Shown: in pieces, positions 1 to 64,000 of the stretch | Position numbering within the stretch: position 1 is the first letter of the stretch | Layout of the letters: every line of letters starts with the position of its first letter | Source of the DNA: a virus | Lineage: Duplodnaviria > Caudoviricetes | Length of the DNA: 64,000 bases | IMG/VR virus record: IMGVR_UViG_3300046517_001147 | Location: 4,463 to 68,462 of that record | Direction: 5' to 3' (one strand) | Position numbers and translations under genes: made by a program | The notes under the pieces: model-generated | Databases searched by the model: none | Seen by the model: the letters and a program-made list of their open reading frames with translations, nothing else | What the model was told of the DNA's origin: nothing

Positions 1-666
1 GGGATTGGCACAGGCACAGGCACTCTTTCTCTCAATCCTACGAGCATCGCCTTTGGTAACCAGGACAGCGGAACGTCCAGCAATCCGCGCTCGGTCATCT
101 TGACCAATACCGGAACCTTGACGCTGACAATTTCGAGCATTGCCTTGACCGGAACGAACGCAAATCAGTTCTCGATCGATACCAATACCTGTGGCGCGAC
201 TTTGGCGGTTTCAGCTTCCTGCTCATGGAATGTGGTGTTCTCGCCTAACTTGGTGCAAAGCAATACGGCCAGCGTAACGATAACCAGCACCGCGACGAGC
301 AGTCCAGACAATATCCCGCTGACTGGAACGGGCAGGAGTCCTACGCCTCCGTCTACTCCGGCGCCGGCTATTGTGATTGTGCGCGCCTTCCCGACCGGAA
401 GCGTACTGGTGGCAGAGAATGTAGGAGTCACGCCAAAGAACTTTCAAGTGTCCTCAACTGGTTGCTCTCAGGATGGAGTCAATTTCCAGAATCCATGCCG
501 GTTCGCGATTAGTTGCGGAAACTGCGGAAGACAAACCACGGCCCGATTTAACGGAACGGCGGTAAGCCAGTCTTTTTCCAGGGGAACGGTTACAGTCAGT
601 GTGCCGATCACTCTTTTCACCATGCCGGCACTGCCGACTGAATATCAAATCTCGCTGCTGAATTGA
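1..666 (+). CDS. 3' end (5'-truncated) of a fibre/adhesin-like protein with an ASPM-SPD-2-Hydin / choice-of-anchor-D Ig-like domain
   Basis: Frame 1 is open from base 1 (GIGTGTGTLSLNPTSIAFGNQDSGTSSNPRSVILTNTGTLTLTISSIALTG...CGATLAVSASC.W.VVFSP), the typical pattern of this domain. A Pro-rich linker and a Cys-containing C-terminal domain follow. Confidence 0.75.
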   Translation, partial: GIGTGTGTLSLNPTSIAFGNQDSGTSSNPRSVILTNTGTLTLTISSIALTGTNANQFSIDTNTCGATLAVSASCSWNVVFSPNLVQSNTASVTITSTATSSPDNIPLTGTGRSPTPPSTPAPAIVIVRAFPTGSVLVAENVGVTPKNFQVSSTGCSQDGVNFQNPCRFAISCGNCGRQTTARFNGTAVSQSFSRGTVTVSVPITLFTMPALPTEYQISLLN

Positions 667-672
667 GGATGA

Positions 673-1041
673 ATGGACGCCAACATTGTAATGACGCAAG
701 TGACCATGAGTACTTTGTTTGCCGGTGCTCTAGCATTTGCAAAATCAAAAGCATGGGTTCCTTTCTTTAACAAACATTCAGCCACGATCAACCACGTATT
801 TCTGGGAGTGACTTCTCTAGGCTCGGCTCTGGGTATTCACGCGCTCTGGAATGGAACGGACCATTCTCTGCTCATTGTCGGATTGTCTCCGTTGACAATC
901 GCGCACGGCATTTGGGAGTGGACAAAGCAGTGGTGTCTGCAATACTTGGTTCAACGCGGTGCGTTCGGTCCGGTTTCCATCCCTGGCGATGCTCCGGCCG
1001 TTCCTTCTACTCCGGTAAAGGCGGGAGAGACGAAGGACTGA
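673..1041 (+). CDS. membrane protein, holin candidate
   Basis: 122 aa with 2-3 hydrophobic segments and a charged C-terminus; at the end of the late operon facing the endolysin. Confidence 0.5.
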   Translation: MDANIVMTQVTMSTLFAGALAFAKSKAWVPFFNKHSATINHVFLGVTSLGSALGIHALWNGTDHSLLIVGLSPLTIAHGIWEWTKQWCLQYLVQRGAFGPVSIPGDAPAVPSTPVKAGETKD

Positions 1042-1059
1042 GAACCTGGAGGCCCGGAC

Positions 1060-1347
1060 GTGAATGGAAAGCTGAACCATGAAGACACGCCCGAAGGCCA
1101 GCTAGCCGCGGTCGCGGTGCTACTAGCGACCAGAATGAAAGACAATCACATAAAAAATGGCAATGGACCTTCTGAACCGGATGTAGCCGACCTGAAAGAA
1201 GTGTTGCGGCCGTTTGTCCATCGGCTGCTTATCAAAGCGCGGCTGGATGAATCGGAAAGAATTGTGGACTTTAAGCTAGAGCGCAGAGCGGACCTGGTTC
1301 GCCAGTTGTATATCTTGGAAGCGCAAATCCCCAAGGAACTACGTTGA
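1060..1347 (+). CDS. hypothetical protein
   Basis: GGAGG upstream of GTG; coupled to the next gene by a TTGA overlap. Confidence 0.55.
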   Translation: MNGKLNHEDTPEGQLAAVAVLLATRMKDNHIKNGNGPSEPDVADLKEVLRPFVHRLLIKARLDESERIVDFKLERRADLVRQLYILEAQIPKELR

Positions 1348-1568
1348 GCGAATGGAAAGTTACGGTAGTCATTTTTGCTTTGGGCATCGTTTTCGCGGGA
1401 ATCAGGACTTATTTCCAAGTACGACAACTGCGAATGGACTTGAACGGACTGGGCGGTAAGGTTCGCCGGCAACACTCTCACCAACAGACGATTGCTTTGC
1501 TGCTAATCGCTATGACCGATGATCGAGCGGAGCGGGTAAGACTGGTCGGACTACTGAAAGAAGACTAG
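1344..1568 (+). CDS. single-TM coiled-coil protein (holin/lysis accessory candidate)
   Basis: N-terminal TM VTVVIFALGIVFAGI followed by an amphipathic helix. Confidence 0.5.
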   Translation: MSEWKVTVVIFALGIVFAGIRTYFQVRQLRMDLNGLGGKVRRQHSHQQTIALLLIAMTDDRAERVRLVGLLKED

Positions 1569-2011
1569 AGCTTAGCGTACCGTTCTCTATGACGTTGGGC
1601 GTCACATGCCCTACATCGGCGTATCCAGTACGTTAGCCCGTTCCGTACTACGCTGTATCTATGCGTATTCTCTGCCGTGAACTGATGCCCTCTTTTACAC
1701 TGCGTTTGAGCTCTCTTGCGAAGAATGTCTTTTCTGTGACCTTTACTGATCGCGTCTCGGTTGTTGTCCAACGCAGTTCCAAGAAATAAATGATCGGGAT
1801 TGAAACAGCGCTTGTCGTCACAGGTATGGCAGACGTACCGCTTGTCCCGCAGTTGCATGCCAAGGAAAAGATGTGCCGATAGCCTGGAAACAGTAACGTG
1901 TGTCCCATTGAATTTTGTTCTTGGTCTGTGGGAACCTGGTCGCAACCAAATCCAACATCCGTATTCGGATAAGACGGCTCTTTTTTTAAGAGTTTCCTGC
2001 GTGTGGCTCAT
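1565..2011 (-). CDS. HNH homing-type endonuclease
   Basis: GCWIW, VCHTCDDKRCFNPDHLFLGTALDNNRD (HNH_3 motif) and a C-terminal CKRGH...CRAC zinc ribbon. Confidence 0.9.
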   Translation of the reverse strand: MSHTQETLKKRAVLSEYGCWIWLRPGSHRPRTKFNGTHVTVSRLSAHLFLGMQLRDKRYVCHTCDDKRCFNPDHLFLGTALDNNRDAISKGHRKDILRKRAQTQCKRGHQFTAENTHRYSVVRNGLTYWIRRCRACDAQRHRERYAKL

Positions 2012-2429
2012 ATCTGTAGAACCTCAGTCTACCTACGTTCAATGTGTTTTGAAAGTCGGTTTCCTTTCCCCAAGCCTTCGGAAAAGACATACTAGTATCA
2101 TGATAAAAATTGGCGCCGTCGGTGTTGTCCGGCTCATCTCCTACCAAGACAGCCGAAGCCGCTGACAAACAATCTATCCAAGCGGGAGTTGCTTCATCTT
2201 CCGGCCACACTGCGGAGTTAGGATCGTTAGGATTAAAAGAAGAAAACTGAAATGGCTTGAGGACAACGCTCGCAACGTCATGGCCCCACCAACCACCTTG
2301 TGTTGCTCGGTTCTTGATGACATGACACACAGCGCGTTTGCCGTAGAGCGTTTCTCCGCGTGCTTCGCGATAACAGCACAAGGCCATTAGAGCAACATCG
2401 GAAAGCTCTCCGTAGGGTTGGGATTCCAT
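1986..2429 (-). CDS. endolysin, SleB/Hydrolase_2 cell-wall hydrolase
   Basis: ALCCYREARGE (catalytic Glu), AVCHVIKNR, VVLKPFQFSSFN, DNTDGANFYH; ATG 2429 with GGAGG. Confidence 0.9.
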   Translation of the reverse strand: MESQPYGELSDVALMALCCYREARGETLYGKRAVCHVIKNRATQGGWWGHDVASVVLKPFQFSSFNPNDPNSAVWPEDEATPAWIDCLSAASAVLVGDEPDNTDGANFYHDTSMSFPKAWGKETDFQNTLNVGRLRFYRYEPHAGNS

Positions 2430-2445
2430 ACACCCTCCTTCCAAT

Positions 2446-2484
2446 TAAAAAGGCAAGCGCCGGGGTTGGGTAAGCGCTTGCCTT
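2446..2484 (-). terminator. rho-independent terminator between peptidase and endolysin
   Basis: 12-bp stem aaaggcaagcgc/gcgcttgccttt ending in a T-run on the minus strand. Confidence 0.6.
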
Positions 2485-2510
2485 TGGCGGTGCGGCACTA
2501 CTGGGGAAAC

Positions 2511-3311
2511 CTATTTCCAGAAACCTAAATGCTGGATCCAAGAATCCTGCACAATATCGGCGTTGGCTGCGTCGGAGTAGCGAAGCCAGAAATTTCCATA
2601 GTTTGCCCACTTGGAGCCCCACGAATTGCGGACCAGGAAACTACCTCCGTTTATGTTGTCGTCGTATCCGATTCCCAATACTTCGTGTCCACCCAAAACT
2701 TTCTCGCGGGTGTCGGGACTCCACACACCGTTTGCTGCAATGGCTTCGAAGGACTGATAGACAAGAAAGCCTATGCGGAAGTTGTAGCCGGATGCGATAC
2801 ACGACTTCATATCGTCAACGGTGGTTAGCCGGTGATACTGGCCGGTCACATACTTCTTGGCGGAGTCTAATTGCTCTTGGGTCGGCGCCGTCGTGAAGTC
2901 TCCTGAAACGTAAGGCATCTCGGAGCGCAGCGCACAACCGAATTTGTTGAGTGCCATGCAGGAAGTACGCCCGTAACTGCCGGCATCTCCTTCTGCAAGT
3001 GAGCCGTCAAGCAATCTCTCCACATAATAGATGAATGACGGTGAATACATTCCTTCCGTGCCTGGGGATACGACTTGGCCGCGACGATCTATTTCCTTCC
3101 AATGCAAATACTCGCGGTCTGCGGCTGCAGCGTGCGCGGTGCAAGAGCCTTCGTTTCCCTGGTCCAGTACCGGCCCCATTAGGTCCAGGTTATCGGTGGC
3201 GGTAGCGGTAGCGGTCAAGAGCGGCGCGCGGCCTACGCCAAAGTCGCGGAAGTCTGGCAGATCACGGTGATACCCGTATCTACGTCCTGCCGGTGATAGT
3301 TCAAGTGGCAT
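2511..3311 (-). CDS. papain-family (C1) cysteine peptidase
   Basis: VLDQGNEGSCTAHA (Gln and Cys), GGHEVLGIGYDD (His), FLVRNSWG (Asn). Confidence 0.92.
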   Translation of the reverse strand: MPLELSPAGRRYGYHRDLPDFRDFGVGRAPLLTATATATDNLDLMGPVLDQGNEGSCTAHAAAADREYLHWKEIDRRGQVVSPGTEGMYSPSFIYYVERLLDGSLAEGDAGSYGRTSCMALNKFGCALRSEMPYVSGDFTTAPTQEQLDSAKKYVTGQYHRLTTVDDMKSCIASGYNFRIGFLVYQSFEAIAANGVWSPDTREKVLGGHEVLGIGYDDNINGGSFLVRNSWGSKWANYGNFWLRYSDAANADIVQDSWIQHLGFWK

Positions 3312-3321
3312 CGGTTATCCC

Positions 3322-3936
3322 CTAGAGAATCGCCTTGGTTGGAACTTTCACATCTGCCGGTGCGGACTTGAGTACCGCGTCGAAGTCTTTCTTGAACGCT
3401 GCCGCATTGCGTTCTTTGGCGATGATCGTAACCGTAGTGCTGGAGACTTTTACCGGACCTGCGAGTTTATCCCGCGTAACTTTCATGGTCATGGACGGCG
3501 GCAAGCGATTCATAAAAGCCGCGATTGTTGACAGAACGACTTGAGCAAGGCCGGTGATGATTGAGAGTAGGCCGCCGGAAACATTCAGCGCTTCTAGGAA
3601 CGTGGTGAAGTTGTCCACGATAGCCTTGAACGCTTCTTCGACTTTGGCTAGAGCTCCGGCCGGCGGTGGCGTAGCAGACTGGTATTCCTTCACGGCCGCG
3701 GTGAGCGCAGCAAAGCCAGCTTCAATGAGAGAGATGATCGCCTGGACTGCCGGCGAGATAACGACGCCATTGCCGGTAAGCACGGTCAGAATGGAATTGA
3801 GCGCCGCTTCACCTACGGGAACCCAAGAGAGAATATCGGAGAACACATTGCAACCGGAGATGAGCAACGAACTACCGCCAGCGGCAAGAAACAAAACAAG
3901 TGAGGATATACGTGCGGTGAAAGTGCGTCGATTCAT
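3322..3936 (-). CDS. putative Tat-exported lipoprotein, amphipathic helical
   Basis: MNRRTF twin-arginine-like motif, hydrophobic core, lipobox ISG-C; AGGAG RBS; upstream extended -10 TGaTACGCT at 3962-3970. Confidence 0.65.
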   Translation of the reverse strand: MNRRTFTARISSLVLFLAAGGSSLLISGCNVFSDILSWVPVGEAALNSILTVLTGNGVVISPAVQAIISLIEAGFAALTAAVKEYQSATPPPAGALAKVEEAFKAIVDNFTTFLEALNVSGGLLSIITGLAQVVLSTIAAFMNRLPPSMTMKVTRDKLAGPVKVSSTTVTIIAKERNAAAFKKDFDAVLKSAPADVKVPTKAIL

Positions 3937-3966
3937 TGATTCTCCTTTTGGGTCGCGGGAAGCGTA

Positions 3967-4380
3967 TCACAAATCCTTTGGAGCGGGTAACATCCGTTCG
4001 GGGTTTCCGTTAATAGCTGTGTCCAATTTAGGCAGGATGTGTTGCGCGACGGTCTTTCCATCCTTGGTCACGATGTAGGGCAGGATTAGCTCGCGAAACT
4101 CCATAACGCCAGAGTTGGACGCTTCGAAAATATCTTTCATGTGATGGAATAGCACGCGCCAAATGCGACGTGTTTCTGCTTCTGGGTCACGGCTCTTTTG
4201 CTTGATGAACGCAGAGATGCGAATGGTGTAGGTCTGGCCGTCTATCGGCATCATGGCCTGAAAACCTTCCATCGGTGGTTGGGAGATGAACGCAATCCCA
4301 GTGCCCTTGTTTTTCATAATCATCTGGCGAATCTTGTCCTGGGACTTAGGGACGGCTACAACTGTATTTTCATACGCCAT
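3967..4380 (-). CDS. hypothetical phage protein
   Basis: 137-aa ORF in the tightly packed minus-strand operon. Confidence 0.65.
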   Translation of the reverse strand: MAYENTVVAVPKSQDKIRQMIMKNKGTGIAFISQPPMEGFQAMMPIDGQTYTIRISAFIKQKSRDPEAETRRIWRVLFHHMKDIFEASNSGVMEFRELILPYIVTKDGKTVAQHILPKLDTAINGNPERMLPAPKDL

Positions 4381-4591
4381 CTTTTTCCCTTACCTCGATT
4401 CCTTTGGATTTCGGCGTAGCAATGATGAACACGCCAATGTTCGGATGGTTGTCACGAACGTTCTTGAGTAGCGCGTTGGCCAATTCGTAACTAAATTTCT
4501 TCCCATCACAGACAAACAGATAGGAATGATCGGGCTTGAGTTCATAGCCTTTGACCAGGGCGGCGAGCGGTTTGTAGTCTTCTACTTTCAT
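4370..4591 (-). CDS. hypothetical protein
   Basis: ATG 4591 (MKVEDY) overlaps the stop of the upstream gene (ATGA). Confidence 0.6.
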   Translation of the reverse strand: MKVEDYKPLAALVKGYELKPDHSYLFVCDGKKFSYELANALLKNVRDNHPNIGVFIIATPKSKGIEVREKDGV

Positions 4592-4815
4592 TTTTTGTTG
4601 CTGCGAAACTCGTTGGCCTTCGGACAAACACTCCAATGCGCTTCTAGCTTCTGCGATTCGTCGTCTTCGGTTCCTGGGATAGCGGACATTGGCAGCTTCT
4701 TCCCGCGTGGTGTGGTGAACCATTGCATTTCGGCGCCGCATCCGCGACAAGCAGAGGAGCCAGTGTACTTGTAGCCTAGGCTCTCCAGGCCGTCGCGAGT
4801 GTCTGGAAAAGGCAT
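4588..4815 (-). CDS. small zinc-finger protein
   Basis: CRGC...HWSVC; coupled to both neighbours. Confidence 0.65.
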   Translation of the reverse strand: MPFPDTRDGLESLGYKYTGSSACRGCGAEMQWFTTPRGKKLPMSAIPGTEDDESQKLEAHWSVCPKANEFRSNKK

Positions 4816-5186
4816 TATTCTTTTTCTTTCTTGATGCGGACCTTCACAGTTTCTTTTTCGTGGACCATTTTTACTTCCACGCCATCGTGATTGTAGGATT
4901 CTTTTTTGTGTTTCTTCATTAGGGAGAGAAGTACATCTTTGGTTTCAACTTCTGAACTGGTCAGCTTCATCCGATCATCGCGGATGTTGGCATACTCTCT
5001 AGCCGCGTCCTCTAGCTCCTCGATCTCCGGGTCTTCCATGCCGGGAAGTCTGCTGGTCTTGCCGCGCTTCTTGTTTGCTTCGGAGAGCAGTTCCGGCTTG
5101 TGATCGTCCTCTTTCGGTCCGATTCCTTTGCGTCCGGTTTGCTTTGGCTTGTGCTTCGGGAGATAGTCCTCTACTTTTTTTGCCAA
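4815..5186 (-). CDS. hypothetical charged protein
   Basis: TTG 5186 with GGAGG RBS; own promoter TTGACC-N18-TAACTT upstream. Confidence 0.6.
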   Translation of the reverse strand: MAKKVEDYLPKHKPKQTGRKGIGPKEDDHKPELLSEANKKRGKTSRLPGMEDPEIEELEDAAREYANIRDDRMKLTSSEVETKDVLLSLMKKHKKESYNHDGVEVKMVHEKETVKVRIKKEKE

Positions 5187-5211
5187 TGAGATTCCTCCTA
5201 GGTGGAACGGG

Positions 5212-5231
5212 AGACCGCAAGTTAGCGTACT
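5212..5231. promoter_or_regulatory. putative repressor operator 1 (CGC-N6-GCG palindrome) over a leftward promoter
   Basis: agaccgc-aagtta-gcgtact; the N6 spacer is the -10 hexamer TAACTT on the minus strand. Confidence 0.6.
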
Positions 5232-5250
5232 GAAGTGTCGGAGGTCAAGG

Positions 5251-5490
5251 CTATTCTGCCAATGCTCCTGCCCACGGTTCATCTTCCCATCTACGTTGTG
5301 CAAGAAAAGTGCTCGCGTACGGGATATATATACCACCGCTTATTTGCCACTGCAGAGTTTGTTTCCAAAGCCCTAAGCCATGAACGGCCGATATTTTTTC
5401 ACTTGTGCTCATTTTGCGCCAAAGTTTCTCGGCCTTCATTCTTCCGACCTTTCTGGGGTAAATTTTCCAGAAACTCTCAAAGTCACTCAT
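5251..5490 (-). CDS. stand-alone phage replication-initiator C-terminal-like domain
   Basis: FESFWKIYPRKVGRMKAEKLW...YIPYASTFLAQRRWED, the conserved C-terminal module of phage replisome-organiser proteins; only 79 aa. Confidence 0.75.
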   Translation of the reverse strand: MSDFESFWKIYPRKVGRMKAEKLWRKMSTSEKISAVHGLGLWKQTLQWQISGGIYIPYASTFLAQRRWEDEPWAGALAE

Positions 5491-5860
5491 AAGGTAAACC
5501 CTCTCCTTCCCGCATTCTCCATAGCGGGTGACTCAACTGCATGGGAATAGTTGGCCTACACTCGCTATCGGTTCCCGCTGTTGCCGAAAGGTTGTGTAAC
5601 CTGACCAATGAGGCACAAATAAAAATTGCCCACTTGCGGTCGCCTGTTGACAGGGTGGATCAGAGCAGGACTTAGATAGTGAGCGGAAAAATAGCCCTTC
5701 ATTTGCGCAAAAGCGCCAAGAGTGACGGCCCCAGACTTGGAAAGATGCGGGAAATGTTCGCCCATTTGCCGATGGTCTTTCTCGAATTTGAAGGGTGAGC
5801 TTACCGGCGACCATCGGCAGATAATCTTACCGATAGAGCCCACCCTACGAATCCGTGATT
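5491..5860 (-). ncRNA. putative structured non-coding leader RNA (about 370 nt)
   Basis: Several 9-15 bp stems: 5837-5846/5792-5801, 5809-5819/5767-5777, 5738-5753/5507-5521; no credible ORF. Confidence 0.55.
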
Positions 5861-5865
5861 TATTT

Positions 5866-6063
5866 CTACCTCATACTTCGGTTGCGTGCAAGAAATTCTT
5901 TTTCAGCCATTCGTACCGTCCGCCGGGAAACTTCCGGCTCGATCGCGCAGACTGGACACTTCTTGGTGTCGAAGAAGACTAGCCTAGGATGGCTCCTGCA
6001 CATATTGGGCAGTTTGCGTTCGTGGATCATTTCGGCTAGGTCTGCGGAGCGCTTCTCGTTCAC
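5866..6063 (-). CDS. small Cys/His protein
   Basis: CRSH...CPVC; GTGA coupling. Confidence 0.5.
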   Translation of the reverse strand: MNEKRSADLAEMIHERKLPNMCRSHPRLVFFDTKKCPVCAIEPEVSRRTVRMAEKEFLARNRSMR

Positions 6064-6467
6064 TTCTTTTCCTCTGGTTGCGGTGGCGGTGGCTGGCGGT
6101 CGGCGTCGTGTTTAGCTTCCAGTCTGCCCATCTGCAAGCCGATGTCATGCGCTTCTTGGCAGCAAGGCGGCCATTCGTCGTCCGGCGTGCGCTCTGCGGT
6201 TTGGTGGGACTGGCTGCCCGCGTGACTGTCACCAGCCCCAATAGCAACGGTTTCAGCTACCGGGCTTTCCGTCGCTAAGGTCGTGCGTTCTGCGGTTGCT
6301 GCGGCCAGCGCGTCATAAACTCTTTTCCAAGCCTTTTGTAGCGTCAATCTGCCGTGATAGGGAGGAAATCCAGTTCCATCCTGTTTGTAGAGTTCTAAAA
6401 CTTCTACAATAGACTCTCGCAGCGCCTCACTCCCACGCGGCTGCCCTTCCTTGCGCTCGTCAGTCAC
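6060..6467 (-). CDS. hypothetical protein
   Basis: ORF coupled to both neighbours. Confidence 0.55.
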   Translation of the reverse strand: MTDERKEGQPRGSEALRESIVEVLELYKQDGTGFPPYHGRLTLQKAWKRVYDALAAATAERTTLATESPVAETVAIGAGDSHAGSQSHQTAERTPDDEWPPCCQEAHDIGLQMGRLEAKHDADRQPPPPQPEEKK

Positions 6468-6574
6468 TTGGCACGCTCCTTTAGGGCTCTAGCAATAGCG
6501 AACAGCGCGGTTGCAATGATGAACCCGCATCCAAAAATACTCAGCGCAATTTCAAATGCTCCGTTTTCGTACAC
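6464..6574 (-). CDS. 36-aa single-TM peptide (not in the ORF track)
   Basis: MYENGAFEIALSIFGCGFIIATALFAIARALKERAK; GGAG RBS; overlaps both neighbours. Confidence 0.5.
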   Translation of the reverse strand: MYENGAFEIALSIFGCGFIIATALFAIARALKERAK

Positions 6575-6831
6575 TAGCTCTCTCCTTTGGCTGTGCGCTC
6601 TAGCGCGGCGATGCGCCTATCATGCTGGCATTCGTCAAGGGTATATACACATTCCCTCTGTCCTGACCACCACCGTGCCTCACTTAGCCGCTCGGACGCG
6701 GCGAAACGGGTCAGCAGGTCGGCCAGAGCTAGGCAGGTTTCGCAGAAATAAATCGTTCCATCTGGTCCAACTCCGTGCCAATCATGTCCTAGGTATTTTG
6801 CCGCTGTTTCTAGCGCTTGTTTGGTGCTCAT
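6574..6831 (-). CDS. hypothetical protein
   Basis: RBS GAAGGA; packed operon. Confidence 0.55.
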   Translation of the reverse strand: MSTKQALETAAKYLGHDWHGVGPDGTIYFCETCLALADLLTRFAASERLSEARWWSGQRECVYTLDECQHDRRIAALERTAKGES

Positions 6832-6852
6832 TCCTTCGCCTCCAGCGCTGCT

Positions 6853-7017
6853 CTAATCTTCTTCCTTTTGCATCGCGGTGCCTTCTTCAATCCAGTATTC
6901 ATCGCAGTCAACGCACATCACTACGAGATAGTGAATTGTTGGTGGCCCAGGCATTGCGTTCGTCGTAAAATAGGCTTGAGGCACAATGTTTTCGTGCTCG
7001 CATTTCGTTTCCTTCAT
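6853..7017 (-). CDS. small zinc-ribbon-like protein
   Basis: CEH...CVDC. Confidence 0.5.
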   Translation of the reverse strand: MKETKCEHENIVPQAYFTTNAMPGPPTIHYLVVMCVDCDEYWIEEGTAMQKEED

Positions 7018-7187
7018 GGTTTCCCCTTGTCGTCCTTCAGCGCTGCCCGTATCCCCCTCAACCTGTCTATCCATGCCTGAACCATTTGGTGTGTCTGAAA
7101 CGGTGGATTGTACATGGGCGCTCGCTCGTCTCCGGCCTCGGCTAGAATGGAGTCAATCACTGCGATTACGTCTGGATCGGCTTTCAC
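7014..7187 (-). CDS. hypothetical 57-aa protein (not in the ORF track)
   Basis: MKADPDVIAVIDSILAEAG...; AGGAG RBS; GTGA and ATGA coupling. Confidence 0.5.
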   Translation of the reverse strand: MKADPDVIAVIDSILAEAGDERAPMYNPPFQTHQMVQAWIDRLRGIRAALKDDKGKP

Positions 7188-7405
7188 TGGTTCTCCTTTG
7201 CGGCTGCGTTTCTATCGAATCGCATAATGTCTTCAGCCAAAACATCCGTAAGCGGAACGAATTTATGAGTGTCGGCGTCGTGCCAGAACTTCGCTCGTAA
7301 GCAGAACCTTTCACCTTCTAAGCGAAAGCATGGCTGGCCGTCGCGCTGGCTCTCATTCCCCGCCATCAAGTTAAGTAAGACTTGCATCCAGTCAATTTCA
7401 ATCAT
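7184..7405 (-). CDS. hypothetical protein
   Basis: AAGGAG RBS. Confidence 0.55.
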   Translation of the reverse strand: MIEIDWMQVLLNLMAGNESQRDGQPCFRLEGERFCLRAKFWHDADTHKFVPLTDVLAEDIMRFDRNAAAKENQ

Positions 7406-7445
7406 GGGCGACGGCTCCTTTTAGGCAGACACAGGGCAAAGATCA

Positions 7446-7790
7446 TCACGACACCCACCGATACTCGGAAACTTGCTTTTCAATCCGCCTACGCTCGATA
7501 ATGTGCGCGCCGTTTTTCTTCTTTCGCAGATCGCGACAGGCCGAAGAGGTAGCGGTCTCGGTTCCGTGGACCACTGGCGCGAGCCTTTGTACGCTCCACC
7601 ATCCTCCTTCGGTGGACAGAACGTGTTTTACTCTCCCCATTAGGGTTTTGTTGTACTCTCCGGCAAAGTGCGGGTCGGTGCTAAGCGGTGTGGCGTCCCT
7701 GGTCGTTTCTTCCTCTGGCGGTTTACGGCGTCGGGGCTTCGCGGTCGGCCTAGGAAGCTCAAACAAATTCTTCTGTAGGGGTTTAGTCAT
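7446..7790 (-). CDS. winged-helix-like DNA-binding protein
   Basis: GGWWSVQRLA...TETATSSACRDLRKKKNGAHIIERRR...EYR pattern. Confidence 0.55.
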   Translation of the reverse strand: MTKPLQKNLFELPRPTAKPRRRKPPEEETTRDATPLSTDPHFAGEYNKTLMGRVKHVLSTEGGWWSVQRLAPVVHGTETATSSACRDLRKKKNGAHIIERRRIEKQVSEYRWVS

Positions 7791-7797
7791 GGGTTCT

Positions 7798-8178
7798 TCA
7801 ATTCCACCTAATCCGATCGTGGTGCAGCGCGGAATGTCCACTTTTGCAACCAAACGTCGTACAATCCAGGCAATCACAGTGTCTTTTGCCGTGAATCCAG
7901 TGGCCATCTTCCCAAGAAACCTGGTGGCCTTCTTCGCACACTCCGCAAAGTGCTGGATGCTCGGTATATACCGCTTCGATCTTGCCTTCGCCGTCCCGTT
8001 CTACGTGGACCTTGCCGCCTTGCCGTTCGAATACCTGAATGCGCCGTTCTGCGTGCGCTTGCACTCCGTACAGATATTCGTGCCCTTCTTTATTAAAATA
8101 CGTGTCGGTATGCCGGCGGGAGCGCAAGGCTTTCCGCGGCTTCTTCACTCGGACAGGTTTTGGAAAGTACAGGTCCAT
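7798..8178 (-). CDS. HNH/NinG-like zinc-binding protein
   Basis: RRIQVFERQGG, CGVC, HWIH, CDC..C...C..GH. Confidence 0.5.
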   Translation of the reverse strand: MDLYFPKPVRVKKPRKALRSRRHTDTYFNKEGHEYLYGVQAHAERRIQVFERQGGKVHVERDGEGKIEAVYTEHPALCGVCEEGHQVSWEDGHWIHGKRHCDCLDCTTFGCKSGHSALHHDRIRWN

Positions 8179-8636
8179 TACTCCCCCTTCCCTGCCCAGT
8201 TTCGTATGGCCTCTTTGGGCAGGTCTGCGAAGCAACTATTCAGAAACTCTATCAGGTCTTCGCTCGTTTTCAGTCCGGCAGCGCTCGCTATATGGCCTAC
8301 TGTTCCGCACCATGAGTCGGCCAGTGAACGCGGAACGCGATACCGAAGGATTGTGTCGGGTTCCGTGTTTCGTGCCTTCCTAGAGGCTGCGTAGGCGGAA
8401 AGCGTTGGTCCCTGGCCCATCTTAATGATCGCTTCCTCTGTCCATCCTTGCTCGCGTTTGTGGTGAATTGCTTCTATCTTGCGCTTGAGTGCTGCTTTGG
8501 TGGCTGCCGTAGCCTTGGCCAGTATCTCCGCTTCGCGGTCTACGTGATCGGGCTTGCAGTTGTAGGCTACAGACACAATCGCGGACCAGGCGCTACCATG
8601 CGCCGCGATGTAGGCTTGCATGGAGTTGGGTGTCAT
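8178..8636 (-). CDS. hypothetical protein
   Basis: ATGA-coupled ORF. Confidence 0.55.
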   Translation of the reverse strand: MTPNSMQAYIAAHGSAWSAIVSVAYNCKPDHVDREAEILAKATAATKAALKRKIEAIHHKREQGWTEEAIIKMGQGPTLSAYAASRKARNTEPDTILRYRVPRSLADSWCGTVGHIASAAGLKTSEDLIEFLNSCFADLPKEAIRNWAGKGE

Positions 8637-9046
8637 TTGCTTTGCGTCTTTAGACGTTCCTGTTCTTCTCGCTGTTTTTCTTTTTTCCAATAGTCTGCCG
8701 GTACTTCTATTAAATTCACCTGGGTCTCAAAGGGAAGCGATCTGGAAATTGCTACGGCGTCTTCTATCGTGAATCGTTTGGCCATCGTGTAATCTTCGGT
8801 TAGCGTGAACCGATAACTGCTGTAGTACATCGAAGGACTAAAATCCCACGTAAAAATGTAGTAGCAAGTCTTGTACTCCTGCATTTCTTTCGAGAATTCG
8901 CTCCACCGCATCCTAGTTCTGTGGCACAGCAGTCTCGCAGCATAGTGGCGCTTCGCCTTGGCTACGGCAACGCAGCGTTTATGGCTTTCCTTTGCTGCCT
9001 GTAACAGCGCTTCAATCTCCTGCGCGTATGGGTGTGGTTTCTTCAT
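8633..9046 (-). CDS. hypothetical protein
   Basis: ATGA-coupled ORF. Confidence 0.55.
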   Translation of the reverse strand: MKKPHPYAQEIEALLQAAKESHKRCVAVAKAKRHYAARLLCHRTRMRWSEFSKEMQEYKTCYYIFTWDFSPSMYYSSYRFTLTEDYTMAKRFTIEDAVAISRSLPFETQVNLIEVPADYWKKEKQREEQERLKTQSK

Positions 9047-10515
9047 GGCTGGAATAGGTTCCCCGCTGCTCCTGGCTCGCGGTCCCGGTTGAGGATCGGC
9101 ACTTTATTGTGCTCAAATTCGACGCGGCCGATGCGCTTTAGCCCGGTGATGTTGGTGTACTGGCCTTTGGTCTGAAAGAATACTTCGGCTTCTTTGCCTT
9201 TGCCTTTGTCGAGATAGCCGTATATATCCTTATCCCAACATCCGGCTTCGCGTTTGGTACCTTCGGGCGTCTTGATGGTGACCATTGCAAAAGACTTCTC
9301 ACCTTTGAGCGTAACGAATACGCGCTCAATGGTTCCTTTTACGATGAACGGCTCGGCGCCGGGGCTCTGTGATTTCCCGGCGCTGGCCGTTGTGGTTTTA
9401 GGGGTCTCCTTTCGTTCGGTCTTTCCCTTCGGGGGAAGGTCTTTAGGGAAAATCTCTACGACGCGATAGTTAAGTTGCTTGCCCATTGCGTGAATGGTCG
9501 GAACGTCGGTCGGCAGGATGTGCCACCAATCTTCGCGCCATGTAGCGGTGCAATGCTTCTGAATTAGTTCAACTAGGTCGCCAATGTCGCCGCGTATGAT
9601 CGTGCCTTGATCGGCGCTGTGGACTAACTCTATGGTTCCGCGGGGTTTAGCTTCTTCATGCTTGCTGACGGCTTCCGCTTTTCCTTCTTCCACGCCGCGG
9701 GTGCGCCATTCCTCTACAGTTAGTGCCAGTGAGGGATCAGACTTCTTTTTCAGTTCTGCGTCGGCTGCTTCGACGCGCGCAAGCGCTGCCTCCGCCATCT
9801 TTGCTTTCTCGCTACCCGGCGTGTGGCCGTGGTCCACGTTTTCTACAAGCTGTGGCGGTTCGTCGTCCACGTCGGCGTTTGGATAGCGATAGATGCGGCC
9901 TTCTGGCGTTACTCCACCGACTACGCGCACGTTTTCGAGTTCGCTTTCGTCCAGAAAAGCCAATCCGCAAATAGATAGTGTGGCGCGGCGCTTGGCTTTG
10001 GTGCTGGCCTTCATAATCGCATTGCAGCGTTCCGTGCCGGATAAGTCCTGGCGCTGCTGGTTGTAATACTTGAATAGCGCGACGGAACCAACGCTAAAGT
10101 CTGTACGGCCGGTCCGATCTTGCACCTTTACCTGGACGTGGCAGTAGTCGCCTTCGATGGTTTGTTGGTGGTCAATCACAGACACGGCGTGAATCTTGCG
10201 AAGCTGCTCGGTGCAAGATTTGTTGGCGTACAACTGTAGTCTGCTCTGGCCCTGGCTGCCCGGCTCCTTGAATAGAATGTATTCGAACGGCCGGGTTAGG
10301 TGGTTCACGCCAACGGAGAGACACACTTTTTTTACGTAGTCCACCCGTTCCTCTGGCGTGAGTGCGGACAGGTCTCCACCAATCAAAACTCTTTCCACCT
10401 TCTCGCCAACGGAAAGCTGGTCCAGCGGGACGATAGCCCTAGAAGGGAATTTCTTCACCGTCCGCCTTGGTATTAAACGGTTTACGGGTTTCTTTGCTCT
10501 TTTCGTTTTCGGCAT
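9043..10515 (-). CDS. single-strand annealing recombinase (RecT/Redbeta-like) with a C-terminal OB-fold-like domain
   Basis: GDLSALTPEERVDY..VC.SVG.N..TRPF and NAIMKASTKAKRRATLSICGLAFLDESE; ATG 10515 with AGGAG RBS. Confidence 0.7.
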   Translation of the reverse strand: MPKTKRAKKPVNRLIPRRTVKKFPSRAIVPLDQLSVGEKVERVLIGGDLSALTPEERVDYVKKVCLSVGVNHLTRPFEYILFKEPGSQGQSRLQLYANKSCTEQLRKIHAVSVIDHQQTIEGDYCHVQVKVQDRTGRTDFSVGSVALFKYYNQQRQDLSGTERCNAIMKASTKAKRRATLSICGLAFLDESELENVRVVGGVTPEGRIYRYPNADVDDEPPQLVENVDHGHTPGSEKAKMAEAALARVEAADAELKKKSDPSLALTVEEWRTRGVEEGKAEAVSKHEEAKPRGTIELVHSADQGTIIRGDIGDLVELIQKHCTATWREDWWHILPTDVPTIHAMGKQLNYRVVEIFPKDLPPKGKTERKETPKTTTASAGKSQSPGAEPFIVKGTIERVFVTLKGEKSFAMVTIKTPEGTKREAGCWDKDIYGYLDKGKGKEAEVFFQTKGQYTNITGLKRIGRVEFEHNKVPILNRDREPGAAGNLFQP

Positions 10516-10753
10516 GGCTCTCCTCAATCTTGGTGCATCTGAATGCGGGTTTGATCTGGCGTAGGAAGTGTGAACCCTTGGACTCGGCTGCTTGGAATGC
10601 TTCCCAGTCTGCGGCCGTAAACGGCGTGTAGTGGTACACCTTGTCCGGTTCGCCGGCCTTGCGCGATACGAAAGACAGTTCCAGCGTTTCGCTTGTCTGG
10701 TCGTAGGCAATGCCGGTCATGCCGGTCTTACTGGTGATCGGTGTTCTTTGCAT
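10439..10753 (-). CDS. KTSC-domain protein
   Basis: IAYDQTSETLELSF...VYHY...AFQAAESKGSHFLRQIK. Confidence 0.85.
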   Translation of the reverse strand: MQRTPITSKTGMTGIAYDQTSETLELSFVSRKAGEPDKVYHYTPFTAADWEAFQAAESKGSHFLRQIKPAFRCTKIEESHAENEKSKETRKPFNTKADGEEIPF

Positions 10754-10979
10754 GGCATCTCCTCTCCTTGTCTAATGCTGCGGTTGCTCCTGCGATAAAC
10801 CAGAAACCAATTACATCCGTTGCGGCATCGGGTGTCATGTGTCCCAGATGTTTGTGTGCTAGGTCAGTGAAGTCATCCGCTGTTAGGTCCACGTCGGTTA
10901 GTTCCTTGGCGTGGTCGGCCATTACGCCAAACACTTTCGAATCACACTTCATGATCTGTTCTAATTGGGCGCGGTCCAT
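10728..10979 (-). CDS. hypothetical protein
   Basis: AAGGA RBS; packed operon. Confidence 0.55.
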   Translation of the reverse strand: MDRAQLEQIMKCDSKVFGVMADHAKELTDVDLTADDFTDLAHKHLGHMTPDAATDVIGFWFIAGATAALDKERRCHAKNTDHQ

Positions 10980-10981
10980 GG

Positions 10982-11629
10982 TCAGTCCTTTCTGCACTTC
11001 ACGCCTGGGATTTGCTTCATAAAGGCGGCAGGGTCTTTCAGTTCGCGAGCGTATTCGCGGAGCGCTTGTTCGTCATGAGTAATGAATTGCTGTAAGAAGT
11101 CGGCGCGTTTCCTGTCGCGATCTTTCATTGCCTTGTACCAGGCTTTCAAGATTGCGCGGCCGTCGGTAACTTCGACGGGGTACGTGGTGCTTCGCCGGTA
11201 TCCTCCTACGCTTGGCAGGTTTGGTTGCACCTTCACTTCTTCGCCTAACTTCTTCTGCTCCTTCGCGGTGGCTTCTAGTTCCTGGCGTTCCCAGTCTTTC
11301 ATTTTGGGCAAGGCTATCGCTTCGATTTCCTGACAAGTGTTCTCCGCTGCTTGCTGCTTCATTTTCAGGAAGTCTTTAACGCGGGTGATTATCCCGTTGA
11401 AAGGCGAGAATAGCGGGGCGATCTGTGTTTTCCGCATGTTGCGAGACTCGGACAGGATTGCACCCAATTCCTGATAACTGGCTGTGTCGGTAACTTTGAG
11501 CGTTTGCGCTTTCTCGCGCATGGGAATAAGCTGCGCGCTCAAGTCTGCGGCGGTCGCCAGTGCGGTTTCCAGGTTTGGCAATTCAAGTGAAGGCAATTCA
11601 GGCTTTACGATCTGCGTTTCGAGTTCCAT
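10982..11629 (-). CDS. coiled-coil recombination-module protein (Gp157/Gam-like)
   Basis: Long helical body ending in IPGVK; located next to the SSAP. Confidence 0.5.
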   Translation of the reverse strand: MELETQIVKPELPSLELPNLETALATAADLSAQLIPMREKAQTLKVTDTASYQELGAILSESRNMRKTQIAPLFSPFNGIITRVKDFLKMKQQAAENTCQEIEAIALPKMKDWERQELEATAKEQKKLGEEVKVQPNLPSVGGYRRSTTYPVEVTDGRAILKAWYKAMKDRDRKRADFLQQFITHDEQALREYARELKDPAAFMKQIPGVKCRKD

Positions 11630-11642
11630 ACTTCCTCCCGAT

Positions 11643-11999
11643 TTATAGAAATTCTTCGCGTAACTGGTACGTCTTGCGTTTCCCGCGTGGTCCGCGTTTC
11701 GCCCATCCGTGTAGGATTACTTCGCCTCCGGAGTCCTTCCACGTCTGCAACTCTGGAATGGCCAGCAATTTATCCTTGTGCTTCGCAAAGTCTGTACTGC
11801 AACACTGAACTAAAGCGATCTGTCCTGGCTGGTGGTCGCCGTCCAACGGTCTGCATGCCAGTAAATCCCCAATTCCAAAGGCATCGATGCGTTTCCCGAA
11901 TGGCATGTTCGGATGCTTGATAAACTTCTCCACTATACAAACGGTCCATCCGTTATCTCGCAAGTGTTTCAAGCTCCGTTGGACTGGCTTACTCGCCAT
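11643..11999 (-). CDS. PD-(D/E)xK nuclease, Holliday-junction-resolvase-like
   Basis: LRDNGWTVCIVEK...RIDAFGIGDLLA...LVQC...HGW. Confidence 0.7.
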   Translation of the reverse strand: MASKPVQRSLKHLRDNGWTVCIVEKFIKHPNMPFGKRIDAFGIGDLLACRPLDGDHQPGQIALVQCCSTDFAKHKDKLLAIPELQTWKDSGGEVILHGWAKRGPRGKRKTYQLREEFL

Positions 12000-12000
12000 T

Positions 12001-12225
12001 TCAAGTCATCCAAAGAACTGCGGCAACTACGGCTAGGGTGATTACGACCTTCACGGCGAACCAGGCAAGCGCTTTAACAAGTTTCACGTTGGCGGCGCGG
12101 TCCTGCTTGCGTTCGCGAGCGTAGAATGCTCGCATGGCGTCTGCTTCGCGTTCGTCTTCAATGTCCAATGCCTTGATGCAGACTTCTACATCCTTACGGC
12201 TCGGTATGTTGAGACTGGGTTTCAC
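12001..12225 (-). CDS. C-terminally anchored membrane protein
   Basis: GTG with GGAGG; C-terminal TM segment. Confidence 0.55.
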   Translation of the reverse strand: MKPSLNIPSRKDVEVCIKALDIEDEREADAMRAFYARERKQDRAANVKLVKALAWFAVKVVITLAVVAAVLWMT

Positions 12226-12665
12226 GTTGTTTTCCTCCAAAGGATTGCGAACACTAAACCAGCAAACAGAAAAGCGATTGTGGAAGGTTCTGGGGTGGTA
12301 ATTGGAACGTCGCCAAAGTCGATTGAGGTCGGGCTGATCGAGACCGTCACATTGGGATTTATGGCTATGCGGGATTGCGTCCACACAACGGGCTCCGCTT
12401 TCTCGTCGGTTATTTCAGTTGGTCCACCTGGCCAAACGTAAAGCCCGATGGCTTTGAGTACTGCATTGATTGAAAGTTGTAGGGAGTCGGCGTTCGCGGC
12501 TATCTGCGCGTTTAGCAGGTTTCCCGCGAGGTCCAGGTCAACGCCTGGGGCGAGCGGTAACACGGTACTCGCGTCCAGTTCTGCGGCAACCTGCGTGATT
12601 GTGTCTGCGTGTGCTGTGGCCGCACAAAAGAAAGCTGCGGCGATTGCTAGGTTACGTAGTTGCAT
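12222..12665 (-). CDS. PEP-CTERM sorting-domain surface protein
   Basis: Signal peptide MQLRNLAIAAAFFCAATAHA-DTI; C-terminus TPEPSTIAFLFAGLVFAILWRKTT (PEP, TM helix, basic tail). Confidence 0.88.
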   Translation of the reverse strand: MQLRNLAIAAAFFCAATAHADTITQVAAELDASTVLPLAPGVDLDLAGNLLNAQIAANADSLQLSINAVLKAIGLYVWPGGPTEITDEKAEPVVWTQSRIAINPNVTVSISPTSIDFGDVPITTPEPSTIAFLFAGLVFAILWRKTT

Positions 12666-12951
12666 TTTTGTTTTTCTCCTCATAGGCTCGGCGTAGTAAA
12701 AGCTGTAGCGGGTCGGTCTCCGCTGCGTGATCTCCGCATCCGCATGGCAGCGCTACCAGGCCGTCGGCGTTGGTTCCCGAAACCCAAACGTCCTTCTCGT
12801 AGTCGCATCCGTATTTCGGGTCATGAAAGCTGATCGGGTGTCCGCATCCTTCGCAGTTGACCGGCTCCGGTGTACGGGTTTTCAAGTTTAGGTATTCGGT
12901 CGGGTCTTGCTTGCGTTCCAGTGCTAGTTCTACTGCTCGGTCGTAGCTCAT
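12652..12951 (-). CDS. Cys-rich hypothetical protein, first gene of the middle operon
   Basis: CEGCGH..H...C...CGC; GAGGAGG RBS. Confidence 0.6.
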   Translation of the reverse strand: MSYDRAVELALERKQDPTEYLNLKTRTPEPVNCEGCGHPISFHDPKYGCDYEKDVWVSGTNADGLVALPCGCGDHAAETDPLQLLLRRAYEEKNKNATT

Positions 12952-12959
12952 ATTTCCTC

Positions 12960-13048
12960 CTCAATTCCTGCATGGTACGCTGATTTGCGGACAAGTCAAG
13001 TTAAATCTTGCTTGCGTGTCCGCTTATTTGCGTGTATAAAAGTCTCCT
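12960..13048. promoter_or_regulatory. divergent promoters with operators 2 and 3
   Basis: Leftward TTGACT-N16-TACCAT; rightward TTGCGT-N17-TATAAA; operators ggtacgc-tgattt-gcggaca (12974-12993) and tgtccgc-ttattt-gcgtgta (13017-13036). Confidence 0.75.
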
Positions 13049-13261
13049 ATGACTGATCTGCAAGTGCTGGCCCGACTAACTAAGTACTCTAAGCGCTACA
13101 AGAACATTCGCGAGGCTGCGGCATCTCTCAACATCTCTAAAACGTACATGGGTGATATTCTGCGCGGTCGTCGGCCGGTTCCGGATTCAGTCTTGGCCGC
13201 TATCGGTTTGGAGCGTGTTACCGGATACCGGCGCGTTGTCGCCTACAAGTCTGCGGATTGA
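13049..13261 (+). CDS. Cro/CI-type HTH repressor
   Basis: NIREAAASLNISKTYMGDILRGRRPVPDSVLAAIGL; lone + strand gene inside the minus-strand arm; apparently leaderless. Confidence 0.8.
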   Translation: MTDLQVLARLTKYSKRYKNIREAAASLNISKTYMGDILRGRRPVPDSVLAAIGLERVTGYRRVVAYKSAD

Positions 13262-13663
13262 ATTGTTTGATGAGTACGTGCGCGCTTCCAGCGTAGCAAT
13301 GTGGAACACACGGCCGGGCTGCTCTCCCTGATCGGCGTATGGCGCGGTCAATGATTCAATCTTCCAGTAGTTTTTAGTCCGGCCTAGAATGCGGCCGGTA
13401 AATTCATGCTGGCGGCCGGAGTTGGTGAACCTGGCAATTACTAGGTCACCCGTTTGGTAGTGGTCCAAGGTCGGATGCATCTCTTTGCGTACTTCACCCG
13501 CGAGCGTTCCTCTGCTTATCATTGGCTTTTCCTCTCGTCTAAATTCTCCGAATAGTGTTTCCCCTAGGCGTTTCATTGCTGCTTGGCGTGCGCGTTTGGA
13601 CATATGACCGGAGGGCGACGATAGAGCTATCGCGTCTCCGGTCGAGAATGGTTTGCGGGTCAT
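13187..13663 (-). CDS. hypothetical early protein
   Basis: ATGA-coupled; its 3' end overlaps the repressor gene convergently. Confidence 0.55.
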   Translation of the reverse strand: MTRKPFSTGDAIALSSPSGHMSKRARQAAMKRLGETLFGEFRREEKPMISRGTLAGEVRKEMHPTLDHYQTGDLVIARFTNSGRQHEFTGRILGRTKNYWKIESLTAPYADQGEQPGRVFHIATLEARTYSSNNSIRRLVGDNAPVSGNTLQTDSGQD

Positions 13664-13896
13664 GCGAGTGCTTTCTTGATGCGTTCTGGCGTGTCAATTG
13701 CGGTTCCCACGTGTCCCATGTTGTTAAAGTTTTGCGCCAGTTTTCTGGCAAATTCTTCACACATCGGGCCGTGATGCCGGATGATATTGCGATCCGTATC
13801 TACGTGAGAAACGTACCAGGTCGTACCAGTCTGCACATCTCGCGCTACAAGTGCGCGCGAAGCTGAAGGCATAATGCTATTTTCAAAGTGTGACAT
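13660..13896 (-). CDS. hypothetical early protein
   Basis: packed operon. Confidence 0.5.
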   Translation of the reverse strand: MSHFENSIMPSASRALVARDVQTGTTWYVSHVDTDRNIIRHHGPMCEEFARKLAQNFNNMGHVGTAIDTPERIKKALA

Positions 13897-13897
13897 T

Positions 13898-14182
13898 TTA
13901 GGCTCGCATCCGTTCTCTAATCTCTGGTTTGGCGTACCATTCGCGGCATATCGCGGCATAGGTTTGGCAGCATACGCAGTACTGCTCCTCTGGCAATTTG
14001 AGTTCTACGCAGTCCGTGCCCACTTCGGCCGCGTCACAAGTGTCGGGTATATCGACCGGCCATCGCGTTTCGAAAAACTCCGCGAATATCTGGGTGCGGT
14101 GAGCGCGGAGTTGCGCGATCGTTTCCGCTGCGGTCAAGTTGTTGCTTGTGGTCACTTCTGGTTCTATGGGCTGGTGCGTCAT
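13898..14182 (-). CDS. hypothetical early protein
   Basis: GGAGGAAGG RBS. Confidence 0.5.
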   Translation of the reverse strand: MTHQPIEPEVTTSNNLTAAETIAQLRAHRTQIFAEFFETRWPVDIPDTCDAAEVGTDCVELKLPEEQYCVCCQTYAAICREWYAKPEIRERMRA

Positions 14183-14188
14183 TGGGCG

Positions 14189-14467
14189 TTAATCCTTCCT
14201 CCTGCAATCTTCGAGATATTGGGCGTGATTGTAGTCGAGTGCGCTTGACAAGTCTTCGGCTTCTGGGTCGTCGTGGTCGTCTAACCTGTGGCCGTGGTCC
14301 TGAATGTTGGTCAGTTCGGTCCATAGGTGCGTCTGTACGTGGTTTGTAAACGCTTCGGCTATTTCGCTTGGGGTTGCGTCGGGTAACAGTTTGCGGAGCG
14401 CTGACTGTGCGAGTGTTAGCGCGTCGTCAAGTATTGCGAGCGTGCGGTCATCATCGCGGAGTGTCAT
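14189..14467 (-). CDS. hypothetical early protein
   Basis: GGAAGG RBS. Confidence 0.5.
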   Translation of the reverse strand: MTLRDDDRTLAILDDALTLAQSALRKLLPDATPSEIAEAFTNHVQTHLWTELTNIQDHGHRLDDHDDPEAEDLSSALDYNHAQYLEDCRRKD

Positions 14468-14468
14468 G

Positions 14469-14894
14469 TTATACCTTCCCTTCTGCGGCCGCGATTGCGG
14501 CGCGTGCCATCGCGTGTGCTTGACTGATTATGGCTTCTGAGTTTTCGGCGTGGCCAGTTACCAAACGGCGGCAAGCTGCTAGCAGGTCCGGCGCTGCGGC
14601 GATAAGGCGCGCGTTGGCTTCATAAAAACCGCATACTAGTGCTAGGTTTTTACCGTCTGCGTCTGCGTAAACTGCAAAGTCATGTTTACCTGCGAGTGCT
14701 TGATAATTCCACGGTCCTGGCGTGTGTTTCGGTTCTGTATTTTGAATATGCAAGGCGTGTTCACTCTCTACGTGTTCGCGCCTGGCGCATCCGGTGTAAC
14801 TCAAATTCCACCCGCCACAACTGCAAGTGGCATGCGCGTCTGATAGTGAATGAATCTTTAATTTGTGGGTTGCGTTGTTCATGGCGTTTTCCAT
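14469..14894 (-). CDS. conserved phage early protein
   Basis: KHTPGPW...ANARLIAAAPDLLAAC, a motif common in phage early genes. Confidence 0.7.
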   Translation of the reverse strand: MENAMNNATHKLKIHSLSDAHATCSCGGWNLSYTGCARREHVESEHALHIQNTEPKHTPGPWNYQALAGKHDFAVYADADGKNLALVCGFYEANARLIAAAPDLLAACRRLVTGHAENSEAIISQAHAMARAAIAAAEGKV

Positions 14895-14930
14895 TTCGAA
14901 GGAAGGGGAGAGAAAAACTCTCCCCAGTCC

Positions 14931-16010
14931 TTAGAATGTGGCCTCCATTAACTTACCCGCTGCGCGGTCCAGTTCGGTGCGGCCGTCGGCGTACTTGATC
15001 GTCTGAGAAAAGCGCGTGAGCCCTTGAACCATTCCCCAAACGGTGTTGCGTGGTCCGTCCTGGGCAACGTTGACGGCATCATAACCCGCGTCTATGGCTT
15101 TGCGGGTCAGTCCTGGGATGCGCTTCCCAAAGAGTGCGTCAAGTACTTGCTCTTTGTTGGCGCCAATGATGCGCGTTTTGGAAGCTGCGATCTGTGCTTC
15201 CAGGTCGGAAGTGGATTCCTCAGCGTACCGGCGGACGGCCGCAAAGTAATGTGACCACTTGCTGCGAGCGTTTCCAACGTGGCGGACGGAAATTTCCACC
15301 ACTTTAGAGGCTCCCCAAATGATGTGGTTCCCGCACATTTCGCGGTACAGGAAGCGGGTTAACTTGAGTGCTGAGGCTCCAACTTCGGAGTTTTGCACGA
15401 TGACACCCTTGTAAACGGCGCCATCTGATCCGCGTTCGGTAACGGTCAAGTCTGAATTGCGAAGGAAGGCGAACATATCATGGTCGCTGGCATACAGGGC
15501 GGGAAAGTCGTCCTCTTTGCAGCGAATATCAGGCATAGCCGGTGCCCATCCTTGCTGCTCCAATCCCAAGAGCCGTTCGGCTACCTCATAATTCCAGATG
15601 CGGGAATAGTCGTCGGTCACAATCGAGCGGAGCAGCAATCCGCCGTTCTCGTGGAACATCAAATTGGCCACGGCGTTGGCGGCGCCATTCTGCAAGCGTG
15701 CGGCCAGTCCGTAGTTAAGGTTCTGGCAAGCGAGGGTAGCGGGGAGTTCGCGCAAGTAGGATGCCGGTGCTTCGAGTCGGGCGCAAAGCTGGCCAAACGC
15801 CCAATGCGTGAGCTTCGCGGGTACTCCGGCCTTGCCTACCAGTTGCACATCACCGTCCACATTCTCAACGCGCAAGTCTGCGAAGGGCATACGCTTTTCT
15901 TTGGCAATGTCTGCGTAGTGCTTGGTTGCGTCGTACAGCGATTGCAGACTGGAAAACCGTTCGTCTGCTGGTCGTGTGCTCCATTGTTTATTTGCTGCAA
16001 AGAGTTCCAT
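14931..16010 (-). CDS. DUF932-family protein
   Basis: LYASDHDMFAFL, KGVIVQNSEVG, FLYREMCGNHIIWG, SVRHVG, TVWGMVQGLT. Confidence 0.8.
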   Translation of the reverse strand: MELFAANKQWSTRPADERFSSLQSLYDATKHYADIAKEKRMPFADLRVENVDGDVQLVGKAGVPAKLTHWAFGQLCARLEAPASYLRELPATLACQNLNYGLAARLQNGAANAVANLMFHENGGLLLRSIVTDDYSRIWNYEVAERLLGLEQQGWAPAMPDIRCKEDDFPALYASDHDMFAFLRNSDLTVTERGSDGAVYKGVIVQNSEVGASALKLTRFLYREMCGNHIIWGASKVVEISVRHVGNARSKWSHYFAAVRRYAEESTSDLEAQIAASKTRIIGANKEQVLDALFGKRIPGLTRKAIDAGYDAVNVAQDGPRNTVWGMVQGLTRFSQTIKYADGRTELDRAAGKLMEATF

Positions 16011-16111
16011 TTGCTTTATCCTTTTGCCCTACCGTGCCTTGGCTGGCCACTGTGGGCGGACCGTGTTAGGCGGTCAGAGCGGGGCACGTTGCGGTGCCCT
16101 ACTCAAACGGT

Positions 16112-16432
16112 CTAACTCTTTTTCCCTTCCCAGTCCGCGAGTAACCTATAGTGTGCGGCAACTGTGCGAAGGTGGTTAGAGTCGGTGATGATTACTTCGG
16201 TGTATCCATTTCCGGCCGGTGAGTATGCTTCGATGATCTGCCCTGACTGAAAGTCTAGGCGTGACACTTTTCCTTCGGGGGTCTCCATATCGTAGCCGTA
16301 GGATCGGTGGGCTTTGACTGTACGGGGCTTTGGTGCGGTCATTGGAACATAGCAGCCGATTAGTTCCAATTTCCGCCCAACGTAGAAAAGCGTTTTCAGT
16401 TCCTTGCGTGAGATTACTTGCGTTGAGCCCAT
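16112..16432 (-). CDS. hypothetical early protein
   Basis: AAGGAG RBS. Confidence 0.55.
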   Translation of the reverse strand: MGSTQVISRKELKTLFYVGRKLELIGCYVPMTAPKPRTVKAHRSYGYDMETPEGKVSRLDFQSGQIIEAYSPAGNGYTEVIITDSNHLRTVAAHYRLLADWEGKKS

Positions 16433-16567
16433 GTTGTTAACTCCTTCCCAATCGCGAAGCGATAACGCGAACAAACGAAACAAAGATAACGAGTATCACC
16501 AATGCCGGAGCGTTGGCGTCTAGCATGCTGCTAATTGCTTGGGCGGCGGTCTGTAGGGTGTCCATGG

Positions 16568-16876
16568 TTATGCCTTCCTTTCCAGGTCAACGCGAGTAAT
16601 GCCGGCGTCGAACGGTTCGGCGTTGGTGTATTGGCGGATGTGCTCATTGCGGGGTTCTTCGCGCCAGGTTAGATACTCCTGATACTTGCGGAGTTCATAA
16701 CCGTAAATGGCATGCAGGTCTAGCACGGTGGCGCTGCTGCTGATCTGTCCATCGTCTGATACGCTTACGCGCTTTCCGCCTACGCAATAATCGTTAGAGT
16801 TAAAAGCGCGCGAAATGAAGCGGACAACATTAGGACTACAAACGTGTCCGTGATAACCACATTGTTGGCGGTCCAT
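16568..16876 (-). CDS. hypothetical early protein
   Basis: TAATG coupling. Confidence 0.55.
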   Translation of the reverse strand: MDRQQCGYHGHVCSPNVVRFISRAFNSNDYCVGGKRVSVSDDGQISSSATVLDLHAIYGYELRKYQEYLTWREEPRNEHIRQYTNAEPFDAGITRVDLERKA

Positions 16877-17085
16877 TAGAGGGTCACCGTCACGGCATAG
16901 CCTTCGCGCTTCCAATACTCAAAAGCGTTTACGGTACGGTAGCAACGCGCTTTGTAAGTGGGATTAACACACAAGCCGTCAATCCAGTTGTACGCGCTCT
17001 GCTGGTCGGGGAAAGTTCCGCAAACAACTCCGGTCTCGGCGTGAATGACTAGGGTTTGGGTTGAGGGAATGGCGGTGGGCAGCAT
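16876..17085 (-). CDS. hypothetical early protein
   Basis: TAATG coupling. Confidence 0.5.
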   Translation of the reverse strand: MLPTAIPSTQTLVIHAETGVVCGTFPDQQSAYNWIDGLCVNPTYKARCYRTVNAFEYWKREGYAVTVTL

Positions 17086-17843
17086 TAGAACACCACGTCC
17101 TGCTTGGCAGTCTTCGGGAATCCAGGGCGGGAAAACGGCCGGTCAAATGACGGAACGTGGCGCGGTGTCTGCTGTAAGCGGCGGGGGAGTTTCTCCGGTT
17201 CGCGCTTAAACTCGTCAATCATGTCCATAATGTTGACGGTCTCTCCACGCATGGCGCGGTCGTAGGCGGAGTCTTTCGGCGGTTCGGGAGTCTCGCGTAC
17301 CAGTTCGCAATTCTCGTCAAGCGTGAAAGTCTCAATCGTGGCTTCGGGGGAAAACTTCTCAATCTGCCGGTTAACATGCACGGCGGTTGAGTGGTCCAGC
17401 AATTCGGCTTCGTCGGTGTCTTCTTCACCGGCATACGGGATATTCTCCGGCGTGGCGTCGGGCTCATTGCCGTACAGAATGCCGTTGTAGCAGGGCATAG
17501 CAGGTTGAGCGGGAGTATAAGGTACGGTAACGCGGTCCGTGCCTACGAGCTCCGTCTGCGATACGTGGAATACCGTAACAGTCCATGGGCGGCGCTCTTC
17601 GCGGCCATTCTTGCCAGTCTTGGTGATAAAGGTGAGACACTTCACGCCATGTTCGCCCTTGCGGACCTGGCGGCCGTTCGCTTTCCATGCGTTGTACGAG
17701 AACACATTAACGCGGGGAATGATCTGATCTTCCGGGATTCCCTTCGCCATAAAGCCCCGAATGATCGGCGCATAATTGCTAAAGGATTGACCGGAAACTG
17801 CGCGGGTAAGTGCTTCTTGCTGGATTGCTGCTGAAGTGGCCAT
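17085..17843 (-). CDS. ArdC-like ssDNA-binding (antirestriction N-terminal domain) protein with an acidic tail
   Basis: VFSYNAWKANGRQVRKGEHG...TVFHVSQTE; AAGGAG RBS; first gene of the early operon. Confidence 0.75.
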   Translation of the reverse strand: MATSAAIQQEALTRAVSGQSFSNYAPIIRGFMAKGIPEDQIIPRVNVFSYNAWKANGRQVRKGEHGVKCLTFITKTGKNGREERRPWTVTVFHVSQTELVGTDRVTVPYTPAQPAMPCYNGILYGNEPDATPENIPYAGEEDTDEAELLDHSTAVHVNRQIEKFSPEATIETFTLDENCELVRETPEPPKDSAYDRAMRGETVNIMDMIDEFKREPEKLPRRLQQTPRHVPSFDRPFSRPGFPKTAKQDVVF

Positions 17844-17894
17844 CTGTAAAGCTCCTTGCCAACTGAGCCCTTTCGTCGGGCATCCGTGGCAAAA

Positions 17895-17926
17895 CAAATG
17901 TACGCTAAACTGCGGACAACGTCAAG
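17895..17926 (-). promoter_or_regulatory. early promoter with operator 4
   Basis: TTGACG-N17-TACATT on the minus strand; tgtacgc-taaact-gcggaca at 17899-17918. Confidence 0.75.
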
Positions 17927-17988
17927 CAAATTCGTATGAGTAAACGAAAATAATTTAAGTTTGTGAGTACTGGTGCTAAGCTCGCTGC

Positions 17989-18594
17989 ATGAAAGGTAGA
18001 AAGCAAACTAGATTCGATACTTCCAAGCGTCTTGAATCCTTTGCACGTCAATACGTTATCCTGGGTTTCAACGGTGAACGGGCTGCAATCGCTGCGGGTT
18101 ATGCCAGAAAGAACGCAAAGGTAACTGCTTCTAGGCTGCTAACCAAAGCCAACGTAAAGGCTCTTGTCCAGCGGTTCGCGGCGCCGATTGAAAAAAAACT
18201 AGACTTTTCCGTGCATAGAACGTTGGAACAAATTGCGCGGCATGCGTTTGTAGACCCGCGCAGATTATTCAATGCAGACAATTCAATCAAGAGAATTGCG
18301 GACCTGGACGAAGATACGGCCGCTTGTGTGCATGCGATTGAACACACTGGCAAGCGTACTGATAAGGTCCGGCTCACTAATCAACTGCATGCGCTTGAAT
18401 TGTTGGCGAGGTATCACAAACTATTCGCTGATGACGTGGTCCAGCAAGATACCGGCATCCGCGTGATTGTTGTGGATGCTCCCAGGCCGCCACGTCTAGT
18501 GGGCTCCGGTCCTGCTACAACGTCGAACGGTAACGGACATAATGGGAATGGGAACGGCCATTCTAACGGCCATAAACCCGACCTGGACGATTAA
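17989..18594 (+). CDS. terS: terminase small subunit
   Basis: FARQYVILGFNGERAAIAAGY.RKNA.VTASRLL...ALELLARYHKLF (Terminase_2 pattern). Confidence 0.9.
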   Translation: MKGRKQTRFDTSKRLESFARQYVILGFNGERAAIAAGYARKNAKVTASRLLTKANVKALVQRFAAPIEKKLDFSVHRTLEQIARHAFVDPRRLFNADNSIKRIADLDEDTAACVHAIEHTGKRTDKVRLTNQLHALELLARYHKLFADDVVQQDTGIRVIVVDAPRPPRLVGSGPATTSNGNGHNGNGNGHSNGHKPDLDD

Positions 18595-18598
18595 AGCT

Positions 18599-18681
18599 GT
18601 ACCCACAACTAGACGTTAGTACCCACAAATGTACCCACGATTAGCTTGACCGATGTACCCACAATCCCGTATTGTACCCAC
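18599..18681 (+). repeat. five direct repeats of GTACCCAC
   Basis: At 18599, 18619, 18631, 18655 and 18674, spanning the promoter TTGACC-N18-TATTGT and abutting ATG 18682. Confidence 0.9.
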
Positions 18682-19167
18682 ATGCCTAAGACCGAGACAA
18701 TCAAGATACGGCTAAGCGATCGGGAGTTAAGCACCTGGATACTGGCGGCTGAAAAAGAACGGGTGAGTTTATCGGAGTGGATAAGGTCGTGCTGCTCCAG
18801 GCCGGAAGGGAACGACAATGGAAACGAGACTAGTCAAAACGTGTCACGGGCTCCGCGAGATTCGTCTACTAGACGGCGCGGTACTTCCGCCGGACGTGAG
18901 TCCAAGCGAACCGATCGAACATTCCGTGCGCCTCAAAAAAATAGTGAGTCTTGGGGAATTGATTCCAGTCCGGCGTCGAATGGGGATAGCGGAGCAGTTG
19001 AGACAACTAGTGCGGTCGGCATTCCTGAATCCGTTCCAGTCCAAAGAGTAATCCACACGGCCACATCTAACCGGCTAACCTGCCTCTGCAATACCTGTAC
19101 GCTCTACCGCAAGAATAATTCCCTGCCTATCGGCGGGTTGCCTAAGAAAGAAAAGGTACAACGGTGA
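18682..19167 (+). CDS. ribbon-helix-helix DNA-binding protein with disordered linker and Cys motif
   Basis: MPKTETIKIRLSDRELSTWILAAEKERVSLSEWIRS; C-terminal H...CLCNTC. Confidence 0.7.
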   Translation: MPKTETIKIRLSDRELSTWILAAEKERVSLSEWIRSCCSRPEGNDNGNETSQNVSRAPRDSSTRRRGTSAGRESKRTDRTFRAPQKNSESWGIDSSPASNGDSGAVETTSAVGIPESVPVQRVIHTATSNRLTCLCNTCTLYRKNNSLPIGGLPKKEKVQR

Positions 19168-19403
19168 GCGACCTGGACCTGGATCAGCTTGTCCATACTC
19201 CCGAAGGCCGGTTAATGCTGGAAGTCTTGCAAGGTCGTCGGCTGCCGCTGATGGTGTGCATACAGGACAAGGGCGAAGTCGTGTTCTGGTATCCTCCGAA
19301 AATCCTCAATAACCTAATGACCGATGGCGAGCGTTTGATTGAGTGGACTAGGTTGCTTGAGGAGCATGCGGCGCGGATGCTGGATCAGGTTCCCAAACAA
19401 TGA
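19164..19403 (+). CDS. hypothetical protein
   Basis: GTGA-coupled. Confidence 0.55.
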   Translation: MSDLDLDQLVHTPEGRLMLEVLQGRRLPLMVCIQDKGEVVFWYPPKILNNLMTDGERLIEWTRLLEEHAARMLDQVPKQ

Positions 19404-19555
19404 AGTGGAAGCATTGTTCTCGCTGTGACGCGGTGCGCGGTCCGTGTAATCCTGTTAAAACTGGGTGGCGTCGTGGTCCTATTGGCGGGAAAGTGTATAC
19501 GTTATGTCCTGAGTGCACGGCGGCGCTGCTCAAGCTGTTTAGGCTCCAGCGATGA
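19400..19555 (+). CDS. small zinc-finger protein (not in the ORF track)
   Basis: MKWKHCSRC...LCPECT; ATGA coupling. Confidence 0.5.
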   Translation: MKWKHCSRCDAVRGPCNPVKTGWRRGPIGGKVYTLCPECTAALLKLFRLQR

Positions 19556-19654
19556 AACGTGTGGCGGTATGGCTTGCCTACTCTTTAGGCGTGGTAACTG
19601 GTTTCGGTGCTGGCGTATGCTTCGCGTCTTGGATGCTGAATCAATGGTGAGAGT

Positions 19655-20017
19655 ATGAGAAACGAAGATTTGATACGGGCCATAGCGCACGATAGGGAAG
19701 GGCGAGTATTCACCGACGAAGTGTTGGCGCCATTCCTAGAATTGGCAGCGCGGTCTATTCCCTATATAGCGGCCGGGCTTGCGGCGGAGTCTCGCGGGTT
19801 GAGTGAGCACGCAAGGTTCTGGTTGTCTTGCGTTCCGCATGCTGTAGCGAATAGCGAGCCGGATGAGCAGGACGAAAGTGCGGAGCGCGCGCGGCGGGTG
19901 GTTCAAGCTGCTATCCGTTTGGCGAAGGCGGGAACATCGTGCGGTGCGGGAGAACTGCCTTACGAATCTCTGCATGCTCTGTATGATGCGGTACGGGAGT
20001 ATGAGCGTGAGGGTTAA
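19655..20017 (+). CDS. hypothetical protein
   Basis: packed operon. Confidence 0.55.
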   Translation: MRNEDLIRAIAHDREGRVFTDEVLAPFLELAARSIPYIAAGLAAESRGLSEHARFWLSCVPHAVANSEPDEQDESAERARRVVQAAIRLAKAGTSCGAGELPYESLHALYDAVREYEREG

Positions 20018-20570
20018 GCGGAGCGCAACTGGCGAGCGGTTATGGCGTGAGTTTCGGGTGCGGGTAGTTATCCCTGGAACGAAGGATATAGTCTGGCGGT
20101 CACATCCGCCGGCGAAGCGGGGATACTCTGCGGCCGATCTCGATAAGATGCTCGACCAGGTTGCGGAGCATTTAGAGAAGCGGTTTCCGTCGATAGAGTT
20201 TCGTATGGTGGAACTAGGTCCAAACGTTTTTAACTTCATCTATGAGGGGAGAAAAGAATTGTCAGAACCAGTCAAGAATCCTTGTCCGAGTAATGCGGTG
20301 GCTTCGGAGATTGCGCGGGGAGTGTGTGCAGTGTCCGGCCATTCGATAGCGTCACTTTCGAACGGTCATCAAGTCGGGCCGCAAGGCATAGTTCCGATGG
20401 CCATAACCGTCTGCACCAAGTGCGGTATTGGGTTGAATGAGATACGCGAGGGAACTGATCGGGCGTTTAATATGGCGGTCGCTGAGGGCGTCAAGCAAGC
20501 GGTGGCTGCGTTGCATCCTCCGCCGATGCCGGTGCCCGATGCTAAAGTACCAGTTACGGAACCGGCTTAA
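20001..20570 (+). CDS. hypothetical protein with zinc motif
   Basis: ATG 20001 with GGGAG; CAVSGH...CTKCG. Confidence 0.55.
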   Translation: MSVRVKRSATGERLWREFRVRVVIPGTKDIVWRSHPPAKRGYSAADLDKMLDQVAEHLEKRFPSIEFRMVELGPNVFNFIYEGRKELSEPVKNPCPSNAVASEIARGVCAVSGHSIASLSNGHQVGPQGIVPMAITVCTKCGIGLNEIREGTDRAFNMAVAEGVKQAVAALHPPPMPVPDAKVPVTEPA

Positions 20571-20614
20571 TCTGATATTCTCCCGTTGTTTGCTGAAGTT
20601 CAACGGGGATAGAC

Positions 20615-20722
20615 AATCGTTCGGGGGGTTAGTTTGGGACGTTGCAGACTGCATGCCCTAGGTGGTTTGACCATCGCGTGCTTTCCATGTTCCTCTGAGG
20701 GCTAATCTCCTGAACGGTTTTT
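20615..20722 (+). ncRNA. putative structured RNA or complex terminator upstream of terL
   Basis: 21-bp closing stem (20615-20635/20699-20719) fully paired only with G-U on the + strand; nested inner stems; T-run follows. Confidence 0.55.
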
Positions 20723-20738
20723 CTGGTAGTATCCTGCC

Positions 20739-22430
20739 GTGAGTCCTGCCGCAATCTCTGAACCTGTAGACGACGGTCAACGTAGTACTTCTTCGTTCTA
20801 TCAGCCATGGCCACATCAAATTGCTTTTCACTGTTCTCCTGCGAAGTATCGTTTACAGGTCGGCGGGTTTGGTTCTGGCAAGTCGCGGCCGCTGCTGATG
20901 GAAGCAATCTTTCACTGCTTAGAGTATCCGGGCTCGAATAGCATCATCCTGCGTAAGACAATTCCTGATCTAAAACGGACGGTGATCGACAAGTTTCTGG
21001 CGGATGTGCCGCGCTGGATGTACCAGTTCTACCACCAAGGCGACCACATTGTTTATTTCCATCCGCAACCCGAAGTGGACGCGAAAGGTAAGCCAACGGG
21101 TAAGATGCTGCAAAGCAAGTTGTTCTTTGGAGCGTGCGAACGCGAAGCGGATGTAGGCAAGTATCTTTCTACGGAGTACGTCTTTATCGGGTTTGAGGAG
21201 TTGGGAGAGTTTTCGTTTGCCATTTGGGATGCGCTGGCTGGCCGCAATCGCTGCCCGATCCCTGGAACACGTCCAACGATGGGTGGCGCCACTAACCCGA
21301 TGGGTGTCGGCTGGTCATGGATTAAGAAGCTGTGGAAGGATAAAAAACCGTTTCAAGGAATGGATGCGGAGAAATACGACGCTGCCGATTATGAGTACTT
21401 CCATTCGACGGTGGACAATAACCCGCTGTACGCGAACAACAAAGAATATATAGCGCAACTGGAACGGTCACCACTGCGAGATAAAATCCGGTGGGGCAAA
21501 ATGGATTCGGTTTCCGGTCAGTTCTTCGAGAACTGGGAGCCGGTCAGACATTGTAGAGCAGCGAGCGATTTCACTTTTGAGGACTGGCAACCAGTATGGG
21601 TGGGATGGGACTACGGTTTTGGTCACTATGCCGGTATTGTTTTTTTCACTAAAGCGATTCTAAAACCTAATCTCAAGTTTGGATGGGACAAGCCGCGGCG
21701 GGTCAATGTGGCCATTAAAGAGTTGGTTATGTCCGGTGCTGCCGATGGCCAATCGCAAGGCGCTACTCCGGAGGAGCAAGCTAAAGCGCTGATTGCGTGC
21801 ATCCCGCGAGTACAGATGCGGTCGCATAAAACCGGAGAAGATTTTGAGATGGAAGATACCTTCTCGTATGAGGAGCAAGAACGGGACAACGAGTACGGGT
21901 ATAAGTGGAATGTGGACTCGATCCACTTTTCCTGGGAGCGGTTTAACCGCACGGTGAGTAATCGCACGGTAGCCGATGAAGTGGGAGAATTGTTGCAGCG
22001 TGCGGGTTTGCCTTTGCCTACACGGTCAAACACGGATCGGGTGGCCGGATGGCAAAAGATTTATGATTTGCTGGACACCGATGAGTTCTTTGTATTACAA
22101 AACGAGTGCCCGACATTGGCCGAAGCGATACCGTTGCTGGTAAGAGGCGATGGGATAACCTGTTCGGCTGAGGATGTGGTCAAGCCAAAAGGACTAAGTT
22201 TGAATGACGATATTGCCGAAGCATGCCGGTACGGGATTGCGGGAACGTTGTTAGATGCTTCCGATGTTCCGGAGTCGGTCAAGTTGCGCGAAAGATTACA
22301 GGCAATTAAAGACCCCATGGCCAGAGCAGCAGCAGCGTATAGGGATTACAACTTGAAACAAGCAGCGCTGAAAAGACCGCCAAAGCCTATATCGGTTCCA
22401 AGCTGGTACAACAAATTGAGGCCGCAATGA
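20739..22430 (+). CDS. terL: terminase large subunit
   Basis: PWPHQ, Walker A GGFGSGKS, Walker B FIGFEE, ATNP, RNase-H-like VGWDYG, DDIAEACRY. Confidence 0.95.
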   Translation: MSPAAISEPVDDGQRSTSSFYQPWPHQIAFHCSPAKYRLQVGGFGSGKSRPLLMEAIFHCLEYPGSNSIILRKTIPDLKRTVIDKFLADVPRWMYQFYHQGDHIVYFHPQPEVDAKGKPTGKMLQSKLFFGACEREADVGKYLSTEYVFIGFEELGEFSFAIWDALAGRNRCPIPGTRPTMGGATNPMGVGWSWIKKLWKDKKPFQGMDAEKYDAADYEYFHSTVDNNPLYANNKEYIAQLERSPLRDKIRWGKMDSVSGQFFENWEPVRHCRAASDFTFEDWQPVWVGWDYGFGHYAGIVFFTKAILKPNLKFGWDKPRRVNVAIKELVMSGAADGQSQGATPEEQAKALIACIPRVQMRSHKTGEDFEMEDTFSYEEQERDNEYGYKWNVDSIHFSWERFNRTVSNRTVADEVGELLQRAGLPLPTRSNTDRVAGWQKIYDLLDTDEFFVLQNECPTLAEAIPLLVRGDGITCSAEDVVKPKGLSLNDDIAEACRYGIAGTLLDASDVPESVKLRERLQAIKDPMARAAAAYRDYNLKQAALKRPPKPISVPSWYNKLRPQ

Positions 22431-22642
22431 AGAACATCAGGCAAGAGGTAACGTTTGATTGCGGCTGCCGTTTTGTGAATGGCGGTGCCGTTGCACTCTG
22501 CGAGCGTGGGCGGGTTGAAGGTGGGTGCCTAGTCCATTTGGATGACTTGGACCTAGCACGCGAACGTGCGCGCATGTCCGTGCTGGAGCTAACCGAAAAA
22601 GATGTGAGACTTCTGCGAGCTATGAAGATTGAGGCGCCCTAG
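22427..22642 (+). CDS. hypothetical protein
   Basis: ATGA-coupled to terL. Confidence 0.5.
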   Translation: MKNIRQEVTFDCGCRFVNGGAVALCERGRVEGGCLVHLDDLDLARERARMSVLELTEKDVRLLRAMKIEAP

Positions 22643-23032
22643 ATGACCTGGTATCGTTCAAAATATGTCCAGTTTCTTGAATCGGAATTGGACGCTATGC
22701 GTAAACGTCATGCCGAGGACGTAGCAACCTTAAAAAATCTTCACGCCGAAGAAATGAATCGGTGTATTGTAGAGGCCAATCGGGGATGGGCGGAAGCGGA
22801 TCGCTTGCGGCAATTCCTGATTCCAGGTATTCCTCAAACTGTCCGCACGGCTCCTGAACCAACAGATAATTCTCCCGTCGAAGAAAAGGAACTGGAGCAC
22901 GGCACTCCGTACCAACGGCTGCTCGCAAAACGGCAGAAAGAAATTCAAGCGGCCTACGAGCAAGCGGAAGCAAAAGAAAAGATCAGGTTCGAAGCAGCAA
23001 AAGCAGCAGAGGCGGCTACAGCGCCGTCCTAG
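22643..23032 (+). CDS. hypothetical coiled-coil protein
   Basis: packed operon. Confidence 0.55.
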   Translation: MTWYRSKYVQFLESELDAMRKRHAEDVATLKNLHAEEMNRCIVEANRGWAEADRLRQFLIPGIPQTVRTAPEPTDNSPVEEKELEHGTPYQRLLAKRQKEIQAAYEQAEAKEKIRFEAAKAAEAATAPS

Positions 23033-23043
23033 GAGAAAACGAA

Positions 23044-23472
23044 ATGGGAGTTTACGCAAACGACGGAACGCCTCACCACTCAATGAGCCGGGCACGGATG
23101 CACGAAGAGACACAGGCCAGTAAGCCTAAAGCAATGCCCGACAAGAAACCGACGGACGGAGTGCAAAAAGAATCTTCCTCCGAATCGATTGAGGATGTGG
23201 TAGGCAAACACGGTCCAGCGCACGAAATGCACTACACTCACGACAAAGCCAGCAATAAGCATAAAGTCAATTCCAAGCACGGCGAAGAAGGCCACGAACA
23301 CAATTCGGAACATGACACGCCAGAGGATGCCATGGACCACATGCACAAGGCCGCCGGCGCGCAGGATGACGAAGAGAATGAGGACGAAGAGTTTGGCGAG
23401 GAAGCCGGCGAAGAAATGCCGGAAATGCAGCAAGCCTCCTCCGGTCGTCACGGCCACATCCCAGGACTCTAA
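23044..23472 (+). CDS. His-rich acidic protein
   Basis: AGGAG RBS; many His residues and a D/E-rich tract. Confidence 0.65.
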   Translation: MGVYANDGTPHHSMSRARMHEETQASKPKAMPDKKPTDGVQKESSSESIEDVVGKHGPAHEMHYTHDKASNKHKVNSKHGEEGHEHNSEHDTPEDAMDHMHKAAGAQDDEENEDEEFGEEAGEEMPEMQQASSGRHGHIPGL

Positions 23473-23654
23473 TGCCGTCAAGCGAGATCATGCCGAAATT
23501 CAGGGCGGGGGAACTGCATTCCGGTTCCTCTGGCGGTCCTGTCGTCAAAAAGAAAAAACAAGCCAAAGCTATTCTCCTCTCTTATCTCCGCAAGGAAGGC
23601 CACGACATTCCTGAAAAGAAAGCGACCGGATTCCATAGCAAGAAGGCGAGGTAG
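23472..23654 (+). CDS. DUF6496-like small basic protein
   Basis: MPKFRAGELHSGSSGGPVVKKKKQAKAILLS. Confidence 0.65.
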   Translation: MPSSEIMPKFRAGELHSGSSGGPVVKKKKQAKAILLSYLRKEGHDIPEKKATGFHSKKAR

Positions 23655-23656
23655 GA

Positions 23657-23986
23657 ATGATTCGAATTGATGCTGGCGGTAGCATGCTGACGGAAGGAAT
23701 CTCCGAACTTGCCTTGAACGAACTGAAAGCGGTCAACGAGGAAAACTATCCTAAGCCCTGGGAAGTGATTCTATATCCGGAGCACATGCAACTCATGGCC
23801 AGATTGAAACAACTTGTTTTCCTTCCCACTGATTCTCAAGTGAAACATAACTACCCGCGTGTCCAGTTTCACGGAATGACCGTCATACAAGACCTGAATT
23901 TTTCCAAAGATATGATCGAGATGCGCGATGCCAGGGGAAAATCTCTCGCGGTGATCGTGAATCTTTCTTTGCCGTCTTATGGATAA
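23657..23986 (+). CDS. hypothetical protein
   Basis: packed operon. Confidence 0.55.
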   Translation: MIRIDAGGSMLTEGISELALNELKAVNEENYPKPWEVILYPEHMQLMARLKQLVFLPTDSQVKHNYPRVQFHGMTVIQDLNFSKDMIEMRDARGKSLAVIVNLSLPSYG

Positions 23987-24170
23987 AATATCGAAAGAGG
24001 CGGCAAAGTATACGGCGGTGGCCAAGATGAACCAGCACTGCCGGGATTGCCGACACTTCATCGTGCCGCATTCCTGTGAACGGGTGATCGGAGCTATCGC
24101 GGTAGGCGGATGGTGTAAACTCTGGGCCGAGAAACATTCTTTGGCAAGGAAACGCAGCACAATCGGGTGA
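23979..24170 (+). CDS. HiPIP-like high-potential iron-sulfur protein
   Basis: KISKEAAKY...QHCRDCRHF..PHSCERVIGAIAVGGWCKLW matches the four-Cys HiPIP signature. Confidence 0.8.
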   Translation: MDKISKEAAKYTAVAKMNQHCRDCRHFIVPHSCERVIGAIAVGGWCKLWAEKHSLARKRSTIG

Positions 24171-24182
24171 TTGCGGGGAGTA

Positions 24183-26648
24183 TTGGCAACTGACGTTTTA
24201 GAGAAAACAGATGCAACCGACCAGTCTGCCGACCAGTACAAAGCTGGCGTGCTGGCCGGCATTGAATTTGCCGCGGTCGGTGACTTTACCAAAGTCGATT
24301 TAACTGCCTCTGAAAAGAATGCTTTCAAGGAACTGGTCACTAAAGCCAGCAAGAGAGACTATCCGGCGCGTCTGATCGAAGTCATCCAAGCCTGGGAAGC
24401 GGCACTCTTCTATCGTGGGTTTCAGTTTCTTCTGCCGCGTGTTGGTGGCGGATGGGAAATTCCAGGGGAATCAACCGGCTATGGTCCGTCCATGCAGATG
24501 GACTTGTCACTGCTCCCGACCAACATCTATTCCAGTTACGCGCAAATTATTATTTCCTCACTGACCCGCGCCGTGCCCAATGTTCGGTTCGAACCGCAGG
24601 ACGCCGACAACGATGCACAGATTACCGCGACGGAAGCGGCCGACAAGTTTGTAAAAGTGGTGGCGCGCAATAATGACCTGACGATGGTCCAGACCGATGC
24701 TTGCCGGTATTTCTGGACCGATGGCCGCGCGCTCTACTACACCCGATTCATTAAAGATGGCCAAAGGTTTGGTTGGGAAGAAGACGACGAAAACGATTCG
24801 ATCGTTCCGGAAGATGAACCACCGACCGATGTTGTGGATCAGATGGTAGCCGAAGAAGAGCAAACGGAAGTTGGCGGAGAGGGAGAAGCCAAACAAGAAG
24901 TCAAGCAGCGCACTCCGCGAGGCCAGGAAGTCAGAACGGCGCACGGCAAGCTGGAAGTCAAACTTACGCCGATGATGGCCAACTGCCTGGAGGAAGTGGA
25001 CGTATTGCAGTATGAAACCGAAGTCAGTATGTCCCGCGCCAAAGGCACTTTCCCCTGGTGCTCTGACGAAATCAAAAGCGGAGCGAATGGAATTACCGAA
25101 GGCGAAATCGCCAAGCTCGCTCGCCAGAACGTCAAGCTGGGCATGCAGTCCACTTACATCACTTCGGATTCGATAGCCGACGATTGCACCATTCAACGCA
25201 ACTGGTTCCGTCCGAATGTGTTGATGGACGTAAAAGATAGGGATGTGCGCGATAGTTTGCTCGGCAAGTTTCCCGATGGCGCTCTGGTAGTGTATGCCGG
25301 CGAGACGTTGTGCTTTGCGCGCAATGAGTCTATGGATGATTCCTGGGCTTTGGGGCAAGCCTATTCCGGCGACGGCCAGAATAGAAATGCCATGGGCACT
25401 TCGCTCATGCCGCTACAAAAAAGGCTAAATAACTGGTTGGATTTGATGAATGACTCGTTTGTTAGAGCCATTCCTAAGAAGTGGTTCCACAACAAAGCAT
25501 TCAGCGCAGAAGCGCTCCGCCAGCAAACTAACGTTCCAGGTGACTCTGGAACCTACAAGCCGATACCGGGTTTGACCGCGGACCAACTGGTATTCGTCGA
25601 ACCGGCCGTGCAAATGTCTCCCGCATTGCCGGAGTTTATTAATTCCTACAAGGGCGAATTTGCGGAACTGGTGACTGGCGGGTATCCCGCTCTAGCCGGC
25701 GGTGATACCGGAGCGAATGATACCAAAGGCGGAATCGCCATTCAGCGCGATCAAGCCCTAGGGAGAATCGGTCCTACTTGGCACGTCATTCAGAACATGG
25801 AAGCGACCGCTTCACGCCAAGCGGTACGGTGGGGAGCGCGGTGCCGCGATAAAAGTATCAATGAACGTATACCCGGCGGCGATGCCATACGCCTAGAAAT
25901 CAACGACCTGAAAGCGAATATCCTGTGTTTCCCAGAAGCCAACGAAAGTTTTCCGGAAACGTATGTGCAAAAACAGAATCGGTTGATGGGGCTCTTGGAT
26001 GGCTCGGCCAAGAATCCTGCTCTGCAGGAAGTGTTCTTTAATGCCGCCAACTTGGTTTTCCTCAAACGTATGGTGGCGCTTGACGAACTCTACATTCCGC
26101 AAGTGGCTTCCTTTGAGAAACAGGAAGGCGAAATCGAACTGCTGCTCAAGACTACGCCCGTTCCCAATCCGCAACTGGTTGAGGCCGAACAAAAGATCAA
26201 TACGCTAAAATCAGATCCGCGCATTGATCCGGCACAGTTACAGCAAGCCGAAGCGCAACTAGCCGCCGCTCCTCAGCAAATGCTTACTTCCATGCCCGTA
26301 GCGGATTATGAGGATCACGACACGGAAGCAATGGCTTGCTGGAAATATATGAACTCTCCAGAAGGCCGCAAAGCGAAACAAGCCAATCGCAAAGGATTTG
26401 AGAACGTGGAATTGCATTGGCAAGCGCACGTAGCCGCCGCTCAAGCAAAGGCTGCTGCTAATGCTCCGCCGCCGCCGATGAAGCCTGTAAGCAAGAGTGT
26501 GAACTACAAGGATATTCCCGACCCGGCCGAAGCCGATCAGTTGTTGGTCGAAGCGGGTATTAAACCAACGCCCAAACCTCCAGGCGCATTGACCCCCGCG
26601 GCGCATGCCATGTTGCCTGAACCACAACCGCCTGTACCCGTTCAATGA
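24183..26648 (+). CDS. portal protein (P22 gp1-like)
   Basis: About 820 aa between terL and the scaffold; TNIYSSYAQIIISSLTRAVPNVRFEP, SLMPLQKRLN; Pro/Gln-rich tail. Confidence 0.85.
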   Translation: MATDVLEKTDATDQSADQYKAGVLAGIEFAAVGDFTKVDLTASEKNAFKELVTKASKRDYPARLIEVIQAWEAALFYRGFQFLLPRVGGGWEIPGESTGYGPSMQMDLSLLPTNIYSSYAQIIISSLTRAVPNVRFEPQDADNDAQITATEAADKFVKVVARNNDLTMVQTDACRYFWTDGRALYYTRFIKDGQRFGWEEDDENDSIVPEDEPPTDVVDQMVAEEEQTEVGGEGEAKQEVKQRTPRGQEVRTAHGKLEVKLTPMMANCLEEVDVLQYETEVSMSRAKGTFPWCSDEIKSGANGITEGEIAKLARQNVKLGMQSTYITSDSIADDCTIQRNWFRPNVLMDVKDRDVRDSLLGKFPDGALVVYAGETLCFARNESMDDSWALGQAYSGDGQNRNAMGTSLMPLQKRLNNWLDLMNDSFVRAIPKKWFHNKAFSAEALRQQTNVPGDSGTYKPIPGLTADQLVFVEPAVQMSPALPEFINSYKGEFAELVTGGYPALAGGDTGANDTKGGIAIQRDQALGRIGPTWHVIQNMEATASRQAVRWGARCRDKSINERIPGGDAIRLEINDLKANILCFPEANESFPETYVQKQNRLMGLLDGSAKNPALQEVFFNAANLVFLKRMVALDELYIPQVASFEKQEGEIELLLKTTPVPNPQLVEAEQKINTLKSDPRIDPAQLQQAEAQLAAAPQQMLTSMPVADYEDHDTEAMACWKYMNSPEGRKAKQANRKGFENVELHWQAHVAAAQAKAAANAPPPPMKPVSKSVNYKDIPDPAEADQLLVEAGIKPTPKPPGALTPAAHAMLPEPQPPVPVQ

Positions 26649-26695
26649 GTTTTGTTGTATAGTCTGCCAATCGGTAAATCGGGAGGAAACTTGAA

Positions 26696-28045
26696 ATGGA
26701 AGAAATCGGAACGCTTACAGCCCCTTCGACTGAAATTGCTCCAGTAGAAACGACTCCGGAAGTTGCAACCCCAGAAATTCAAACGGATGAAGGAACTCCG
26801 GAAACCGCTACTCCGGAAACTGAAGTCGGAGAGGCTACGGAGGAAGCGTTACCGGGAGACCCCGGCGAAGGCGACGGAATCGAAACCGATGCGCGCCGGT
26901 TCGATCAGCAAACTAAAGACACTATTTCCTCTCTAAAGAATCTTGCCAAGCAGTCCACTGACCCGAAACAAGCCGCTTCGCTCAATGCTGCCGCTAAAGC
27001 TCTGGCTCGGTCATTCTTCGGGCGCCAAGCGTATGAAAAAGAATTTCCGACCGTGCAAGCTGCGCGGCAAGCCAAAGCCACGATCGACGCTCTCGGCGGA
27101 CAAGAAGGTATTACCGACCTGCAAAACAAGGTCAGCGACTATGACGCGGAAAGCGAACAATTTGCCAATGGCGACCGCGAACTGATTGAGAAGTTGAATA
27201 GAAGCAACCCGGAAAGCGTAGTCAAAGCTGGCGAAAACATTATCGATATTCTGACCGAAACACGGAATGCCGCTGCGCTTGACCGTTTGCTGATGAAACC
27301 GATGGTCGATCGGATGGATAGCGTAGGATTCGGCAATGCCCTGGTCGGAATTGCCAAGTTGCTTGAAACCGGCAAAGGCCAGGAAGCCTACGACAAGCTG
27401 AATGAGTTGGGAGACTGGTACACCAAGCTCAAAGGCGAATCGGCAAAATTGGCCAGTACCCGCGTCACCAAAGACCCGCGAGAACAAGAATTTGCCCAAC
27501 GCGAACAAAAACTGGCGGAACGGGAAAAAGAGACGGAAACGCGGCTCCTGAGCAATGAAGTTACCAGAATCAATAACGGAGCCTTAAGCCGAACACTCGA
27601 TCCCTTCTTCAAAGAACTGCGAATGGAGACTGAAGGGCGCAAGGAATTTACCCAACAGGTGATGAACAAAGTTTGGGACAAGATGCGCGAAGACAAAGTG
27701 TATATGCGCGATGCCGCCAACATTCGCCGTAAAGGGAATGCGGATGAGACTGCCCGGTTTATCAGCGCCAAGTTTGCCGAATTTCTTCCGGAAGTTTTTA
27801 AGAATCACCGCAACCGGCTCTATCCCAATCTCTCGCGGACTGCTCCTCCCGCGGCAAAGACTAATGGTCAACCGTCAACCAACGGCAAGCCGGTAGTAAA
27901 GGCTGTGACCGCTTTTCCCGGTCAACCGACTAAGGTTGCGGAAGCTCCGGCATTTGAGGATGTGGACTGGACCAAAACTCCCGATAGCCTCTGGTTCACC
28001 GGCAAGGCGTATCTCAAGAACGGTAAGTACGTTAGCTACCACTGA
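26696..28045 (+). CDS. capsid scaffolding protein
   Basis: Acidic E/T/P-rich N-terminus and helical body; between portal and capsid. Confidence 0.7.
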   Translation: MEEIGTLTAPSTEIAPVETTPEVATPEIQTDEGTPETATPETEVGEATEEALPGDPGEGDGIETDARRFDQQTKDTISSLKNLAKQSTDPKQAASLNAAAKALARSFFGRQAYEKEFPTVQAARQAKATIDALGGQEGITDLQNKVSDYDAESEQFANGDRELIEKLNRSNPESVVKAGENIIDILTETRNAAALDRLLMKPMVDRMDSVGFGNALVGIAKLLETGKGQEAYDKLNELGDWYTKLKGESAKLASTRVTKDPREQEFAQREQKLAEREKETETRLLSNEVTRINNGALSRTLDPFFKELRMETEGRKEFTQQVMNKVWDKMREDKVYMRDAANIRRKGNADETARFISAKFAEFLPEVFKNHRNRLYPNLSRTAPPAAKTNGQPSTNGKPVVKAVTAFPGQPTKVAEAPAFEDVDWTKTPDSLWFTGKAYLKNGKYVSYH

Positions 28046-28108
28046 GTATAAAAGGGTACAGACATTCTACCTGGGCCATCCATAGACTGATCGGTTAGGA
28101 GGAACGAA

Positions 28109-28273
28109 ATGACTGAGAGAAACAATGCTCCACTAAGGATAATCTTTGTCGTGCTGGCGCTTGTGATGTTCGCTATCGCAGGATTCGGATGGCCGGCGCC
28201 GGTTGAACCGTACCGCGTCAAATTCATTGGTATCGGTTTGTTTTTTTGGGTATTGTCCACATTCTTCGGATAG
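28109..28273 (+). CDS. 54-aa two-TM membrane protein (not in the ORF track)
   Basis: AGGAGG RBS; MTERNNAPLRIIFVVLALVMFAIAGFGWPAPVEPYRVKFIGIGLFFWVLSTFFG. Confidence 0.7.
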   Translation: MTERNNAPLRIIFVVLALVMFAIAGFGWPAPVEPYRVKFIGIGLFFWVLSTFFG

Positions 28274-28284
28274 AATGAGCGACC

Positions 28285-28779
28285 GTGAATAAAAAGAAAC
28301 CACACAACGGCAAAAAGCAACTTGACCGAATCGAGAAAAAAGAAGATAAAGAACTGAAGAAAATCGGGAAGCTGGAGCATGAAGTAGAAGAAATTGAACA
28401 GGCTCTCAAAAAGCCTAAGAAGAAAGCCCTTCGGAAAATCAATTATAAACAAGTAGGAGAAAAGCAAATGCCAACCGATTTCTCGATTGTTGCAGGAACT
28501 AGCGGAGTCTTTAGCGCTGTATTGACTCCTCCAGGTGGCGCGCAAGCGCCTGGTACGGTGCCGCAATGGGTGGCCAGCGATTCATCCGTTGTGCTCACAC
28601 CGACTTCTGACGGAATCAAAGTCGAAGCTGCCGTTCCCGCTGGATTTAGCGGAACCACTTTCGACTTGAGCCTTTCCGCCGTGTCGTCCGATTCCGGAGT
28701 GGGTACAGTCTCTAAGACCCATACCATTACCGTGAGCGCGGCGCCGCTCACCGCGATTGACTTCGGCCAGGATAGCTAG
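28285..28779 (+). CDS. Ig-like domain protein with Lys-rich N-terminal extension
   Basis: Basic coiled N-terminus, then a beta-rich domain; a second start MPTDF has its own AGGAG. Confidence 0.6.
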   Translation: MNKKKPHNGKKQLDRIEKKEDKELKKIGKLEHEVEEIEQALKKPKKKALRKINYKQVGEKQMPTDFSIVAGTSGVFSAVLTPPGGAQAPGTVPQWVASDSSVVLTPTSDGIKVEAAVPAGFSGTTFDLSLSAVSSDSGVGTVSKTHTITVSAAPLTAIDFGQDS

Positions 28780-28796
28780 ACTGTCCCGCGCCTACG

Positions 28797-28848
28797 AATC
28801 GGAACCTGCTTCGGACGTTATGACTCCGATGTGGGTTCCGGTTTTTTT
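28797..28848 (+). terminator. long-stem rho-independent terminator
   Basis: aatcggaacctgc/gtgggttccggtt stem followed by a T-run. Confidence 0.75.
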
Positions 28849-29045
28849 ATTGACATTCGAATCACATCCCTAGTAGCCTCACAAGCGTTGAGCGATGTAC
28901 TGGGCGCAAGTCCCAGAAAAAAATAGATACCTTCGCAAAACAATCCAAACGTATATCGGGACGCTGTAATTCTCTGCGATTGACTTCGTTTGAGAATCGC
29001 TGACGCTGCGTACTTCGCGTCAAGCTGAAACTGAGGTATACGTGT

Positions 29046-30386
29046 ATGCCAACTTCTCCTCTACAAGAGGCAGCGGTACAAGGCGTCGAAATCGAAGCCT
29101 TTGCCAAAGGTATTCCGAATTACGTTTTCAAGGGCCGGACTCTTTACAACTTCATTAAGAAAGGTGCAAAGACTTATCCGACTGCAGTCACTACGGCCGC
29201 CGGCGGTACTTCCCGTCCAGCATTCCGTATTCCGATCAGGGTTCAATCCGGCGCCGCAATCTTCCAGGCAACCGGAGACGGTGACGCTCTCAACCGCGGC
29301 ACTGGTTCACTGTGGGTTTCTGGCGACATAACGGTTGTCGGAACATTCGCAGGGAACGAAATTACGTACCTTGCCCGGATCGCCACGCAGGGGCCAAAGC
29401 GCGGTCTCATCTCCCTCAAAGCGGAAGAGTTGAAAAACTCCTTCGACTCCTACATGCAGGGGCTTGATTCCCAGTTCCTTTCCGACGGTAGCGGCGCAAT
29501 CGTCCAGATTCCCGCAACCGCAACGGTCAACAACAACACCGGCACAGGCAATTCCACTTCGTCCATCATCGGACTGGGCGGACAAGCAAACCAGTTCCAA
29601 GAGCAGCAAGTTGTCCAGTTCTTCGCTGCCGAAGGCGGTTCGCCACGCTCCGGAACTGCAATCGTGTCCTACGTCGATGGCGCGGCCGATACTGTGTATT
29701 TTTCGACCACACTGCCGTCTGGAACCGCTGCTGGCGACTTCGTGATGATTCAGGGCTCGTCCGGAGCGCTCAACTCCGGAATCGCGGGTATCTACACTTA
29801 TCAGGTGGCCGCAACCACCGGAACGGTGCTGAACCTTTCCCGCGCAACCTATCCAGGGCAACTCTCCACTCCGACAATCAACAAGGGCGGTCAGCCGGTC
29901 AATACGACTGATCCCTACAAGGTCCAGATTCTCATTCGCCGCGGCTTGGGCGATGACAATGAACATGCCAAGGACTTCGAATGGGTGATGGGAGCCGATC
30001 AGGAATTGGCTATCAGCCAACTCTATACCGGCGTCCTGCAACAGAACTACGTTCCACCGGGCGATAAGGCTTTGGATATGACCAAGCCTTTTATGACCGA
30101 TCACTGGAACGGCCGGCCAATGCACGTTTCCTACAAGGCCAAACAGGGCAGAATTGACGCGATTTGCCCTGAGACTTGGGGGATTTGCGAAACGGTCGAG
30201 CCTTCGCTGTACGACTTCGGAGACGGCGTAACCACCATGCCGGTTCCGGCGAACGACGGTAGTCAAACCACAACGTACCGTACCAGTTCGATCTTTTACT
30301 ACCACTCGTTCCTGAACGTGTTCAATTCGAACATGAAGGCTGCGTGCGTTCTTACGAACTGCTCGGTGCCTTCGGTCACATCTTAA
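29046..30386 (+). CDS. major capsid protein
   Basis: 446 aa after the scaffold; own TTGACA promoter and a long structured leader; composition and position fit an HK97-fold capsid protein. Confidence 0.8.
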   Translation: MPTSPLQEAAVQGVEIEAFAKGIPNYVFKGRTLYNFIKKGAKTYPTAVTTAAGGTSRPAFRIPIRVQSGAAIFQATGDGDALNRGTGSLWVSGDITVVGTFAGNEITYLARIATQGPKRGLISLKAEELKNSFDSYMQGLDSQFLSDGSGAIVQIPATATVNNNTGTGNSTSSIIGLGGQANQFQEQQVVQFFAAEGGSPRSGTAIVSYVDGAADTVYFSTTLPSGTAAGDFVMIQGSSGALNSGIAGIYTYQVAATTGTVLNLSRATYPGQLSTPTINKGGQPVNTTDPYKVQILIRRGLGDDNEHAKDFEWVMGADQELAISQLYTGVLQQNYVPPGDKALDMTKPFMTDHWNGRPMHVSYKAKQGRIDAICPETWGICETVEPSLYDFGDGVTTMPVPANDGSQTTTYRTSSIFYYHSFLNVFNSNMKAACVLTNCSVPSVTS

Positions 30387-30460
30387 TCGAGCAAGGCAGG
30401 ATGGGTAGGGTAACAATAATTGCTTCGATTTATTGTTACCCTCCCTAAATCGGGGGAAAC

Positions 30461-30799
30461 ATGCAAGCTCAAGTAGCTGAAAAGAAATACGTTATTGTTC
30501 CGCGCGATAAATGGGTAGTTATCAAGAAGTTCCTTCGCGGGGAGCAAGTTACCGATGAAGGCGTCATCATTCCGGAAACAAAGGATGACCGCTCGCAAAG
30601 AGGAGTCGTTTTTGCACTATCCAACTGCGCGGGACGCGACCGGGAAGGGAATCCGATTCCTTGGGATATTGAGGTAGGCGATGTGGTGATCTTCACCAAC
30701 TACCCGATGGACATTCCGGCGGTAGAAGAGTTGACCGGCGAAAAGGATTTGGTTCTGGTACAGGCAGATGAAGTGTTTGGCAAGGCCGTAGAAGCATGA
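30461..30799 (+). CDS. groES: GroES/Cpn10 co-chaperonin
   Basis: IVPRDKWVVIK..EQVTDEGVIIPET...RGVVFA...IPWDIEVGDVVIF...LVQADEVFG. Confidence 0.85.
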   Translation: MQAQVAEKKYVIVPRDKWVVIKKFLRGEQVTDEGVIIPETKDDRSQRGVVFALSNCAGRDREGNPIPWDIEVGDVVIFTNYPMDIPAVEELTGEKDLVLVQADEVFGKAVEA

Positions 30800-31581
30800 A
30801 GGCGGAAGGCCACGAAAGGCGTCAATGTCCGGCAGAGTTTCAAGACAGATTGACTCGCATGTTTGGCCGGAACCAGTTTGGCGACCCTCATTTCAAAATC
30901 GTTTGGGGCCAATCGGAATTTATCCGCATGGGCAACTTGTGGCGCGACCGCTTTGGAAACGAGCATCGGGCTTATCGCGACGTGTATCAGTGTCACGGAA
31001 CTCCTTGTTGGGTAATCATGCGCTGGAAACAGCCGATGCACTATGGAGACCCGGAAACGTACTACCAGACGACTTGGGACACTTTCAGCGGCATGTATAT
31101 CCTTGGCGAGTACCCTTGGCGCGGCCGCTACGAAATTGTGCAACCGCTGATGCACCGCGAACTATCCGCAGGACGTTTGGTAACCGAATGGATTCCTTCG
31201 CTCAATCCGCATACCGGAATCATGGAAACCGTGCCAGTCAGAAAACGTGTGGACCAGAAACTAGTCATCCACCACATGCCGCTTTCGCACATCCTGATCG
31301 ATTCGCTGATCCCGCTATTTGTGAAGTTGCAAGCGCTCTCCCGCGACGAATTAAAAGCCATGCACCAAGCGAATCGCAAAGCGCAACAGCGCAAGGAAGT
31401 AGAGGAAATGGCCGACGCGATGGAAGCGAATATGCCAGCTTATTTCGGTCCGGTCTCGTATTCGCGGCAAGGATGCCGCACGTCATTGCTCGATCGCAAG
31501 ATGGAACAAATCGAAAAAGTTTGGAAACGGGAATTAAAAGCAGGGAAGAGATTCACTAAAGGGTTTCAGGTAGCACACTGA
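30796..31581 (+). CDS. hypothetical virion-module protein
   Basis: ATGA-coupled to groES. Confidence 0.6.
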   Translation: MKAEGHERRQCPAEFQDRLTRMFGRNQFGDPHFKIVWGQSEFIRMGNLWRDRFGNEHRAYRDVYQCHGTPCWVIMRWKQPMHYGDPETYYQTTWDTFSGMYILGEYPWRGRYEIVQPLMHRELSAGRLVTEWIPSLNPHTGIMETVPVRKRVDQKLVIHHMPLSHILIDSLIPLFVKLQALSRDELKAMHQANRKAQQRKEVEEMADAMEANMPAYFGPVSYSRQGCRTSLLDRKMEQIEKVWKRELKAGKRFTKGFQVAH

Positions 31582-31610
31582 AAAATTCGAATATCGGGAG
31601 GAAGTGAAAC

Positions 31611-32438
31611 ATGGCTAGTGGATTCGTAACAACAGGATTGCCGCCGAACGCCAGCATTAAAAGAAGCATGAAAATGCAGGTTGGGAGCCTGGACAACGAT
31701 CTGGAAGCAACCAGTCTGCAGACGCAAGATAACCTGCAAACCAAGCCCCCGCTCTACATTTACAACATCTGCGAACTGTCGCACGTCCGCAATCAACCGC
31801 CGGAATTTCCAGGGTTCACCGTCGAACCTTGCCCCAAGGGAGAGAAATTTTCGGTCAAGGTTTTTCAAGGCATTGTCAACGAACGCTACATGAAACCCGG
31901 AACATCGGAGTTTTATTACAAGCAGGTGGACGGCCGGAAGTATGCGACCAGTCTGCTCAATCCAGACTGCTTTCCAGGGACAGACTTCGAAGCACAGTTG
32001 ATCGAAGGACAGACCGGAAACAACGATATGACCGGAATGAACATGAACGCTCTGGGCGTGTTCTGGTCTCCACTCGCTCCAGACGACCCGAAACTGGAAG
32101 CACAGATAAAGAAATTCCGCGCCAGAGTCGATCGCACCATGGATGCCCTGGTCAAAGAAGGCAATCGTTTGAATGCTTCCGGAAAGCTCGGAGATATTTC
32201 AGCGATGATGCACTTCGCAATGGATTACTTCGGCCTACAGGCAACTTGGCACATGAGCCACCGTCATAAGACGGAATGCCCGAATTGCGGTGAACTGGTT
32301 TTGGAAGGCGTGGCATACCACAAGAACGGCAGCGGCGATGATTGCATTATCGATTACGACCGCTACGCGCAAGTGGTTATGCGGAAGTCGGCTACCGTAC
32401 AGGAAACGAAACCTGCGCGTACCCGCTCGACACGCTAA
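31611..32438 (+). CDS. hypothetical protein with zinc ribbon
   Basis: GGAGG RBS; CPNCG...H...C. Confidence 0.6.
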   Translation: MASGFVTTGLPPNASIKRSMKMQVGSLDNDLEATSLQTQDNLQTKPPLYIYNICELSHVRNQPPEFPGFTVEPCPKGEKFSVKVFQGIVNERYMKPGTSEFYYKQVDGRKYATSLLNPDCFPGTDFEAQLIEGQTGNNDMTGMNMNALGVFWSPLAPDDPKLEAQIKKFRARVDRTMDALVKEGNRLNASGKLGDISAMMHFAMDYFGLQATWHMSHRHKTECPNCGELVLEGVAYHKNGSGDDCIIDYDRYAQVVMRKSATVQETKPARTRSTR

Positions 32439-32539
32439 ACGATCTTTCTAGGGGGGTGCTTGCTTTCCTTGCGGTTACCCGATTCCGCGAGCGCCCGGTA
32501 CGCGCTCCCCTAAGAAAGTTTGGAAAGAGAAAGGCATGA

Positions 32540-33361
32540 ATGCCAAGCATCCCGCAACTCGGTTTTCCGGTCATGGACGAAGTGATGCAACTGGTCCGTT
32601 CGCTGGTCAACGATACTTTTCCTGGGATTTTGGGAGCGCAAGGCAGAATCTTCACCAATAACGCGCAATTCACTATTCCGCTGTTTAATTCGGCTTACCG
32701 CAAACTGCAACGCAAGCTGCGAACCGAAGGCGCAACATTCCCAATCAAGGATAACGTCCAACTGCTGAATCTGACTCCGGTCATCGCGCAAAATACCAAC
32801 GTACAGACCTACGTCGATTTTAACGGCTACTTCGACGGTACGACCATGCACGACACTCCGAAGCTGCCTAGTGATCTTCTGCAGCCGTATGTCGTCGAGG
32901 AGCAAACGGTAGGCACTGGATTCCCGTTTGTTCCGATGGCTCAACCGGCCGAAGGGCTCCCGTCGGTGCTACAAGGCTCCATGCTAGAAATGTGGGAATG
33001 GCGGAACTACAAGATTTACATGGTCGGCTCGATCGTTACCAAGAATCTTCGTATCCGCTATCAGTATTCGAATGTGCCGCTCAACGTTCCTGCAGCCGAT
33101 TTTGACGTGACTTCGGTTCCGATAATCGATTGTCAGGACGCTCTGGCGAACTACATTGCCGCGATGTTTGGAAGGGCGCGCGGAGCCAATCCTCAAGCGG
33201 TCGCGGCGCTCGAAGCTGCCGGCGATGACGCTATGAACGATATGGCTTTTGAGTATGTTCGCCGCGCTCAAACGGTCACTTACCGTCGTCCGGCTTACGG
33301 TAGCGGCGGCTCAAACGATGGCGGCAATGGAACGCTTGGCCAGACCGGATGGGGCGCTTAA
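32540..33361 (+). CDS. head-to-tail adaptor-like protein
   Basis: VRSLVND...FNSAYRKLQRKL...LPSDLL..; position after the head genes. Confidence 0.6.
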   Translation: MPSIPQLGFPVMDEVMQLVRSLVNDTFPGILGAQGRIFTNNAQFTIPLFNSAYRKLQRKLRTEGATFPIKDNVQLLNLTPVIAQNTNVQTYVDFNGYFDGTTMHDTPKLPSDLLQPYVVEEQTVGTGFPFVPMAQPAEGLPSVLQGSMLEMWEWRNYKIYMVGSIVTKNLRIRYQYSNVPLNVPAADFDVTSVPIIDCQDALANYIAAMFGRARGANPQAVAALEAAGDDAMNDMAFEYVRRAQTVTYRRPAYGSGGSNDGGNGTLGQTGWGA

Positions 33362-34365
33362 TGCCGACTTACTACAGATTCGATGGCGTGGTGCGTAGTC
33401 CGCAAGGCGAAGCGGTTCCCGGCGTCCTGGTCTATGTGTGCACGCAGCCGGCGACTACGAGTACTATTCCGCCTTCGCCGCTGGCAACGATCTATGCCGA
33501 TTCAGTTGGAACGGCGCTTGCCAATCCGGTTGTCGTCGATGGCAATGGAAACTTCTTTTTCTATGCGGCGACCGGAACGTACACGATCCTTTATTTCGAT
33601 CCGAACGGCCGGGTGCAAACTACCGTCTTTCCCGATCAGCTTATAGTCACTCCCGGCGCGGGAACGGTTACCAGTATCGCTCTGACCATGCCGGCGGAGT
33701 TTAGCGTTGCTGGCTCTCCGGTTGCTACCAATGGCGTTTTCGCAGTTAGCAAAAACAATCAGAATGCTGGCACAGTTTATGCCGGTCCTGCTTCCGGTCC
33801 TGCCGCGGCGCCAACGTTTCAATCTCTGGCCACGCTTGCGGCCGCTCTTGGACTTGGTACGGGCACGGTAACCAGCGTTAATGCTTCGATTACCGGAAGC
33901 ACTTTATTGTCTCTATCGGTAAGCGGAAATCCGATCGTCACTAGCGGGACGCTCGTTTTTACGGTCAACTTCGCGAATCAAGCGGCTAACACTTTCTTGC
34001 GTGGACCATCATCAGGAGGAACTGGTCCGATTGTAGCCGGTCCAATCGTTCCAAAAGATTTACCGGGACTGGTTTCTGTAGCTTTTTCAGCGACTCCGAC
34101 TTTTGATGCCAGCGCGGGAAACAGCTTTGCAATGACGCTTACCGGGAACGTGACCTCCGGCACGATTACCAACGCTACGGCGGGACAAACAATTACTTTC
34201 ATCATTACGCAGGATGGGACAGGCGGATGGACGTTTGCATTCCCCTCCAATGTTAAAGGTGAATCGAATATCGGCGCTGACGCTGCTTCGGTCAGTGTCC
34301 AGAGTTTCATCTATACCGGAAGTCTGTGGCGTGCCACTGGCCCCGGCTCGGTGAATGCTACGTAG
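33361..34365 (+). CDS. tail fibre / structural protein
   Basis: N-terminal anchor-like domain (ATIYAD..G....NPVVVDGNGNFFFYA); two GTVTS repeats; C-terminal ITQDGTGGWTFAFP domain. Confidence 0.7.
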   Translation: MPTYYRFDGVVRSPQGEAVPGVLVYVCTQPATTSTIPPSPLATIYADSVGTALANPVVVDGNGNFFFYAATGTYTILYFDPNGRVQTTVFPDQLIVTPGAGTVTSIALTMPAEFSVAGSPVATNGVFAVSKNNQNAGTVYAGPASGPAAAPTFQSLATLAAALGLGTGTVTSVNASITGSTLLSLSVSGNPIVTSGTLVFTVNFANQAANTFLRGPSSGGTGPIVAGPIVPKDLPGLVSVAFSATPTFDASAGNSFAMTLTGNVTSGTITNATAGQTITFIITQDGTGGWTFAFPSNVKGESNIGADAASVSVQSFIYTGSLWRATGPGSVNAT

Positions 34366-34448
34366 AACGCCATCTGCCCATGCAGAGTTGCATACAACAC
34401 TTTGGGGCGACGGTCTAAGGGCTGTCGGCTAATTCGGAGGAAACAAGA

Positions 34449-34826
34449 ATGTCTCTAGCGATTACAGTTCAAGCCGGCTATGTGGTGGACAACACCCAGA
34501 AGAAAGTCATTATCAGCGGCCGTTTGCTGATTACCGGAACGGGAAACTATCCTGTCGGCGGCTTGCCGCTAGACTCCGTTCTGCTGGCACTTCCGGAATC
34601 GACCACCAACTCTGGCGTCCGTCGTTGCATTCTGACTTCGGATGTTGGGAGTGGATATATCTGGCAGCGTATTCCCGCTACCGGAAAGATGATGGGTTTG
34701 CAGGTTCCGCCTACCGGATCGCTGACAACTGCCGCTCCGTTGCAACAGTTGCCAAGCACGGTGAGCGACCTCACTTTGCAAAACGAAGCTATCAATTTCC
34801 AGGTGGAGATGTTGCGGAACGCTTAA
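34449..34826 (+). CDS. small structural protein
   Basis: GGAGG RBS; beta-rich; GNYPVGG. Confidence 0.55.
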   Translation: MSLAITVQAGYVVDNTQKKVIISGRLLITGTGNYPVGGLPLDSVLLALPESTTNSGVRRCILTSDVGSGYIWQRIPATGKMMGLQVPPTGSLTTAAPLQQLPSTVSDLTLQNEAINFQVEMLRNA

Positions 34827-34848
34827 TCTAGGGAATCCAAAAAGGAGG

Positions 34849-34883
34849 ACGGGACTGCGGTAATGCCCGTAGTCCCGTTTTTT
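34849..34883 (+). terminator. terminator-like hairpin directly upstream of the large tail gene
   Basis: 12-bp stem acgggactgcgg/ccgtagtcccgt followed by a T-run. Confidence 0.7.
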
Positions 34884-34887
34884 CTAT

Positions 34888-37800
34888 ATCTTTAACGCGC
34901 TCGATCCAAACGTTCAAGTTCCGCTAAATCTTTTTGGCGGTCTCTACACGGAGGCAGACCCGACCTCTTTGCCCGAAGGCGCCAGTCCGCGTGTGATTAA
35001 CTGCGATTTTGACTTGGGTTCGGTATTCCAGCGGCCGGGAAAAGAAAGCGCGTTCACATATGATAATTTTTTCGATTTGACTCCCAATGCGGTTGAATCG
35101 GTTGGAACCGGGGCGCCGTGGAGCGCTGGCAGCGTCACGCTAAATGCCCCTACTCCTGGCACTTGTCCGCTGATTGCTTATTTTCCAAACGGTCCAGCCA
35201 CGCCAAGTTTTCTGGGAAATGTCACTACCGACGTTATCGGACCAAACACAAACGAGATGAAGGTAAATGACGTTATATTTTTTCTCGTTCAGACGGGGCA
35301 ACTTTTTCATCCGGACACCGCTTGCATTGGAATCACGGACAGTTTGGGAACTCTTTTTACCGAACTCGGCTCAAGGTTAGTTGCTTTCGGAGGAGAAAAT
35401 CTTCAGGTATTTTACGGACCATTGACAGCCGGGCTCGCCATTGGCGGAACGTATACCTTCCACGTCACCTACAACCACCAGGTTATCGAAGTAGAGCAAG
35501 TTGTGCTTGGAAAAGTAATCCGTGGAATCCTTCCTACTATTTCTCAAATAAACGAAGGTGTGTTTACTGAGCCTGGTCCTCCACCAACTCCCTATGGTGG
35601 ACCTCCAATCACTACTACGGACACTGAATTTGTGATGAGTTTCTTGTTGAGCCCACGCAATGCCCAAGTTGACCCTGATTACACCAATATCAACACAACC
35701 CCAGGAATCACCGGAACCTATATCGCCGCCCATTATGTAAGTCCGGACATTTCGGATTTTCACAGTCCTGCCGGAACTTACACTGGGAATTTTCACGGAG
35801 TCGCTGGCGGCGGAACAACCCAGGTGGCGGTGAAGAACGTTTCTTTCCCGCTTCGTCCATGCTGCGGACCTGTTCAAGTTTTGAATCCCGTTATTTCAGT
35901 GTCCGGTGATATAAGTGGAACTAATCTAATCACCTTACACTGCCAGAATTTCCCTACCGACGGTCCTGGCGTGATGCTGCTTCCTTCGGTGATCGGAGTT
36001 TTGTTTAACGTCTATTCCCCAGTAACCAGTGTTACCGATTCTCTTGGAAATACGTGGACAGCGGTCCAGCCACCGACTTCATATCAATTTTCCACCAACA
36101 GCCCCGGTGATTTTACTAGCTATTCTGTCTATGGCGTGGCTTTGCCTGACGGCATTCCGGCCGGCTATCAGATTTTCATGCACTTCGACGATGTTGGTTA
36201 CACTGCTGGATTTCAACCGAATCAAATAATGTATTTGAAACATGGCGTGTCGATTGACCAAGCGGCTTTTGCGTTGCCGGTTGGACCTGGCCTTGGAGGA
36301 GGATTTGTTTCCGGAGCTTCGATCACCACTAGTCAGCCGGAAGTTATCGTTTCCATCGCTGGCGTAATTGACCAATTTGGAGGGCACTATTCTGTTCCTG
36401 CTGGTAGTTCTCAATATCACAATGATGGCGGCTTTCCAGGGTTAGGCAGCGCGATCTATGGCGGATTACCATTTCCAACTTCTCAGCCAGCGGGAACCTA
36501 TAACCCTTCATGGGGAACTGCCGAAGAATCTCTTACACAGATTCCCATGAGCACGATTTCCATTGTTCCCTGTAGTAGCGGTGGAAGTCCTGGGCTCCCG
36601 ACTTCGCAGATTCTTGAAAACTTAAATTTTGGTCCGCCCATCCCGCCGAATGAGGGACACACAACAAATTGCGGTTGCGGGTGCTTGGCTGACGGAGACC
36701 TTCCACTGTTCGGCTTGGAAGTCCTAATCACTGGAAGTCAGACCGATCTTTCGCCGGATGCCGTTCTTACCGTGCAACTGCAACTCCCGGATGGAACTCT
36801 TTCACCTACCATATTCACAATTCAACTTCCGTCGAGCCCTGGAACGGTTGTCGTGGGAAGTCCGACGGAACTATGGGGATTGCCGCTCACTGTAGCTCTT
36901 ATCAATGACCCGAATTTCCAGGTGAATATCGTCGCGTCTACGACCGGCGGCGAACTGGTTACCTTCACTGCTACGGTTGTTTTGCGTGCATTCACTCCTC
37001 CGAATCCGCCTCCGGATATTAATTATCTGAAAACTTTCGCGCAGATTGACGGAGACCTGTACTCGCTGATGCTTGGCAGCAATGGCGTCATGTACCAAGA
37101 GGACGTAAACAACAATCCCAATGTGCTGACCCCGGTCTATACGGCAATCGAGCCAAACACGTTCGCTGAATCGGCTACGATCGACGATCGCGAATTTATT
37201 GCCTTGTCCAATCTCTTGAACGGTACGGACATTCCCTACACCTACGATGGGCAGAATTTCGACCGGCTATCGCAAGTCGGTCCTGGCGCTCCGCCAACGG
37301 CTTCTACTTCTACGGCCACGATCGATATTGTGAGCATCACGCAGCCAACGGCTAAAAGCGACCCTGAACAACCTGGCCAGCTTTCGGGAATCCTTTGGTC
37401 GAACGGTCCTGGCTCAACGGCTCCCGGCAACGTCCTGACGGTCTATTACGCTAGGGTGAGCGCGCAGCCCCTAGCCGATCCTGACCTGCAACCTGGCGTG
37501 GGTGTAGAACTAGCGGGAATCGACGTTCCCGGTCCAAACAACAATTTCAACGGCCAATCGGTAGACGGCGATTATCTCGTGGTGAGTATCGGGCAAGGCG
37601 TTCCACCGGGCGCGCAGTTTGAGCGCTGGTACTTCACGGTCACCATGCCGTCAACGCAAAGCGTCAATCAAGCCGACCATGAGGAAGGCCACGGACCTTT
37701 TGGAACCTATCAGGTCACTACGGCTACGCTCACCACTTCGGCGCAAGTGCCTAATCTCGAAGTGGGCAACTCTATCGGCATCTCTGGAACGGGCGGGGCT

Positions 37801-40257
37801 CCTCCGGCCGGCTACGACGGTACGTGGCCAATCCAGAAAACTCCCAATGCGGCGCAACTGCAGATTACTTCCACGTCGCTTACCGGGAATATCGCGACAT
37901 TTGGCTTTAACGTGATTACCGGAACAACTCCGGCCGTCGGCCAAACGGTTACCGTCTCCGGCACTCTCAACGGCAACGGCATTTTCAATATCGTGAACCT
38001 GCCGATTACTTCCACTTCGCCTGGGGTGTTTTCGGTCAATCTCACTAATCCCGACATTCCATCTTCATCTGAAAATGGCGCGGGAGTGATTTTCGGAACG
38101 ATCTTTGTATTCGACCCGCTGAAAGTGGTTGGCAATAGAACTGGTGGATCGCTCGTAACCATCGGCATCATTTCCGCCGGCATCCGCAAGGTTTGCTATT
38201 CGTTCCTAACCCGCAACGGATATATGACGGCGCCAAGCCCGATTCTGACTTTTGACGTGCCTTCGGGAGCTTCGACACTCACGATCGGTAACCTGGCTTC
38301 TGGTCCGGATGACGTGGTAGCGAGAGTGGTGCATCTCACCGCGGCCAACGGCGGCAATTTCTACAACATTCCAATCGATGTGATTGTGATAAGCAACGGT
38401 CTGCCGGTCACCAATACTTCGACGTACCTCAAAGACAACACTTCGCGCAGTATCAATTTGAGTTTTTCTGATGGCGTGCTGCTGGCGGCAACTTCGATCG
38501 ATACGCAAGGCAACAACCTTTTTGCCACTCTGGAACTGGGAAGCAGTCTGGGCATTATCGAATACGCTTCACGCGCTTTCGCCATTGGCGAGCAAAACAA
38601 GGTTCCTAATTTCTTGAACTGGTCTTTCGATGGCGGGTATCTGGAAGTGCCTCCCGCGGCTCCGGGCATTCCGCTTGGATGGACTCCGACCGCCGGTGGC
38701 ACTCTGGTCAATTCTCCACTCTTCGGATTCGCTTACCAGATTGCGAATGCTACCGGGAGCACGCAAGCCACGTATGGAATGATTACGCAGCCGGCATTTG
38801 TGGATGAATTTCTGGTGCCGATTATCAATGCTTCGACAAAATATAGCGTCCGCATCACTGCTGCGGTTGCGGCGGCAACAACCGGCAATCTGGTCGTAGA
38901 CCTTTACAGTCCCAGTTCCGGATTGGCGCTTGGAACGTTCTCCGTGCCTCTGGCTTCGCTCGGAACCACGATGGACATATTTACCGGGACGCTGCTGACT
39001 ACGGTTTTGAAGCCCGTTCCAAAGGACTTGATCCTGCGAGCCTACGCTGCGACGATTCTGAACGGCGCCGCGGTCACAATCGATCGCGTGGAAGTGTTTC
39101 CGACGGAGCAACCCGTACTTTCAACGCAGATTACCGGAAGCTATGTCAACAACTTCGAAGCGTTTGACGAAAGTGGCGAAGGCGGGATTGTAGACACTGC
39201 CGGAGAGAACCAACAGCCCGTTCGAAGCGCTTTTGTGATGTTTGACACGCTGTATATCGTCAAAAGCGGTTCGCTGCTTTCAACGCAGGACAATTCGCTT
39301 ACTGAACCTTCCGGATGGAGCATTCGCAATGTCTCCGCTTCGGTAGGAACTCCCTCTCTTTATGGCGTGACAACAGGAATCGATGAGCCAAACACCGGAG
39401 AGGCTTGGGCCATCATTGCCGGACAGGGCGGCGGCTACATTTTCAACGGTGGACAGCCGGTAAAGATCACCGAAGAGATTCAACTGCTCTGGAATCTCAT
39501 TAACTGGCGCTACGGGCATACGCTTTGGGTGAAAAACGACGTTAAGAATCGCCGGATTCTCTTTGGCGTGCCTCTGAAAACTCCTAATCAGTGGTTGCCG
39601 ACCGGAATTATTCCCGATGACCAGAATCCGACCACTCCCAACGTGATTCTGATGTGCAATTACCGCCAGTTGAATACCGGGGAGCAACTGGAAAGCAAAG
39701 TTGGCGTGCATGTGTCCTATGCCGGCCGGTTGATCGCTTCGGAACAAACCCGCAAATGGTCTATCTGGACAATCAAGGCTCCGGCTGCGGCTTTCTTGCG
39801 TAGGCCAGACAATACCGATGAACTTTTCCTTGGAAATTCGGATGAAAACGGGAAAGTGTTCGAATTGGTGGACGGTCTAGCTCAAGACGATTGCTCGGCC
39901 ATGACCCAGATTTACATTACCTATGGATTTGTGACCGATGATGGAGGGCAAGCCCTGAAAATCGGTTCCATGCGGAATGTCTACACTTATGCGGTGACCC
40001 GCGTGGACGGCGCTGGCAATTTGAATCTGCGGACATATCCAAACGACCTGCTTTCGCCATTTGCTCAAGATTTACTGCCGCGGCTGACTCTGCCGATGAT
40101 GGCCGCCGGAGATATTGAGGTTCCGCTGAACGAAACGGCAAATCGCTTGTTTTTTGAGTACAAAACGGATGAAATTGGAGCCAATTTCGACTTGAGCCGG
40201 TTGTTGGTGATAACGCAAGAAGACCCTTGGAGTCCGGTGCGCGGAGTGAATTACTAA
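34888..40257 (+). CDS. large tail hub/nozzle protein (P22 gp10-like) with inserted beta-sandwich domains
   Basis: About 1790 aa; N-terminal FGGL.TE..P..LPEGASP...NCDF; beta-propeller-like C-terminal part; start uncertain (ATC 34888 or TTG 34969). Confidence 0.7.
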   Translation: MFNALDPNVQVPLNLFGGLYTEADPTSLPEGASPRVINCDFDLGSVFQRPGKESAFTYDNFFDLTPNAVESVGTGAPWSAGSVTLNAPTPGTCPLIAYFPNGPATPSFLGNVTTDVIGPNTNEMKVNDVIFFLVQTGQLFHPDTACIGITDSLGTLFTELGSRLVAFGGENLQVFYGPLTAGLAIGGTYTFHVTYNHQVIEVEQVVLGKVIRGILPTISQINEGVFTEPGPPPTPYGGPPITTTDTEFVMSFLLSPRNAQVDPDYTNINTTPGITGTYIAAHYVSPDISDFHSPAGTYTGNFHGVAGGGTTQVAVKNVSFPLRPCCGPVQVLNPVISVSGDISGTNLITLHCQNFPTDGPGVMLLPSVIGVLFNVYSPVTSVTDSLGNTWTAVQPPTSYQFSTNSPGDFTSYSVYGVALPDGIPAGYQIFMHFDDVGYTAGFQPNQIMYLKHGVSIDQAAFALPVGPGLGGGFVSGASITTSQPEVIVSIAGVIDQFGGHYSVPAGSSQYHNDGGFPGLGSAIYGGLPFPTSQPAGTYNPSWGTAEESLTQIPMSTISIVPCSSGGSPGLPTSQILENLNFGPPIPPNEGHTTNCGCGCLADGDLPLFGLEVLITGSQTDLSPDAVLTVQLQLPDGTLSPTIFTIQLPSSPGTVVVGSPTELWGLPLTVALINDPNFQVNIVASTTGGELVTFTATVVLRAFTPPNPPPDINYLKTFAQIDGDLYSLMLGSNGVMYQEDVNNNPNVLTPVYTAIEPNTFAESATIDDREFIALSNLLNGTDIPYTYDGQNFDRLSQVGPGAPPTASTSTATIDIVSITQPTAKSDPEQPGQLSGILWSNGPGSTAPGNVLTVYYARVSAQPLADPDLQPGVGVELAGIDVPGPNNNFNGQSVDGDYLVVSIGQGVPPGAQFERWYFTVTMPSTQSVNQADHEEGHGPFGTYQVTTATLTTSAQVPNLEVGNSIGISGTGGAPPAGYDGTWPIQKTPNAAQLQITSTSLTGNIATFGFNVITGTTPAVGQTVTVSGTLNGNGIFNIVNLPITSTSPGVFSVNLTNPDIPSSSENGAGVIFGTIFVFDPLKVVGNRTGGSLVTIGIISAGIRKVCYSFLTRNGYMTAPSPILTFDVPSGASTLTIGNLASGPDDVVARVVHLTAANGGNFYNIPIDVIVISNGLPVTNTSTYLKDNTSRSINLSFSDGVLLAATSIDTQGNNLFATLELGSSLGIIEYASRAFAIGEQNKVPNFLNWSFDGGYLEVPPAAPGIPLGWTPTAGGTLVNSPLFGFAYQIANATGSTQATYGMITQPAFVDEFLVPIINASTKYSVRITAAVAAATTGNLVVDLYSPSSGLALGTFSVPLASLGTTMDIFTGTLLTTVLKPVPKDLILRAYAATILNGAAVTIDRVEVFPTEQPVLSTQITGSYVNNFEAFDESGEGGIVDTAGENQQPVRSAFVMFDTLYIVKSGSLLSTQDNSLTEPSGWSIRNVSASVGTPSLYGVTTGIDEPNTGEAWAIIAGQGGGYIFNGGQPVKITEEIQLLWNLINWRYGHTLWVKNDVKNRRILFGVPLKTPNQWLPTGIIPDDQNPTTPNVILMCNYRQLNTGEQLESKVGVHVSYAGRLIASEQTRKWSIWTIKAPAAAFLRRPDNTDELFLGNSDENGKVFELVDGLAQDDCSAMTQIYITYGFVTDDGGQALKIGSMRNVYTYAVTRVDGAGNLNLRTYPNDLLSPFAQDLLPRLTLPMMAAGDIEVPLNETANRLFFEYKTDEIGANFDLSRLLVITQEDPWSPVRGVNY

Positions 40258-40258
40258 A

Positions 40259-40870
40259 GTGGCCAAAACGAATCCTTCCGCTTTGGACATACAGAAAGAG
40301 ATTGCTTTCTTGCGTAAACAGGATGGCGGCCAGTGGATTGAGTCCGCTTTGCAGCGAATCGAGGACGCGGTAAACAATATCGGCAAGAATGGAGCGATTC
40401 CCCCGAAAGGGCTTTTGCCTCCGCCTCCTACGGTGCAAGCAGTCACCGTAAAAACGAATGGAAACGGTTTGGTGCATGCCGTCATTAACGATTCAAACCC
40501 GATCGACAAGAATCTGCACTATTTCGTGGAATACGATACTGACCCGGCCTTTCCGCAACCGCACGTCGCTCACCTTGGCGCTTCGCGGCAGATGGCTCCG
40601 GTTACACTCCCCGCAACCGACGATGACGGCAATCCACAAAACTTCTATTTTCGGGCATACTCGCAATACCCTGGTGGAGCGCCGGGACAAGTCGTACACT
40701 TTGGCGGGGAAACTCCGACTCCCGTAGCACCTGGCGGAACACAACAAATGACTTTGCTTCCCAGTACCGGAAGCGGTACAGCGCAAAATTCAGGACAGCA
40801 AGGCGGTTCTGGATTCGGAAAGATTATCAATCGTCCGTCTGCCGGACCAAAGAGGGCAATCAGCGCGTGA
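40259..40870 (+). CDS. tail-associated protein
   Basis: FN3-like segment YFVEYDTDPAF...YFRAYSQY. Confidence 0.55.
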   Translation: MAKTNPSALDIQKEIAFLRKQDGGQWIESALQRIEDAVNNIGKNGAIPPKGLLPPPPTVQAVTVKTNGNGLVHAVINDSNPIDKNLHYFVEYDTDPAFPQPHVAHLGASRQMAPVTLPATDDDGNPQNFYFRAYSQYPGGAPGQVVHFGGETPTPVAPGGTQQMTLLPSTGSGTAQNSGQQGGSGFGKIINRPSAGPKRAISA

Positions 40871-41259
40871 TTCGTACTTTCGAAGAAAGAGACCTTACCG
40901 CACTCGCGGAGATTCACGCCGAAAATGGTCTGCCGCCAAACTGCATGCCTGACCCTGCCGATCCGCTCATGCTCATCAAAGCGGTTGTCGAGCAACACGG
41001 CAAGCCGGTTATGGCCACGTTCCTGAAAGGCACGTCGGAGATTTATCTACTGGTGGACCACAACTACAGCACTCCGGAAGATCGTTGGCAGATGATGCAA
41101 GAGCTAAGGGACTATCTTTGCCGTGAAGCCTGGAGGCTTGGGCTAGATCAAATGACCTGTTGGGTGCCGCCGGAGATTGACAAGAGTTTCAGCAAGCGTT
41201 TGGAAGAGTTAGGCTTTCAGCGCTCTACTTGGGCTTCGTATACCCTAAACATTGAATAG
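40867..41259 (+). CDS. GNAT-fold virion assembly protein
   Basis: MIRTFEERDL...FSKRLEELGF; typical position before ejection proteins. Confidence 0.6.
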   Translation: MIRTFEERDLTALAEIHAENGLPPNCMPDPADPLMLIKAVVEQHGKPVMATFLKGTSEIYLLVDHNYSTPEDRWQMMQELRDYLCREAWRLGLDQMTCWVPPEIDKSFSKRLEELGFQRSTWASYTLNIE

Positions 41260-41297
41260 TTGTGCTACTATTTCGCCCATCGGGTTGAATCGCGAGG

Positions 41298-41966
41298 ATG
41301 CAGATGTTCCGAGTGCTTGAAAACCCGACATTTGATTTTGCTACCGGAGAACTCCTCTCCCATGATGGCGAATCGTTTGTTGAATCCTTCCCTGTAAAAT
41401 TCGATCGCGACATTCAAGGCAAAGCCAAGAAAAACGCTGGCACGGCTGGCGATGTGGCAACCGGCTACGGTTCAACCGCGGCACAGATCGGCTCAAGCGT
41501 TATTCCCGGCCTGGAGCAACAAGCGCAGCATCCTACCGGCTACGATCCCGTAACGAAAAACAATATGCTGGTCGCCAGTCAACAGGGAGTCGGCGGTGCA
41601 AGTTCTGGGGTTACTGGGGAAGCGAATCTAGCTGCTGCGCGCACTCGCAATGCCGGAGGATTTGGCCGGGTGCTGGATGAAGCGGCAAGAATTAAGGGCC
41701 GTCAACTTTCGCAGAACGCTCTGGGCGTCGAGAATCAGTCCGCGCAACTCGCTCAACAGAAACAGATGGACGCACAGAAATTGCTTGCCGGTCTCTACGG
41801 TACTGACACGTCAAACCAGTTGCACGCAATGGGGGTTCAGAATCAGGATTTGAATACGGCACTGGAAGCCGGTAAGAGTGGCTGGCAACAAAACGCGATG
41901 AACTGGATTAAGACTTTGACGCCGAAACCACCAGGCGGCGGCGGCGACCAGGGCGACCAGGGTTAA
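41298..41966 (+). CDS. DNA ejection/pilot protein candidate
   Basis: A/G/Q-rich helical sequence; podovirus synteny. Confidence 0.6.
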   Translation: MQMFRVLENPTFDFATGELLSHDGESFVESFPVKFDRDIQGKAKKNAGTAGDVATGYGSTAAQIGSSVIPGLEQQAQHPTGYDPVTKNNMLVASQQGVGGASSGVTGEANLAAARTRNAGGFGRVLDEAARIKGRQLSQNALGVENQSAQLAQQKQMDAQKLLAGLYGTDTSNQLHAMGVQNQDLNTALEAGKSGWQQNAMNWIKTLTPKPPGGGGDQGDQG

Positions 41967-43703
41967 ATGTTCACACTAGAAGACCTCTACAATCTGCCGA
42001 ACAATCCTACCGATGACCACAAGGTAGCGGCTGGATTGTTGCCCAAGCCCCAACCTCCTCCGGCTGCTCCTCCACTGACAAACGTTCCTCCGGTCTCTCC
42101 GGTCACTCCCCGACCGGCTGTTGACTGGAAAGCGAAGATTGCTGCTACTGCTCCGACTCCTGGGAAAACAATTCCGGAAATGGCTCCGGTTAATCCTAGC
42201 GCACCTGGAACTCCGAATTTGGGAACTGGGATTCCGGAAGATACTTCGGGTGTGCAAGCGGCTGCAACTGGAAAGATTCCTGAACTGCCGAAACTTGGTT
42301 TCAAGGAACGTCAAGCGTTGCCGCTGACTTCTGAGGGCGTGGCTCCTAATAGTCAAGGTTACTGGCAAGCGGAACAACAAAGACTGATCGATCAAAAACA
42401 GAATCCTTGGGGTAGCGAGGAAAACCATCCTGGCTTGCTAGGAAAGATTGGTCACGTAGCGGCGAAGATCGGAAACATCGCTGGCGACATTGTTGCTCCC
42501 GGCATAATGGCCAACATTCCCGGTACGGAGATGAACAAAGATATTCAACTTGGCCGGGCGGAAGGCAAGGAAGCGAAAGTTAAGGAAGCGGAATCACAAC
42601 AGAAATTGCGCTCCGCTGAAACAGACGAGGCCGAAGCTCGCGCCAGGAAACTGGCCGCGGAAGGCCATGCCGATATTGTGGAAGATGCTGCCGGAAATGC
42701 CGTTGCGTGGCGTGACAAGGATGGCAATATACATTCTCCGGATGAGGAAGGAACGCCCCCGGCAATTAAGAGCACCATTGAGAACTGGCAAGGAAAAGCT
42801 GGAGCCAAGCCACAAAAAGAAAATCTGCAGCAAGGTCTTGCAGGAGCGGTGCAAGATTATCTCGATAAGGGCGGAGACCCTAAAGGCATCCAAAGCGACC
42901 CGACAATTCAGGGATGGGGTGACCTGATAAAGAATTTCACTCCGGCTAAAGAAAAAGATGTAAACACAGCCGAGGATTTGAAACATCAAATCGTCGTCGC
43001 GACAGACAAAGGCGATGGAAAAGAAGTTGCCAGACTCACAAAAGAACTGATGGCGCTCAATCCAGAGGCTCAAGCGCGGTTGGCTGAATCTTATGCGGTA
43101 CTATCGGCCACGAATGCGAATCGCGAAACCACGCGGCAAGACAAGAGTTACAAGGAAAACTCTGGAATCTTGGATAAGGTAGGACAGCCGATCGAAGCGC
43201 TGAATGCACGCATGAGCCGCATGAAAGAAGGTTTGGCGCAAGGGACTCCGGCTGCGGATGCTCTTATCGGTCCAGAGTTGCTTTCCATTATGGCTGGTGG
43301 ACAAGGAACGGGCCTACGCATGACCGACACGGAAATTAATCGCGTCGTTCACGGCAAAGGACATTGGGAAAATTTGCAGCAAGCTATCAATCAATGGTCC
43401 TTAGACCCGTCGAAGGCCAATACCATCACTACTGAACAACGAAAAGAAATTCGCGCTCTAGTGCTCGCGGTAGACAAGAAGCTGCAGCAAAAGTCTGCGA
43501 CTCTTAACCAGGCGCACCAAGATTTGTTAGGAACCGATGAACCGGACAAGCACCGCAAGATCGTTACGGATGCTAGAGCAAAACTGAGCGCTATCGATAC
43601 CGGCGCCGAGGGTGGCGGCAGTGGAGTCCAGGTTCACAACGGCTTTGAATACACGAAAGGGGCAGACGGCCAATGGCACAAGGGCAAAGCGGTAGCGCCG
43701 TAG
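41967..43703 (+). CDS. internal virion/ejection protein candidate
   Basis: Pro-rich N-terminus, helical body; synteny. Confidence 0.6.
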   Translation: MFTLEDLYNLPNNPTDDHKVAAGLLPKPQPPPAAPPLTNVPPVSPVTPRPAVDWKAKIAATAPTPGKTIPEMAPVNPSAPGTPNLGTGIPEDTSGVQAAATGKIPELPKLGFKERQALPLTSEGVAPNSQGYWQAEQQRLIDQKQNPWGSEENHPGLLGKIGHVAAKIGNIAGDIVAPGIMANIPGTEMNKDIQLGRAEGKEAKVKEAESQQKLRSAETDEAEARARKLAAEGHADIVEDAAGNAVAWRDKDGNIHSPDEEGTPPAIKSTIENWQGKAGAKPQKENLQQGLAGAVQDYLDKGGDPKGIQSDPTIQGWGDLIKNFTPAKEKDVNTAEDLKHQIVVATDKGDGKEVARLTKELMALNPEAQARLAESYAVLSATNANRETTRQDKSYKENSGILDKVGQPIEALNARMSRMKEGLAQGTPAADALIGPELLSIMAGGQGTGLRMTDTEINRVVHGKGHWENLQQAINQWSLDPSKANTITTEQRKEIRALVLAVDKKLQQKSATLNQAHQDLLGTDEPDKHRKIVTDARAKLSAIDTGAEGGGSGVQVHNGFEYTKGADGQWHKGKAVAP

Positions 43704-46700
43704 CCGACGCTCCTGACACTCTTCCATCTGACTTTTTCGATAAGAAGAAACCGGCTGCTGGCGAAGCTCCGGACACTTTGCCCGGTAACTTTTTCGATGA
43801 AGCGCAAGAAGAGCCATCGGAAAAAGAATTACCCAGTTCGACTCCGCGCTTGCGTAAAGCGGTAGCGGCTGGCAAAGCTCCCGCGTCCACGCCAACTGAA
43901 TTTGAAAAAGGACATACGCCTTCTCCAGACGATACTGGGCTGTGGAATCGCGTCACGCAGGGCGCAAAAGATGTTGGTAAATTGTTGTATGGAATGGGTG
44001 CCGGCGCTCTTGAGCCTACCCTTGGGCCGGTAGGTGGAACACCTGGAAAGATTGCGGACCTTGCGACCTCCTATGCTTCGCGGCGCATACCGAATATCGG
44101 ACAAGAGGGTAACGCTGGCGGCCGGTCTCCGGCCTACAGCGCTCTCGCGACTGGCGCGCAAGCTGCCGGTATCGACCCAACTGGAATGGAAGCATCTGCG
44201 GAGCATGGCGACCCGATGGGCGTTGCTACTCATGCTGCCGCTCAAGCTACTCCTGTAGGAGTAGCTGAACTGGCGCGGCACGTCAAGATTCCTGACATTG
44301 GCGTGAAGAGTGGCTTGGCTGACCGATTCGCTACTCCTGCGATTGCTCCCGGCCTTAGCGAGCCGGCAACTGCAAATCTTGGCGAACCGATTGCCCGTCG
44401 TGGCGTGGAGAAAACTCTGCGCGCTACCGGGATGCCGTCTGGGAATGTTGGATTGCGTGAATCGTTTTCGATCGCGGCGCCAGACCTGGCAGAAATTGAG
44501 CGCAAGCAGCCTCTAGGAGAATCTGGAACAAAAGGCGGCGTCATCCGTCCGGATATGAGACTTCGGCAGACGGTTGAGAATATCGATAACCGCCTGGATG
44601 ACATTTGGAAGAAAGAACGGCAACCGCAAATCGATCGTAACGCTGAATTGCCGGCAATCTCCCGCGAGCAGTTGCTTGGAGATGCCACAATCGATCAACT
44701 AAAGAGAATTGAAAAGACGTTCAAGATGGATATTCCCGATCAGATCAATCTTGGCGAAGCGGACAAGATGCTGGTCAAAGTGAATGCCCGTCTGCGGCGT
44801 GCCGAAGGCATGACCCCGGAAGCAAGAGCGCTCGCCCTGGAACTAAGTCCAGACCTGCAGAAATTTAACGAGATGAAGGGCGAACTTCACAAGAGTATCG
44901 GTGACTTGCTTGAACGTGTGAATGAACCAGGTATTAAAGAGTTTAACCGTCGGTATGGCGCTCTATCCGAAGTGCGGGACGCCCTACGTACCAGGATGAA
45001 TCCGGTAGAAGCAGAAAGAGTACTGGACGCGGTGCGCGCTACTGGCGGATTGGGGCGCAACGTCAACCTATTCGAACGCTTGCACCTAAAAGCATCTCCT
45101 GGCCGTTTGGCTCAAAAAGGGTTGGAAGACTTGGCGCAATCGAATCTGCGGATTAATCCTCCTGCACAGCGGCCGCCGGTTGCTGGATTGCTTCCACCGA
45201 TTCCTGAACCTTTGCCCGGTCCTGTGCCTGAAAGTGGTTCGGTTCGCGGTGGACGGTGGACAACTCCGGCCGGATTGATTCCGCCGATAGCTCCGATTGA
45301 GGGTGAGTACATTCCTCCTCCGGAGACTACGGGCGCTGATATTCCCTACGCGCACCAACCGACTCCGCCGACGGTTCCTCCAGAGTTTCGCGTACAAGCT
45401 CCGCGCATGCGTTCTGGAACGATTCCGCCGATCGAGCCGGTTACTAGTACCACGAACCTTCCCGGCGGTGGTGTCCGCAACGCTCCATTGCTGCCTGGTC
45501 CTGCGTCGATCGCTGCGACTGCTCCTCCTCCGGTTGCTAGTAAATTCCGAATTGAGCCGATCGTGCCAGCAACTCCGCCGGTCACTCGCGGAGAAATTGT
45601 CGGACGTGGCCAGCTATTCAAAGGGCCGGCACAGATTCCCCAGATTCCGCCTCTCATGCTGCCGGAAAAGGCAACTGGATTTGCGGCGAACAAGTTGCCG
45701 TTCAAGGCGCCTCTTGAGCCTACTGCACCGACAAAGCCGATCATGGAAGGCGCTCCACCGATCGAGAGACCGACTGGCCAGCTACCTCTAAAGCCCGAAG
45801 CTGAACGTGCGGCTGCCATGAAGGAAATTAAACCGCCTTCGGCTAAAGGAAAAATCAAGCCGGTAGCGGAGCGCTTGAGCACCGAAGAGATTGCCGAAGC
45901 GGAAGGACTGCTGGCTTCCGAAGCCGGCGCAATGGCTACTGGAGACCGTCCAGGGGCTTACTTCGATGAGTCTGAACAAGGCGATGTGCGTCTAGGCTCT
46001 CGCGGCGCGCAGACTAGGGGCGGAGATTGGCGCGGGGTAAAGAGTGGCCGAAGAATGTATCCGTTCATGCGGGAGAATCCCGACGTTAACCCGCAAGCGG
46101 TCCTGAAAGCCCTGCGGAATAAGGACTCTGCTGCTTACAACAAGCTAATCACTCGCGCCGATAACTTCATCAAAGGAAACTACGAAAAACCTCCAGGGAT
46201 GGGCGCTATGGACTTCCTGAAAGCGCTTGAGAATCCAGACGCGGAGCCGGAGACGATCGAACCTGGCGCGGATGTATTCGCTCCGCCAGAACAAGAAGCT
46301 GCTCCGGAGCCGACTCCTGGTAGGATTCCTCAAATCGGCAAAGGACAGACGGGCGTCATTCCCGGCATGGAAGAGGACGTAGCAAGGCAGAACGAAGGTG
46401 CTGCTAAGGTTGCCGGCGAGAAACTGACTGCCGAAGCTAACCGGCCAAAGGATATTTCCGCGGCCGCTGGCGAGATGGAAACCAAGTCTCCGCTATTCCG
46501 CGGGACGGAAGCTAGTCCGCAACGGGAGATATTCGGCAATGCTCCGCCGGCCGCCAATGAGCCTCCAGCGACGATCGCGCCAGTCCTGAAAGAAACCGGA
46601 TGGGGCTATGAAGGCAAGAACAACCTAGGCCAGTACACTATCCGCATGCCGGGTACGGAAGTGCGGATACATCTATTCGAACGGGAACTGAATCCGGACT

Positions 46701-46993
46701 TCATTAAGCGGCAAATTCTCGCGAAGGAAAAACAATTCGGCACGCCACAAGAGAAGGCTGGCGGTGGCAACCTGGATGATTCTCTAAAAAAGGCAGGGAA
46801 CGACCTGTTAGAAGCCTCAAAGCAACACAAAGCCGGAACTATGAGCGATGAAGATTACATGAAGGCTCGCAGGGCGCACGATGAGTTGCTTGCAAAATGG
46901 GAAGCTGCTCGCGGCGAGGCTCCTCCGACGGGTAAGAAATTAGAGAAGTTTCTTGCGCCTACTAATCCCAAAAAAGGCGCTGTAAACTTCTAA
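43673..46993 (+). CDS. large internal virion/ejection protein candidate
   Basis: 1106 aa; duplicated APDTLP.xFFD near the N-terminus; central Pro-rich tract. Confidence 0.6.
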   Translation: MAQGQSGSAVADAPDTLPSDFFDKKKPAAGEAPDTLPGNFFDEAQEEPSEKELPSSTPRLRKAVAAGKAPASTPTEFEKGHTPSPDDTGLWNRVTQGAKDVGKLLYGMGAGALEPTLGPVGGTPGKIADLATSYASRRIPNIGQEGNAGGRSPAYSALATGAQAAGIDPTGMEASAEHGDPMGVATHAAAQATPVGVAELARHVKIPDIGVKSGLADRFATPAIAPGLSEPATANLGEPIARRGVEKTLRATGMPSGNVGLRESFSIAAPDLAEIERKQPLGESGTKGGVIRPDMRLRQTVENIDNRLDDIWKKERQPQIDRNAELPAISREQLLGDATIDQLKRIEKTFKMDIPDQINLGEADKMLVKVNARLRRAEGMTPEARALALELSPDLQKFNEMKGELHKSIGDLLERVNEPGIKEFNRRYGALSEVRDALRTRMNPVEAERVLDAVRATGGLGRNVNLFERLHLKASPGRLAQKGLEDLAQSNLRINPPAQRPPVAGLLPPIPEPLPGPVPESGSVRGGRWTTPAGLIPPIAPIEGEYIPPPETTGADIPYAHQPTPPTVPPEFRVQAPRMRSGTIPPIEPVTSTTNLPGGGVRNAPLLPGPASIAATAPPPVASKFRIEPIVPATPPVTRGEIVGRGQLFKGPAQIPQIPPLMLPEKATGFAANKLPFKAPLEPTAPTKPIMEGAPPIERPTGQLPLKPEAERAAAMKEIKPPSAKGKIKPVAERLSTEEIAEAEGLLASEAGAMATGDRPGAYFDESEQGDVRLGSRGAQTRGGDWRGVKSGRRMYPFMRENPDVNPQAVLKALRNKDSAAYNKLITRADNFIKGNYEKPPGMGAMDFLKALENPDAEPETIEPGADVFAPPEQEAAPEPTPGRIPQIGKGQTGVIPGMEEDVARQNEGAAKVAGEKLTAEANRPKDISAAAGEMETKSPLFRGTEASPQREIFGNAPPAANEPPATIAPVLKETGWGYEGKNNLGQYTIRMPGTEVRIHLFERELNPDFIKRQILAKEKQFGTPQEKAGGGNLDDSLKKAGNDLLEASKQHKAGTMSDEDYMKARRAHDELLAKWEAARGEAPPTGKKLEKFLAPTNPKKGAVNF

Positions 46994-46994
46994 G

Positions 46995-47030
46995 TTGCAA
47001 TAGAACGCAGATTTGCGTATAACTTCCTGA
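46995..47030 (+). promoter_or_regulatory. leaderless promoter of the glycan cluster with operator 5
   Basis: TTGCAA-N17-TATAAC-N7-ATG; agaacgc-agattt-gcgtata at 47002-47021. Confidence 0.7.
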
Positions 47031-48875
47031 ATGCGAATCGGGTTAGTTACCAACTTCAAAGGGCGAGGACTGGAATGCGATGCTCGCCTAATCACTCCGC
47101 TGATTGAATCTGCAGGGCATACCGTTGAACGGCTGCAGTACGACGAAAAGCACCACGGCAATTTTGACCTGCTCATATTCCTAGAAGTGGTTCCGCGGCA
47201 TCTGGTACGTCTTTCCGACACTCCACCGTGGGTTATCGTCAATCCTGAATTTCTGGTTCCGGAATACATTTCCACCATTCGCCGGTCATTTGGACGGGTG
47301 TTCTCTAAAACTCACGAAGCGCAACGCATCTCGAAAGGACTGTTTGGAGATAAGGCGGAATATATCGGATTCCTCTCCGAAGACCGCTTCGATGAATCGA
47401 TTGAAAGGCAAATGACGTTCCTGCACGTCGCGGGACATAGCAAAGCCAAAGGAACGGACGCGATTATTGATGCTTGGCGCTGGACGCGGAACGGTGAACG
47501 GCTAAAAGCCAAGTTGACGGTGATAACCGATTTCCCGCCAGAGGATGTTCCCGAAGGCGTCACGATCTTGGAGAATGTGACCGATGCGGAACTGAAACGG
47601 CTGCAGAACGAGTGTCAGTTCCATTTGCAGCCTTCGCAGACCGAAGGATGGTCGCACGTCATTCACGAAGCAATGTCGGTGAACGCGACGATCTTGACCG
47701 TGGACGCTCCGCCGATGAATGAGATTAAATCGGCTTACCGGATTCCTTCCTGTGGTTCAACGCTATTCAATCTGGTGCGGATGTACGAAGTTTCGGCGCT
47801 GGATATATACACCGCGGTATCGACTATGGCGAAATTTAAGCGCCAAGGATATTCGCAAGCCGGGGCTCCGCGCAGTGAATTTCTGGATGCCGTGAACGCA
47901 TTCAAGGAAGCATTCACAGCGCAGTTGGCGACAGCCGGCCAAAGCGCGGCGGTTAGGAACGAGAAAGCAAGCCGGACGATCGCCTTTATTGGCAACTTCG
48001 AAGCGGAACACTCGACAGAAAATCAAATCCTGTGGGCTTTGGAGCAAAGGCTAGGCTATGAAGTCGATAAGCTGCAGGAAAACCGTATCAGCGCAGAGGA
48101 CATAGAGGATGCTGCTTTAGGAGCGCGCGCACTTCTTTGGGTTCGCACTCCCGGCTGGCTGCAGATAACCAACGAACGAATGTTCGAAGTTCTGGAATAC
48201 CTGAAACGGCGCAAGGTGGTGACCGCTTCGATTCACCTGGACAAGTTCTGGGACATACCGGAGCGGGAAGCGCTGATCGGTAAAATTCCCTTCTGGAAGA
48301 CAGATTACGTATTCACGGCGGATGGATCGCGGCAAGACGATTTCAAAGCGCGGGGAGTGAACCACATCTGGATGCGGCCAGCGGTTTCCGAAGTCTATTG
48401 CCATCCTGGGACGCCAAGAGAGGAGTACCGCTGCGATGTTGGATTTGTCGGAGCCAAAGGCGGCTATCACTCTGAATATCCTTTCCGGCAAAAGATGGTT
48501 GAGTTCCTAGAAGAGACTTATGGAAGCAGGTTCAAGCATATTCAAGGCGTTCGCGGCCACTTACTCAACGACGTTTACGCTTCGATGAAAGTGGTGGTCG
48601 GAGATTGCTTCGGCGCGGGGATTCCGTACTACTGGAGCGATCGGTTGCCGGAAACTTGCGGTCGTCATGGTTTCCTGTTGCATCCAGAGGTCGAGGGGCT
48701 GGATATTCCTACAGCAGAGTATAGGTCTCAAGATATTTCACATTTGCAAATCATGGTTGATTACTGGCTGCGCGAAGATTCTGGTCGCTTGGATGTTCTG
48801 GTTGATTGCGCTGAACGGGTGAAGCTATCGCATACCTGGACAATCCGCATGGCAGAGATTATGGAGCAACTGTGA
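47031..48875 (+). CDS. two-domain GT-B glycosyltransferase (GT4-like plus CgeB/Glyco_trans_1_2-like)
   Basis: HLQPSQTEGWSHVIHEAMS...DAPPMNE; second domain CDVGFVG...YWSDRLPETCG...HTWTIR. Confidence 0.85.
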   Translation: MRIGLVTNFKGRGLECDARLITPLIESAGHTVERLQYDEKHHGNFDLLIFLEVVPRHLVRLSDTPPWVIVNPEFLVPEYISTIRRSFGRVFSKTHEAQRISKGLFGDKAEYIGFLSEDRFDESIERQMTFLHVAGHSKAKGTDAIIDAWRWTRNGERLKAKLTVITDFPPEDVPEGVTILENVTDAELKRLQNECQFHLQPSQTEGWSHVIHEAMSVNATILTVDAPPMNEIKSAYRIPSCGSTLFNLVRMYEVSALDIYTAVSTMAKFKRQGYSQAGAPRSEFLDAVNAFKEAFTAQLATAGQSAAVRNEKASRTIAFIGNFEAEHSTENQILWALEQRLGYEVDKLQENRISAEDIEDAALGARALLWVRTPGWLQITNERMFEVLEYLKRRKVVTASIHLDKFWDIPEREALIGKIPFWKTDYVFTADGSRQDDFKARGVNHIWMRPAVSEVYCHPGTPREEYRCDVGFVGAKGGYHSEYPFRQKMVEFLEETYGSRFKHIQGVRGHLLNDVYASMKVVVGDCFGAGIPYYWSDRLPETCGRHGFLLHPEVEGLDIPTAEYRSQDISHLQIMVDYWLREDSGRLDVLVDCAERVKLSHTWTIRMAEIMEQL

Positions 48876-49738
48876 CCCGCGTCTATATTGCCGGCTATCG
48901 CGGATTCATCGGTGGTCACCTGATCGACTATGTGAAGAAAAACACAGATTGGGAGATTACCAATGTCTCCGGCATTCAGCCTAACCGTGTAAACTACGTC
49001 GTTCATCTTGCCGGTCACTCGGAAATGGATAGATCGATCGAAGACTCTTCTTTGATTCAAAGGGATATTTCTACGACGCTAAGTCTTTTAGATTGGGCGA
49101 AAACGCAAACGCAACTAGAAAAGTTCCTGTATTTTTCTAGCGATGAAGTCTTCGGGCCTAGAGGCGGACACCTGCATTTTGAACCGTGGGCCAGATACAA
49201 CTCGCACAGCCCCTATGCTGCCGGGAAAGCTGCTTGTGAAGAAATGTGCCTAGCGTGGGCCAGCACTTATGACGTGCCGACGGTCGTTACTCACTGCCAG
49301 AATCTAATCGGAGAGAGGCAATCGCCAAAAAAGTTTCTTCCGACAGTTCTGCGGTGTGCTCTTACTGGTAAGCCGGTCCCTCTCTATGCTGATGGAGATA
49401 CGGTAGCACAAAGGAATTTTCTACACGTGCAAGATGCGTGCGCTGCGATTGTGCTGCTGCTCCAAAAAGGGAAAGTACGAGAAAAATACAACATTGCTTC
49501 TAGGTTTTCTGTTTCCAGTAGAGACCTGGTTGAGATTGTTTCTAAAATCTTGCACATGAAGATAAAAATTGAGATGAGGCCAATTTGGGAAGTTCGGAAA
49601 GGCTTCTTTGTAGATCACGGAATAAATGGAGACGAACTAAGCTATTTGGGGTGGAAAAGGATGCCGCCGATGAGAACGCTCAAAAAGACAATCAGGTGGA
49701 TGATTCGACCGGAGAATAGACATTGGCTCGGCCTATAA
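48872..49738 (+). CDS. NDP-sugar 4,6-dehydratase/epimerase (RmlB-like SDR)
   Basis: IAGYRGFIGGH, HLAGHSEMDRSI, SSDEVFG, YAAGK, GERQSPKKFLP, RNFLHVQD. Confidence 0.9.
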   Translation: MTRVYIAGYRGFIGGHLIDYVKKNTDWEITNVSGIQPNRVNYVVHLAGHSEMDRSIEDSSLIQRDISTTLSLLDWAKTQTQLEKFLYFSSDEVFGPRGGHLHFEPWARYNSHSPYAAGKAACEEMCLAWASTYDVPTVVTHCQNLIGERQSPKKFLPTVLRCALTGKPVPLYADGDTVAQRNFLHVQDACAAIVLLLQKGKVREKYNIASRFSVSSRDLVEIVSKILHMKIKIEMRPIWEVRKGFFVDHGINGDELSYLGWKRMPPMRTLKKTIRWMIRPENRHWLGL

Positions 49739-50631
49739 ACGTCGTGTGGCATGCAATGTCAAACGGGCGCGGCCTGTTTAACTGTACGGCCATGCTCAAC
49801 GATATGCTGGACCTATACGACTGCCAGCACTACGGCGGCGCGAACGGGATGCCGCATTTCTTTTCATCCGGTGACGAAGGGGCAATCGTCGTTGTCCACG
49901 GCGGACGGGAGATAGGCGGACTCGAAAAACTGCAAAGGGACATTGACCAGCTAAATTGGTGCTTGCTCATTTTCCTGGGAGATGAAGAGGCGAGTTTTCC
50001 CGCGGAACTGGTGCAACACGAAAACATGATCGTTTGGGTGCAAGAGCCGCTTCCTGGGAAACACGACTTCGCGAAACGTTACATGGTCAACGGCTACGGC
50101 CACGAACACAACCGCTATCTCGTCAAGTGCGAGAAGGATTTGGACTGGTTTTACGGAGGACAAGTCACGCATGAACGGCGCCGTGCGGTGGTAGATGCGT
50201 TGCGGAATGTGGATTGGGGAGGCTTCATAATCGAAACGCGGGGCTATCACCAAGGAATTTCCCTGCAGGAATACTACCGCTGCTTATGCCGCGCAAAGGT
50301 CGTTCCATGCCCTTCCGGGCCTTTCTCTCCAGATGCCGCTAGAATTTGGGACACGCTAGAATGCGGGGGGATTCCTATTCTGGACGATGTAAGCCCTGCC
50401 AGAACGGAACCTGGATTCTGGGCGTACACTCTTGGCGAGCATCCTATGCCCGTCGTTACAGACTGGAGCAAACTTCCAGAATTGATCGCAAAAGTGAAAG
50501 ACGACTGGGTTGCACTTAGTTCAAACTGCCAATGGTGGTGGCATGCTTATCTAATGAAATTTAGAAGTTGGCTTTCGGAAGACATTGAGCAACTGACAGG
50601 AGCGCCGTGTACCAAAATCTCATCACGGTAA
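49723..50631 (+). CDS. exostosin (GT47)-like glycosyltransferase
   Basis: DWFYGGQ..H.RR, EYYRCLCRAKVVPCPSG, RIWDTLECGGIPI. Confidence 0.75.
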   Translation: MARPINVVWHAMSNGRGLFNCTAMLNDMLDLYDCQHYGGANGMPHFFSSGDEGAIVVVHGGREIGGLEKLQRDIDQLNWCLLIFLGDEEASFPAELVQHENMIVWVQEPLPGKHDFAKRYMVNGYGHEHNRYLVKCEKDLDWFYGGQVTHERRRAVVDALRNVDWGGFIIETRGYHQGISLQEYYRCLCRAKVVPCPSGPFSPDAARIWDTLECGGIPILDDVSPARTEPGFWAYTLGEHPMPVVTDWSKLPELIAKVKDDWVALSSNCQWWWHAYLMKFRSWLSEDIEQLTGAPCTKISSR

Positions 50632-51386
50632 TTACCAGCACTTCGCCGCTTGCTTCACACCCTTCATCGGAGATATTCGACAAGGTTTATGAAAGCACGC
50701 AATTCCATCTGCCGGGAGTCATCACGCATTTGTGTTGCGACGGCGTTCGCGAACCGGAGCACGAAAATAGACGCGCCGGGTACGAAGGCTACAAAGAAAA
50801 ACTCCGCAACCGTCCATTCATTCAAATGCGGGAATGGCCTAAATCGGTCCAGCAAGGGTTCATGGTGCGCTCGGCATTGCGGCACGTCACGACTCCTTTG
50901 GTGCTCTGGCAGGAGCATGACTACGCTCTTACTCTTGACCCGATCGACTGGGAAGGGATTATCAATGCCATTCAACAGGACCGGGCTCGCGTCGTTCGTT
51001 TCCATAACACTCCGGAGATTCACCCGCTTCACCAACACTTAATGCTTGATTGCTACGAAGGCGCCGACGGCGAGCATGGCGGAGTAAAAGTGTCCGACCC
51101 GCCACTGGTTTGTGGCGTGCCGATGATTCGCACCATACAGTTCTGGTGCTGCCCGTTCCTGACTACGACTGAATGGCTTTCTGGGATGATGGAAGACCCG
51201 ACCCTGTTTACTCCAAACACTTATTGCGAGATTGAGCCGGTGATTTACGGACCAATTTCCTATAGACCCTGGCAAGACTACAAGGTGATGGTCTACGCGC
51301 CGTCTGAACCTTCCATTCAGCGCAGTCAACATCTTGGCGGTCGCGGACACGACAATGCCGATCCAAAGAGGCCAATGACATGGTGA
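50607..51386 (+). CDS. GT-A fold glycosyltransferase
   Basis: ITVITSTS, CCDG, VTTPLVLWQEHD (DxD-equivalent), HLGGR. Confidence 0.7.
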   Translation: MYQNLITVITSTSPLASHPSSEIFDKVYESTQFHLPGVITHLCCDGVREPEHENRRAGYEGYKEKLRNRPFIQMREWPKSVQQGFMVRSALRHVTTPLVLWQEHDYALTLDPIDWEGIINAIQQDRARVVRFHNTPEIHPLHQHLMLDCYEGADGEHGGVKVSDPPLVCGVPMIRTIQFWCCPFLTTTEWLSGMMEDPTLFTPNTYCEIEPVIYGPISYRPWQDYKVMVYAPSEPSIQRSQHLGGRGHDNADPKRPMTW

Positions 51387-51937
51387 ACCTTGAACGCGCA
51401 GAGCAGGTAACCGGATGGATGAGCCGCCCCGAAATGGAATGGCTGGCAGAGCAAGCCAAGAATGGCCTGGTCGTCGAGATTGGCTCTTGGATGGGCCGCA
51501 CGACGCGCGCCATGGCCGACAACAAGCGGAGCGGGAATATCTTTGCCGTGGATACCTGGAAGGGCAGTGAAGAGAACCAGGACTTTCTAAAGGACAAGCC
51601 GGAAGATTACCTCTTCCAAGAGTTCTGCAAGAACCTGGCGGACCACATAGCAAGCGATGTAGTGACTCCCTTGCGGATGGATTCGATCGGTGCGGCTTAC
51701 CACTTTGCGCGCCTTGGAACACAGTTCCAGTTTGTCTTTATCGACGCGGCGCATGACTACGATTCGGTGAAGGCCGATATTCTGGCTTGGCGGCCGCTGG
51801 TGGCGCGGGGCGGGACTCTCGCCGGTCACGATTACGATTGGGGCTATCCTGGCGTGGTGCATGCCGTCCGCGAGCTAATTTCAGAAACACCTAATCAAGC
51901 TGCCGGCGGTTCTTCCATCTGGTACACGCAAATATGA
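51380..51937 (+). CDS. class I SAM methyltransferase (Methyltransf_24-like)
   Basis: VVEIGSWMGRTT, AVDTW, FVFIDAAHDYDSV, GGTLAGHDY. Confidence 0.9.
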   Translation: MVNLERAEQVTGWMSRPEMEWLAEQAKNGLVVEIGSWMGRTTRAMADNKRSGNIFAVDTWKGSEENQDFLKDKPEDYLFQEFCKNLADHIASDVVTPLRMDSIGAAYHFARLGTQFQFVFIDAAHDYDSVKADILAWRPLVARGGTLAGHDYDWGYPGVVHAVRELISETPNQAAGGSSIWYTQI

Positions 51938-52740
51938 CCAGGATAAATCGCATGGTTGACGGAGTGATTGTCGGGGATGAGATTGGAAGGTACGAAGCCG
52001 GAAACAAGTTTCGGCCGGTCGAAACGATCGATTTCGTAGAACAAGCCATTAACGACCGCTGGAACATCCGCATTCCCAGATGTATTGCCGAATATCACGG
52101 CTGGTGGGATACCTGGGAAAAAGAACGGCATCTTTCTATGGCCAAGCATCTCAAGCCGGGAATGTCGTTTTTCGATGTGGGAACGTGCGACGGTTGGGAA
52201 GCTGTAGTGTATTCCCAGATGATTGGTGGCGCCAAGAAAATGATGTTGATCGAACCTTCGGTAGTGATGTGGCCGAATATAAAACTCATGTGGGAGAAAA
52301 ACAGGCTGGCCAAGCCACTAGCTACTTATTGCGGTTTCGCGTCGGATGTGGACAGTTCCGATAGAAGCTCAGTGAACCATAGCCGCTGGCCAAGAGAAGC
52401 GCGTGGAGATTTTATGAAGGGCAACGCTTTCATGCTCATGGAACGGAATGAGCATGCCGCGATACCGCGCAGGAAACTAGACACATTGGCTTCGCAGACT
52501 TTTGTTCCCGACGCGATAAGCATTGATGTGGAGGGAGCGGAATTGCTGGTATTGCGGGGAGCGCGGAAAATTCTGGAGAAAAAACATCCTTTGGTCTGGG
52601 CGTCGATTCATCCTGAGTTTATCAAGAGGTTTGGACACACTCCGGATATGCTGCATGAGTTTATGACTGACTGTGGATACTCAGGCGAATATCTTGGGAA
52701 CGATCACGAAGATCACTATTTCTTTAAGGCAAAAAGATGA
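51934..52740 (+). CDS. FkbM-family methyltransferase
   Basis: FFDVGTCDG, IEP, ISIDVEGAELLVLRGA. Confidence 0.85.
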   Translation: MTRINRMVDGVIVGDEIGRYEAGNKFRPVETIDFVEQAINDRWNIRIPRCIAEYHGWWDTWEKERHLSMAKHLKPGMSFFDVGTCDGWEAVVYSQMIGGAKKMMLIEPSVVMWPNIKLMWEKNRLAKPLATYCGFASDVDSSDRSSVNHSRWPREARGDFMKGNAFMLMERNEHAAIPRRKLDTLASQTFVPDAISIDVEGAELLVLRGARKILEKKHPLVWASIHPEFIKRFGHTPDMLHEFMTDCGYSGEYLGNDHEDHYFFKAKR

Positions 52741-53828
52741 ACTGGCCTAGCGTCTCGATTGCTTTCCCTTGCTGGCACCGCGGAGCGCTGCTTCGGAACA
52801 CTCTTGAAAGCATCCGCAAGCAGAACTATCCCGGTGAATTGGAATTGATCGTAGTGGAAGAGGACGACGACGGTCTGACAGAAAACTTGGCAACGGAGTT
52901 CGGAGCGCGGTATATACGCAATCCGCGGCTAGAGGCTTTCCCGGTTTTTCAGTCCATTACAAAGCTCTGGAACATGTGTTTGCACGCGACCACCAATGAG
53001 ATTGTGATTCTGCAGTGTGCCGAAGTGCTGCACAAGAACGACGCGATAATCCCGCTGGTCGTTCGCGTTCTGGGTAACCGCAAAGTTTTGGCAACTCCAC
53101 TGATCGAAGACTTGAACCAGGATGGAACGTTCGCCGGCTGGTACAACCACCCGACCGAAGGCTCACGGCCGGGATGGGTTTCTGGCGCTGGACCACACTG
53201 CTTCCGCCGTGAGGAGATGCTAGAAGTCGGCGGCTATGAGGAGTTGTTCTACGGCTACGGTGGAGAGGACAACTATCTTTTCTTCTTACTCAAGAAAAAT
53301 GGATGGAGCGTTGAATACGTGGAATCTGCTATTTGCGCCCACCAATGGCATGAACGGACCAAGTACGAGCCAACGACCGGCTACGCTAACCGTTCGCTAA
53401 TCAACATTCTGACTATGGAAGTGGACAGAGGGACGCGCGCGCCGGTTGCCAACAAAGAACCTCTCGATTTGCGCGAGAGTCCCAATGTTTCGGAACTTAA
53501 CAATGTTCTGCTACGCACCAACTATTTTCCGATGAGCGACACTTTTTCAAACTGGCGTGCGGAGTGGTTGCAGATTGGCACGGAGACTCATCCCGACAAC
53601 CTGTTTGTGGTGCAACGGATTGTGGCCAATGAAGGATTGGGGAAGGTCTCGGAGATTGGGGAAGCGCTTACCGAATGCGCTTGGGCCATTCTGCGGGAGA
53701 CAGAGGCTAGGTTTGTGGCTGCCCTGGCTTACGGGAACTGGAAAACCAGAGCGTCTTTCTGCGCTGACATTCACGCAACTTGGGCTGCGCTTTCTCTCGA
53801 CAAAGCCAAACAGCTAATGGAGAAATGA
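52737..53828 (+). CDS. GT2/GT7-like glycosyltransferase
   Basis: VSIAFPCWHRGALLRNTLESI, VGGYEELFYGYGGED, HQWH. Confidence 0.85.
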   Translation: MNWPSVSIAFPCWHRGALLRNTLESIRKQNYPGELELIVVEEDDDGLTENLATEFGARYIRNPRLEAFPVFQSITKLWNMCLHATTNEIVILQCAEVLHKNDAIIPLVVRVLGNRKVLATPLIEDLNQDGTFAGWYNHPTEGSRPGWVSGAGPHCFRREEMLEVGGYEELFYGYGGEDNYLFFLLKKNGWSVEYVESAICAHQWHERTKYEPTTGYANRSLINILTMEVDRGTRAPVANKEPLDLRESPNVSELNNVLLRTNYFPMSDTFSNWRAEWLQIGTETHPDNLFVVQRIVANEGLGKVSEIGEALTECAWAILRETEARFVAALAYGNWKTRASFCADIHATWAALSLDKAKQLMEK

Positions 53829-54463
53829 TGAGGGCCGATTCTCCGGATGTGTCGATGTGGAAAGTGATAATCAATGAGCAAAACTACACTCCGAAGTCTG
53901 GTGATAGAGTCTTAGACCTGGGCGCGCACCACGGATTCTTTTCCATGTATTGCTCGGCGCGCGGAGCGCTGGTACGAGCCTTCGAGCCCGACCCGGACAA
54001 CTTCATTCAACTGGAACAAAAGATTGCCATTGCCAAGAATATGGACGCTCCTCCGTTTACCGCAATCCAGGCGGCGGTATGGAGCGAATCGGGGGAAAAA
54101 CTGTTGTGGCGAGACCCGGCCGACTCCGGCGCCAATTCCATGCTTCGGGCTATGTCCGATTTTTCGATCATGGTAAAGACGGTCAGTTTGTCGGAAGCCT
54201 TGTGCGGCAACCGATGGGACTGCGTAAAGGTGGACGTAGAGGGCGCGGAAGCGCAAATCTTCCTGACCGCAAAAGCAGAGAGTTACCGGCAGATCGCCTA
54301 CCTGACAATGGAGTTGCACAACGACGTGTTGACCCAAGAGCAAAACCGGGCGCTGGTGATGAGAATGCGAAAAGAGTTTCCGCGGGTAGTCGAAACGAAA
54401 CAATACTTCGAAGGGCTGCCAACGGAGTTTGCTTGCAAAGTGTTTTGTTGGGGGAGCGTATGA
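53825..54463 (+). CDS. FkbM-family methyltransferase
   Basis: VLDLGAHHGFFS, AFEPDPDNF, VKVDVEGAE, MELH. Confidence 0.9.
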   Translation: MMRADSPDVSMWKVIINEQNYTPKSGDRVLDLGAHHGFFSMYCSARGALVRAFEPDPDNFIQLEQKIAIAKNMDAPPFTAIQAAVWSESGEKLLWRDPADSGANSMLRAMSDFSIMVKTVSLSEALCGNRWDCVKVDVEGAEAQIFLTAKAESYRQIAYLTMELHNDVLTQEQNRALVMRMRKEFPRVVETKQYFEGLPTEFACKVFCWGSV

Positions 54464-55416
54464 AAGAAGTGGTGATTGTGCCGACGTTCCGTCGCGAAGA
54501 GTTGCTTCATTGCTGTTTGAGGCGGATTCGTTCTTTCGAAGGCGATATTCCCATTCGCGTTTTTCCGGATCGCGGCACTTCCTACGGTCACTTGGTTACC
54601 ACGATTTGCGATGAATTTGAGGCGGAGCAGCACATAGTTCCTATACATGATTCCTATGGAAACACGGCCAATGTGATGGATGCCTACTTCTGGGCCTACA
54701 ATAATGGCTACGATCGCGTCTTTTTTGTCGAGTCTGACGTGATGGTGCATTCTGACTTTTTCTCCTGGCATCGCGAGATGCAGGAAGAGTTTCCAGACAT
54801 TTTCTGTTCGATGGGCTGGATATTCAACCGCGAAGCACCGATCACCGATGACCTTCTTTTTCAACCCTGGTACTACAGTATCGGGACGTGCTTTTCGCGG
54901 GAGAAACTGAAACTGATCGCCAAGCATGCGACTGAACGGTATTACTCGGATATGGTTGGATACCTGGAACGGAATTTCGAGATGCCACGCAACTTCTCTG
55001 GCGTTCACTGGGAACAAGACGGGCTGATTCAACGAGTGCTCAATCAAGACAAGAGCCAGACGGTAGCGCCGGGAATTGCCAAGTGCTCGCACGTTGGAGC
55101 GGTCAGAAGTTATGGCGACGGCACGCAGCGGAGCTACGAAGAGTTTTTCGGCCTTAAAGATGTTCCATTTCTCGACCGGGTAAAGAAAGTTGAGGAGTTC
55201 ATTGCCGACCCCTACGCTCGGATGGCTGTATTCGGACGGGCTCTGGTCGAGCGGGAAGTGGGCAGAGTGCTCCCGAAACAGGAATTTAGCTATAGGCTTA
55301 TTTTTCCCGGCGGTTGGGAAAGCACCTTCAAATCTGAACTGAAACTGGCGGCTTTACCAAAGCGAAGGATTAATTCAGTCCCTATGACGGATGAAGCTAA
55401 AATCGTGCTAGAGTAG
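54460..55416 (+). CDS. GT-A fold glycosyltransferase
   Basis: VVIVPTFRREELL, VFFVESDVMVHSDFF, EQDGLI, HVG. Confidence 0.75.
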   Translation: MKEVVIVPTFRREELLHCCLRRIRSFEGDIPIRVFPDRGTSYGHLVTTICDEFEAEQHIVPIHDSYGNTANVMDAYFWAYNNGYDRVFFVESDVMVHSDFFSWHREMQEEFPDIFCSMGWIFNREAPITDDLLFQPWYYSIGTCFSREKLKLIAKHATERYYSDMVGYLERNFEMPRNFSGVHWEQDGLIQRVLNQDKSQTVAPGIAKCSHVGAVRSYGDGTQRSYEEFFGLKDVPFLDRVKKVEEFIADPYARMAVFGRALVEREVGRVLPKQEFSYRLIFPGGWESTFKSELKLAALPKRRINSVPMTDEAKIVLE

Positions 55417-55465
55417 CGAGCAATCGCAGTATCGGGCTGCGGCAAATCATTGAGAGGCAAGCCCG

Positions 55466-56152
55466 ATGCCGACGTACCCCACAGGAAGCGGCGGAAACAC
55501 TCCCGTAGCACTCCTTCAACCTGGAGTCCCAGGTTACGCTTTCGGTTCGCTGAACAAACGTTTTCCGACTACCCTCCTGCAGATCACCAACGTCGCGCTT
55601 ACCAGCAACGTCGCCACGGTCACTGTGACCATACGCAGAGGCGCCGTTCCTATCGCTGGCAATCTGATTTCAATTACTGGGACAGCCGGAGCGAGCGGCG
55701 CATTCAACGTTTCAAACATTGCAATTTCAACAGTCTCGATCGATTCCGTAACTGGAATAGGAACGATCACTTTCCCGCTTACCCATGCGGATGTGGTGAG
55801 CGCTGCGGATGCTGGACAGGGCTACGTACCGCCGGCCGAAGTCGCGGAAACCCTGGCAGTCCAGAAAAGCCAAGCCTTTGCAATTCAGGATTCGATCGGG
55901 AGAGGTTACGGAATCACTTGGGCGTATACCTTGCCTTCGGCTCCGTCAACAATTTCGATTCAGCTTGAGGGCGCGGTAAACAACAACGACGCTGAATACA
56001 CGGCTATCGGTTCTGCGGTCACCACGACGACCGGCTACAACGAGCAAATTGCCCAACTTCCTAACCTGGTGAATTTCGTTCGCCTGAGAGTTACCGCGAC
56101 GACCGGCGGAAGCGCTCCCACGATTATTGGGAAACTCACTCTGGGGAGCTAA
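55466..56152 (+). CDS. virion appendage adaptor-like protein, paralogue A
   Basis: Thr-rich beta protein; aligns end to end with 58811-59491. Confidence 0.65.
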   Translation: MPTYPTGSGGNTPVALLQPGVPGYAFGSLNKRFPTTLLQITNVALTSNVATVTVTIRRGAVPIAGNLISITGTAGASGAFNVSNIAISTVSIDSVTGIGTITFPLTHADVVSAADAGQGYVPPAEVAETLAVQKSQAFAIQDSIGRGYGITWAYTLPSAPSTISIQLEGAVNNNDAEYTAIGSAVTTTTGYNEQIAQLPNLVNFVRLRVTATTGGSAPTIIGKLTLGS

Positions 56153-58747
56153 ATGCCTCCAGTCATTACATCCGGTCCTACATACACAGTAACGGACACA
56201 ACCATAGTCGCTGTTTGGACTACGGACATTCCTGCAGATTCCAATATGACCGTTACCGGCGGGAGTTTTCCTAGCGGCAAGAATGCTGTCGATAACGGAC
56301 TCGCGGCAAACTCCACTTCGCACCAAGCTGTAGCGGCCGGCTTGGACGTTAACACGGTTTTTTCATGCGTCGTAACTTCTGGCGGTACTAGTTCATCTCC
56401 ACAGAATCAAACCACAGCCGTAGCGCATTCGACGACTCCCATAACGATTGCATTTTTCGGTGCCGCTACAGCCACTTCGCCTGACGGCGATATTCTCTAC
56501 AATTTTCTGTCCAACGATAATCTCACCTACATGACGCGGGATGACGCGAACACTCCCGGCACGAACGCCAATCAACAGATCGACAAAATTACCAACGAAT
56601 CGACTCTGGCTATCAGCCAAGTAAACGCGCTCACCGCCTACGGCGCCTTTAATACAACCAACGGAACGGATGGACCTGGCGGCATTGCGCTATCCAACAA
56701 ATTCAACGGTCTTTTCGGCATGGCCGGTTCGCTTTTTGGATTTACCGGGCGGCATCAAATCACTAGTGGGCCGGTTGTTCGCAAACAGTACTACGGCAAC
56801 GTGATCCGCTCCGATAACCACGGCGCTTCATGGAGCAACTTCAACAATCCTACGACGTTTAACGCTAATGGGATTCCCGCTTTTCCCAACAGCGGCGGCA
56901 ATTCAGTTGCTCCTTTTTTCTTTGGAGCCAATAGTAATTTTGGATGGGTTACTCCGGTTAGGTATGCCGCCGATGACGGGACTCTAGGCTACAACACACC
57001 CGGCAACGGCTTTGACGGAGGGAACGCTTATTGCTATTTCGCGATACTCGACGGAAACAACGACTCTGCCGACTACGCATACTTGGGGCGCATTCCGCGC
57101 ATTAGTCTGTTCGCGCTTGACTACACGGCGGAGCAGTTTTGGATTGGCCCTACTTCTCCAACCGCGGCCGATTTTGTCAATGATGCTAACTGGCAATCGG
57201 CTTCCACTGGGCTAACACAGATTTATGCGGCTGCTGGTAAAGTCGGATGGCCGGACATTTGTTTCATTCCGACGATCAATCGCTATTTGTTGTTCACTTC
57301 TTACCGTCCGGATACATCGGTTACTGGGAATACTGTCTGGCAAGTATTAGAAGGTCCGACACCTGCAGGTCCATGGACACTGATAGGACTAAAGACGAAT
57401 ACCACTACTGGTTATTATGCCCAGACCATCCTGCATCGCACGGCTTGCACCAACGTTTTGACCGACGGCATTGCGCTCACTGTGATTTATTCCGGCGACT
57501 TCCAAAACGCCTCTATGTACCATCCGACCTACAGCACGCTGACCTTGTCCACGCAGCCGCAAAATCCAGTAACTAATTTATTTGTCCAGGCAAAAGGCAG
57601 CACCACCGCGCTGACAGGTACTAATCCTACTTTTGCTTACAATTCTAATGTGACCAGCGGCGATCTTTTGGTTGCTGTCCTGCGCTATAACAGTTCTGGC
57701 GTCCCACGCCTAAGCTCAGTTACCAGCAACCGCACCACTGGAAACTGGACGGTCGTATACGATCAAAATGACGGCGGCGGAACACCTATTCAGGAAGCCT
57801 GGGCTTATGCCTGGGCTACTTCAACTGGCGCTTGCACCGTAACGTTTAACTTCGGCGCCTCAATCATTGGATTTGATGTATGCCTTTGTGAGTGGTCTGG
57901 CCCGACTGCGTTCCGTGTCAATGCTGGACTTAAGAATACGACTCAATCGACCAACATTGTCGGCAACACGCTTTCCTGTTATGCCGGAGATTTATTGATT
58001 GGCGTAATCGGACTGGGAAGCGCTGCCAACAATACTTTTACCGCAGCGAGCGGTTATGTGCTTCGGGCGCAAGGCAAGAACGGCGCTGTGAATTTTTGTG
58101 CGGTGCAGGATAAACTTACCGCAGCCTTGCAATTTGCTACCGCACAATTTGTAAGCAATTTTACTGACGGCTCAGTAAGAGCGATCCTAGACTTAGCTGC
58201 GTTCTATTCCCAAGGAATCATTTCAGGCAATGTCGGTGTGGCCGGTGCGACCGTGGCCTGGACTTCGGTAAGCTCCGGTTCCGGTTCAACCACTTCGGAC
58301 GGCTCCGGCAACTATTCCACGTCAAGTTTAGCTTCCGACGTTTACACGCTCACTCCTACAAAAACAGGCTATAGCTTCTCTCCGACCAGCGTCCAGCAAG
58401 TAATGGTTAGCGCCAACTTAACGGGCGTGAATTTCACGGCGACACACTTGCCTGTGTCCACCCCTTCGATTTCACCCAATGGAGGGAATTTTGATTCTCC
58501 TCAAACGGTAACCGTGAGCGATACGGATTCCGGGCTCGCTGGTTTTGCGATGTACTACACGACGGATGGGACTACGCCTACCACTGGTTCCACGCTTTAC
58601 ACTGCACCGATCGCGGTAAGTACTTCCTTGACTTTAAAAGTCTTGGCCGTCGCTACGGGCTTTCTCAATAGTGCGGTTGCTTCGGCTACTTTCAACGTTG
58701 TTCGTGGTGGCGGCGGTCTAGGATACAGATTTACTTATGGCTTTTGA
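56153..58747 (+). CDS. multidomain receptor-binding / glycosidase-like protein
   Basis: FN3-like N-terminus; beta-propeller-like region with Asp-box RSDNHGASWS; beta-sandwich; CHB_HEX_C-like YYTTDGTTPT domain. Confidence 0.7.
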   Translation: MPPVITSGPTYTVTDTTIVAVWTTDIPADSNMTVTGGSFPSGKNAVDNGLAANSTSHQAVAAGLDVNTVFSCVVTSGGTSSSPQNQTTAVAHSTTPITIAFFGAATATSPDGDILYNFLSNDNLTYMTRDDANTPGTNANQQIDKITNESTLAISQVNALTAYGAFNTTNGTDGPGGIALSNKFNGLFGMAGSLFGFTGRHQITSGPVVRKQYYGNVIRSDNHGASWSNFNNPTTFNANGIPAFPNSGGNSVAPFFFGANSNFGWVTPVRYAADDGTLGYNTPGNGFDGGNAYCYFAILDGNNDSADYAYLGRIPRISLFALDYTAEQFWIGPTSPTAADFVNDANWQSASTGLTQIYAAAGKVGWPDICFIPTINRYLLFTSYRPDTSVTGNTVWQVLEGPTPAGPWTLIGLKTNTTTGYYAQTILHRTACTNVLTDGIALTVIYSGDFQNASMYHPTYSTLTLSTQPQNPVTNLFVQAKGSTTALTGTNPTFAYNSNVTSGDLLVAVLRYNSSGVPRLSSVTSNRTTGNWTVVYDQNDGGGTPIQEAWAYAWATSTGACTVTFNFGASIIGFDVCLCEWSGPTAFRVNAGLKNTTQSTNIVGNTLSCYAGDLLIGVIGLGSAANNTFTAASGYVLRAQGKNGAVNFCAVQDKLTAALQFATAQFVSNFTDGSVRAILDLAAFYSQGIISGNVGVAGATVAWTSVSSGSGSTTSDGSGNYSTSSLASDVYTLTPTKTGYSFSPTSVQQVMVSANLTGVNFTATHLPVSTPSISPNGGNFDSPQTVTVSDTDSGLAGFAMYYTTDGTTPTTGSTLYTAPIAVSTSLTLKVLAVATGFLNSAVASATFNVVRGGGGLGYRFTYGF

Positions 58748-58810
58748 ACCGTGATATAGTGCCCCACAAGCGGAATCGGGCCGCACCGAATTGTCTTGGA
58801 GCCTGATTCT

Positions 58811-59491
58811 ATGCCGCCATACGAATTTTCGCCCGGTGTGAATGAACAACCGAAACTGCTGCAGCCTGGAGTTACCGGCTACGCTTTCGGCTCTTTCGAT
58901 TCGAAGTTTCCCACCACACTTCTAAAGATTCTTACCGTCGCCATTTCCAGCAACGTCGCGACGATCACGGCAACCATCCGTGAAGGCAAAGTTCCGACGG
59001 TTGGAAGTCTGATTACCATTCGGGGAACGACAACTGCCGGCGGCTCTTTCAACGTCCTCAATGTCGCGATTGCCACGGTTCTCTTTGACTCCGTGACCGG
59101 AATCGGTGTGATTACTTTTTCTCTTGTCGATGCCGATGTGGGAGCGGTAGCCGATACGGGAATGGGCTATGTGCCCATGCCTGAAATTGGAGAGGCTTGC
59201 GCTAACGGCGCGAGCGTAGCCTTTGCTATTCAGGACATTGCCGGCCATAACGATAACGGTCTCACCGTCCAGTGGAGTACTTCCTACCCGTCTTCTCCGG
59301 CAATTATGACTGCCATCCTGCAAGGCGCTGACTTCGACGCGGACGATCAGTACATAGAAATCGATCGAAGCACTAGCCTACCGTCGGATAGCCGTTCCAG
59401 CACGCAGACCCGATTCCGGTTTCTTCGCGTGTTGTGGCAAGACTTGGCGGGTGGAACGAATCCTACAGGTATTGTGCGAATCAACATTTGA
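58811..59491 (+). CDS. virion appendage adaptor-like protein, paralogue B
   Basis: LLQPGVTGYAFGSFDSKFPTTLL versus LLQPGVPGYAFGSLNKRFPTTLL in paralogue A. Confidence 0.65.
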   Translation: MPPYEFSPGVNEQPKLLQPGVTGYAFGSFDSKFPTTLLKILTVAISSNVATITATIREGKVPTVGSLITIRGTTTAGGSFNVLNVAIATVLFDSVTGIGVITFSLVDADVGAVADTGMGYVPMPEIGEACANGASVAFAIQDIAGHNDNGLTVQWSTSYPSSPAIMTAILQGADFDADDQYIEIDRSTSLPSDSRSSTQTRFRFLRVLWQDLAGGTNPTGIVRINI

Positions 59492-59499
59492 GGCTGACG

Positions 59500-61941
59500 A
59501 TGAAAAAGACTTTTCTCATATTGTTGTTCTTGCTTGGTGCGCTTCCCGCATTCGGCCAATACCGTCAACCGATCGCTACACACACCAATGTTGACGGAAA
59601 GATTGATTACATAGACTTCCGCGTGTCCGATCTTCTAAAGCCGGAAGCATCTCCACCGTCTCCGGCCGTTTCCATCCAGAAAGCGGGAATTTTCGATTTT
59701 CAATGTACCGCTACGCCTACTAATCCTCCGACCGGCAATGATCGCTTTTACTGCGACTCTGGAACGGGGAATATGGCTTGCCTGACTTCAAGTGGAGCGA
59801 ATTGTCTGCCTGGTGGCGGTGGCGGTGGCGGCTCTGGAACGGTAACCAGTGTCGGCCTTGCTGCTCCTGGCGGAATGGTGGTTTCAGGCTCTCCGGTGAT
59901 TGGCGCTGGAACGCTTACTTGGGGTATGCCGGCGGGATGGAGTCTGGGCGACTTGCTGGTTGGGAATGGAGCTAATTCAGTCGCGCGCCTTGCTGCTCCG
60001 ACGACTCCCGACGGTGTTCCGGAAACGCTAATTTCTACTCCTTCGGGCGGCGCTGTGGCGCCGGCCTACGCTCTAACCGGATTGGCTGGCCGGGTAGTTT
60101 CTGGAACGACCGACACGATTCTGGCAACTGACCGTTCACCAAAGACAGTTGAGTACACAAGCAATGCTGCGGTAGCGGTTACTGTGCCCGACCCTGGGAG
60201 TACTGGTTTCGGAACGAATCCGGCTTTCGTGACGATCGCAGAAGGCTCTGGAGTAGTAACCTTCACTCCACAAACGAGCGCGGTGATTACTTGGTGCAAT
60301 GGCGCGGTATGCTTCCTGGGCCAAACATCTCTAACCCTGTTGACCGGGCAAATAGGCAACTGGTCTTCTCCTGATGGCGGGAATTGGCTGGTGCGCGTAA
60401 CTTCGACCGGCGCTGGTGGTGGCTCGCCAATCTTCAATAATCAGTGTCTTTCTGGCTGCGGAGTGGTTTGGACCGGCCTTCTCAATTTCACGGTATCCGC
60501 TTCAACGTACAACATCGCAAGTTCTCTGTATTCGTCTCCGCAAACGAATCTGACTCTATCCGCGGCTGACCCTTCTAACCCGCGCATTGACGTGATCGCG
60601 GTGAACGCTTCTGGCGCGGCGGTAGTGATTACCGGAACGCCGGCTGGCAGTCCTTCGGCTCCTACCGTTGATCCTCAAAGTCAGTTGGCTCTTACTTTTG
60701 TGACCGTTCCTGCTGGTTCGACGACTCCAACGCTTTCGAGCATCACCGTGTATGACGAAAACCTGACTCCGCCAACGGAGTGGACTTGCACGCCGACCGC
60801 AAATTTCAACTGCAACTCGACAAACAACCCTTTCCACTTGACGAAGGATATTGAGGCAACCACGGCGGCCGCCGGGAACAATGTGGCGCTAGTAAACAGC
60901 GGAACCGTGAACCTGGCGACGTACAGCACTCTCACTTTCAACATCCGCAACAAGGCAAACTGGCCTAGTCAAAAGTCTCTTTCAATTTGTTTCCTAAACA
61001 GCGCAACGATAGTCGGAACATGCGTAGGATTTAAGAATGGGGTTTTTGGATTCAACCAAACCAATATCACCGGCTATCAACAAATTGTGATTCCGCTTTC
61101 TACTTTTGGGCTTGGCTCGACCGTTGTCGATCGGTTGCGCTTTCAGGTTACCGGCGGCGGCGGTGCAATCGGATTTTATCTCGACTGGATACAGTTGCAA
61201 AACACACCGACCGGCGGCGGCGGCAATTCCAACACTTTCCAGTTGCAGGTAAACAGCGTCAACACGGCTCTTACTGCGAACCTGAAAGACAATGCCAGTG
61301 TAACTTTCACGCGCACTCCGACCGCGGCCGGCATAGATGACATTACCGCTACGGCAGTTGGCGCTCCTCCCTCTGGCGCGGCCGGTGGAGCATTATCCGG
61401 AACCTACCCTAATCCCGCGTTGGCCAACGGAACGTCCTGCACCAATCAAGTGGTTACCGCAATCAATCAGACTACGGCGGCGGGAACCTGTTCTAGCGTA
61501 ACGAACGCGATGTTAAGCAATTCTTCGACGACCGTTGGTGGCGTGGCTTGCACACTCGGTTCTTCCTGCTCGCCGCACGTCAATCATGGGCTCTCATTCT
61601 CGATCGGTGACCCTTCCGGCTCGGCTCTTACAGCCGGCAGCACGACTACTGATTACTTGACGATTCCGTTTGCTTGCACCATCAATGCCTATAACCTGCT
61701 AATCGATGGCGGCACGATCACCGTCAAATTCTGGAAAATCGCGACCGGAACGGCAATTCCTACAAGCTCTAACTCGATCAATACCAGCGGGGTGGGTATT
61801 TCGACCGGCACGGCGATTCATTCCACGACACTTTCTGACTTCACAACGACGACTGTCACAGCCAACGACATTATGGCCATGAGCGTAACGGTGACCGCGA
61901 CGGCAAAATTCGTGAATGGAGTGTTGAGTTGCCAAGAATAA
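59500..61941 (+). CDS. fibre-like protein with Sec signal peptide
   Basis: MKKTFLILLFLLGALPAFG-Q; GTVTSVGL..P....SGSPV repeat; NPRIDVI; GGALSGTYPNP; many closely spaced Cys pairs. Confidence 0.75.
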   Translation: MKKTFLILLFLLGALPAFGQYRQPIATHTNVDGKIDYIDFRVSDLLKPEASPPSPAVSIQKAGIFDFQCTATPTNPPTGNDRFYCDSGTGNMACLTSSGANCLPGGGGGGGSGTVTSVGLAAPGGMVVSGSPVIGAGTLTWGMPAGWSLGDLLVGNGANSVARLAAPTTPDGVPETLISTPSGGAVAPAYALTGLAGRVVSGTTDTILATDRSPKTVEYTSNAAVAVTVPDPGSTGFGTNPAFVTIAEGSGVVTFTPQTSAVITWCNGAVCFLGQTSLTLLTGQIGNWSSPDGGNWLVRVTSTGAGGGSPIFNNQCLSGCGVVWTGLLNFTVSASTYNIASSLYSSPQTNLTLSAADPSNPRIDVIAVNASGAAVVITGTPAGSPSAPTVDPQSQLALTFVTVPAGSTTPTLSSITVYDENLTPPTEWTCTPTANFNCNSTNNPFHLTKDIEATTAAAGNNVALVNSGTVNLATYSTLTFNIRNKANWPSQKSLSICFLNSATIVGTCVGFKNGVFGFNQTNITGYQQIVIPLSTFGLGSTVVDRLRFQVTGGGGAIGFYLDWIQLQNTPTGGGGNSNTFQLQVNSVNTALTANLKDNASVTFTRTPTAAGIDDITATAVGAPPSGAAGGALSGTYPNPALANGTSCTNQVVTAINQTTAAGTCSSVTNAMLSNSSTTVGGVACTLGSSCSPHVNHGLSFSIGDPSGSALTAGSTTTDYLTIPFACTINAYNLLIDGGTITVKFWKIATGTAIPTSSNSINTSGVGISTGTAIHSTTLSDFTTTTVTANDIMAMSVTVTATAKFVNGVLSCQE

Positions 61942-63569
61942 TCTTGCTCTTTTTGGCCTTGCTCTCTCCCTGTGCGGCGCTCGCGCAGATGCCTTATTTG
62001 CAGATTGTGCAATCGCAACAGGTTTCAGCGAATGCGGCCAGTGTTGCATGTCCGGCATTTCTGCGAACTACTACCGTTGGAAACTATTTGGTGATTAGTA
62101 GCGCGTGGTTTGGCACAAACAATTTGCCTTCGGTAAGCGACACGGCGGGACACACATTCACCAATAAATACACGGATGTTGTGAATGCCAGCACGGTCAA
62201 ATTGGGTCTTTCCACGACCACCATAACCTCTGCTTCCGCTGATGCGGTAACCGTAGCTGTGACTAGCGGCTCTTTTATGTCGGTCGTCTGCATGGAAGTC
62301 TTGCCCAATTTTTCCCTTACGTTGGATGGGACTCAACCTGCGGCCAATGCTTTTTCGGGTACGCCCTCCACCGCTACAAGCGCCTCCATCACCACCACTT
62401 TCAATAATGATTTTGCTTTCTGTATCGCCAGCGGCTTCAACAGTGCCGGACTGTTCTGGGAATCGTCTCCGTATAAATTGGCCGGGGAAGCGAATGGCGC
62501 AGATTCGGGAGCTATGTCGTTTGCGTGGACTGGAACGGTAGGTGCTAAGACTTGTACGTTTAATCAAAAAAATAATTCATCTGGCGCTATAGCGATTGTG
62601 GCCTTTCAACCGCTTACAGGTTCCACGATCACCATTCAGAGCCCCACGGCGCTCCCCGATGCGGCTACTTCGGTGGCCTATCAATATACGGAATTGTCAA
62701 CAGGCGGCACGGCCGCGCTCACATGGTCGATTAGCGTAGGAGCGTTGCCTACCGGACTATCCATAAATTCGAGCACTGGCGCAATCACCGGAACGCCCAC
62801 GGTCAGCAACAATTACAGTTTTACAATCCAGGCGACGGATGGAACGCACACGTCCACCAAAGCCAGCACAATGGCGGTAACTACGGGTTTCAACACGCCT
62901 ACCGTGGTCCAGTCGAAGAGTGATGGAAGCAATTCCAATTCCACTACGCTTACATTTACTTCCAACGTCACTGCCGGGGACACAATCGTGGTTATTGGCG
63001 GGAAAGGCACCACTCACACTCTCGGCCAATACTGTACCGATAGCGTAGCTACTCCATTTCAACTTTTAGAGAGTGCCGATGGCCCTGCCGATCACCTTGC
63101 CTCGGAGATGATTACGCAGCAGTATTTCGTAGGCGTGGTTCCTTCCAGTGGAGCGGATACGGTAACTTGTTCGAGCCTTGGTGGTGTCTCAGCTATCTAT
63201 GAAGTTTCAAACGTTCAACTATTTGGCAGTGAAAACGTTTCAGTGCAAGCGCGAAGCAATTCCGGTTCGCCAATCACTTCTACTTCTCTAACCACGATTG
63301 TTCCCAATGAGATTTTATTCACTTCCGCTTCGTTCTGGACTACCACCACTTCGGCCACACTCAGCGCTCCGTTCACTGGCGTAAACGCGACTTTTAACAA
63401 TCCATCTGGCTACGATGCGGTGACCACGGTCACTGGATACACTTCCAGTTTCACTTTCAGCGGGAACACGGATACGGGATGGATGATTCCATTAGTGGGG
63501 ATTCGACCTGGCAGTAATGGCATTGTAACGCCTCCAAGTACCGGCAGGCATAAAGGACAAATCCTGTGA
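61929..63569 (+). CDS. secreted adhesin/fibre-like protein with putative Ig (He_PIG) domain
   Basis: MPRIILLFLALLSPCAALA-Q; WSISVGALPTGLSINSSTGAITGTPT; two flanking beta-sandwich modules. Confidence 0.75.
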   Translation: MPRIILLFLALLSPCAALAQMPYLQIVQSQQVSANAASVACPAFLRTTTVGNYLVISSAWFGTNNLPSVSDTAGHTFTNKYTDVVNASTVKLGLSTTTITSASADAVTVAVTSGSFMSVVCMEVLPNFSLTLDGTQPAANAFSGTPSTATSASITTTFNNDFAFCIASGFNSAGLFWESSPYKLAGEANGADSGAMSFAWTGTVGAKTCTFNQKNNSSGAIAIVAFQPLTGSTITIQSPTALPDAATSVAYQYTELSTGGTAALTWSISVGALPTGLSINSSTGAITGTPTVSNNYSFTIQATDGTHTSTKASTMAVTTGFNTPTVVQSKSDGSNSNSTTLTFTSNVTAGDTIVVIGGKGTTHTLGQYCTDSVATPFQLLESADGPADHLASEMITQQYFVGVVPSSGADTVTCSSLGGVSAIYEVSNVQLFGSENVSVQARSNSGSPITSTSLTTIVPNEILFTSASFWTTTTSATLSAPFTGVNATFNNPSGYDAVTTVTGYTSSFTFSGNTDTGWMIPLVGIRPGSNGIVTPPSTGRHKGQIL

Positions 63570-64000
63570 AGATGCTCTCTCGATGGATTCTCCTTACCGG
63601 CGTCCTGCTCGGCGCCGTGCTCACTTTCATGCTTCTCTGGAAGCACCAACAGCCAAAGCATCCGGTTGCTAGAACCATAGCGAAGGGTAAATTCATAGCG
63701 AAGTTGGGTTCTGGCTGGTTTGTGCGCTCGTCAACAGCTTGTCCTACAAATGGAAATGGTACTTCTTCCAGTTGCGCGGCTTCTCCTGGCGGGGCGGGAG
63801 CCTGGTCGGGATTCGCCAATATCGGTTGGGGTTCGATTCATGCCGGCGACACATTGTCAATGCAAGCCGGAGACACCTACGCGGAGCAGTTGACGATCGG
63901 CGCATCCGGAACCAGCGGAAGCCCTGTCACCATCACGGTAAATGGCGTCGGGACGGCCATTATAGACGGCGGCAACGCTCGTACTGGATTTAGTTTCAAC
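63566..64000 (+). CDS. 5' part (3'-truncated) of an N-terminally anchored or secreted beta-helix (pectin-lyase-like, depolymerase) protein
   Basis: Not in the ORF track. GTGA-coupled; MKMLSRWILLTGVLLGAVLTFMLLW...NGNGT...GAW...AGDTL...GDTYAEQLTIGASGTSGSPVTI...AIIDGG; open to the window end. Confidence 0.7.
   Translation, partial: MKMLSRWILLTGVLLGAVLTFMLLWKHQQPKHPVARTIAKGKFIAKLGSGWFVRSSTACPTNGNGTSSSCAASPGGAGAWSGFANIGWGSIHAGDTLSMQAGDTYAEQLTIGASGTSGSPVTITVNGVGTAIIDGGNARTGFSFN

Follow-up and report, generated by a model that had tools for sequence, protein, structure and literature searches.

What fills a long gap in front of a phage gene that encodes only the last part of a replication initiator, and what might it do there? 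The window, the whole stretch of 64,000 nucleotides that was analysed, extends from base 4463 to the last base, 68462, of a virus record (IMGVR_UViG_3300046517_001147). The record is complete, measures 68,462 bp and ends in direct terminal repeats. A block of minus-strand genes runs through the window from about 18 kb down to 1.5 kb. Within this block, an intergenic gap of 375 nt (5491-5865) separates a 65-aa open reading frame (ORF; 6063-5866) from the following gene:

5251-5490, minus strand: 79-aa gene for the stand-alone C-terminal module of a lambda-O-like initiator or replisome-organiser protein (PHROG profiles)

A preliminary description had read the gap as a structured RNA that either switches translation of this gene, or specifies or primes a replication origin in place of a missing protein domain.

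The gene product matches phrog_270 (E 2.1e-15) only over profile positions 178-252 of 383, together with the equivalent parts of phrog_9474 (E 3.3e-15) and phrog_9327 (E 4.9e-13), which are initiator or primosomal families. The C-terminal FxxFWxxYPRK...YIPYASTFL module is present, and identity to the C-termini of the proteins at loci L147 and L009 reaches 54-59% (homologous loci are designated by L numbers throughout). In L016, L009 and L147, the module forms the C-terminus of proteins of 247-252 aa, and in L016 it is preceded by the Pfam domain Phage_rep_O (E 1e-22). The 79-aa protein has no Pfam match and lacks the Phage_rep_O / Phage_rep_org_N N-terminal domain; NCBIfam returned none, and a PDB sequence-profile search gave nothing below E 0.11. 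The gene therefore is what it had been taken for, an initiator C-terminal module without the N-terminal DNA-binding domain. Genes that encode such a C-terminal module on its own are met repeatedly, and the short-form homologues L002, L003 and L006 occur without the RNA described here. It had also been claimed that no helicase, primase or polymerase is present. Indeed, none was found among 47 ORFs compared with PHROGs or 33 ORFs compared with Pfam, and the 4.6 kb of genome outside the window consists of one giant ORF. This negative result carries little weight, given that the majority of the ORFs could be assigned to no family.

The gap is strongly folded on the strand of the gene. Its predicted folding energy in the sense direction is -135.5 kcal/mol, compared with -113.9 +/- 5.0 kcal/mol for 100 dinucleotide shuffles (z -4.30), and none of the shuffles folded as well. 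On the opposite strand, z is -1.10, and 18 of 100 shuffles were as good. Among 45 control windows of 375 nt from the same phage (20 shuffles each), one reached z -4.39 and one z -3.36. Because the fold is matched in one of the 45 controls, folding energy alone is suggestive and not decisive. In five homologues, the sense/antisense z scores are -3.18/-2.17, -2.92/-2.25, -1.60/-0.56, -4.10/-1.97 and -4.70/-2.80, so the sense strand is the lower in all five. Two checks had been proposed for a structured RNA, namely folding energy against shuffled controls and covariation among homologues. The first came out as above, and compensating changes are present in both of the modules described below. Together, the z score, the weaker antisense fold and the covariation in relatives bear out a structured RNA on the gene-sense strand of 5491-5865. 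The most extreme control window is 28501-28875 on the plus strand; the surrounding 28.0-29.05 kb contains short ORFs only, plus a GC-rich hairpin with a T run behind it.

Relatives of the leader RNA occur in six other distinct phage or metagenome sequences: L010, L140, L142, L147, L151 and L155. The family belongs to related phages from soil. Of these, L010 is a metagenome contig and L140, L142, L151 and L155 are IMG/VR contigs, all obtained from protein-guided scans and anchor patterns. With blastn, the window aligns to L151 at 79.6% over 142 nt (E 4e-29), to L142 at 72% over 155 nt and to L010 at 74.6% over 181 nt. A sister phage contig, L001, is identical to the window over 5053-5994 and hence carries no comparative information. 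The element is single-copy within the window, and leader length across the family ranges from 300 to 580 nt. In five of the six sequences that bear the core, the gene that begins where the RNA ends is homologous to the 79-aa gene. The exception is L155, where hhalign could not relate the gene behind the core to the 79-aa family (probability 0.2).

The family is rare and very small, amounting to 6-7 distinct sequences. Blastn against phage GenBank records gave no matches. A 14-mer scan of viral contigs returned 119 stretches, 80 of which were compared by blastn, with none similar; two longer patterns recovered only the near-identical sister contig. An anchor pattern found 64 loci in genome contigs, none of them homologous, and two further anchor patterns gave 29 and 19 stretches in viral contigs, with the flanks of the family (by eye) in the five known contigs only. 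Chance matches accounted for 3 of 8 viral loci in the first anchor scan and 43 of 48 with the two further patterns. The protein-guided scan of genome contigs yielded no further member. Among the sequencing runs listed for the stretch, none is an RNA run, and contigs from four DNA runs contained no variants inside the RNA. A comparison of the core DNA with 5, then 401 genomes of one phylum (taken as Acidobacteriota) gave no matches and is uninformative on absence.

No known family describes the element. The Rfam scan that had been suggested matched no family to the window's RNA: against Rfam 15, the window segment 4500-7000 gave at E <=10 only three chance-level matches (10-17 bits, E 2.9-6.1). 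Across the five homologous loci, the only match at E <=1 was to YrlA, in L155 alone. ARAGORN found no tRNA or tmRNA in the window or in the five homologous loci. The leader RNA is real and conserved, and it has so far gone undescribed. Two short-form homologues have leaders of their own, of about 270 nt, that are unrelated to the window's (L003, 2729-3000, z 0.12; L006, 2728-2994, z -1.45). These two are alike over the first ~55 nt only, a terminator-like hairpin included; the L003 leader contains interleaved complementary segments by eye, yet folds no better than shuffles.

The RNA consists of two modules. The first is a hairpin whose loop is complementary to the sequence just past its base:

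5758-5858, minus strand: module 1, hairpin-pseudoknot domain (model R1, 104.7 bits)
5855-5850/5788-5783, minus strand: helix P1 of module 1
5846-5837/5801-5792, minus strand: helix P2 of module 1 (stem A of the preliminary description), AGGGUGGGCU with AGCUCACCCU
5835-5829/5808-5802, minus strand: helix P3 of module 1
5819-5809/5777-5767, minus strand: loop-to-flank helix S2 (stem B of the preliminary description), UGCCGAUGGUC with GACCAUCGGCA, interleaved with stem A

Both stems had been noted before, the second as part of a pseudoknot or switch, and both lie where they had been placed, with pairs that are conserved through compensating changes in relatives. A covariance model, R1, was built from the nested hairpin only, with S2 left out. 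It scores 104.7 bits in the window, 101.7 in L142 and 72.0 in L151, and it recovered one new case, L147 (805-904, 34.3 bits, E 3e-6). Run over 94 sources (219 kb in total), R1 found nothing beyond these four phages. Across the four sequences, in an alignment that had been fitted to the R1 model, 92.9% of the cells are paired, compared with 74.8 +/- 3.3 after shuffling (0/500 as high) and 36-52% for slid partners, and both sides have changed in 11 of 23 pairs. For both modules, covariation statistics are weak at 6-7 distinct sequences, and the shuffle control ignores relatedness.

As MAFFT misaligned the S2 arms of L151 and L147, S2 was tested by shuffling the loop and not by counting pairs. 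The longest Watson-Crick helix between loop and flank is 11, 13, 11 and 11 bp in the four phages, while shuffled loops average 4.0-4.9 bp and equal the observed helix in 1, 0, 0 and 0 of 5000 trials. The arms themselves differ between phages while their complementarity is kept: the loop arm is UGCCGAUGGUC in the window, UGCCGGUUGUC in L142 and UUGACAGUGAC in L151, and the 11-bp pairing of L147 is UUUGCCGUGAG. UGCCG is common to three of the four S2 arms, the 3' arm is flanked by conserved GAAAG and AAAUG, and L010 has a 6-bp loop-loop complement at the place equivalent to S2. The hairpin comprises ~23 bp, with interruptions, and only 5-6 nt link its base to the 3' arm of S2. With a linker this short, coexistence of hairpin and S2 would need a sharp bend or an open P1; otherwise, the two would have to alternate, or S2 would have to form between molecules.

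One-mismatch copies of the 11-nt S2 target occur in the window at 21740, 24679, 38157, 49275 and 63074, with 1.2 expected from shuffles (all matches). All five lie in plus-strand coding regions, four of them in the orientation of the loop arm. As additional targets they were dropped and judged an effect of coding composition.

The second module is a core of ~190 nt, made of nested helices and invariant unpaired blocks, that reaches the ribosome-binding tract:

5491-5690, minus strand: module 2, the core, in six homologous sequences
5655-5646, minus strand: conserved block CCCUGUCAAC
5608-5603/5556-5551, minus strand: helix Pa
5598-5594/5561-5557, minus strand: helix Pb
5590-5584/5571-5565, minus strand: helix Pc, with loop CAACAGCGGGAA at 5583-5572
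5528-5524/5513-5509, minus strand: hairpin Pe, just before the ribosome-binding tract
5508-5498, minus strand: ribosome-binding tract AAGGAGAGGGU

The core is present in the window, L010, L140, L142, L151 and L155. In a six-sequence MAFFT alignment made from sequence only, Pa, Pb, Pc and a subgroup hairpin, Pd, fall in register. Pairing stands at 86.2%, compared with 69.0 +/- 2.5 after shuffling (0/500) and 37-44% in slid controls. Both sides have changed in 15 of 26 pairs, where shuffling gives 7.4 +/- 1.8 (0/500); Pa is invariant and hence uninformative on covariation. The invariant unpaired blocks CCCUGNCAAC, CUCAUUGGUC and GGCCAACU suggest tertiary contacts or a bound partner. In riboswitch terms, a conserved core with invariant unpaired blocks is present, and a conserved masking helix and a terminator were not found.

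Between the modules lies a stretch that tolerates change:

5691-5757, minus strand: variable middle region (from the alignment), containing the 5' strand of a 15-bp stem (5753-5738)

Relatives carry large inserts here, and in L142 and L155 these take the form of a long inserted hairpin. The 15-bp stem (5753-5738/5521-5507) had been described as closing a domain of ~250 nt and overlapping the ribosome-binding tract, and the translational-switch reading depends on it. The stem does exist in the window, where its duplex is better than 973 of 1000 shuffles (27/1000 as good). It is not conserved, and the same test fails in L142, where 664 of 1000 shuffles were as good. According to base-pairing probabilities, the predicted partner of the ribosome-binding tract differs in each of the six homologues. 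The proposed switch is not supported in this form, nor is masking of the ribosome-binding tract. Another candidate, an ACCCU/AGGGU pairing over the tract offered by RNAalifold, was no better than shuffles in all six sequences and was rejected.

Putative signals for transcription and translation frame module 1 on either side:

5863-5891, minus strand: sigma-70-like promoter by eye, TTGCAC (5891-5886), 17-nt spacer, TAGAAA (5868-5863)
5763-5765, minus strand: conserved AUG, one base past the 3' arm of S2, opening a 66-codon frame to 5565

The predicted transcription start in the window is near 5856, and the module 1 hairpin begins a few bases past it. The promoter scan is blank at this site because TAGAAA lacks a T at position 6. 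At the homologous place, the program detected promoters in L142 (TTGACA-18-TAGATT), L151 (TTGACG-18-TACTAT) and L147 (TTGACA-16-TACAAT, with 11 of 12 matches). The promoter-like sites stop 3-9 nt before module 1 in L142, L151 and L147, and also, by eye, in the window. The search for terminator-like sites gave none in the window or in the leaders of L142, L140 and L147 on the strand of the RNA, and none in L010 and L151 on either strand. Antisense promoter-like sites, by consensus matches only, lie at a homologous spot of the core in L010 (1092-1121, minus) and L142 (1352-1379, minus), each with its -10 element inside an A/U-rich linker; the window, L151 and L140 yielded no such site.

AAAUG is aligned in all four module 1 sequences, and this anchor is absent from L010, L140 and L155. 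Frames read from the conserved AUG span 66 codons in the window and 20 in L147, with 53 and 128 in the other two (L142, L151), and they end 75 (window), 99 (L151), 89 (L142) and 45 nt (L147) before the gene start. Since the frame stops 45-99 nt short of the gene, the two are unlikely to be coupled by termination and reinitiation in the classical way. No ribosome-binding sequence is recognisable in front of the leader frame, and its peptide is not conserved among the module 1 sequences. The sense strand of the leader (5488-5866 in the window, and in homologues) is nevertheless poor in stop codons. Compared with dinucleotide shuffles, the longest open frames are significant in L142 (187 codons, p 0.006), L155 (at least 159 codons, p 0.004), L151 (p 0.036) and L010 (p 0.048), and not in the window (p 0.118) or L140 (p 0.71). 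The conserved AUG and long frames without peptide conservation hint that the leader may be translated.

The explanation that best fits these observations, with about an even chance of being right, is that the region, a structured leader RNA that is modular and conserved, would have a promoter to itself and would control in cis the downstream replication gene and the operon behind it. This reading leans on analogy with phage P1 c4 and the plasmid rep leaders. A transcript from the leader promoter would enter the gene for the stand-alone C-terminal module. Within it, module 1 would alternate between the full hairpin and the loop-to-flank pairing, the linker being hardly long enough for both. Since the loop-to-flank helix adjoins the conserved AUG, its formation would block initiation there. 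Translation of a long, sequence-unconstrained leader frame through the core would then set expression of the downstream gene, whether it opens the core or keeps transcriptional polarity from setting in. Candidate triggers for such a switch are a protein, an RNA or a small molecule.

A similar logic operates in plasmid rep leaders and, in phage P1, in the c4-icd-ant operon. Pseudoknotted structured leaders are classic plasmid copy-number controls. In phage T4, gene 32 has an autoregulatory pseudoknot at the 5' end of its leader, followed by an unstructured A/U-rich tract up to the ribosome-binding site. The element shares with it the position of the pseudoknot and the association with a phage replication-protein gene; the difference lies in the large structured core, which stands here in place of the unstructured tract. 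The c4 RNA of phages P1 and P7 makes two short pairings with its target, and this complementarity is phage-specific. Here, the loop forms one pairing of 11-13 bp with a target one base before the conserved AUG in all four sequences, a likeness to c4 in placement though not in the number of pairings, and the present RNA has no Rfam match. In P1 and P7, regulator and target lie on one transcript, with the target at the start of a leader gene that lies upstream of the regulated gene (PMC8198154, in the portion of the text available).

Leader-RNA control of plasmid replication genes is exemplified by the repZ-repY pseudoknot of IncI1/IncB plasmids and by tap-repA of IncFII plasmids (PMC8053102, available in part). 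From what that portion describes, the plasmid systems share with the present element a structured leader before the initiator gene, a hairpin loop that pairs distally, and a leader frame whose peptide is immaterial (PMC8053102). Yet the loop partner in IncI1/IncB lies beside the rep ribosome-binding site, whereas here it follows directly after the hairpin, ~270 nt from that site (the 3' arm of S2, 5777-5767, is 277 nt upstream of the start codon at 5490). Likewise, the leader frame of IncI1/IncB ends at or overlaps the rep start, and here it ends 45-99 nt before the gene. Opposite the leader, IncI1/IncB plasmids have an antisense RNA gene; the signals seen on that strand here are the promoter-like consensus matches of L010 and L142. 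The element also differs in belonging to a phage, in having a leader of 300-580 nt and in having a second conserved core. Comparable elements before phage replication-organiser genes were not found, either as an Rfam 15 match or as a relevant title in a limited full-text literature search. The candidate stands out for its covariation support, its two separable modules and its unusual topology, in which a loop pairs beside its own long stem, an arrangement that would require the RNA to bend sharply, to switch or to act in trans.

It is rather unlikely that the RNA lies close to the promoter in order to act on RNA polymerase or on the fate of the mRNA, and not on translation. It might be a processive antiterminator, of which the put RNA of HK022 is an example, or stabilise the 5' end of the mRNA; alternatively, it might function on its own, as a ribozyme, protein scaffold or ligand-binding aptamer. 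Module 1 begins a few nucleotides past the predicted start in all four phages and lies 100-270 nt from the gene, and the invariant unpaired blocks of the core point the same way. So does an insert that resembles a tRNA mimic in L155: at 1316-1421 on the minus strand of that locus, a T-arm, a loop-closed acceptor stem and a D-arm are carried on a long stem. This is the segment that matches Rfam YrlA (RF02553), at 27.7 bits and under the gathering score of 69. The available part of PMC4201824 describes for YrlA an arm order of T-arm, D-arm and loop-closed acceptor stem, and the L155 insert alone shares these three elements in the described order (PMC4201824). It differs in sitting inside a larger leader, and the window's own RNA is without such an insert; L142 has a long stem as in L155 at the same place, with another apex. 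Against an action on polymerase or mRNA fate, no known family is matched, no downstream terminators were found that would need to be overridden, and the family is very small and always next to a gene start.

A bolder proposal, which seems doubtful, sees in the element a kind of large and modular phage RNA not described before. Close to the promoter, module 1 would act as a self-complementary specificity module, and module 2 as a separately mobile core whose invariant unpaired nucleotides serve to bind a ligand or host factor. Specifying the origin or licensing replication would then fall to the two modules in place of the N-terminal domain and the iterons of lambda-O-type initiators, with a Y-RNA-like tRNA mimic recruited in one lineage.

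Also improbable is a self-targeting antisense regulator of the P1 c4 or P4 CI kind, in which the hairpin would be excised as a small stable RNA and its loop would pair with the S2 target in trans, resulting in phage-specific immunity or copy control of the replication operon. Perfect complementarity over 11-13 bp that nonetheless differs from phage to phage is what such a regulator would show, and the target adjoins the conserved AUG. Pairing within one molecule would, moreover, be sterically strained, given a 5-6 nt linker and a ~23-bp stem. In P1, c4, its target, icd and ant all belong to one operon (PMC8198154, in the part available). However, there is no Rfam match at E <=10, hence none to the C4 family if it is in the library. 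UGCCG in three of four arms also means that diversification has been modest, and the five one-mismatch targets in the window are all coding, four of them in the wrong sense.

Equally poor prospects attend an origin-associated RNA, whose transcription would activate or prime replication, for example through an RNA-DNA hybrid, with the 79-aa module recruiting a host helicase and the RNA replacing iterons and N-terminal domain. Its appeal comes from position. The full-length relatives L016 (2281-2457), L017 (278-396) and L148 (1368-1433) have 4-5 copies of iteron-like direct repeats in the part of the gene immediately ahead of the C-terminal module, the place that the RNA occupies in the window, and no other replication gene is recognised in the genome. 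Repeats placed inside the gene in this way resemble an origin of the lambda type; at the equivalent stretch, the repeat families of L147 and L009 comprise only two copies. Lying at the iteron position of relatives, the RNA allows a connection between RNA structure and the initiation of phage replication to be put to the test. Yet 5491-5865 contains no iterons and one weak two-copy family, and its conserved feature is strand-specific pairing with G-U pairs, not sequence repeats. Module 1 also precedes a full-length 247-aa initiator, in L147, and for this module the earlier suggestion of an RNA that substitutes for the absent DNA-binding domain is therefore weakened. With module 1 before a full-length initiator there and the core before an unrelated gene in L155, the modules are separable, and neither simply replaces the missing domain.

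Finally, it is very improbable that the region is protein-coding, either as a small gene or as a decayed or frameshifted N-terminal part of the initiator: long sense-strand open frames occur in four of six sequences, and the window has frames of 92 and 93 aa, but substitutions are flat over codon positions (9/11/11, 18/20/21 and similar), single-base indels break the frame inside the most conserved blocks, the open frame at the same conserved block differs between subgroups (L140 has no long frame), the overlapping ORFs have no Pfam or PHROG matches, and the N-terminal domains of five full-length relatives match nothing in 5491-6500, or anywhere else in the window, the tblastn matches of these full-length proteins being confined to 5248-5517.

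Elsewhere in the genome, a giant open frame, over 1,500 codons long, begins with the record itself (G000:C1:1-4600) and extends into the window at 1-666 on the plus strand; beside the terminal repeat, it probably encodes a fibre- or adhesin-like protein. The early region on the minus strand (9043-10710, 14931-16010 and 17085-17897) includes a 555-aa ORF without a family, a protein of the DUF932 family (E 1.2e-7) and another that weakly matches the N-terminal domain of ArdC (E 9e-5). At 12222-12683, an ORF of 153 aa has a weak PEP-CTERM-like motif at its end.

Follow-up and report, generated by a model that had tools for sequence, protein, structure and literature searches.

Phage and bacterial systems closest to the locus

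It is generally assumed that all parts of a tailed-phage virion are put together in the cytoplasm, and proteins resembling fibres are as a rule labelled tail fibres on sequence evidence only. Some phage proteins end up in or on the host envelope, such as Lom and Bor of lambda, Llp of T5, and PblA and PblB of S. mitis phage SM1, and some of these are encoded among tail-fibre genes. The proteins Lom, Bor and Llp are small and do not resemble fibres, while PblA and PblB are fibre-like, are not known to carry signals and reach the surface via holin and lysin. A Sec signal alone takes a protein only as far as the periplasm in a two-membrane cell.

The MAT (mosaic adhesive trimer) fibres of Bdellovibrio bacteriovorus are tail-fibre-like proteins that are exported and act on a cell surface; their signal peptide is followed directly by a beta-rich domain that is conserved, and their C-terminal tips vary (PMC10769870). 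WceF of Pantoea stewartii is an exported protein with a phage-tailspike fold, which works on the cell's own exopolysaccharide (PMC7949094). Lys44 and the SAR endolysins are late phage proteins that come to lie outside the cytoplasm through host Sec ahead of lysis (PMC6116005). Certain ORFs of Porphyromonas gingivalis phages carry Sec signals with Gln at +1 and have been read as outer-membrane modifiers (PMC10367356), and glycoside hydrolases have been reported from soil viruses (PMC11924767).

The analysed stretch of 64,000 nucleotides, hereafter the window, covers the greater part of a phage genome that is complete at 68,462 bp. A terminal repeat of 127 bp lies at the genome ends, and the third of the genes considered here reads across it. 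The following features are the first to be needed:

59500..61941, + strand, gene 1, 813 aa (ORF, Shine-Dalgarno site, homologues, AF2 model, Foldseek, PHROG, cysteines)
61929..63569, + strand, gene 2, 546 aa, with a TTG start, a Sec-type signal in residues 1-19 and a He_PIG Ig-like domain in residues 236-317
63566..64000, + strand, 5' part of gene 3 (145 of 1,811 aa), with the apparent membrane anchor WILLTGVLLGAVLTFMLLW and then a basic stretch
1..666, + strand, 3' end of gene 3, continuing from window position 64000 across the circular junction
673..1041, + strand, 122-aa protein with hydrophobic segments, holin candidate by position and hydrophobicity, last gene of the late operon
1986..2444, - strand, endolysin candidate (Hydrolase_2 / SleB-like profile matches)

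Genes 1-3 close the late operon on the + strand, apart from the 122-aa holin-like membrane protein directly after them, which agrees with the tail-fibre position assigned to them in the sequence-only reading. The 122-aa protein gave no Pfam match and is kept in the related genomes G001 (100%) and G003 (64%); its putative holin role is proposed from position and hydrophobicity. An 8-kb cluster of glycosyltransferase, epimerase and methyltransferase genes and a glycosidase-like protein adjoin genes 1-3, and no integrase or repressor was recognised in the phage genome.

Gene 1 resembles the MAT fibres in the order of signal, conserved N-domain and variable tip. This parallel is one of layout alone, and the MAT fibres differ in being encoded by a predatory bacterium and, in some cases, in carrying an S74 chaperone-protease (PMC10769870). 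WceF is unlike genes 1-3 in being bacterial, in its Tat signal, in its trimeric right-handed beta-helix and in its demonstrated activity (PMC7949094). No beta-helix was confirmed here. A suspected resemblance of the N-terminal region of gene 3 to the starts of secreted right-handed beta-helix enzymes was dropped as evidence; Pfam at E 5 gave nothing on this region. Lys44 and the SAR endolysins are small peptidoglycan hydrolases of the lysis pathway and, unlike genes 1-3, have no fibre, CBM or Ig-like make-up. The Gln exposed after cleavage in the P. gingivalis phage ORFs is also typical of the signal-bearing members of the fibre-core family of gene 1; however, these are temperate phages of Bacteroidota, and the description of their ORFs mentions neither a fibre-like nature nor a late module of several genes. 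A literature search of open full texts turned up no report of tailed phages with Sec-exported fibre-like proteins, nor any prior description of an exported fibre-like late module such as genes 1-3.

The host of the phage is probably a soil member of the Acidobacteriota, because the closest cellular homologues occur in this phylum and the phage encodes a PEP-CTERM-like protein. A Bacteroidota host was considered on account of Gln at +1 and was rejected, since a 400-kb sample of a Bryobacterales genome also shows a small-x-small motif before Gln in 15/38 of its signal- or anchor-like N-termini. The phage ORF at 12222-12683 has a PEP-CTERM-like motif at its end.

Export signals and cysteine pairs

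The N-termini of genes 1-3 are the most hydrophobic of the 73 called ORFs. All signal calls were made with our own crude heuristic and inspection by eye; the heuristic flags 7/73 ORFs, namely genes 1-3, two others that are plausibly exported and two that are probably false positives. The start of gene 1 is ATG 59500, with GAGG 6 nt upstream and the previous stop 9 nt before. Its N-terminus reads MKKTFLILLFLLGALPAFG followed by Gln, and the Sec-type signal comprises residues 1-19 (nt 59500-59556). Gene 2 starts at TTG 61929 in a 13-nt overlap with gene 1, with GGAG 7 nt upstream, and begins with MPRIILLFLALLSPCAALA, again followed by Gln. Both have a basic n-region, an uncharged h-region and small residues at -3 and -1, as expected of substrates of Sec and signal peptidase I (the criterion being an h-region of about 8-15 residues and small residues at these two positions). 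The GTG start of gene 3 at 63566 lies in a GTGA overlap and has AGGA 8 nt ahead of it, and the gene ends at window position 666; the N-terminus of the 1,811-aa protein, MKMLSRWILLTGVLLGAVLTFMLLW, contains a hydrophobic span of 19 residues, and no pair of small residues at -3 and -1 follows. This anchor, a candidate type II signal anchor, apparently stays uncleaved in the membrane. Basic residues are more numerous after the span than before it. Related loci L003 and L004 have the anchor as well, whereas L005 and L007 have a cleavable-type signal. Since the homologous domains of L005 and L007 follow such signals, and since gene 3 has 36 paired cysteines, a location of the bulk of its product outside the cytoplasm is favoured.

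The pattern M-K/R-hydrophobic-AxA before Gln is kept, despite sequence drift, in 18/18 closest homologues with a complete N-terminus, and 2-6 consecutive signal-bearing ORFs occur at the equivalent position in 7/7 related viral loci examined, a count that leaves out L006 and L011. Gene 2 has orthologues with signals in L007 and L008. More widely, signal-like N-termini are present in 102/190 sampled members of the fibre-core domain family, which comprises 4,457 clusters, and 85 of these 102 have small-x-small before Gln. The export signals noticed earlier on three consecutive genes are thus borne out by hydrophobic N-termini, ribosome-binding sites and conservation.

It is very improbable that the hydrophobic N-termini are miscalled starts or structural helices and not export signals. 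The exclusive use of a home-made heuristic and the in-frame ATG at codon 21 of gene 2 speak for such an explanation. However, Shine-Dalgarno sites lie ahead of the upstream starts of all three genes, the conserved mature sequence begins exactly behind the AxA-Gln boundary, and the signals outlast sequence drift and are accompanied by cysteine pairs.

The short cysteine pairs that had been noticed in gene 1 were recovered as 18 cysteines, which fall into 9 sequential pairs of short range. There are 6 cysteines in mature gene 2 and 36 in gene 3, as 18 sequential pairs, so the count is even and the pairs are sequential in all three proteins. Among 19 sequences, C430/C438 of gene 1 are invariant and C497/C508 nearly invariant. 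The Cys430/438 pair is found in 49/91 signal-bearing and 7/76 signal-less family members (Fisher p 4e-10, a value that overstates independence because the counts were made on related sequences), and even numbers of core cysteines occur in 66/74 signal-bearing against 15/37 signal-less members. Cysteine content alone was rejected as a mark of export, as the glycosyltransferase cluster (1.85%) is nearly as rich as the exported proteins (1.93%); the structural block has 0.59%. Export signals together with conserved cysteine pairs indicate that the products of genes 1-3 fold outside the cytoplasm, and their export by Sec and oxidative folding are well supported at the level of sequence. The idea of phage-directed export with oxidative folding therefore stands on conserved signals and signal-linked cysteines, and the further proposal of attachment through paralogous adaptors found no direct support.

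Domain make-up and neighbouring proteins

Behind the signal, gene 1 has a Cys-rich N-domain (residues 20-102), a region with the GTVTS...GSP motif (106-168), beta-rich domains, a conserved core at 314-567, and a swappable C-terminal domain (693-813). The core includes a jelly roll resembling carbohydrate-binding modules, and in the AF2 model (pLDDT 70-88 in this region, 56.6 overall) Foldseek aligned it with the CBM8 structure 7t7y (target-length TM 0.77, rmsd 3.1, 157 columns) and with CBM29 (target TM 0.60-0.63). The core is thus modelled as a carbohydrate-binding-module-like fold and may be a sugar binder. Gene 2 contributes the He_PIG domain. Gene 3 has 10 choice-of-anchor D (NF012200) stretches, scoring 560.1 bits against the NCBIfam cut-off of 45, and Pfam matches to ASH, HYDIN-like and Cep192_D4 Ig-like domains. 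PDB sequence searches gave no match for gene 1, for gene 3 residues 146-602, or for a 1,762-aa and a 1,106-aa protein.

The relatives of gene 1 connect it with fibres. Its core and C-terminal domains are homologous to signal-less fibre-like proteins, the core being common to proteins with ordinary fibre-type N-termini, and its N-domain was seen only behind signals among the homologues found. The top BFVD Foldseek matches are tail fibre and minor tail proteins, with low TM scores, and ESM Atlas returned only unnamed viral clusters. Gene 1 had no tblastn match at E 1e-5 among 50,697 phage records. The core alone gave 18 matches in cultured phage records, mostly weak, of which ORF177 of Flavobacterium phage MaF61 reached E 7e-6 and the others E 3e-3 to 0.9; the weak matches are annotated as tail fibre, receptor-binding, minor tail or virion structural proteins. 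Gene 1 homologues in L012 and L013 have PHROG tail-fibre matches. A conserved pair of fibre and gene 2 recurring in bacterial islands was also considered and was rejected, because BLASTP showed no similarity of gene 2 to the second ORFs of L012 and L013.

Four neighbouring or related proteins complete the locus:

33349..34365, + strand, 338-aa signal-less protein of the structural block, with the GTVTS...GSP motif twice, conserved over its full length across the clade
55466..56152, + strand, A1, 228-aa signal-less paralogue of A2 (ORF, paralogy)
56153..58747, + strand, 864-aa protein, signal-less in the window, with a Fn3-like start, CarboxypepD_reg and CHB_HEX_C
58811..59491, + strand, A2, 226-aa signal-less protein, 46% identical to A1

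The motif reported to be common to gene 1 and the 33349 protein is real and marginal. BLASTP aligns the two with 13/23 identities (E 0.002), and the 33349 protein is the sole other match of the motif profile among the 73 ORFs, with two copies at i-E 0.0029 and 0.039 and a whole-sequence E of 3.4; its PHROG 'tail fiber' match is weak (E 0.0085). In this clade, 226-228-aa proteins always precede the exported genes, and the 17 homologues of A2 all lie inside this phage group. The AF2 model of A2 (mean pLDDT 79) shows a beta-barrel and a jelly roll, with XepA (Z 10.8) and YomS (Z 10.4), both only slightly above the usual background of 7-8, and the BPP-1 cement protein (Z 9.3) as best structural matches; the tip domain of the MAT fibre Bd2133 is a middling match (Z 7.6-7.7). 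The prophage proteins XepA of PBSX and YomS of SPbeta (6i56, 6i5o) cover one domain, the jelly-roll half, at rmsd 2.0 over 92-93 residues and 6-10% identity. These model-based matches do not identify A2 as an adaptor, and a complex prediction of A2 with gene 1 residues 20-110 (score 0.00) was counted neither way.

The central region of the 864-aa protein is related to proteins annotated as DUF4185 or arabinofuranosidase, with the CarboxypepD_reg and CHB_HEX_C domains after it. Its orthologues come in three forms: some have no signal, others a Sec signal and others a lipoprotein signal. Canonical lipoboxes (FLAGC, FLSGC) are present in three of them, and in L003 such a signal is encoded by an 87-nt indel relative to the window.

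Possible roles of the exported proteins

We prefer, at a little below an even chance, the reading that the products of genes 1-3 are accessory proteins which stay outside the virion and act on polysaccharides of the host envelope or slime. They would be made late in infection, moved across or anchored in the inner membrane by host Sec, and folded with disulfides in the periplasm; proteins folded there would take no part in the cytoplasmic assembly of virions. They may then bind envelope or slime sugars and, with the neighbouring enzyme, cut or mask them, from the periplasm or the cell surface late in infection and in the surrounding matrix after lysis. As a result, progeny could get away without being caught on debris or on cells that are already infected. 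What is inferred here is the sugar target, when and where the proteins act, and their absence from the virion. We lean to this reading because of the gene 3 anchor, the lipoprotein variants of the 864-aa enzyme and a homologue in a chromosomal island without virion genes. In that Bryobacterales chromosome, the homologue and a second signal-bearing ORF lie in a small island that also encodes an integrase and a replication initiator; no gene for head, tail or terminase was found within 10 kb. The CBM-like jelly roll, He_PIG, choice-of-anchor D and the glycosidase-like neighbour give the locus a make-up like that of surface proteins and suggest sugars as the target. MAT fibres (PMC10769870) and WceF (PMC7949094) lend support by analogy as exported fibre- or tailspike-like bacterial proteins.

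Several findings count against the accessory reading. The genes occupy the usual position of receptor-binding proteins, the core has signal-less relatives with fibre N-termini and weak matches annotated as fibre or virion proteins, and the module of G003 is without a large signal-less fibre candidate. No outer-membrane or surface sorting domain (PEP-CTERM, T9SS C-terminal) was reported on genes 1-3 at E 0.01. Moreover, gene 1 and its counterpart in the nearest relative phage share 82% identity over 91% with the C-terminal domain swapped, and gene 2 is replaced whole there and has no match in G001 and G002, while other late proteins are 98-100% identical. Such a recombination hot spot, with a swapped C-terminus and a replaced gene, is typical of receptor-binding proteins.

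The role proposed in the sequence-only reading, that of receptor-binding appendages which are exported, disulfide-folded in the periplasm and docked onto finished particles after lysis or as soon as the holin has opened the inner membrane, we regard as possible and yet unlikely. The location at the end of the structural genes, the conserved N-domain of gene 1 with its exchangeable C-terminal domains in a nearly identical backbone, the homology to signal-less fibre-like proteins with BFVD fibre matches of low TM, the motif common to gene 1 and the 33349 protein, and the constant presence of 226-228-aa proteins upstream are all consistent with it. Against it, the anchor of gene 3 and the lipoprotein forms of the 864-aa neighbour would keep proteins in membranes, and the island homologue is found without virion genes. 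No virion-attachment domain was recognised by Pfam, PHROG or NCBIfam, nor any family on gene 1 residues 1-310, and the open full-text search found no exported tailed-phage fibres. It is likewise unlikely, to the same degree, that these are true receptor-binding appendages of the whole soil-phage group, exported by host Sec, hardened by disulfides in the periplasm and joining the particle no earlier than the opening of the inner membrane by the holin. If they were, some assembly of the tailed virion would take place outside the cytoplasm, a novelty among tailed phages.

Decoration of the infected cell, which the sequence-only reading had offered as its alternative, is as open as the appendage role. 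In its specific form, with genes 1-3 as surface proteins of the infected or lysogenic cell, adhesins or receptor-masking lectins that keep further phages from attacking and are comparable with MAT fibres or exclusion proteins, it appears improbable. The MAT-fibre-like layout (PMC10769870), the copies in Bryobacterales chromosomal islands or prophage remnants, and the P. gingivalis phage ORFs with Gln at +1 that were read as outer-membrane modifiers (PMC10367356) agree with it. However, the phage has no recognised integrase or repressor, the genes are translationally coupled in the late operon beside the holin candidate, and no outer-membrane sorting signal was found. More improbable still are secreted auxiliary metabolic enzymes or binders that feed the infected cell on plant or microbial polysaccharides. 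The arabinofuranosidase or DUF4185 annotations on relatives of the 864-aa neighbour, the CBM-like fold of gene 1 and the glycoside hydrolases reported in soil viruses (PMC11924767) fit such a role, whereas no catalytic domain was recognised in genes 1-3, their sequence features and domain swapping are of fibre type, and they are expressed late beside lysis genes.

If the accessory reading is true, these phages secrete a considerable set of tools directed at the envelope or slime of the host, the fibre and auxiliary glycosidase genes of soil viruses would have to be read differently, and disulfide-stabilised sugar binders would be on offer. Phages of this group spend 2-6 consecutive late genes on exported proteins, and about half of the sampled members of the 4,457-cluster fibre-like family combine export signals with signal-linked disulfide cysteines.

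Export signals and cysteine pairs of genes 1–3

The exported module consists of three consecutive genes:
59500..61941 (+): gene 1, 813 aa
61929..63569 (+): gene 2, 546 aa
63566 (+) across the genome end to window position 666: gene 3, 1,811 aa, with a predicted N-terminal membrane anchor

The N-termini that the sequence-only reading had taken for export signals were confirmed in the translated ORFs of all three genes, and each start is preceded by a Shine-Dalgarno-like site (GAGG at 6 nt, GGAG at 7 nt and AGGA at 8 nt for genes 1, 2 and 3, respectively). The genes are also coupled, with a 13-nt overlap between genes 1 and 2 and a 4-nt overlap between genes 2 and 3, and gene 3 reaches its full 1,811 aa, rather than being a short fragment, once it is followed across the genome end. 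Their N-termini are the most hydrophobic among the 73 ORFs. The signals were called by our own crude heuristic, which was positive for 7/73 ORFs, namely genes 1–3, two further plausible exported proteins and two likely false positives. A word-indexed search yielded 55 homologues of gene 1. All 18 of the closest homologues with a complete N-terminus begin with M, K/R and a hydrophobic run followed by AxA|Q. In these 18 sequences the signal itself drifts, while conservation of the mature sequence (Q-H/Y-R-x-P...) sets in exactly after this site. Signal-like N-termini were present on the homologue and on one to five adjoining large ORFs in all seven viral loci inspected (L003, L004, L005, L007, L008, L009 and L010; L006 and L011 were left out). 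In each of the seven, the signal-bearing ORFs (six consecutive ones in L010) close the structural gene block and precede lysis-type genes. It is extremely improbable that the signals of genes 1–3 were miscalled.

An exhaustive phmmer search with gene 1 retrieved 4,457 cluster representatives with E no higher than 0.001 and 986 at <= 1e-30, nearly all matches running through the core domain (residues ~314-568). A sample of 190 family members, drawn from the word-indexed and phmmer searches, comprised 102 signal-like N-termini, 77 without a signal and 11 fragments; the signal-less members have ordinary fibre-like starts, that is, collagen-like repeats and typical fibre N-terminal motifs. The small-x-small|Q site behind a hydrophobic run was found in 85/102 signal-bearing members, against 15/77 signal-less ones at comparable positions. 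When the core domains were profile-aligned, the Cys430/Cys438 pair was present in 49/91 signal-bearing but only 7/76 signal-less members (odds ratio 11.5; Fisher p 4e-10, a value that overstates independence because the sequences are related), and several of the seven exceptions look like miscalled starts. The core cysteine count was even in 66/74 signal-bearing versus 15/37 signal-less members with any cysteine. Moreover, the 18 cysteines of gene 1 form nine sequential short-range pairs and gene 3 has 18 sequential pairs, mostly one per Ig-like repeat; the mature form of gene 2 has 6 cysteines. The signal-linked pair, the even counts and the sequential pairs are good indirect evidence for oxidative folding of the signal-bearing forms, as had been proposed earlier for genes 1–3. 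As a prediction from sequence, export and periplasmic oxidative folding of the three proteins is well supported.

Late operon and neighbours of the exported module

The source record (68,462 bp, of which the window covers bases 4463-68462) carries a direct terminal repeat of 127 bp and is estimated to be 100% complete; it therefore represents the whole phage genome. Terminase small and large subunits are recognisable, and most structural proteins had no match among Pfam or PHROG families. The late operon (+) runs from ~17989 to the window end and over the circular junction to window position 1041. The following features belong to this layout:
34969-40257 (+): late protein of 1,762 aa with 13 Cys, partly variable among close relatives
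47031-55416 (+): sugar-modifying block of 8 kb, inside the late operon and directly upstream of the exported module
Near the late-operon end, opposite strand (-): endolysin candidate (Hydrolase_2, Pfam match)
1565-2011 (-): HNH endonuclease ORF, which overlaps the endolysin gene in its 3' end region
2511-3311 (-): papain-family (Peptidase_C1) protein, between the endolysin candidate and a lipoprotein-like ORF
3322-3936 (-): 204-aa ORF starting MNRRTFTARISSLVLFLAAGGSSLLISGC, with a twin-arginine-like motif and a lipobox, near the endolysin gene

The sugar-modifying block encodes glycosyltransferases (one two-domain protein of GT1/GT4 type and two GT2-like proteins) along with two methyltransferases, an NAD epimerase/dehydratase and an RXYLT1-like protein. 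It may modify virion proteins, exported proteins or the host surface. Past the block lie a 228-aa protein, then an 864-aa glycosidase-like protein and a 226-231-aa protein that is paralogous to the 228-aa one (46% identity); genes 1–3 come next, and a 122-aa hydrophobic holin candidate closes the series. The 1,762-aa protein matched nothing in Pfam, PHROGs or PDB sequences and shares 86% identity over 87% with G001, the nearest related phage genome. The 204-aa ORF, for which no family match was found, is kept in G001 and in the related genome G002. The HNH ORF is missing from both in the genome comparison, and it is therefore probably a mobile homing endonuclease.

The two small paralogues (55466..56152 and 58811..59491, both +), called adaptors in the sequence-only reading, form a narrow family with 17 homologues, all within this phage group. 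The fold modelled for the 58811 protein, a beta-barrel plus a jelly roll (mean pLDDT 79), best matches XepA (Z 10.8), YomS (Z 10.4) and two cement proteins, of BPP-1 (Z 9.3) and KHP40 (Z 8.6), and more weakly many TNF-like and CBM jelly rolls (Z 7-8); these matches to a predicted structure do not say what function the protein may have.

The 864-aa protein (56153..58747, +) contains CHB_HEX_C, Fn3_assoc and CarboxypepD_reg domains, and precomputed annotations of its relatives name DUF4185 or arabinofuranosidase. Beside this protein, genes 1–3 might themselves serve auxiliary carbohydrate metabolism, which we consider quite improbable. The homologues of the 864-aa protein comprise 46 without a signal, many of which start with MPVISNL..., 28 with a Sec-type signal, 3 with a canonical lipoprotein signal (FLAGC, FLSGC) and 8 fragments; for those with an Fn3-type start motif the respective numbers are 25, 11, 3 and 5. 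Between window 56153 and L003 4576-4662 (L003/G001, the nearest relative), the gene differs by an 87-nt indel that lies immediately upstream of the start used in the window. In L003/G001 the additional sequence reads MRRLLWVAALFLNGC... and holds GGAG ahead of an internal ATG, and the indel decides, between near-identical phages, whether the enzyme has a lipoprotein signal. Therefore, very close phages carry the enzyme with or without a membrane-targeting signal, and, since GGAG is kept before the internal ATG, exported and cytoplasmic forms might be made from one gene. Such gain and loss of a signal fits a place of work that would be reachable by export or by lysis; a lipid-anchored protein would not fit as a part of the virion.

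Modular make-up and exchange among close phages

The AF2 model of gene 1 is mediocre (mean pLDDT 56.6, with 70-88 within the core). In Foldseek, the core matched a carbohydrate-binding-module-like jelly roll (CBM8 7t7y, target TM 0.77, rmsd 3.1, 157 columns; also CBM29), and the best matches among predicted viral structures were tail fibre and minor tail proteins, with low TM. Behind its signal, gene 1 has a Cys-rich N-domain that occurs exclusively after signals, then the GTVTS...GSP motif region (present in repeated copies in some relatives), then the core, and last a C-terminal domain, for which there are three or more exchangeable types. A He_PIG Ig-like domain is present in gene 2. Gene 3 has 10 choice-of-anchor D domains and related Ig-like Pfam matches, and its first ~600 residues had no match in Pfam or PDB sequences.

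Identity of late proteins to G001
Most late proteins: 98-100%
Gene 1: 82% over 91% of length, other C-terminal domain
Gene 2: no match
864-aa protein: 72%
Gene 3: 99%
Two small paralogues: 97-100%

The signal-less late protein at 33349..34365 (+; 338 aa), which shares the GTVTS...GSP motif with gene 1, is kept at full length across the clade (87-88% identity to G001, 77% to G002 and 63% to G003). Hot-spot exchange of such a kind is typical of receptor-binding proteins, and it would also be expected for any protein that has to match a variable host surface sugar. The domain swapping, together with the genomic position of genes 1–3, their fibre-type relatives and the module of the related genome G003, which is without another obvious large fibre gene, speaks for the earlier proposal that the three proteins join virions after lysis; we regard this as possible, though on balance unlikely.

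Cellular copies, described systems and probable host

In a pattern scan of species-representative genomes, close relatives were found only in Acidobacteriota assemblies (two loci of one Bryobacterales genome and one locus of a Blastocatellia contig) and on one short contig labelled Paceibacterota. On the Bryobacterales chromosome, L012 4748-12371 is a small integrative island that encodes an integrase, a replication initiator of the DnaD/O-like kind and a few small ORFs, and that carries as cargo a signal-bearing fibre-like homologue together with another signal-bearing ORF; head, tail or terminase genes were sought within 10 kb and none was found. The island could be a satellite-like element or carry defence/exclusion cargo. 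Another cellular locus, L013, looks like a prophage stump: alongside a fibre-like ORF it has a transposase, a ParB-methylase and a small-terminase-like ORF, and its signal-bearing ORF matches a PHROG annotated as 'virion structural protein'. L015 resembles a prophage in which several signal-bearing ORFs stand behind a tailspike-like gene. Genes 1–3 might act as a surface decoration benefiting the cell, for which we see a small chance. The anchor of gene 3, the lipoprotein variants of the 864-aa neighbour, the bacterial-surface-protein-like make-up of genes 1–3 and the L012 island without virion genes make us lean, tentatively, to exported accessory proteins.

In full-text literature searches, no description came up of tailed phages with a conserved module of several genes for Sec-exported, disulfide-paired, fibre-like proteins. 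Judging from the portions of the sources consulted, the nearest described systems include the MAT fibres of Bdellovibrio (PMC10769870), bacterial proteins that are exported and fibre-like, as those of genes 1–3 appear to be, and WceF (PMC7949094), a bacterial exported tailspike-like protein. Sec-exported endolysins (PMC6116005) and ORFs of P. gingivalis phages whose signals are followed by Gln at +1 (PMC10367356) are, from similar excerpts, also close. Phage DGR targets are signal-less, whereas bacterial ones are not, according to passages of PMC6199706; in the passages searched of the report on the first cultured Acidobacteriota viruses (PMC11924767), glycosyltransferases are mentioned and fibres and signals are absent.

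One further ORF bears on the host:
12222-12683 (-): ORF of 153 aa whose N-terminus reads as a Sec-type signal (…ATAHA|D) and whose C-terminus carries a PEP-CTERM-like sorting motif (…TTPEPSTIAFLFAGLVFAILWRKTT)

The motif scored 19.8 bits in Pfam, below the cut-off of 20.7. It would be unusual for a phage to encode an exosortase substrate, and this would point to a slime-producing host. Gln occupies +1 of the predicted cleavage site in 15/38 signal- or anchor-like N-termini of a 400-kb Bryobacterales sample (L036-L055). The 'Q-rule' is described as Bacteroidetes-specific in the part consulted of PMC5837995; Gln at +1 in 85/102 family members and in these Bryobacterales N-termini suggests that its reach may extend into Acidobacteriota. 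From the cellular relatives, the PEP-CTERM-like phage protein and the frequent Gln at +1 in Bryobacterales, we infer that the host is probably a two-membrane acidobacterium.
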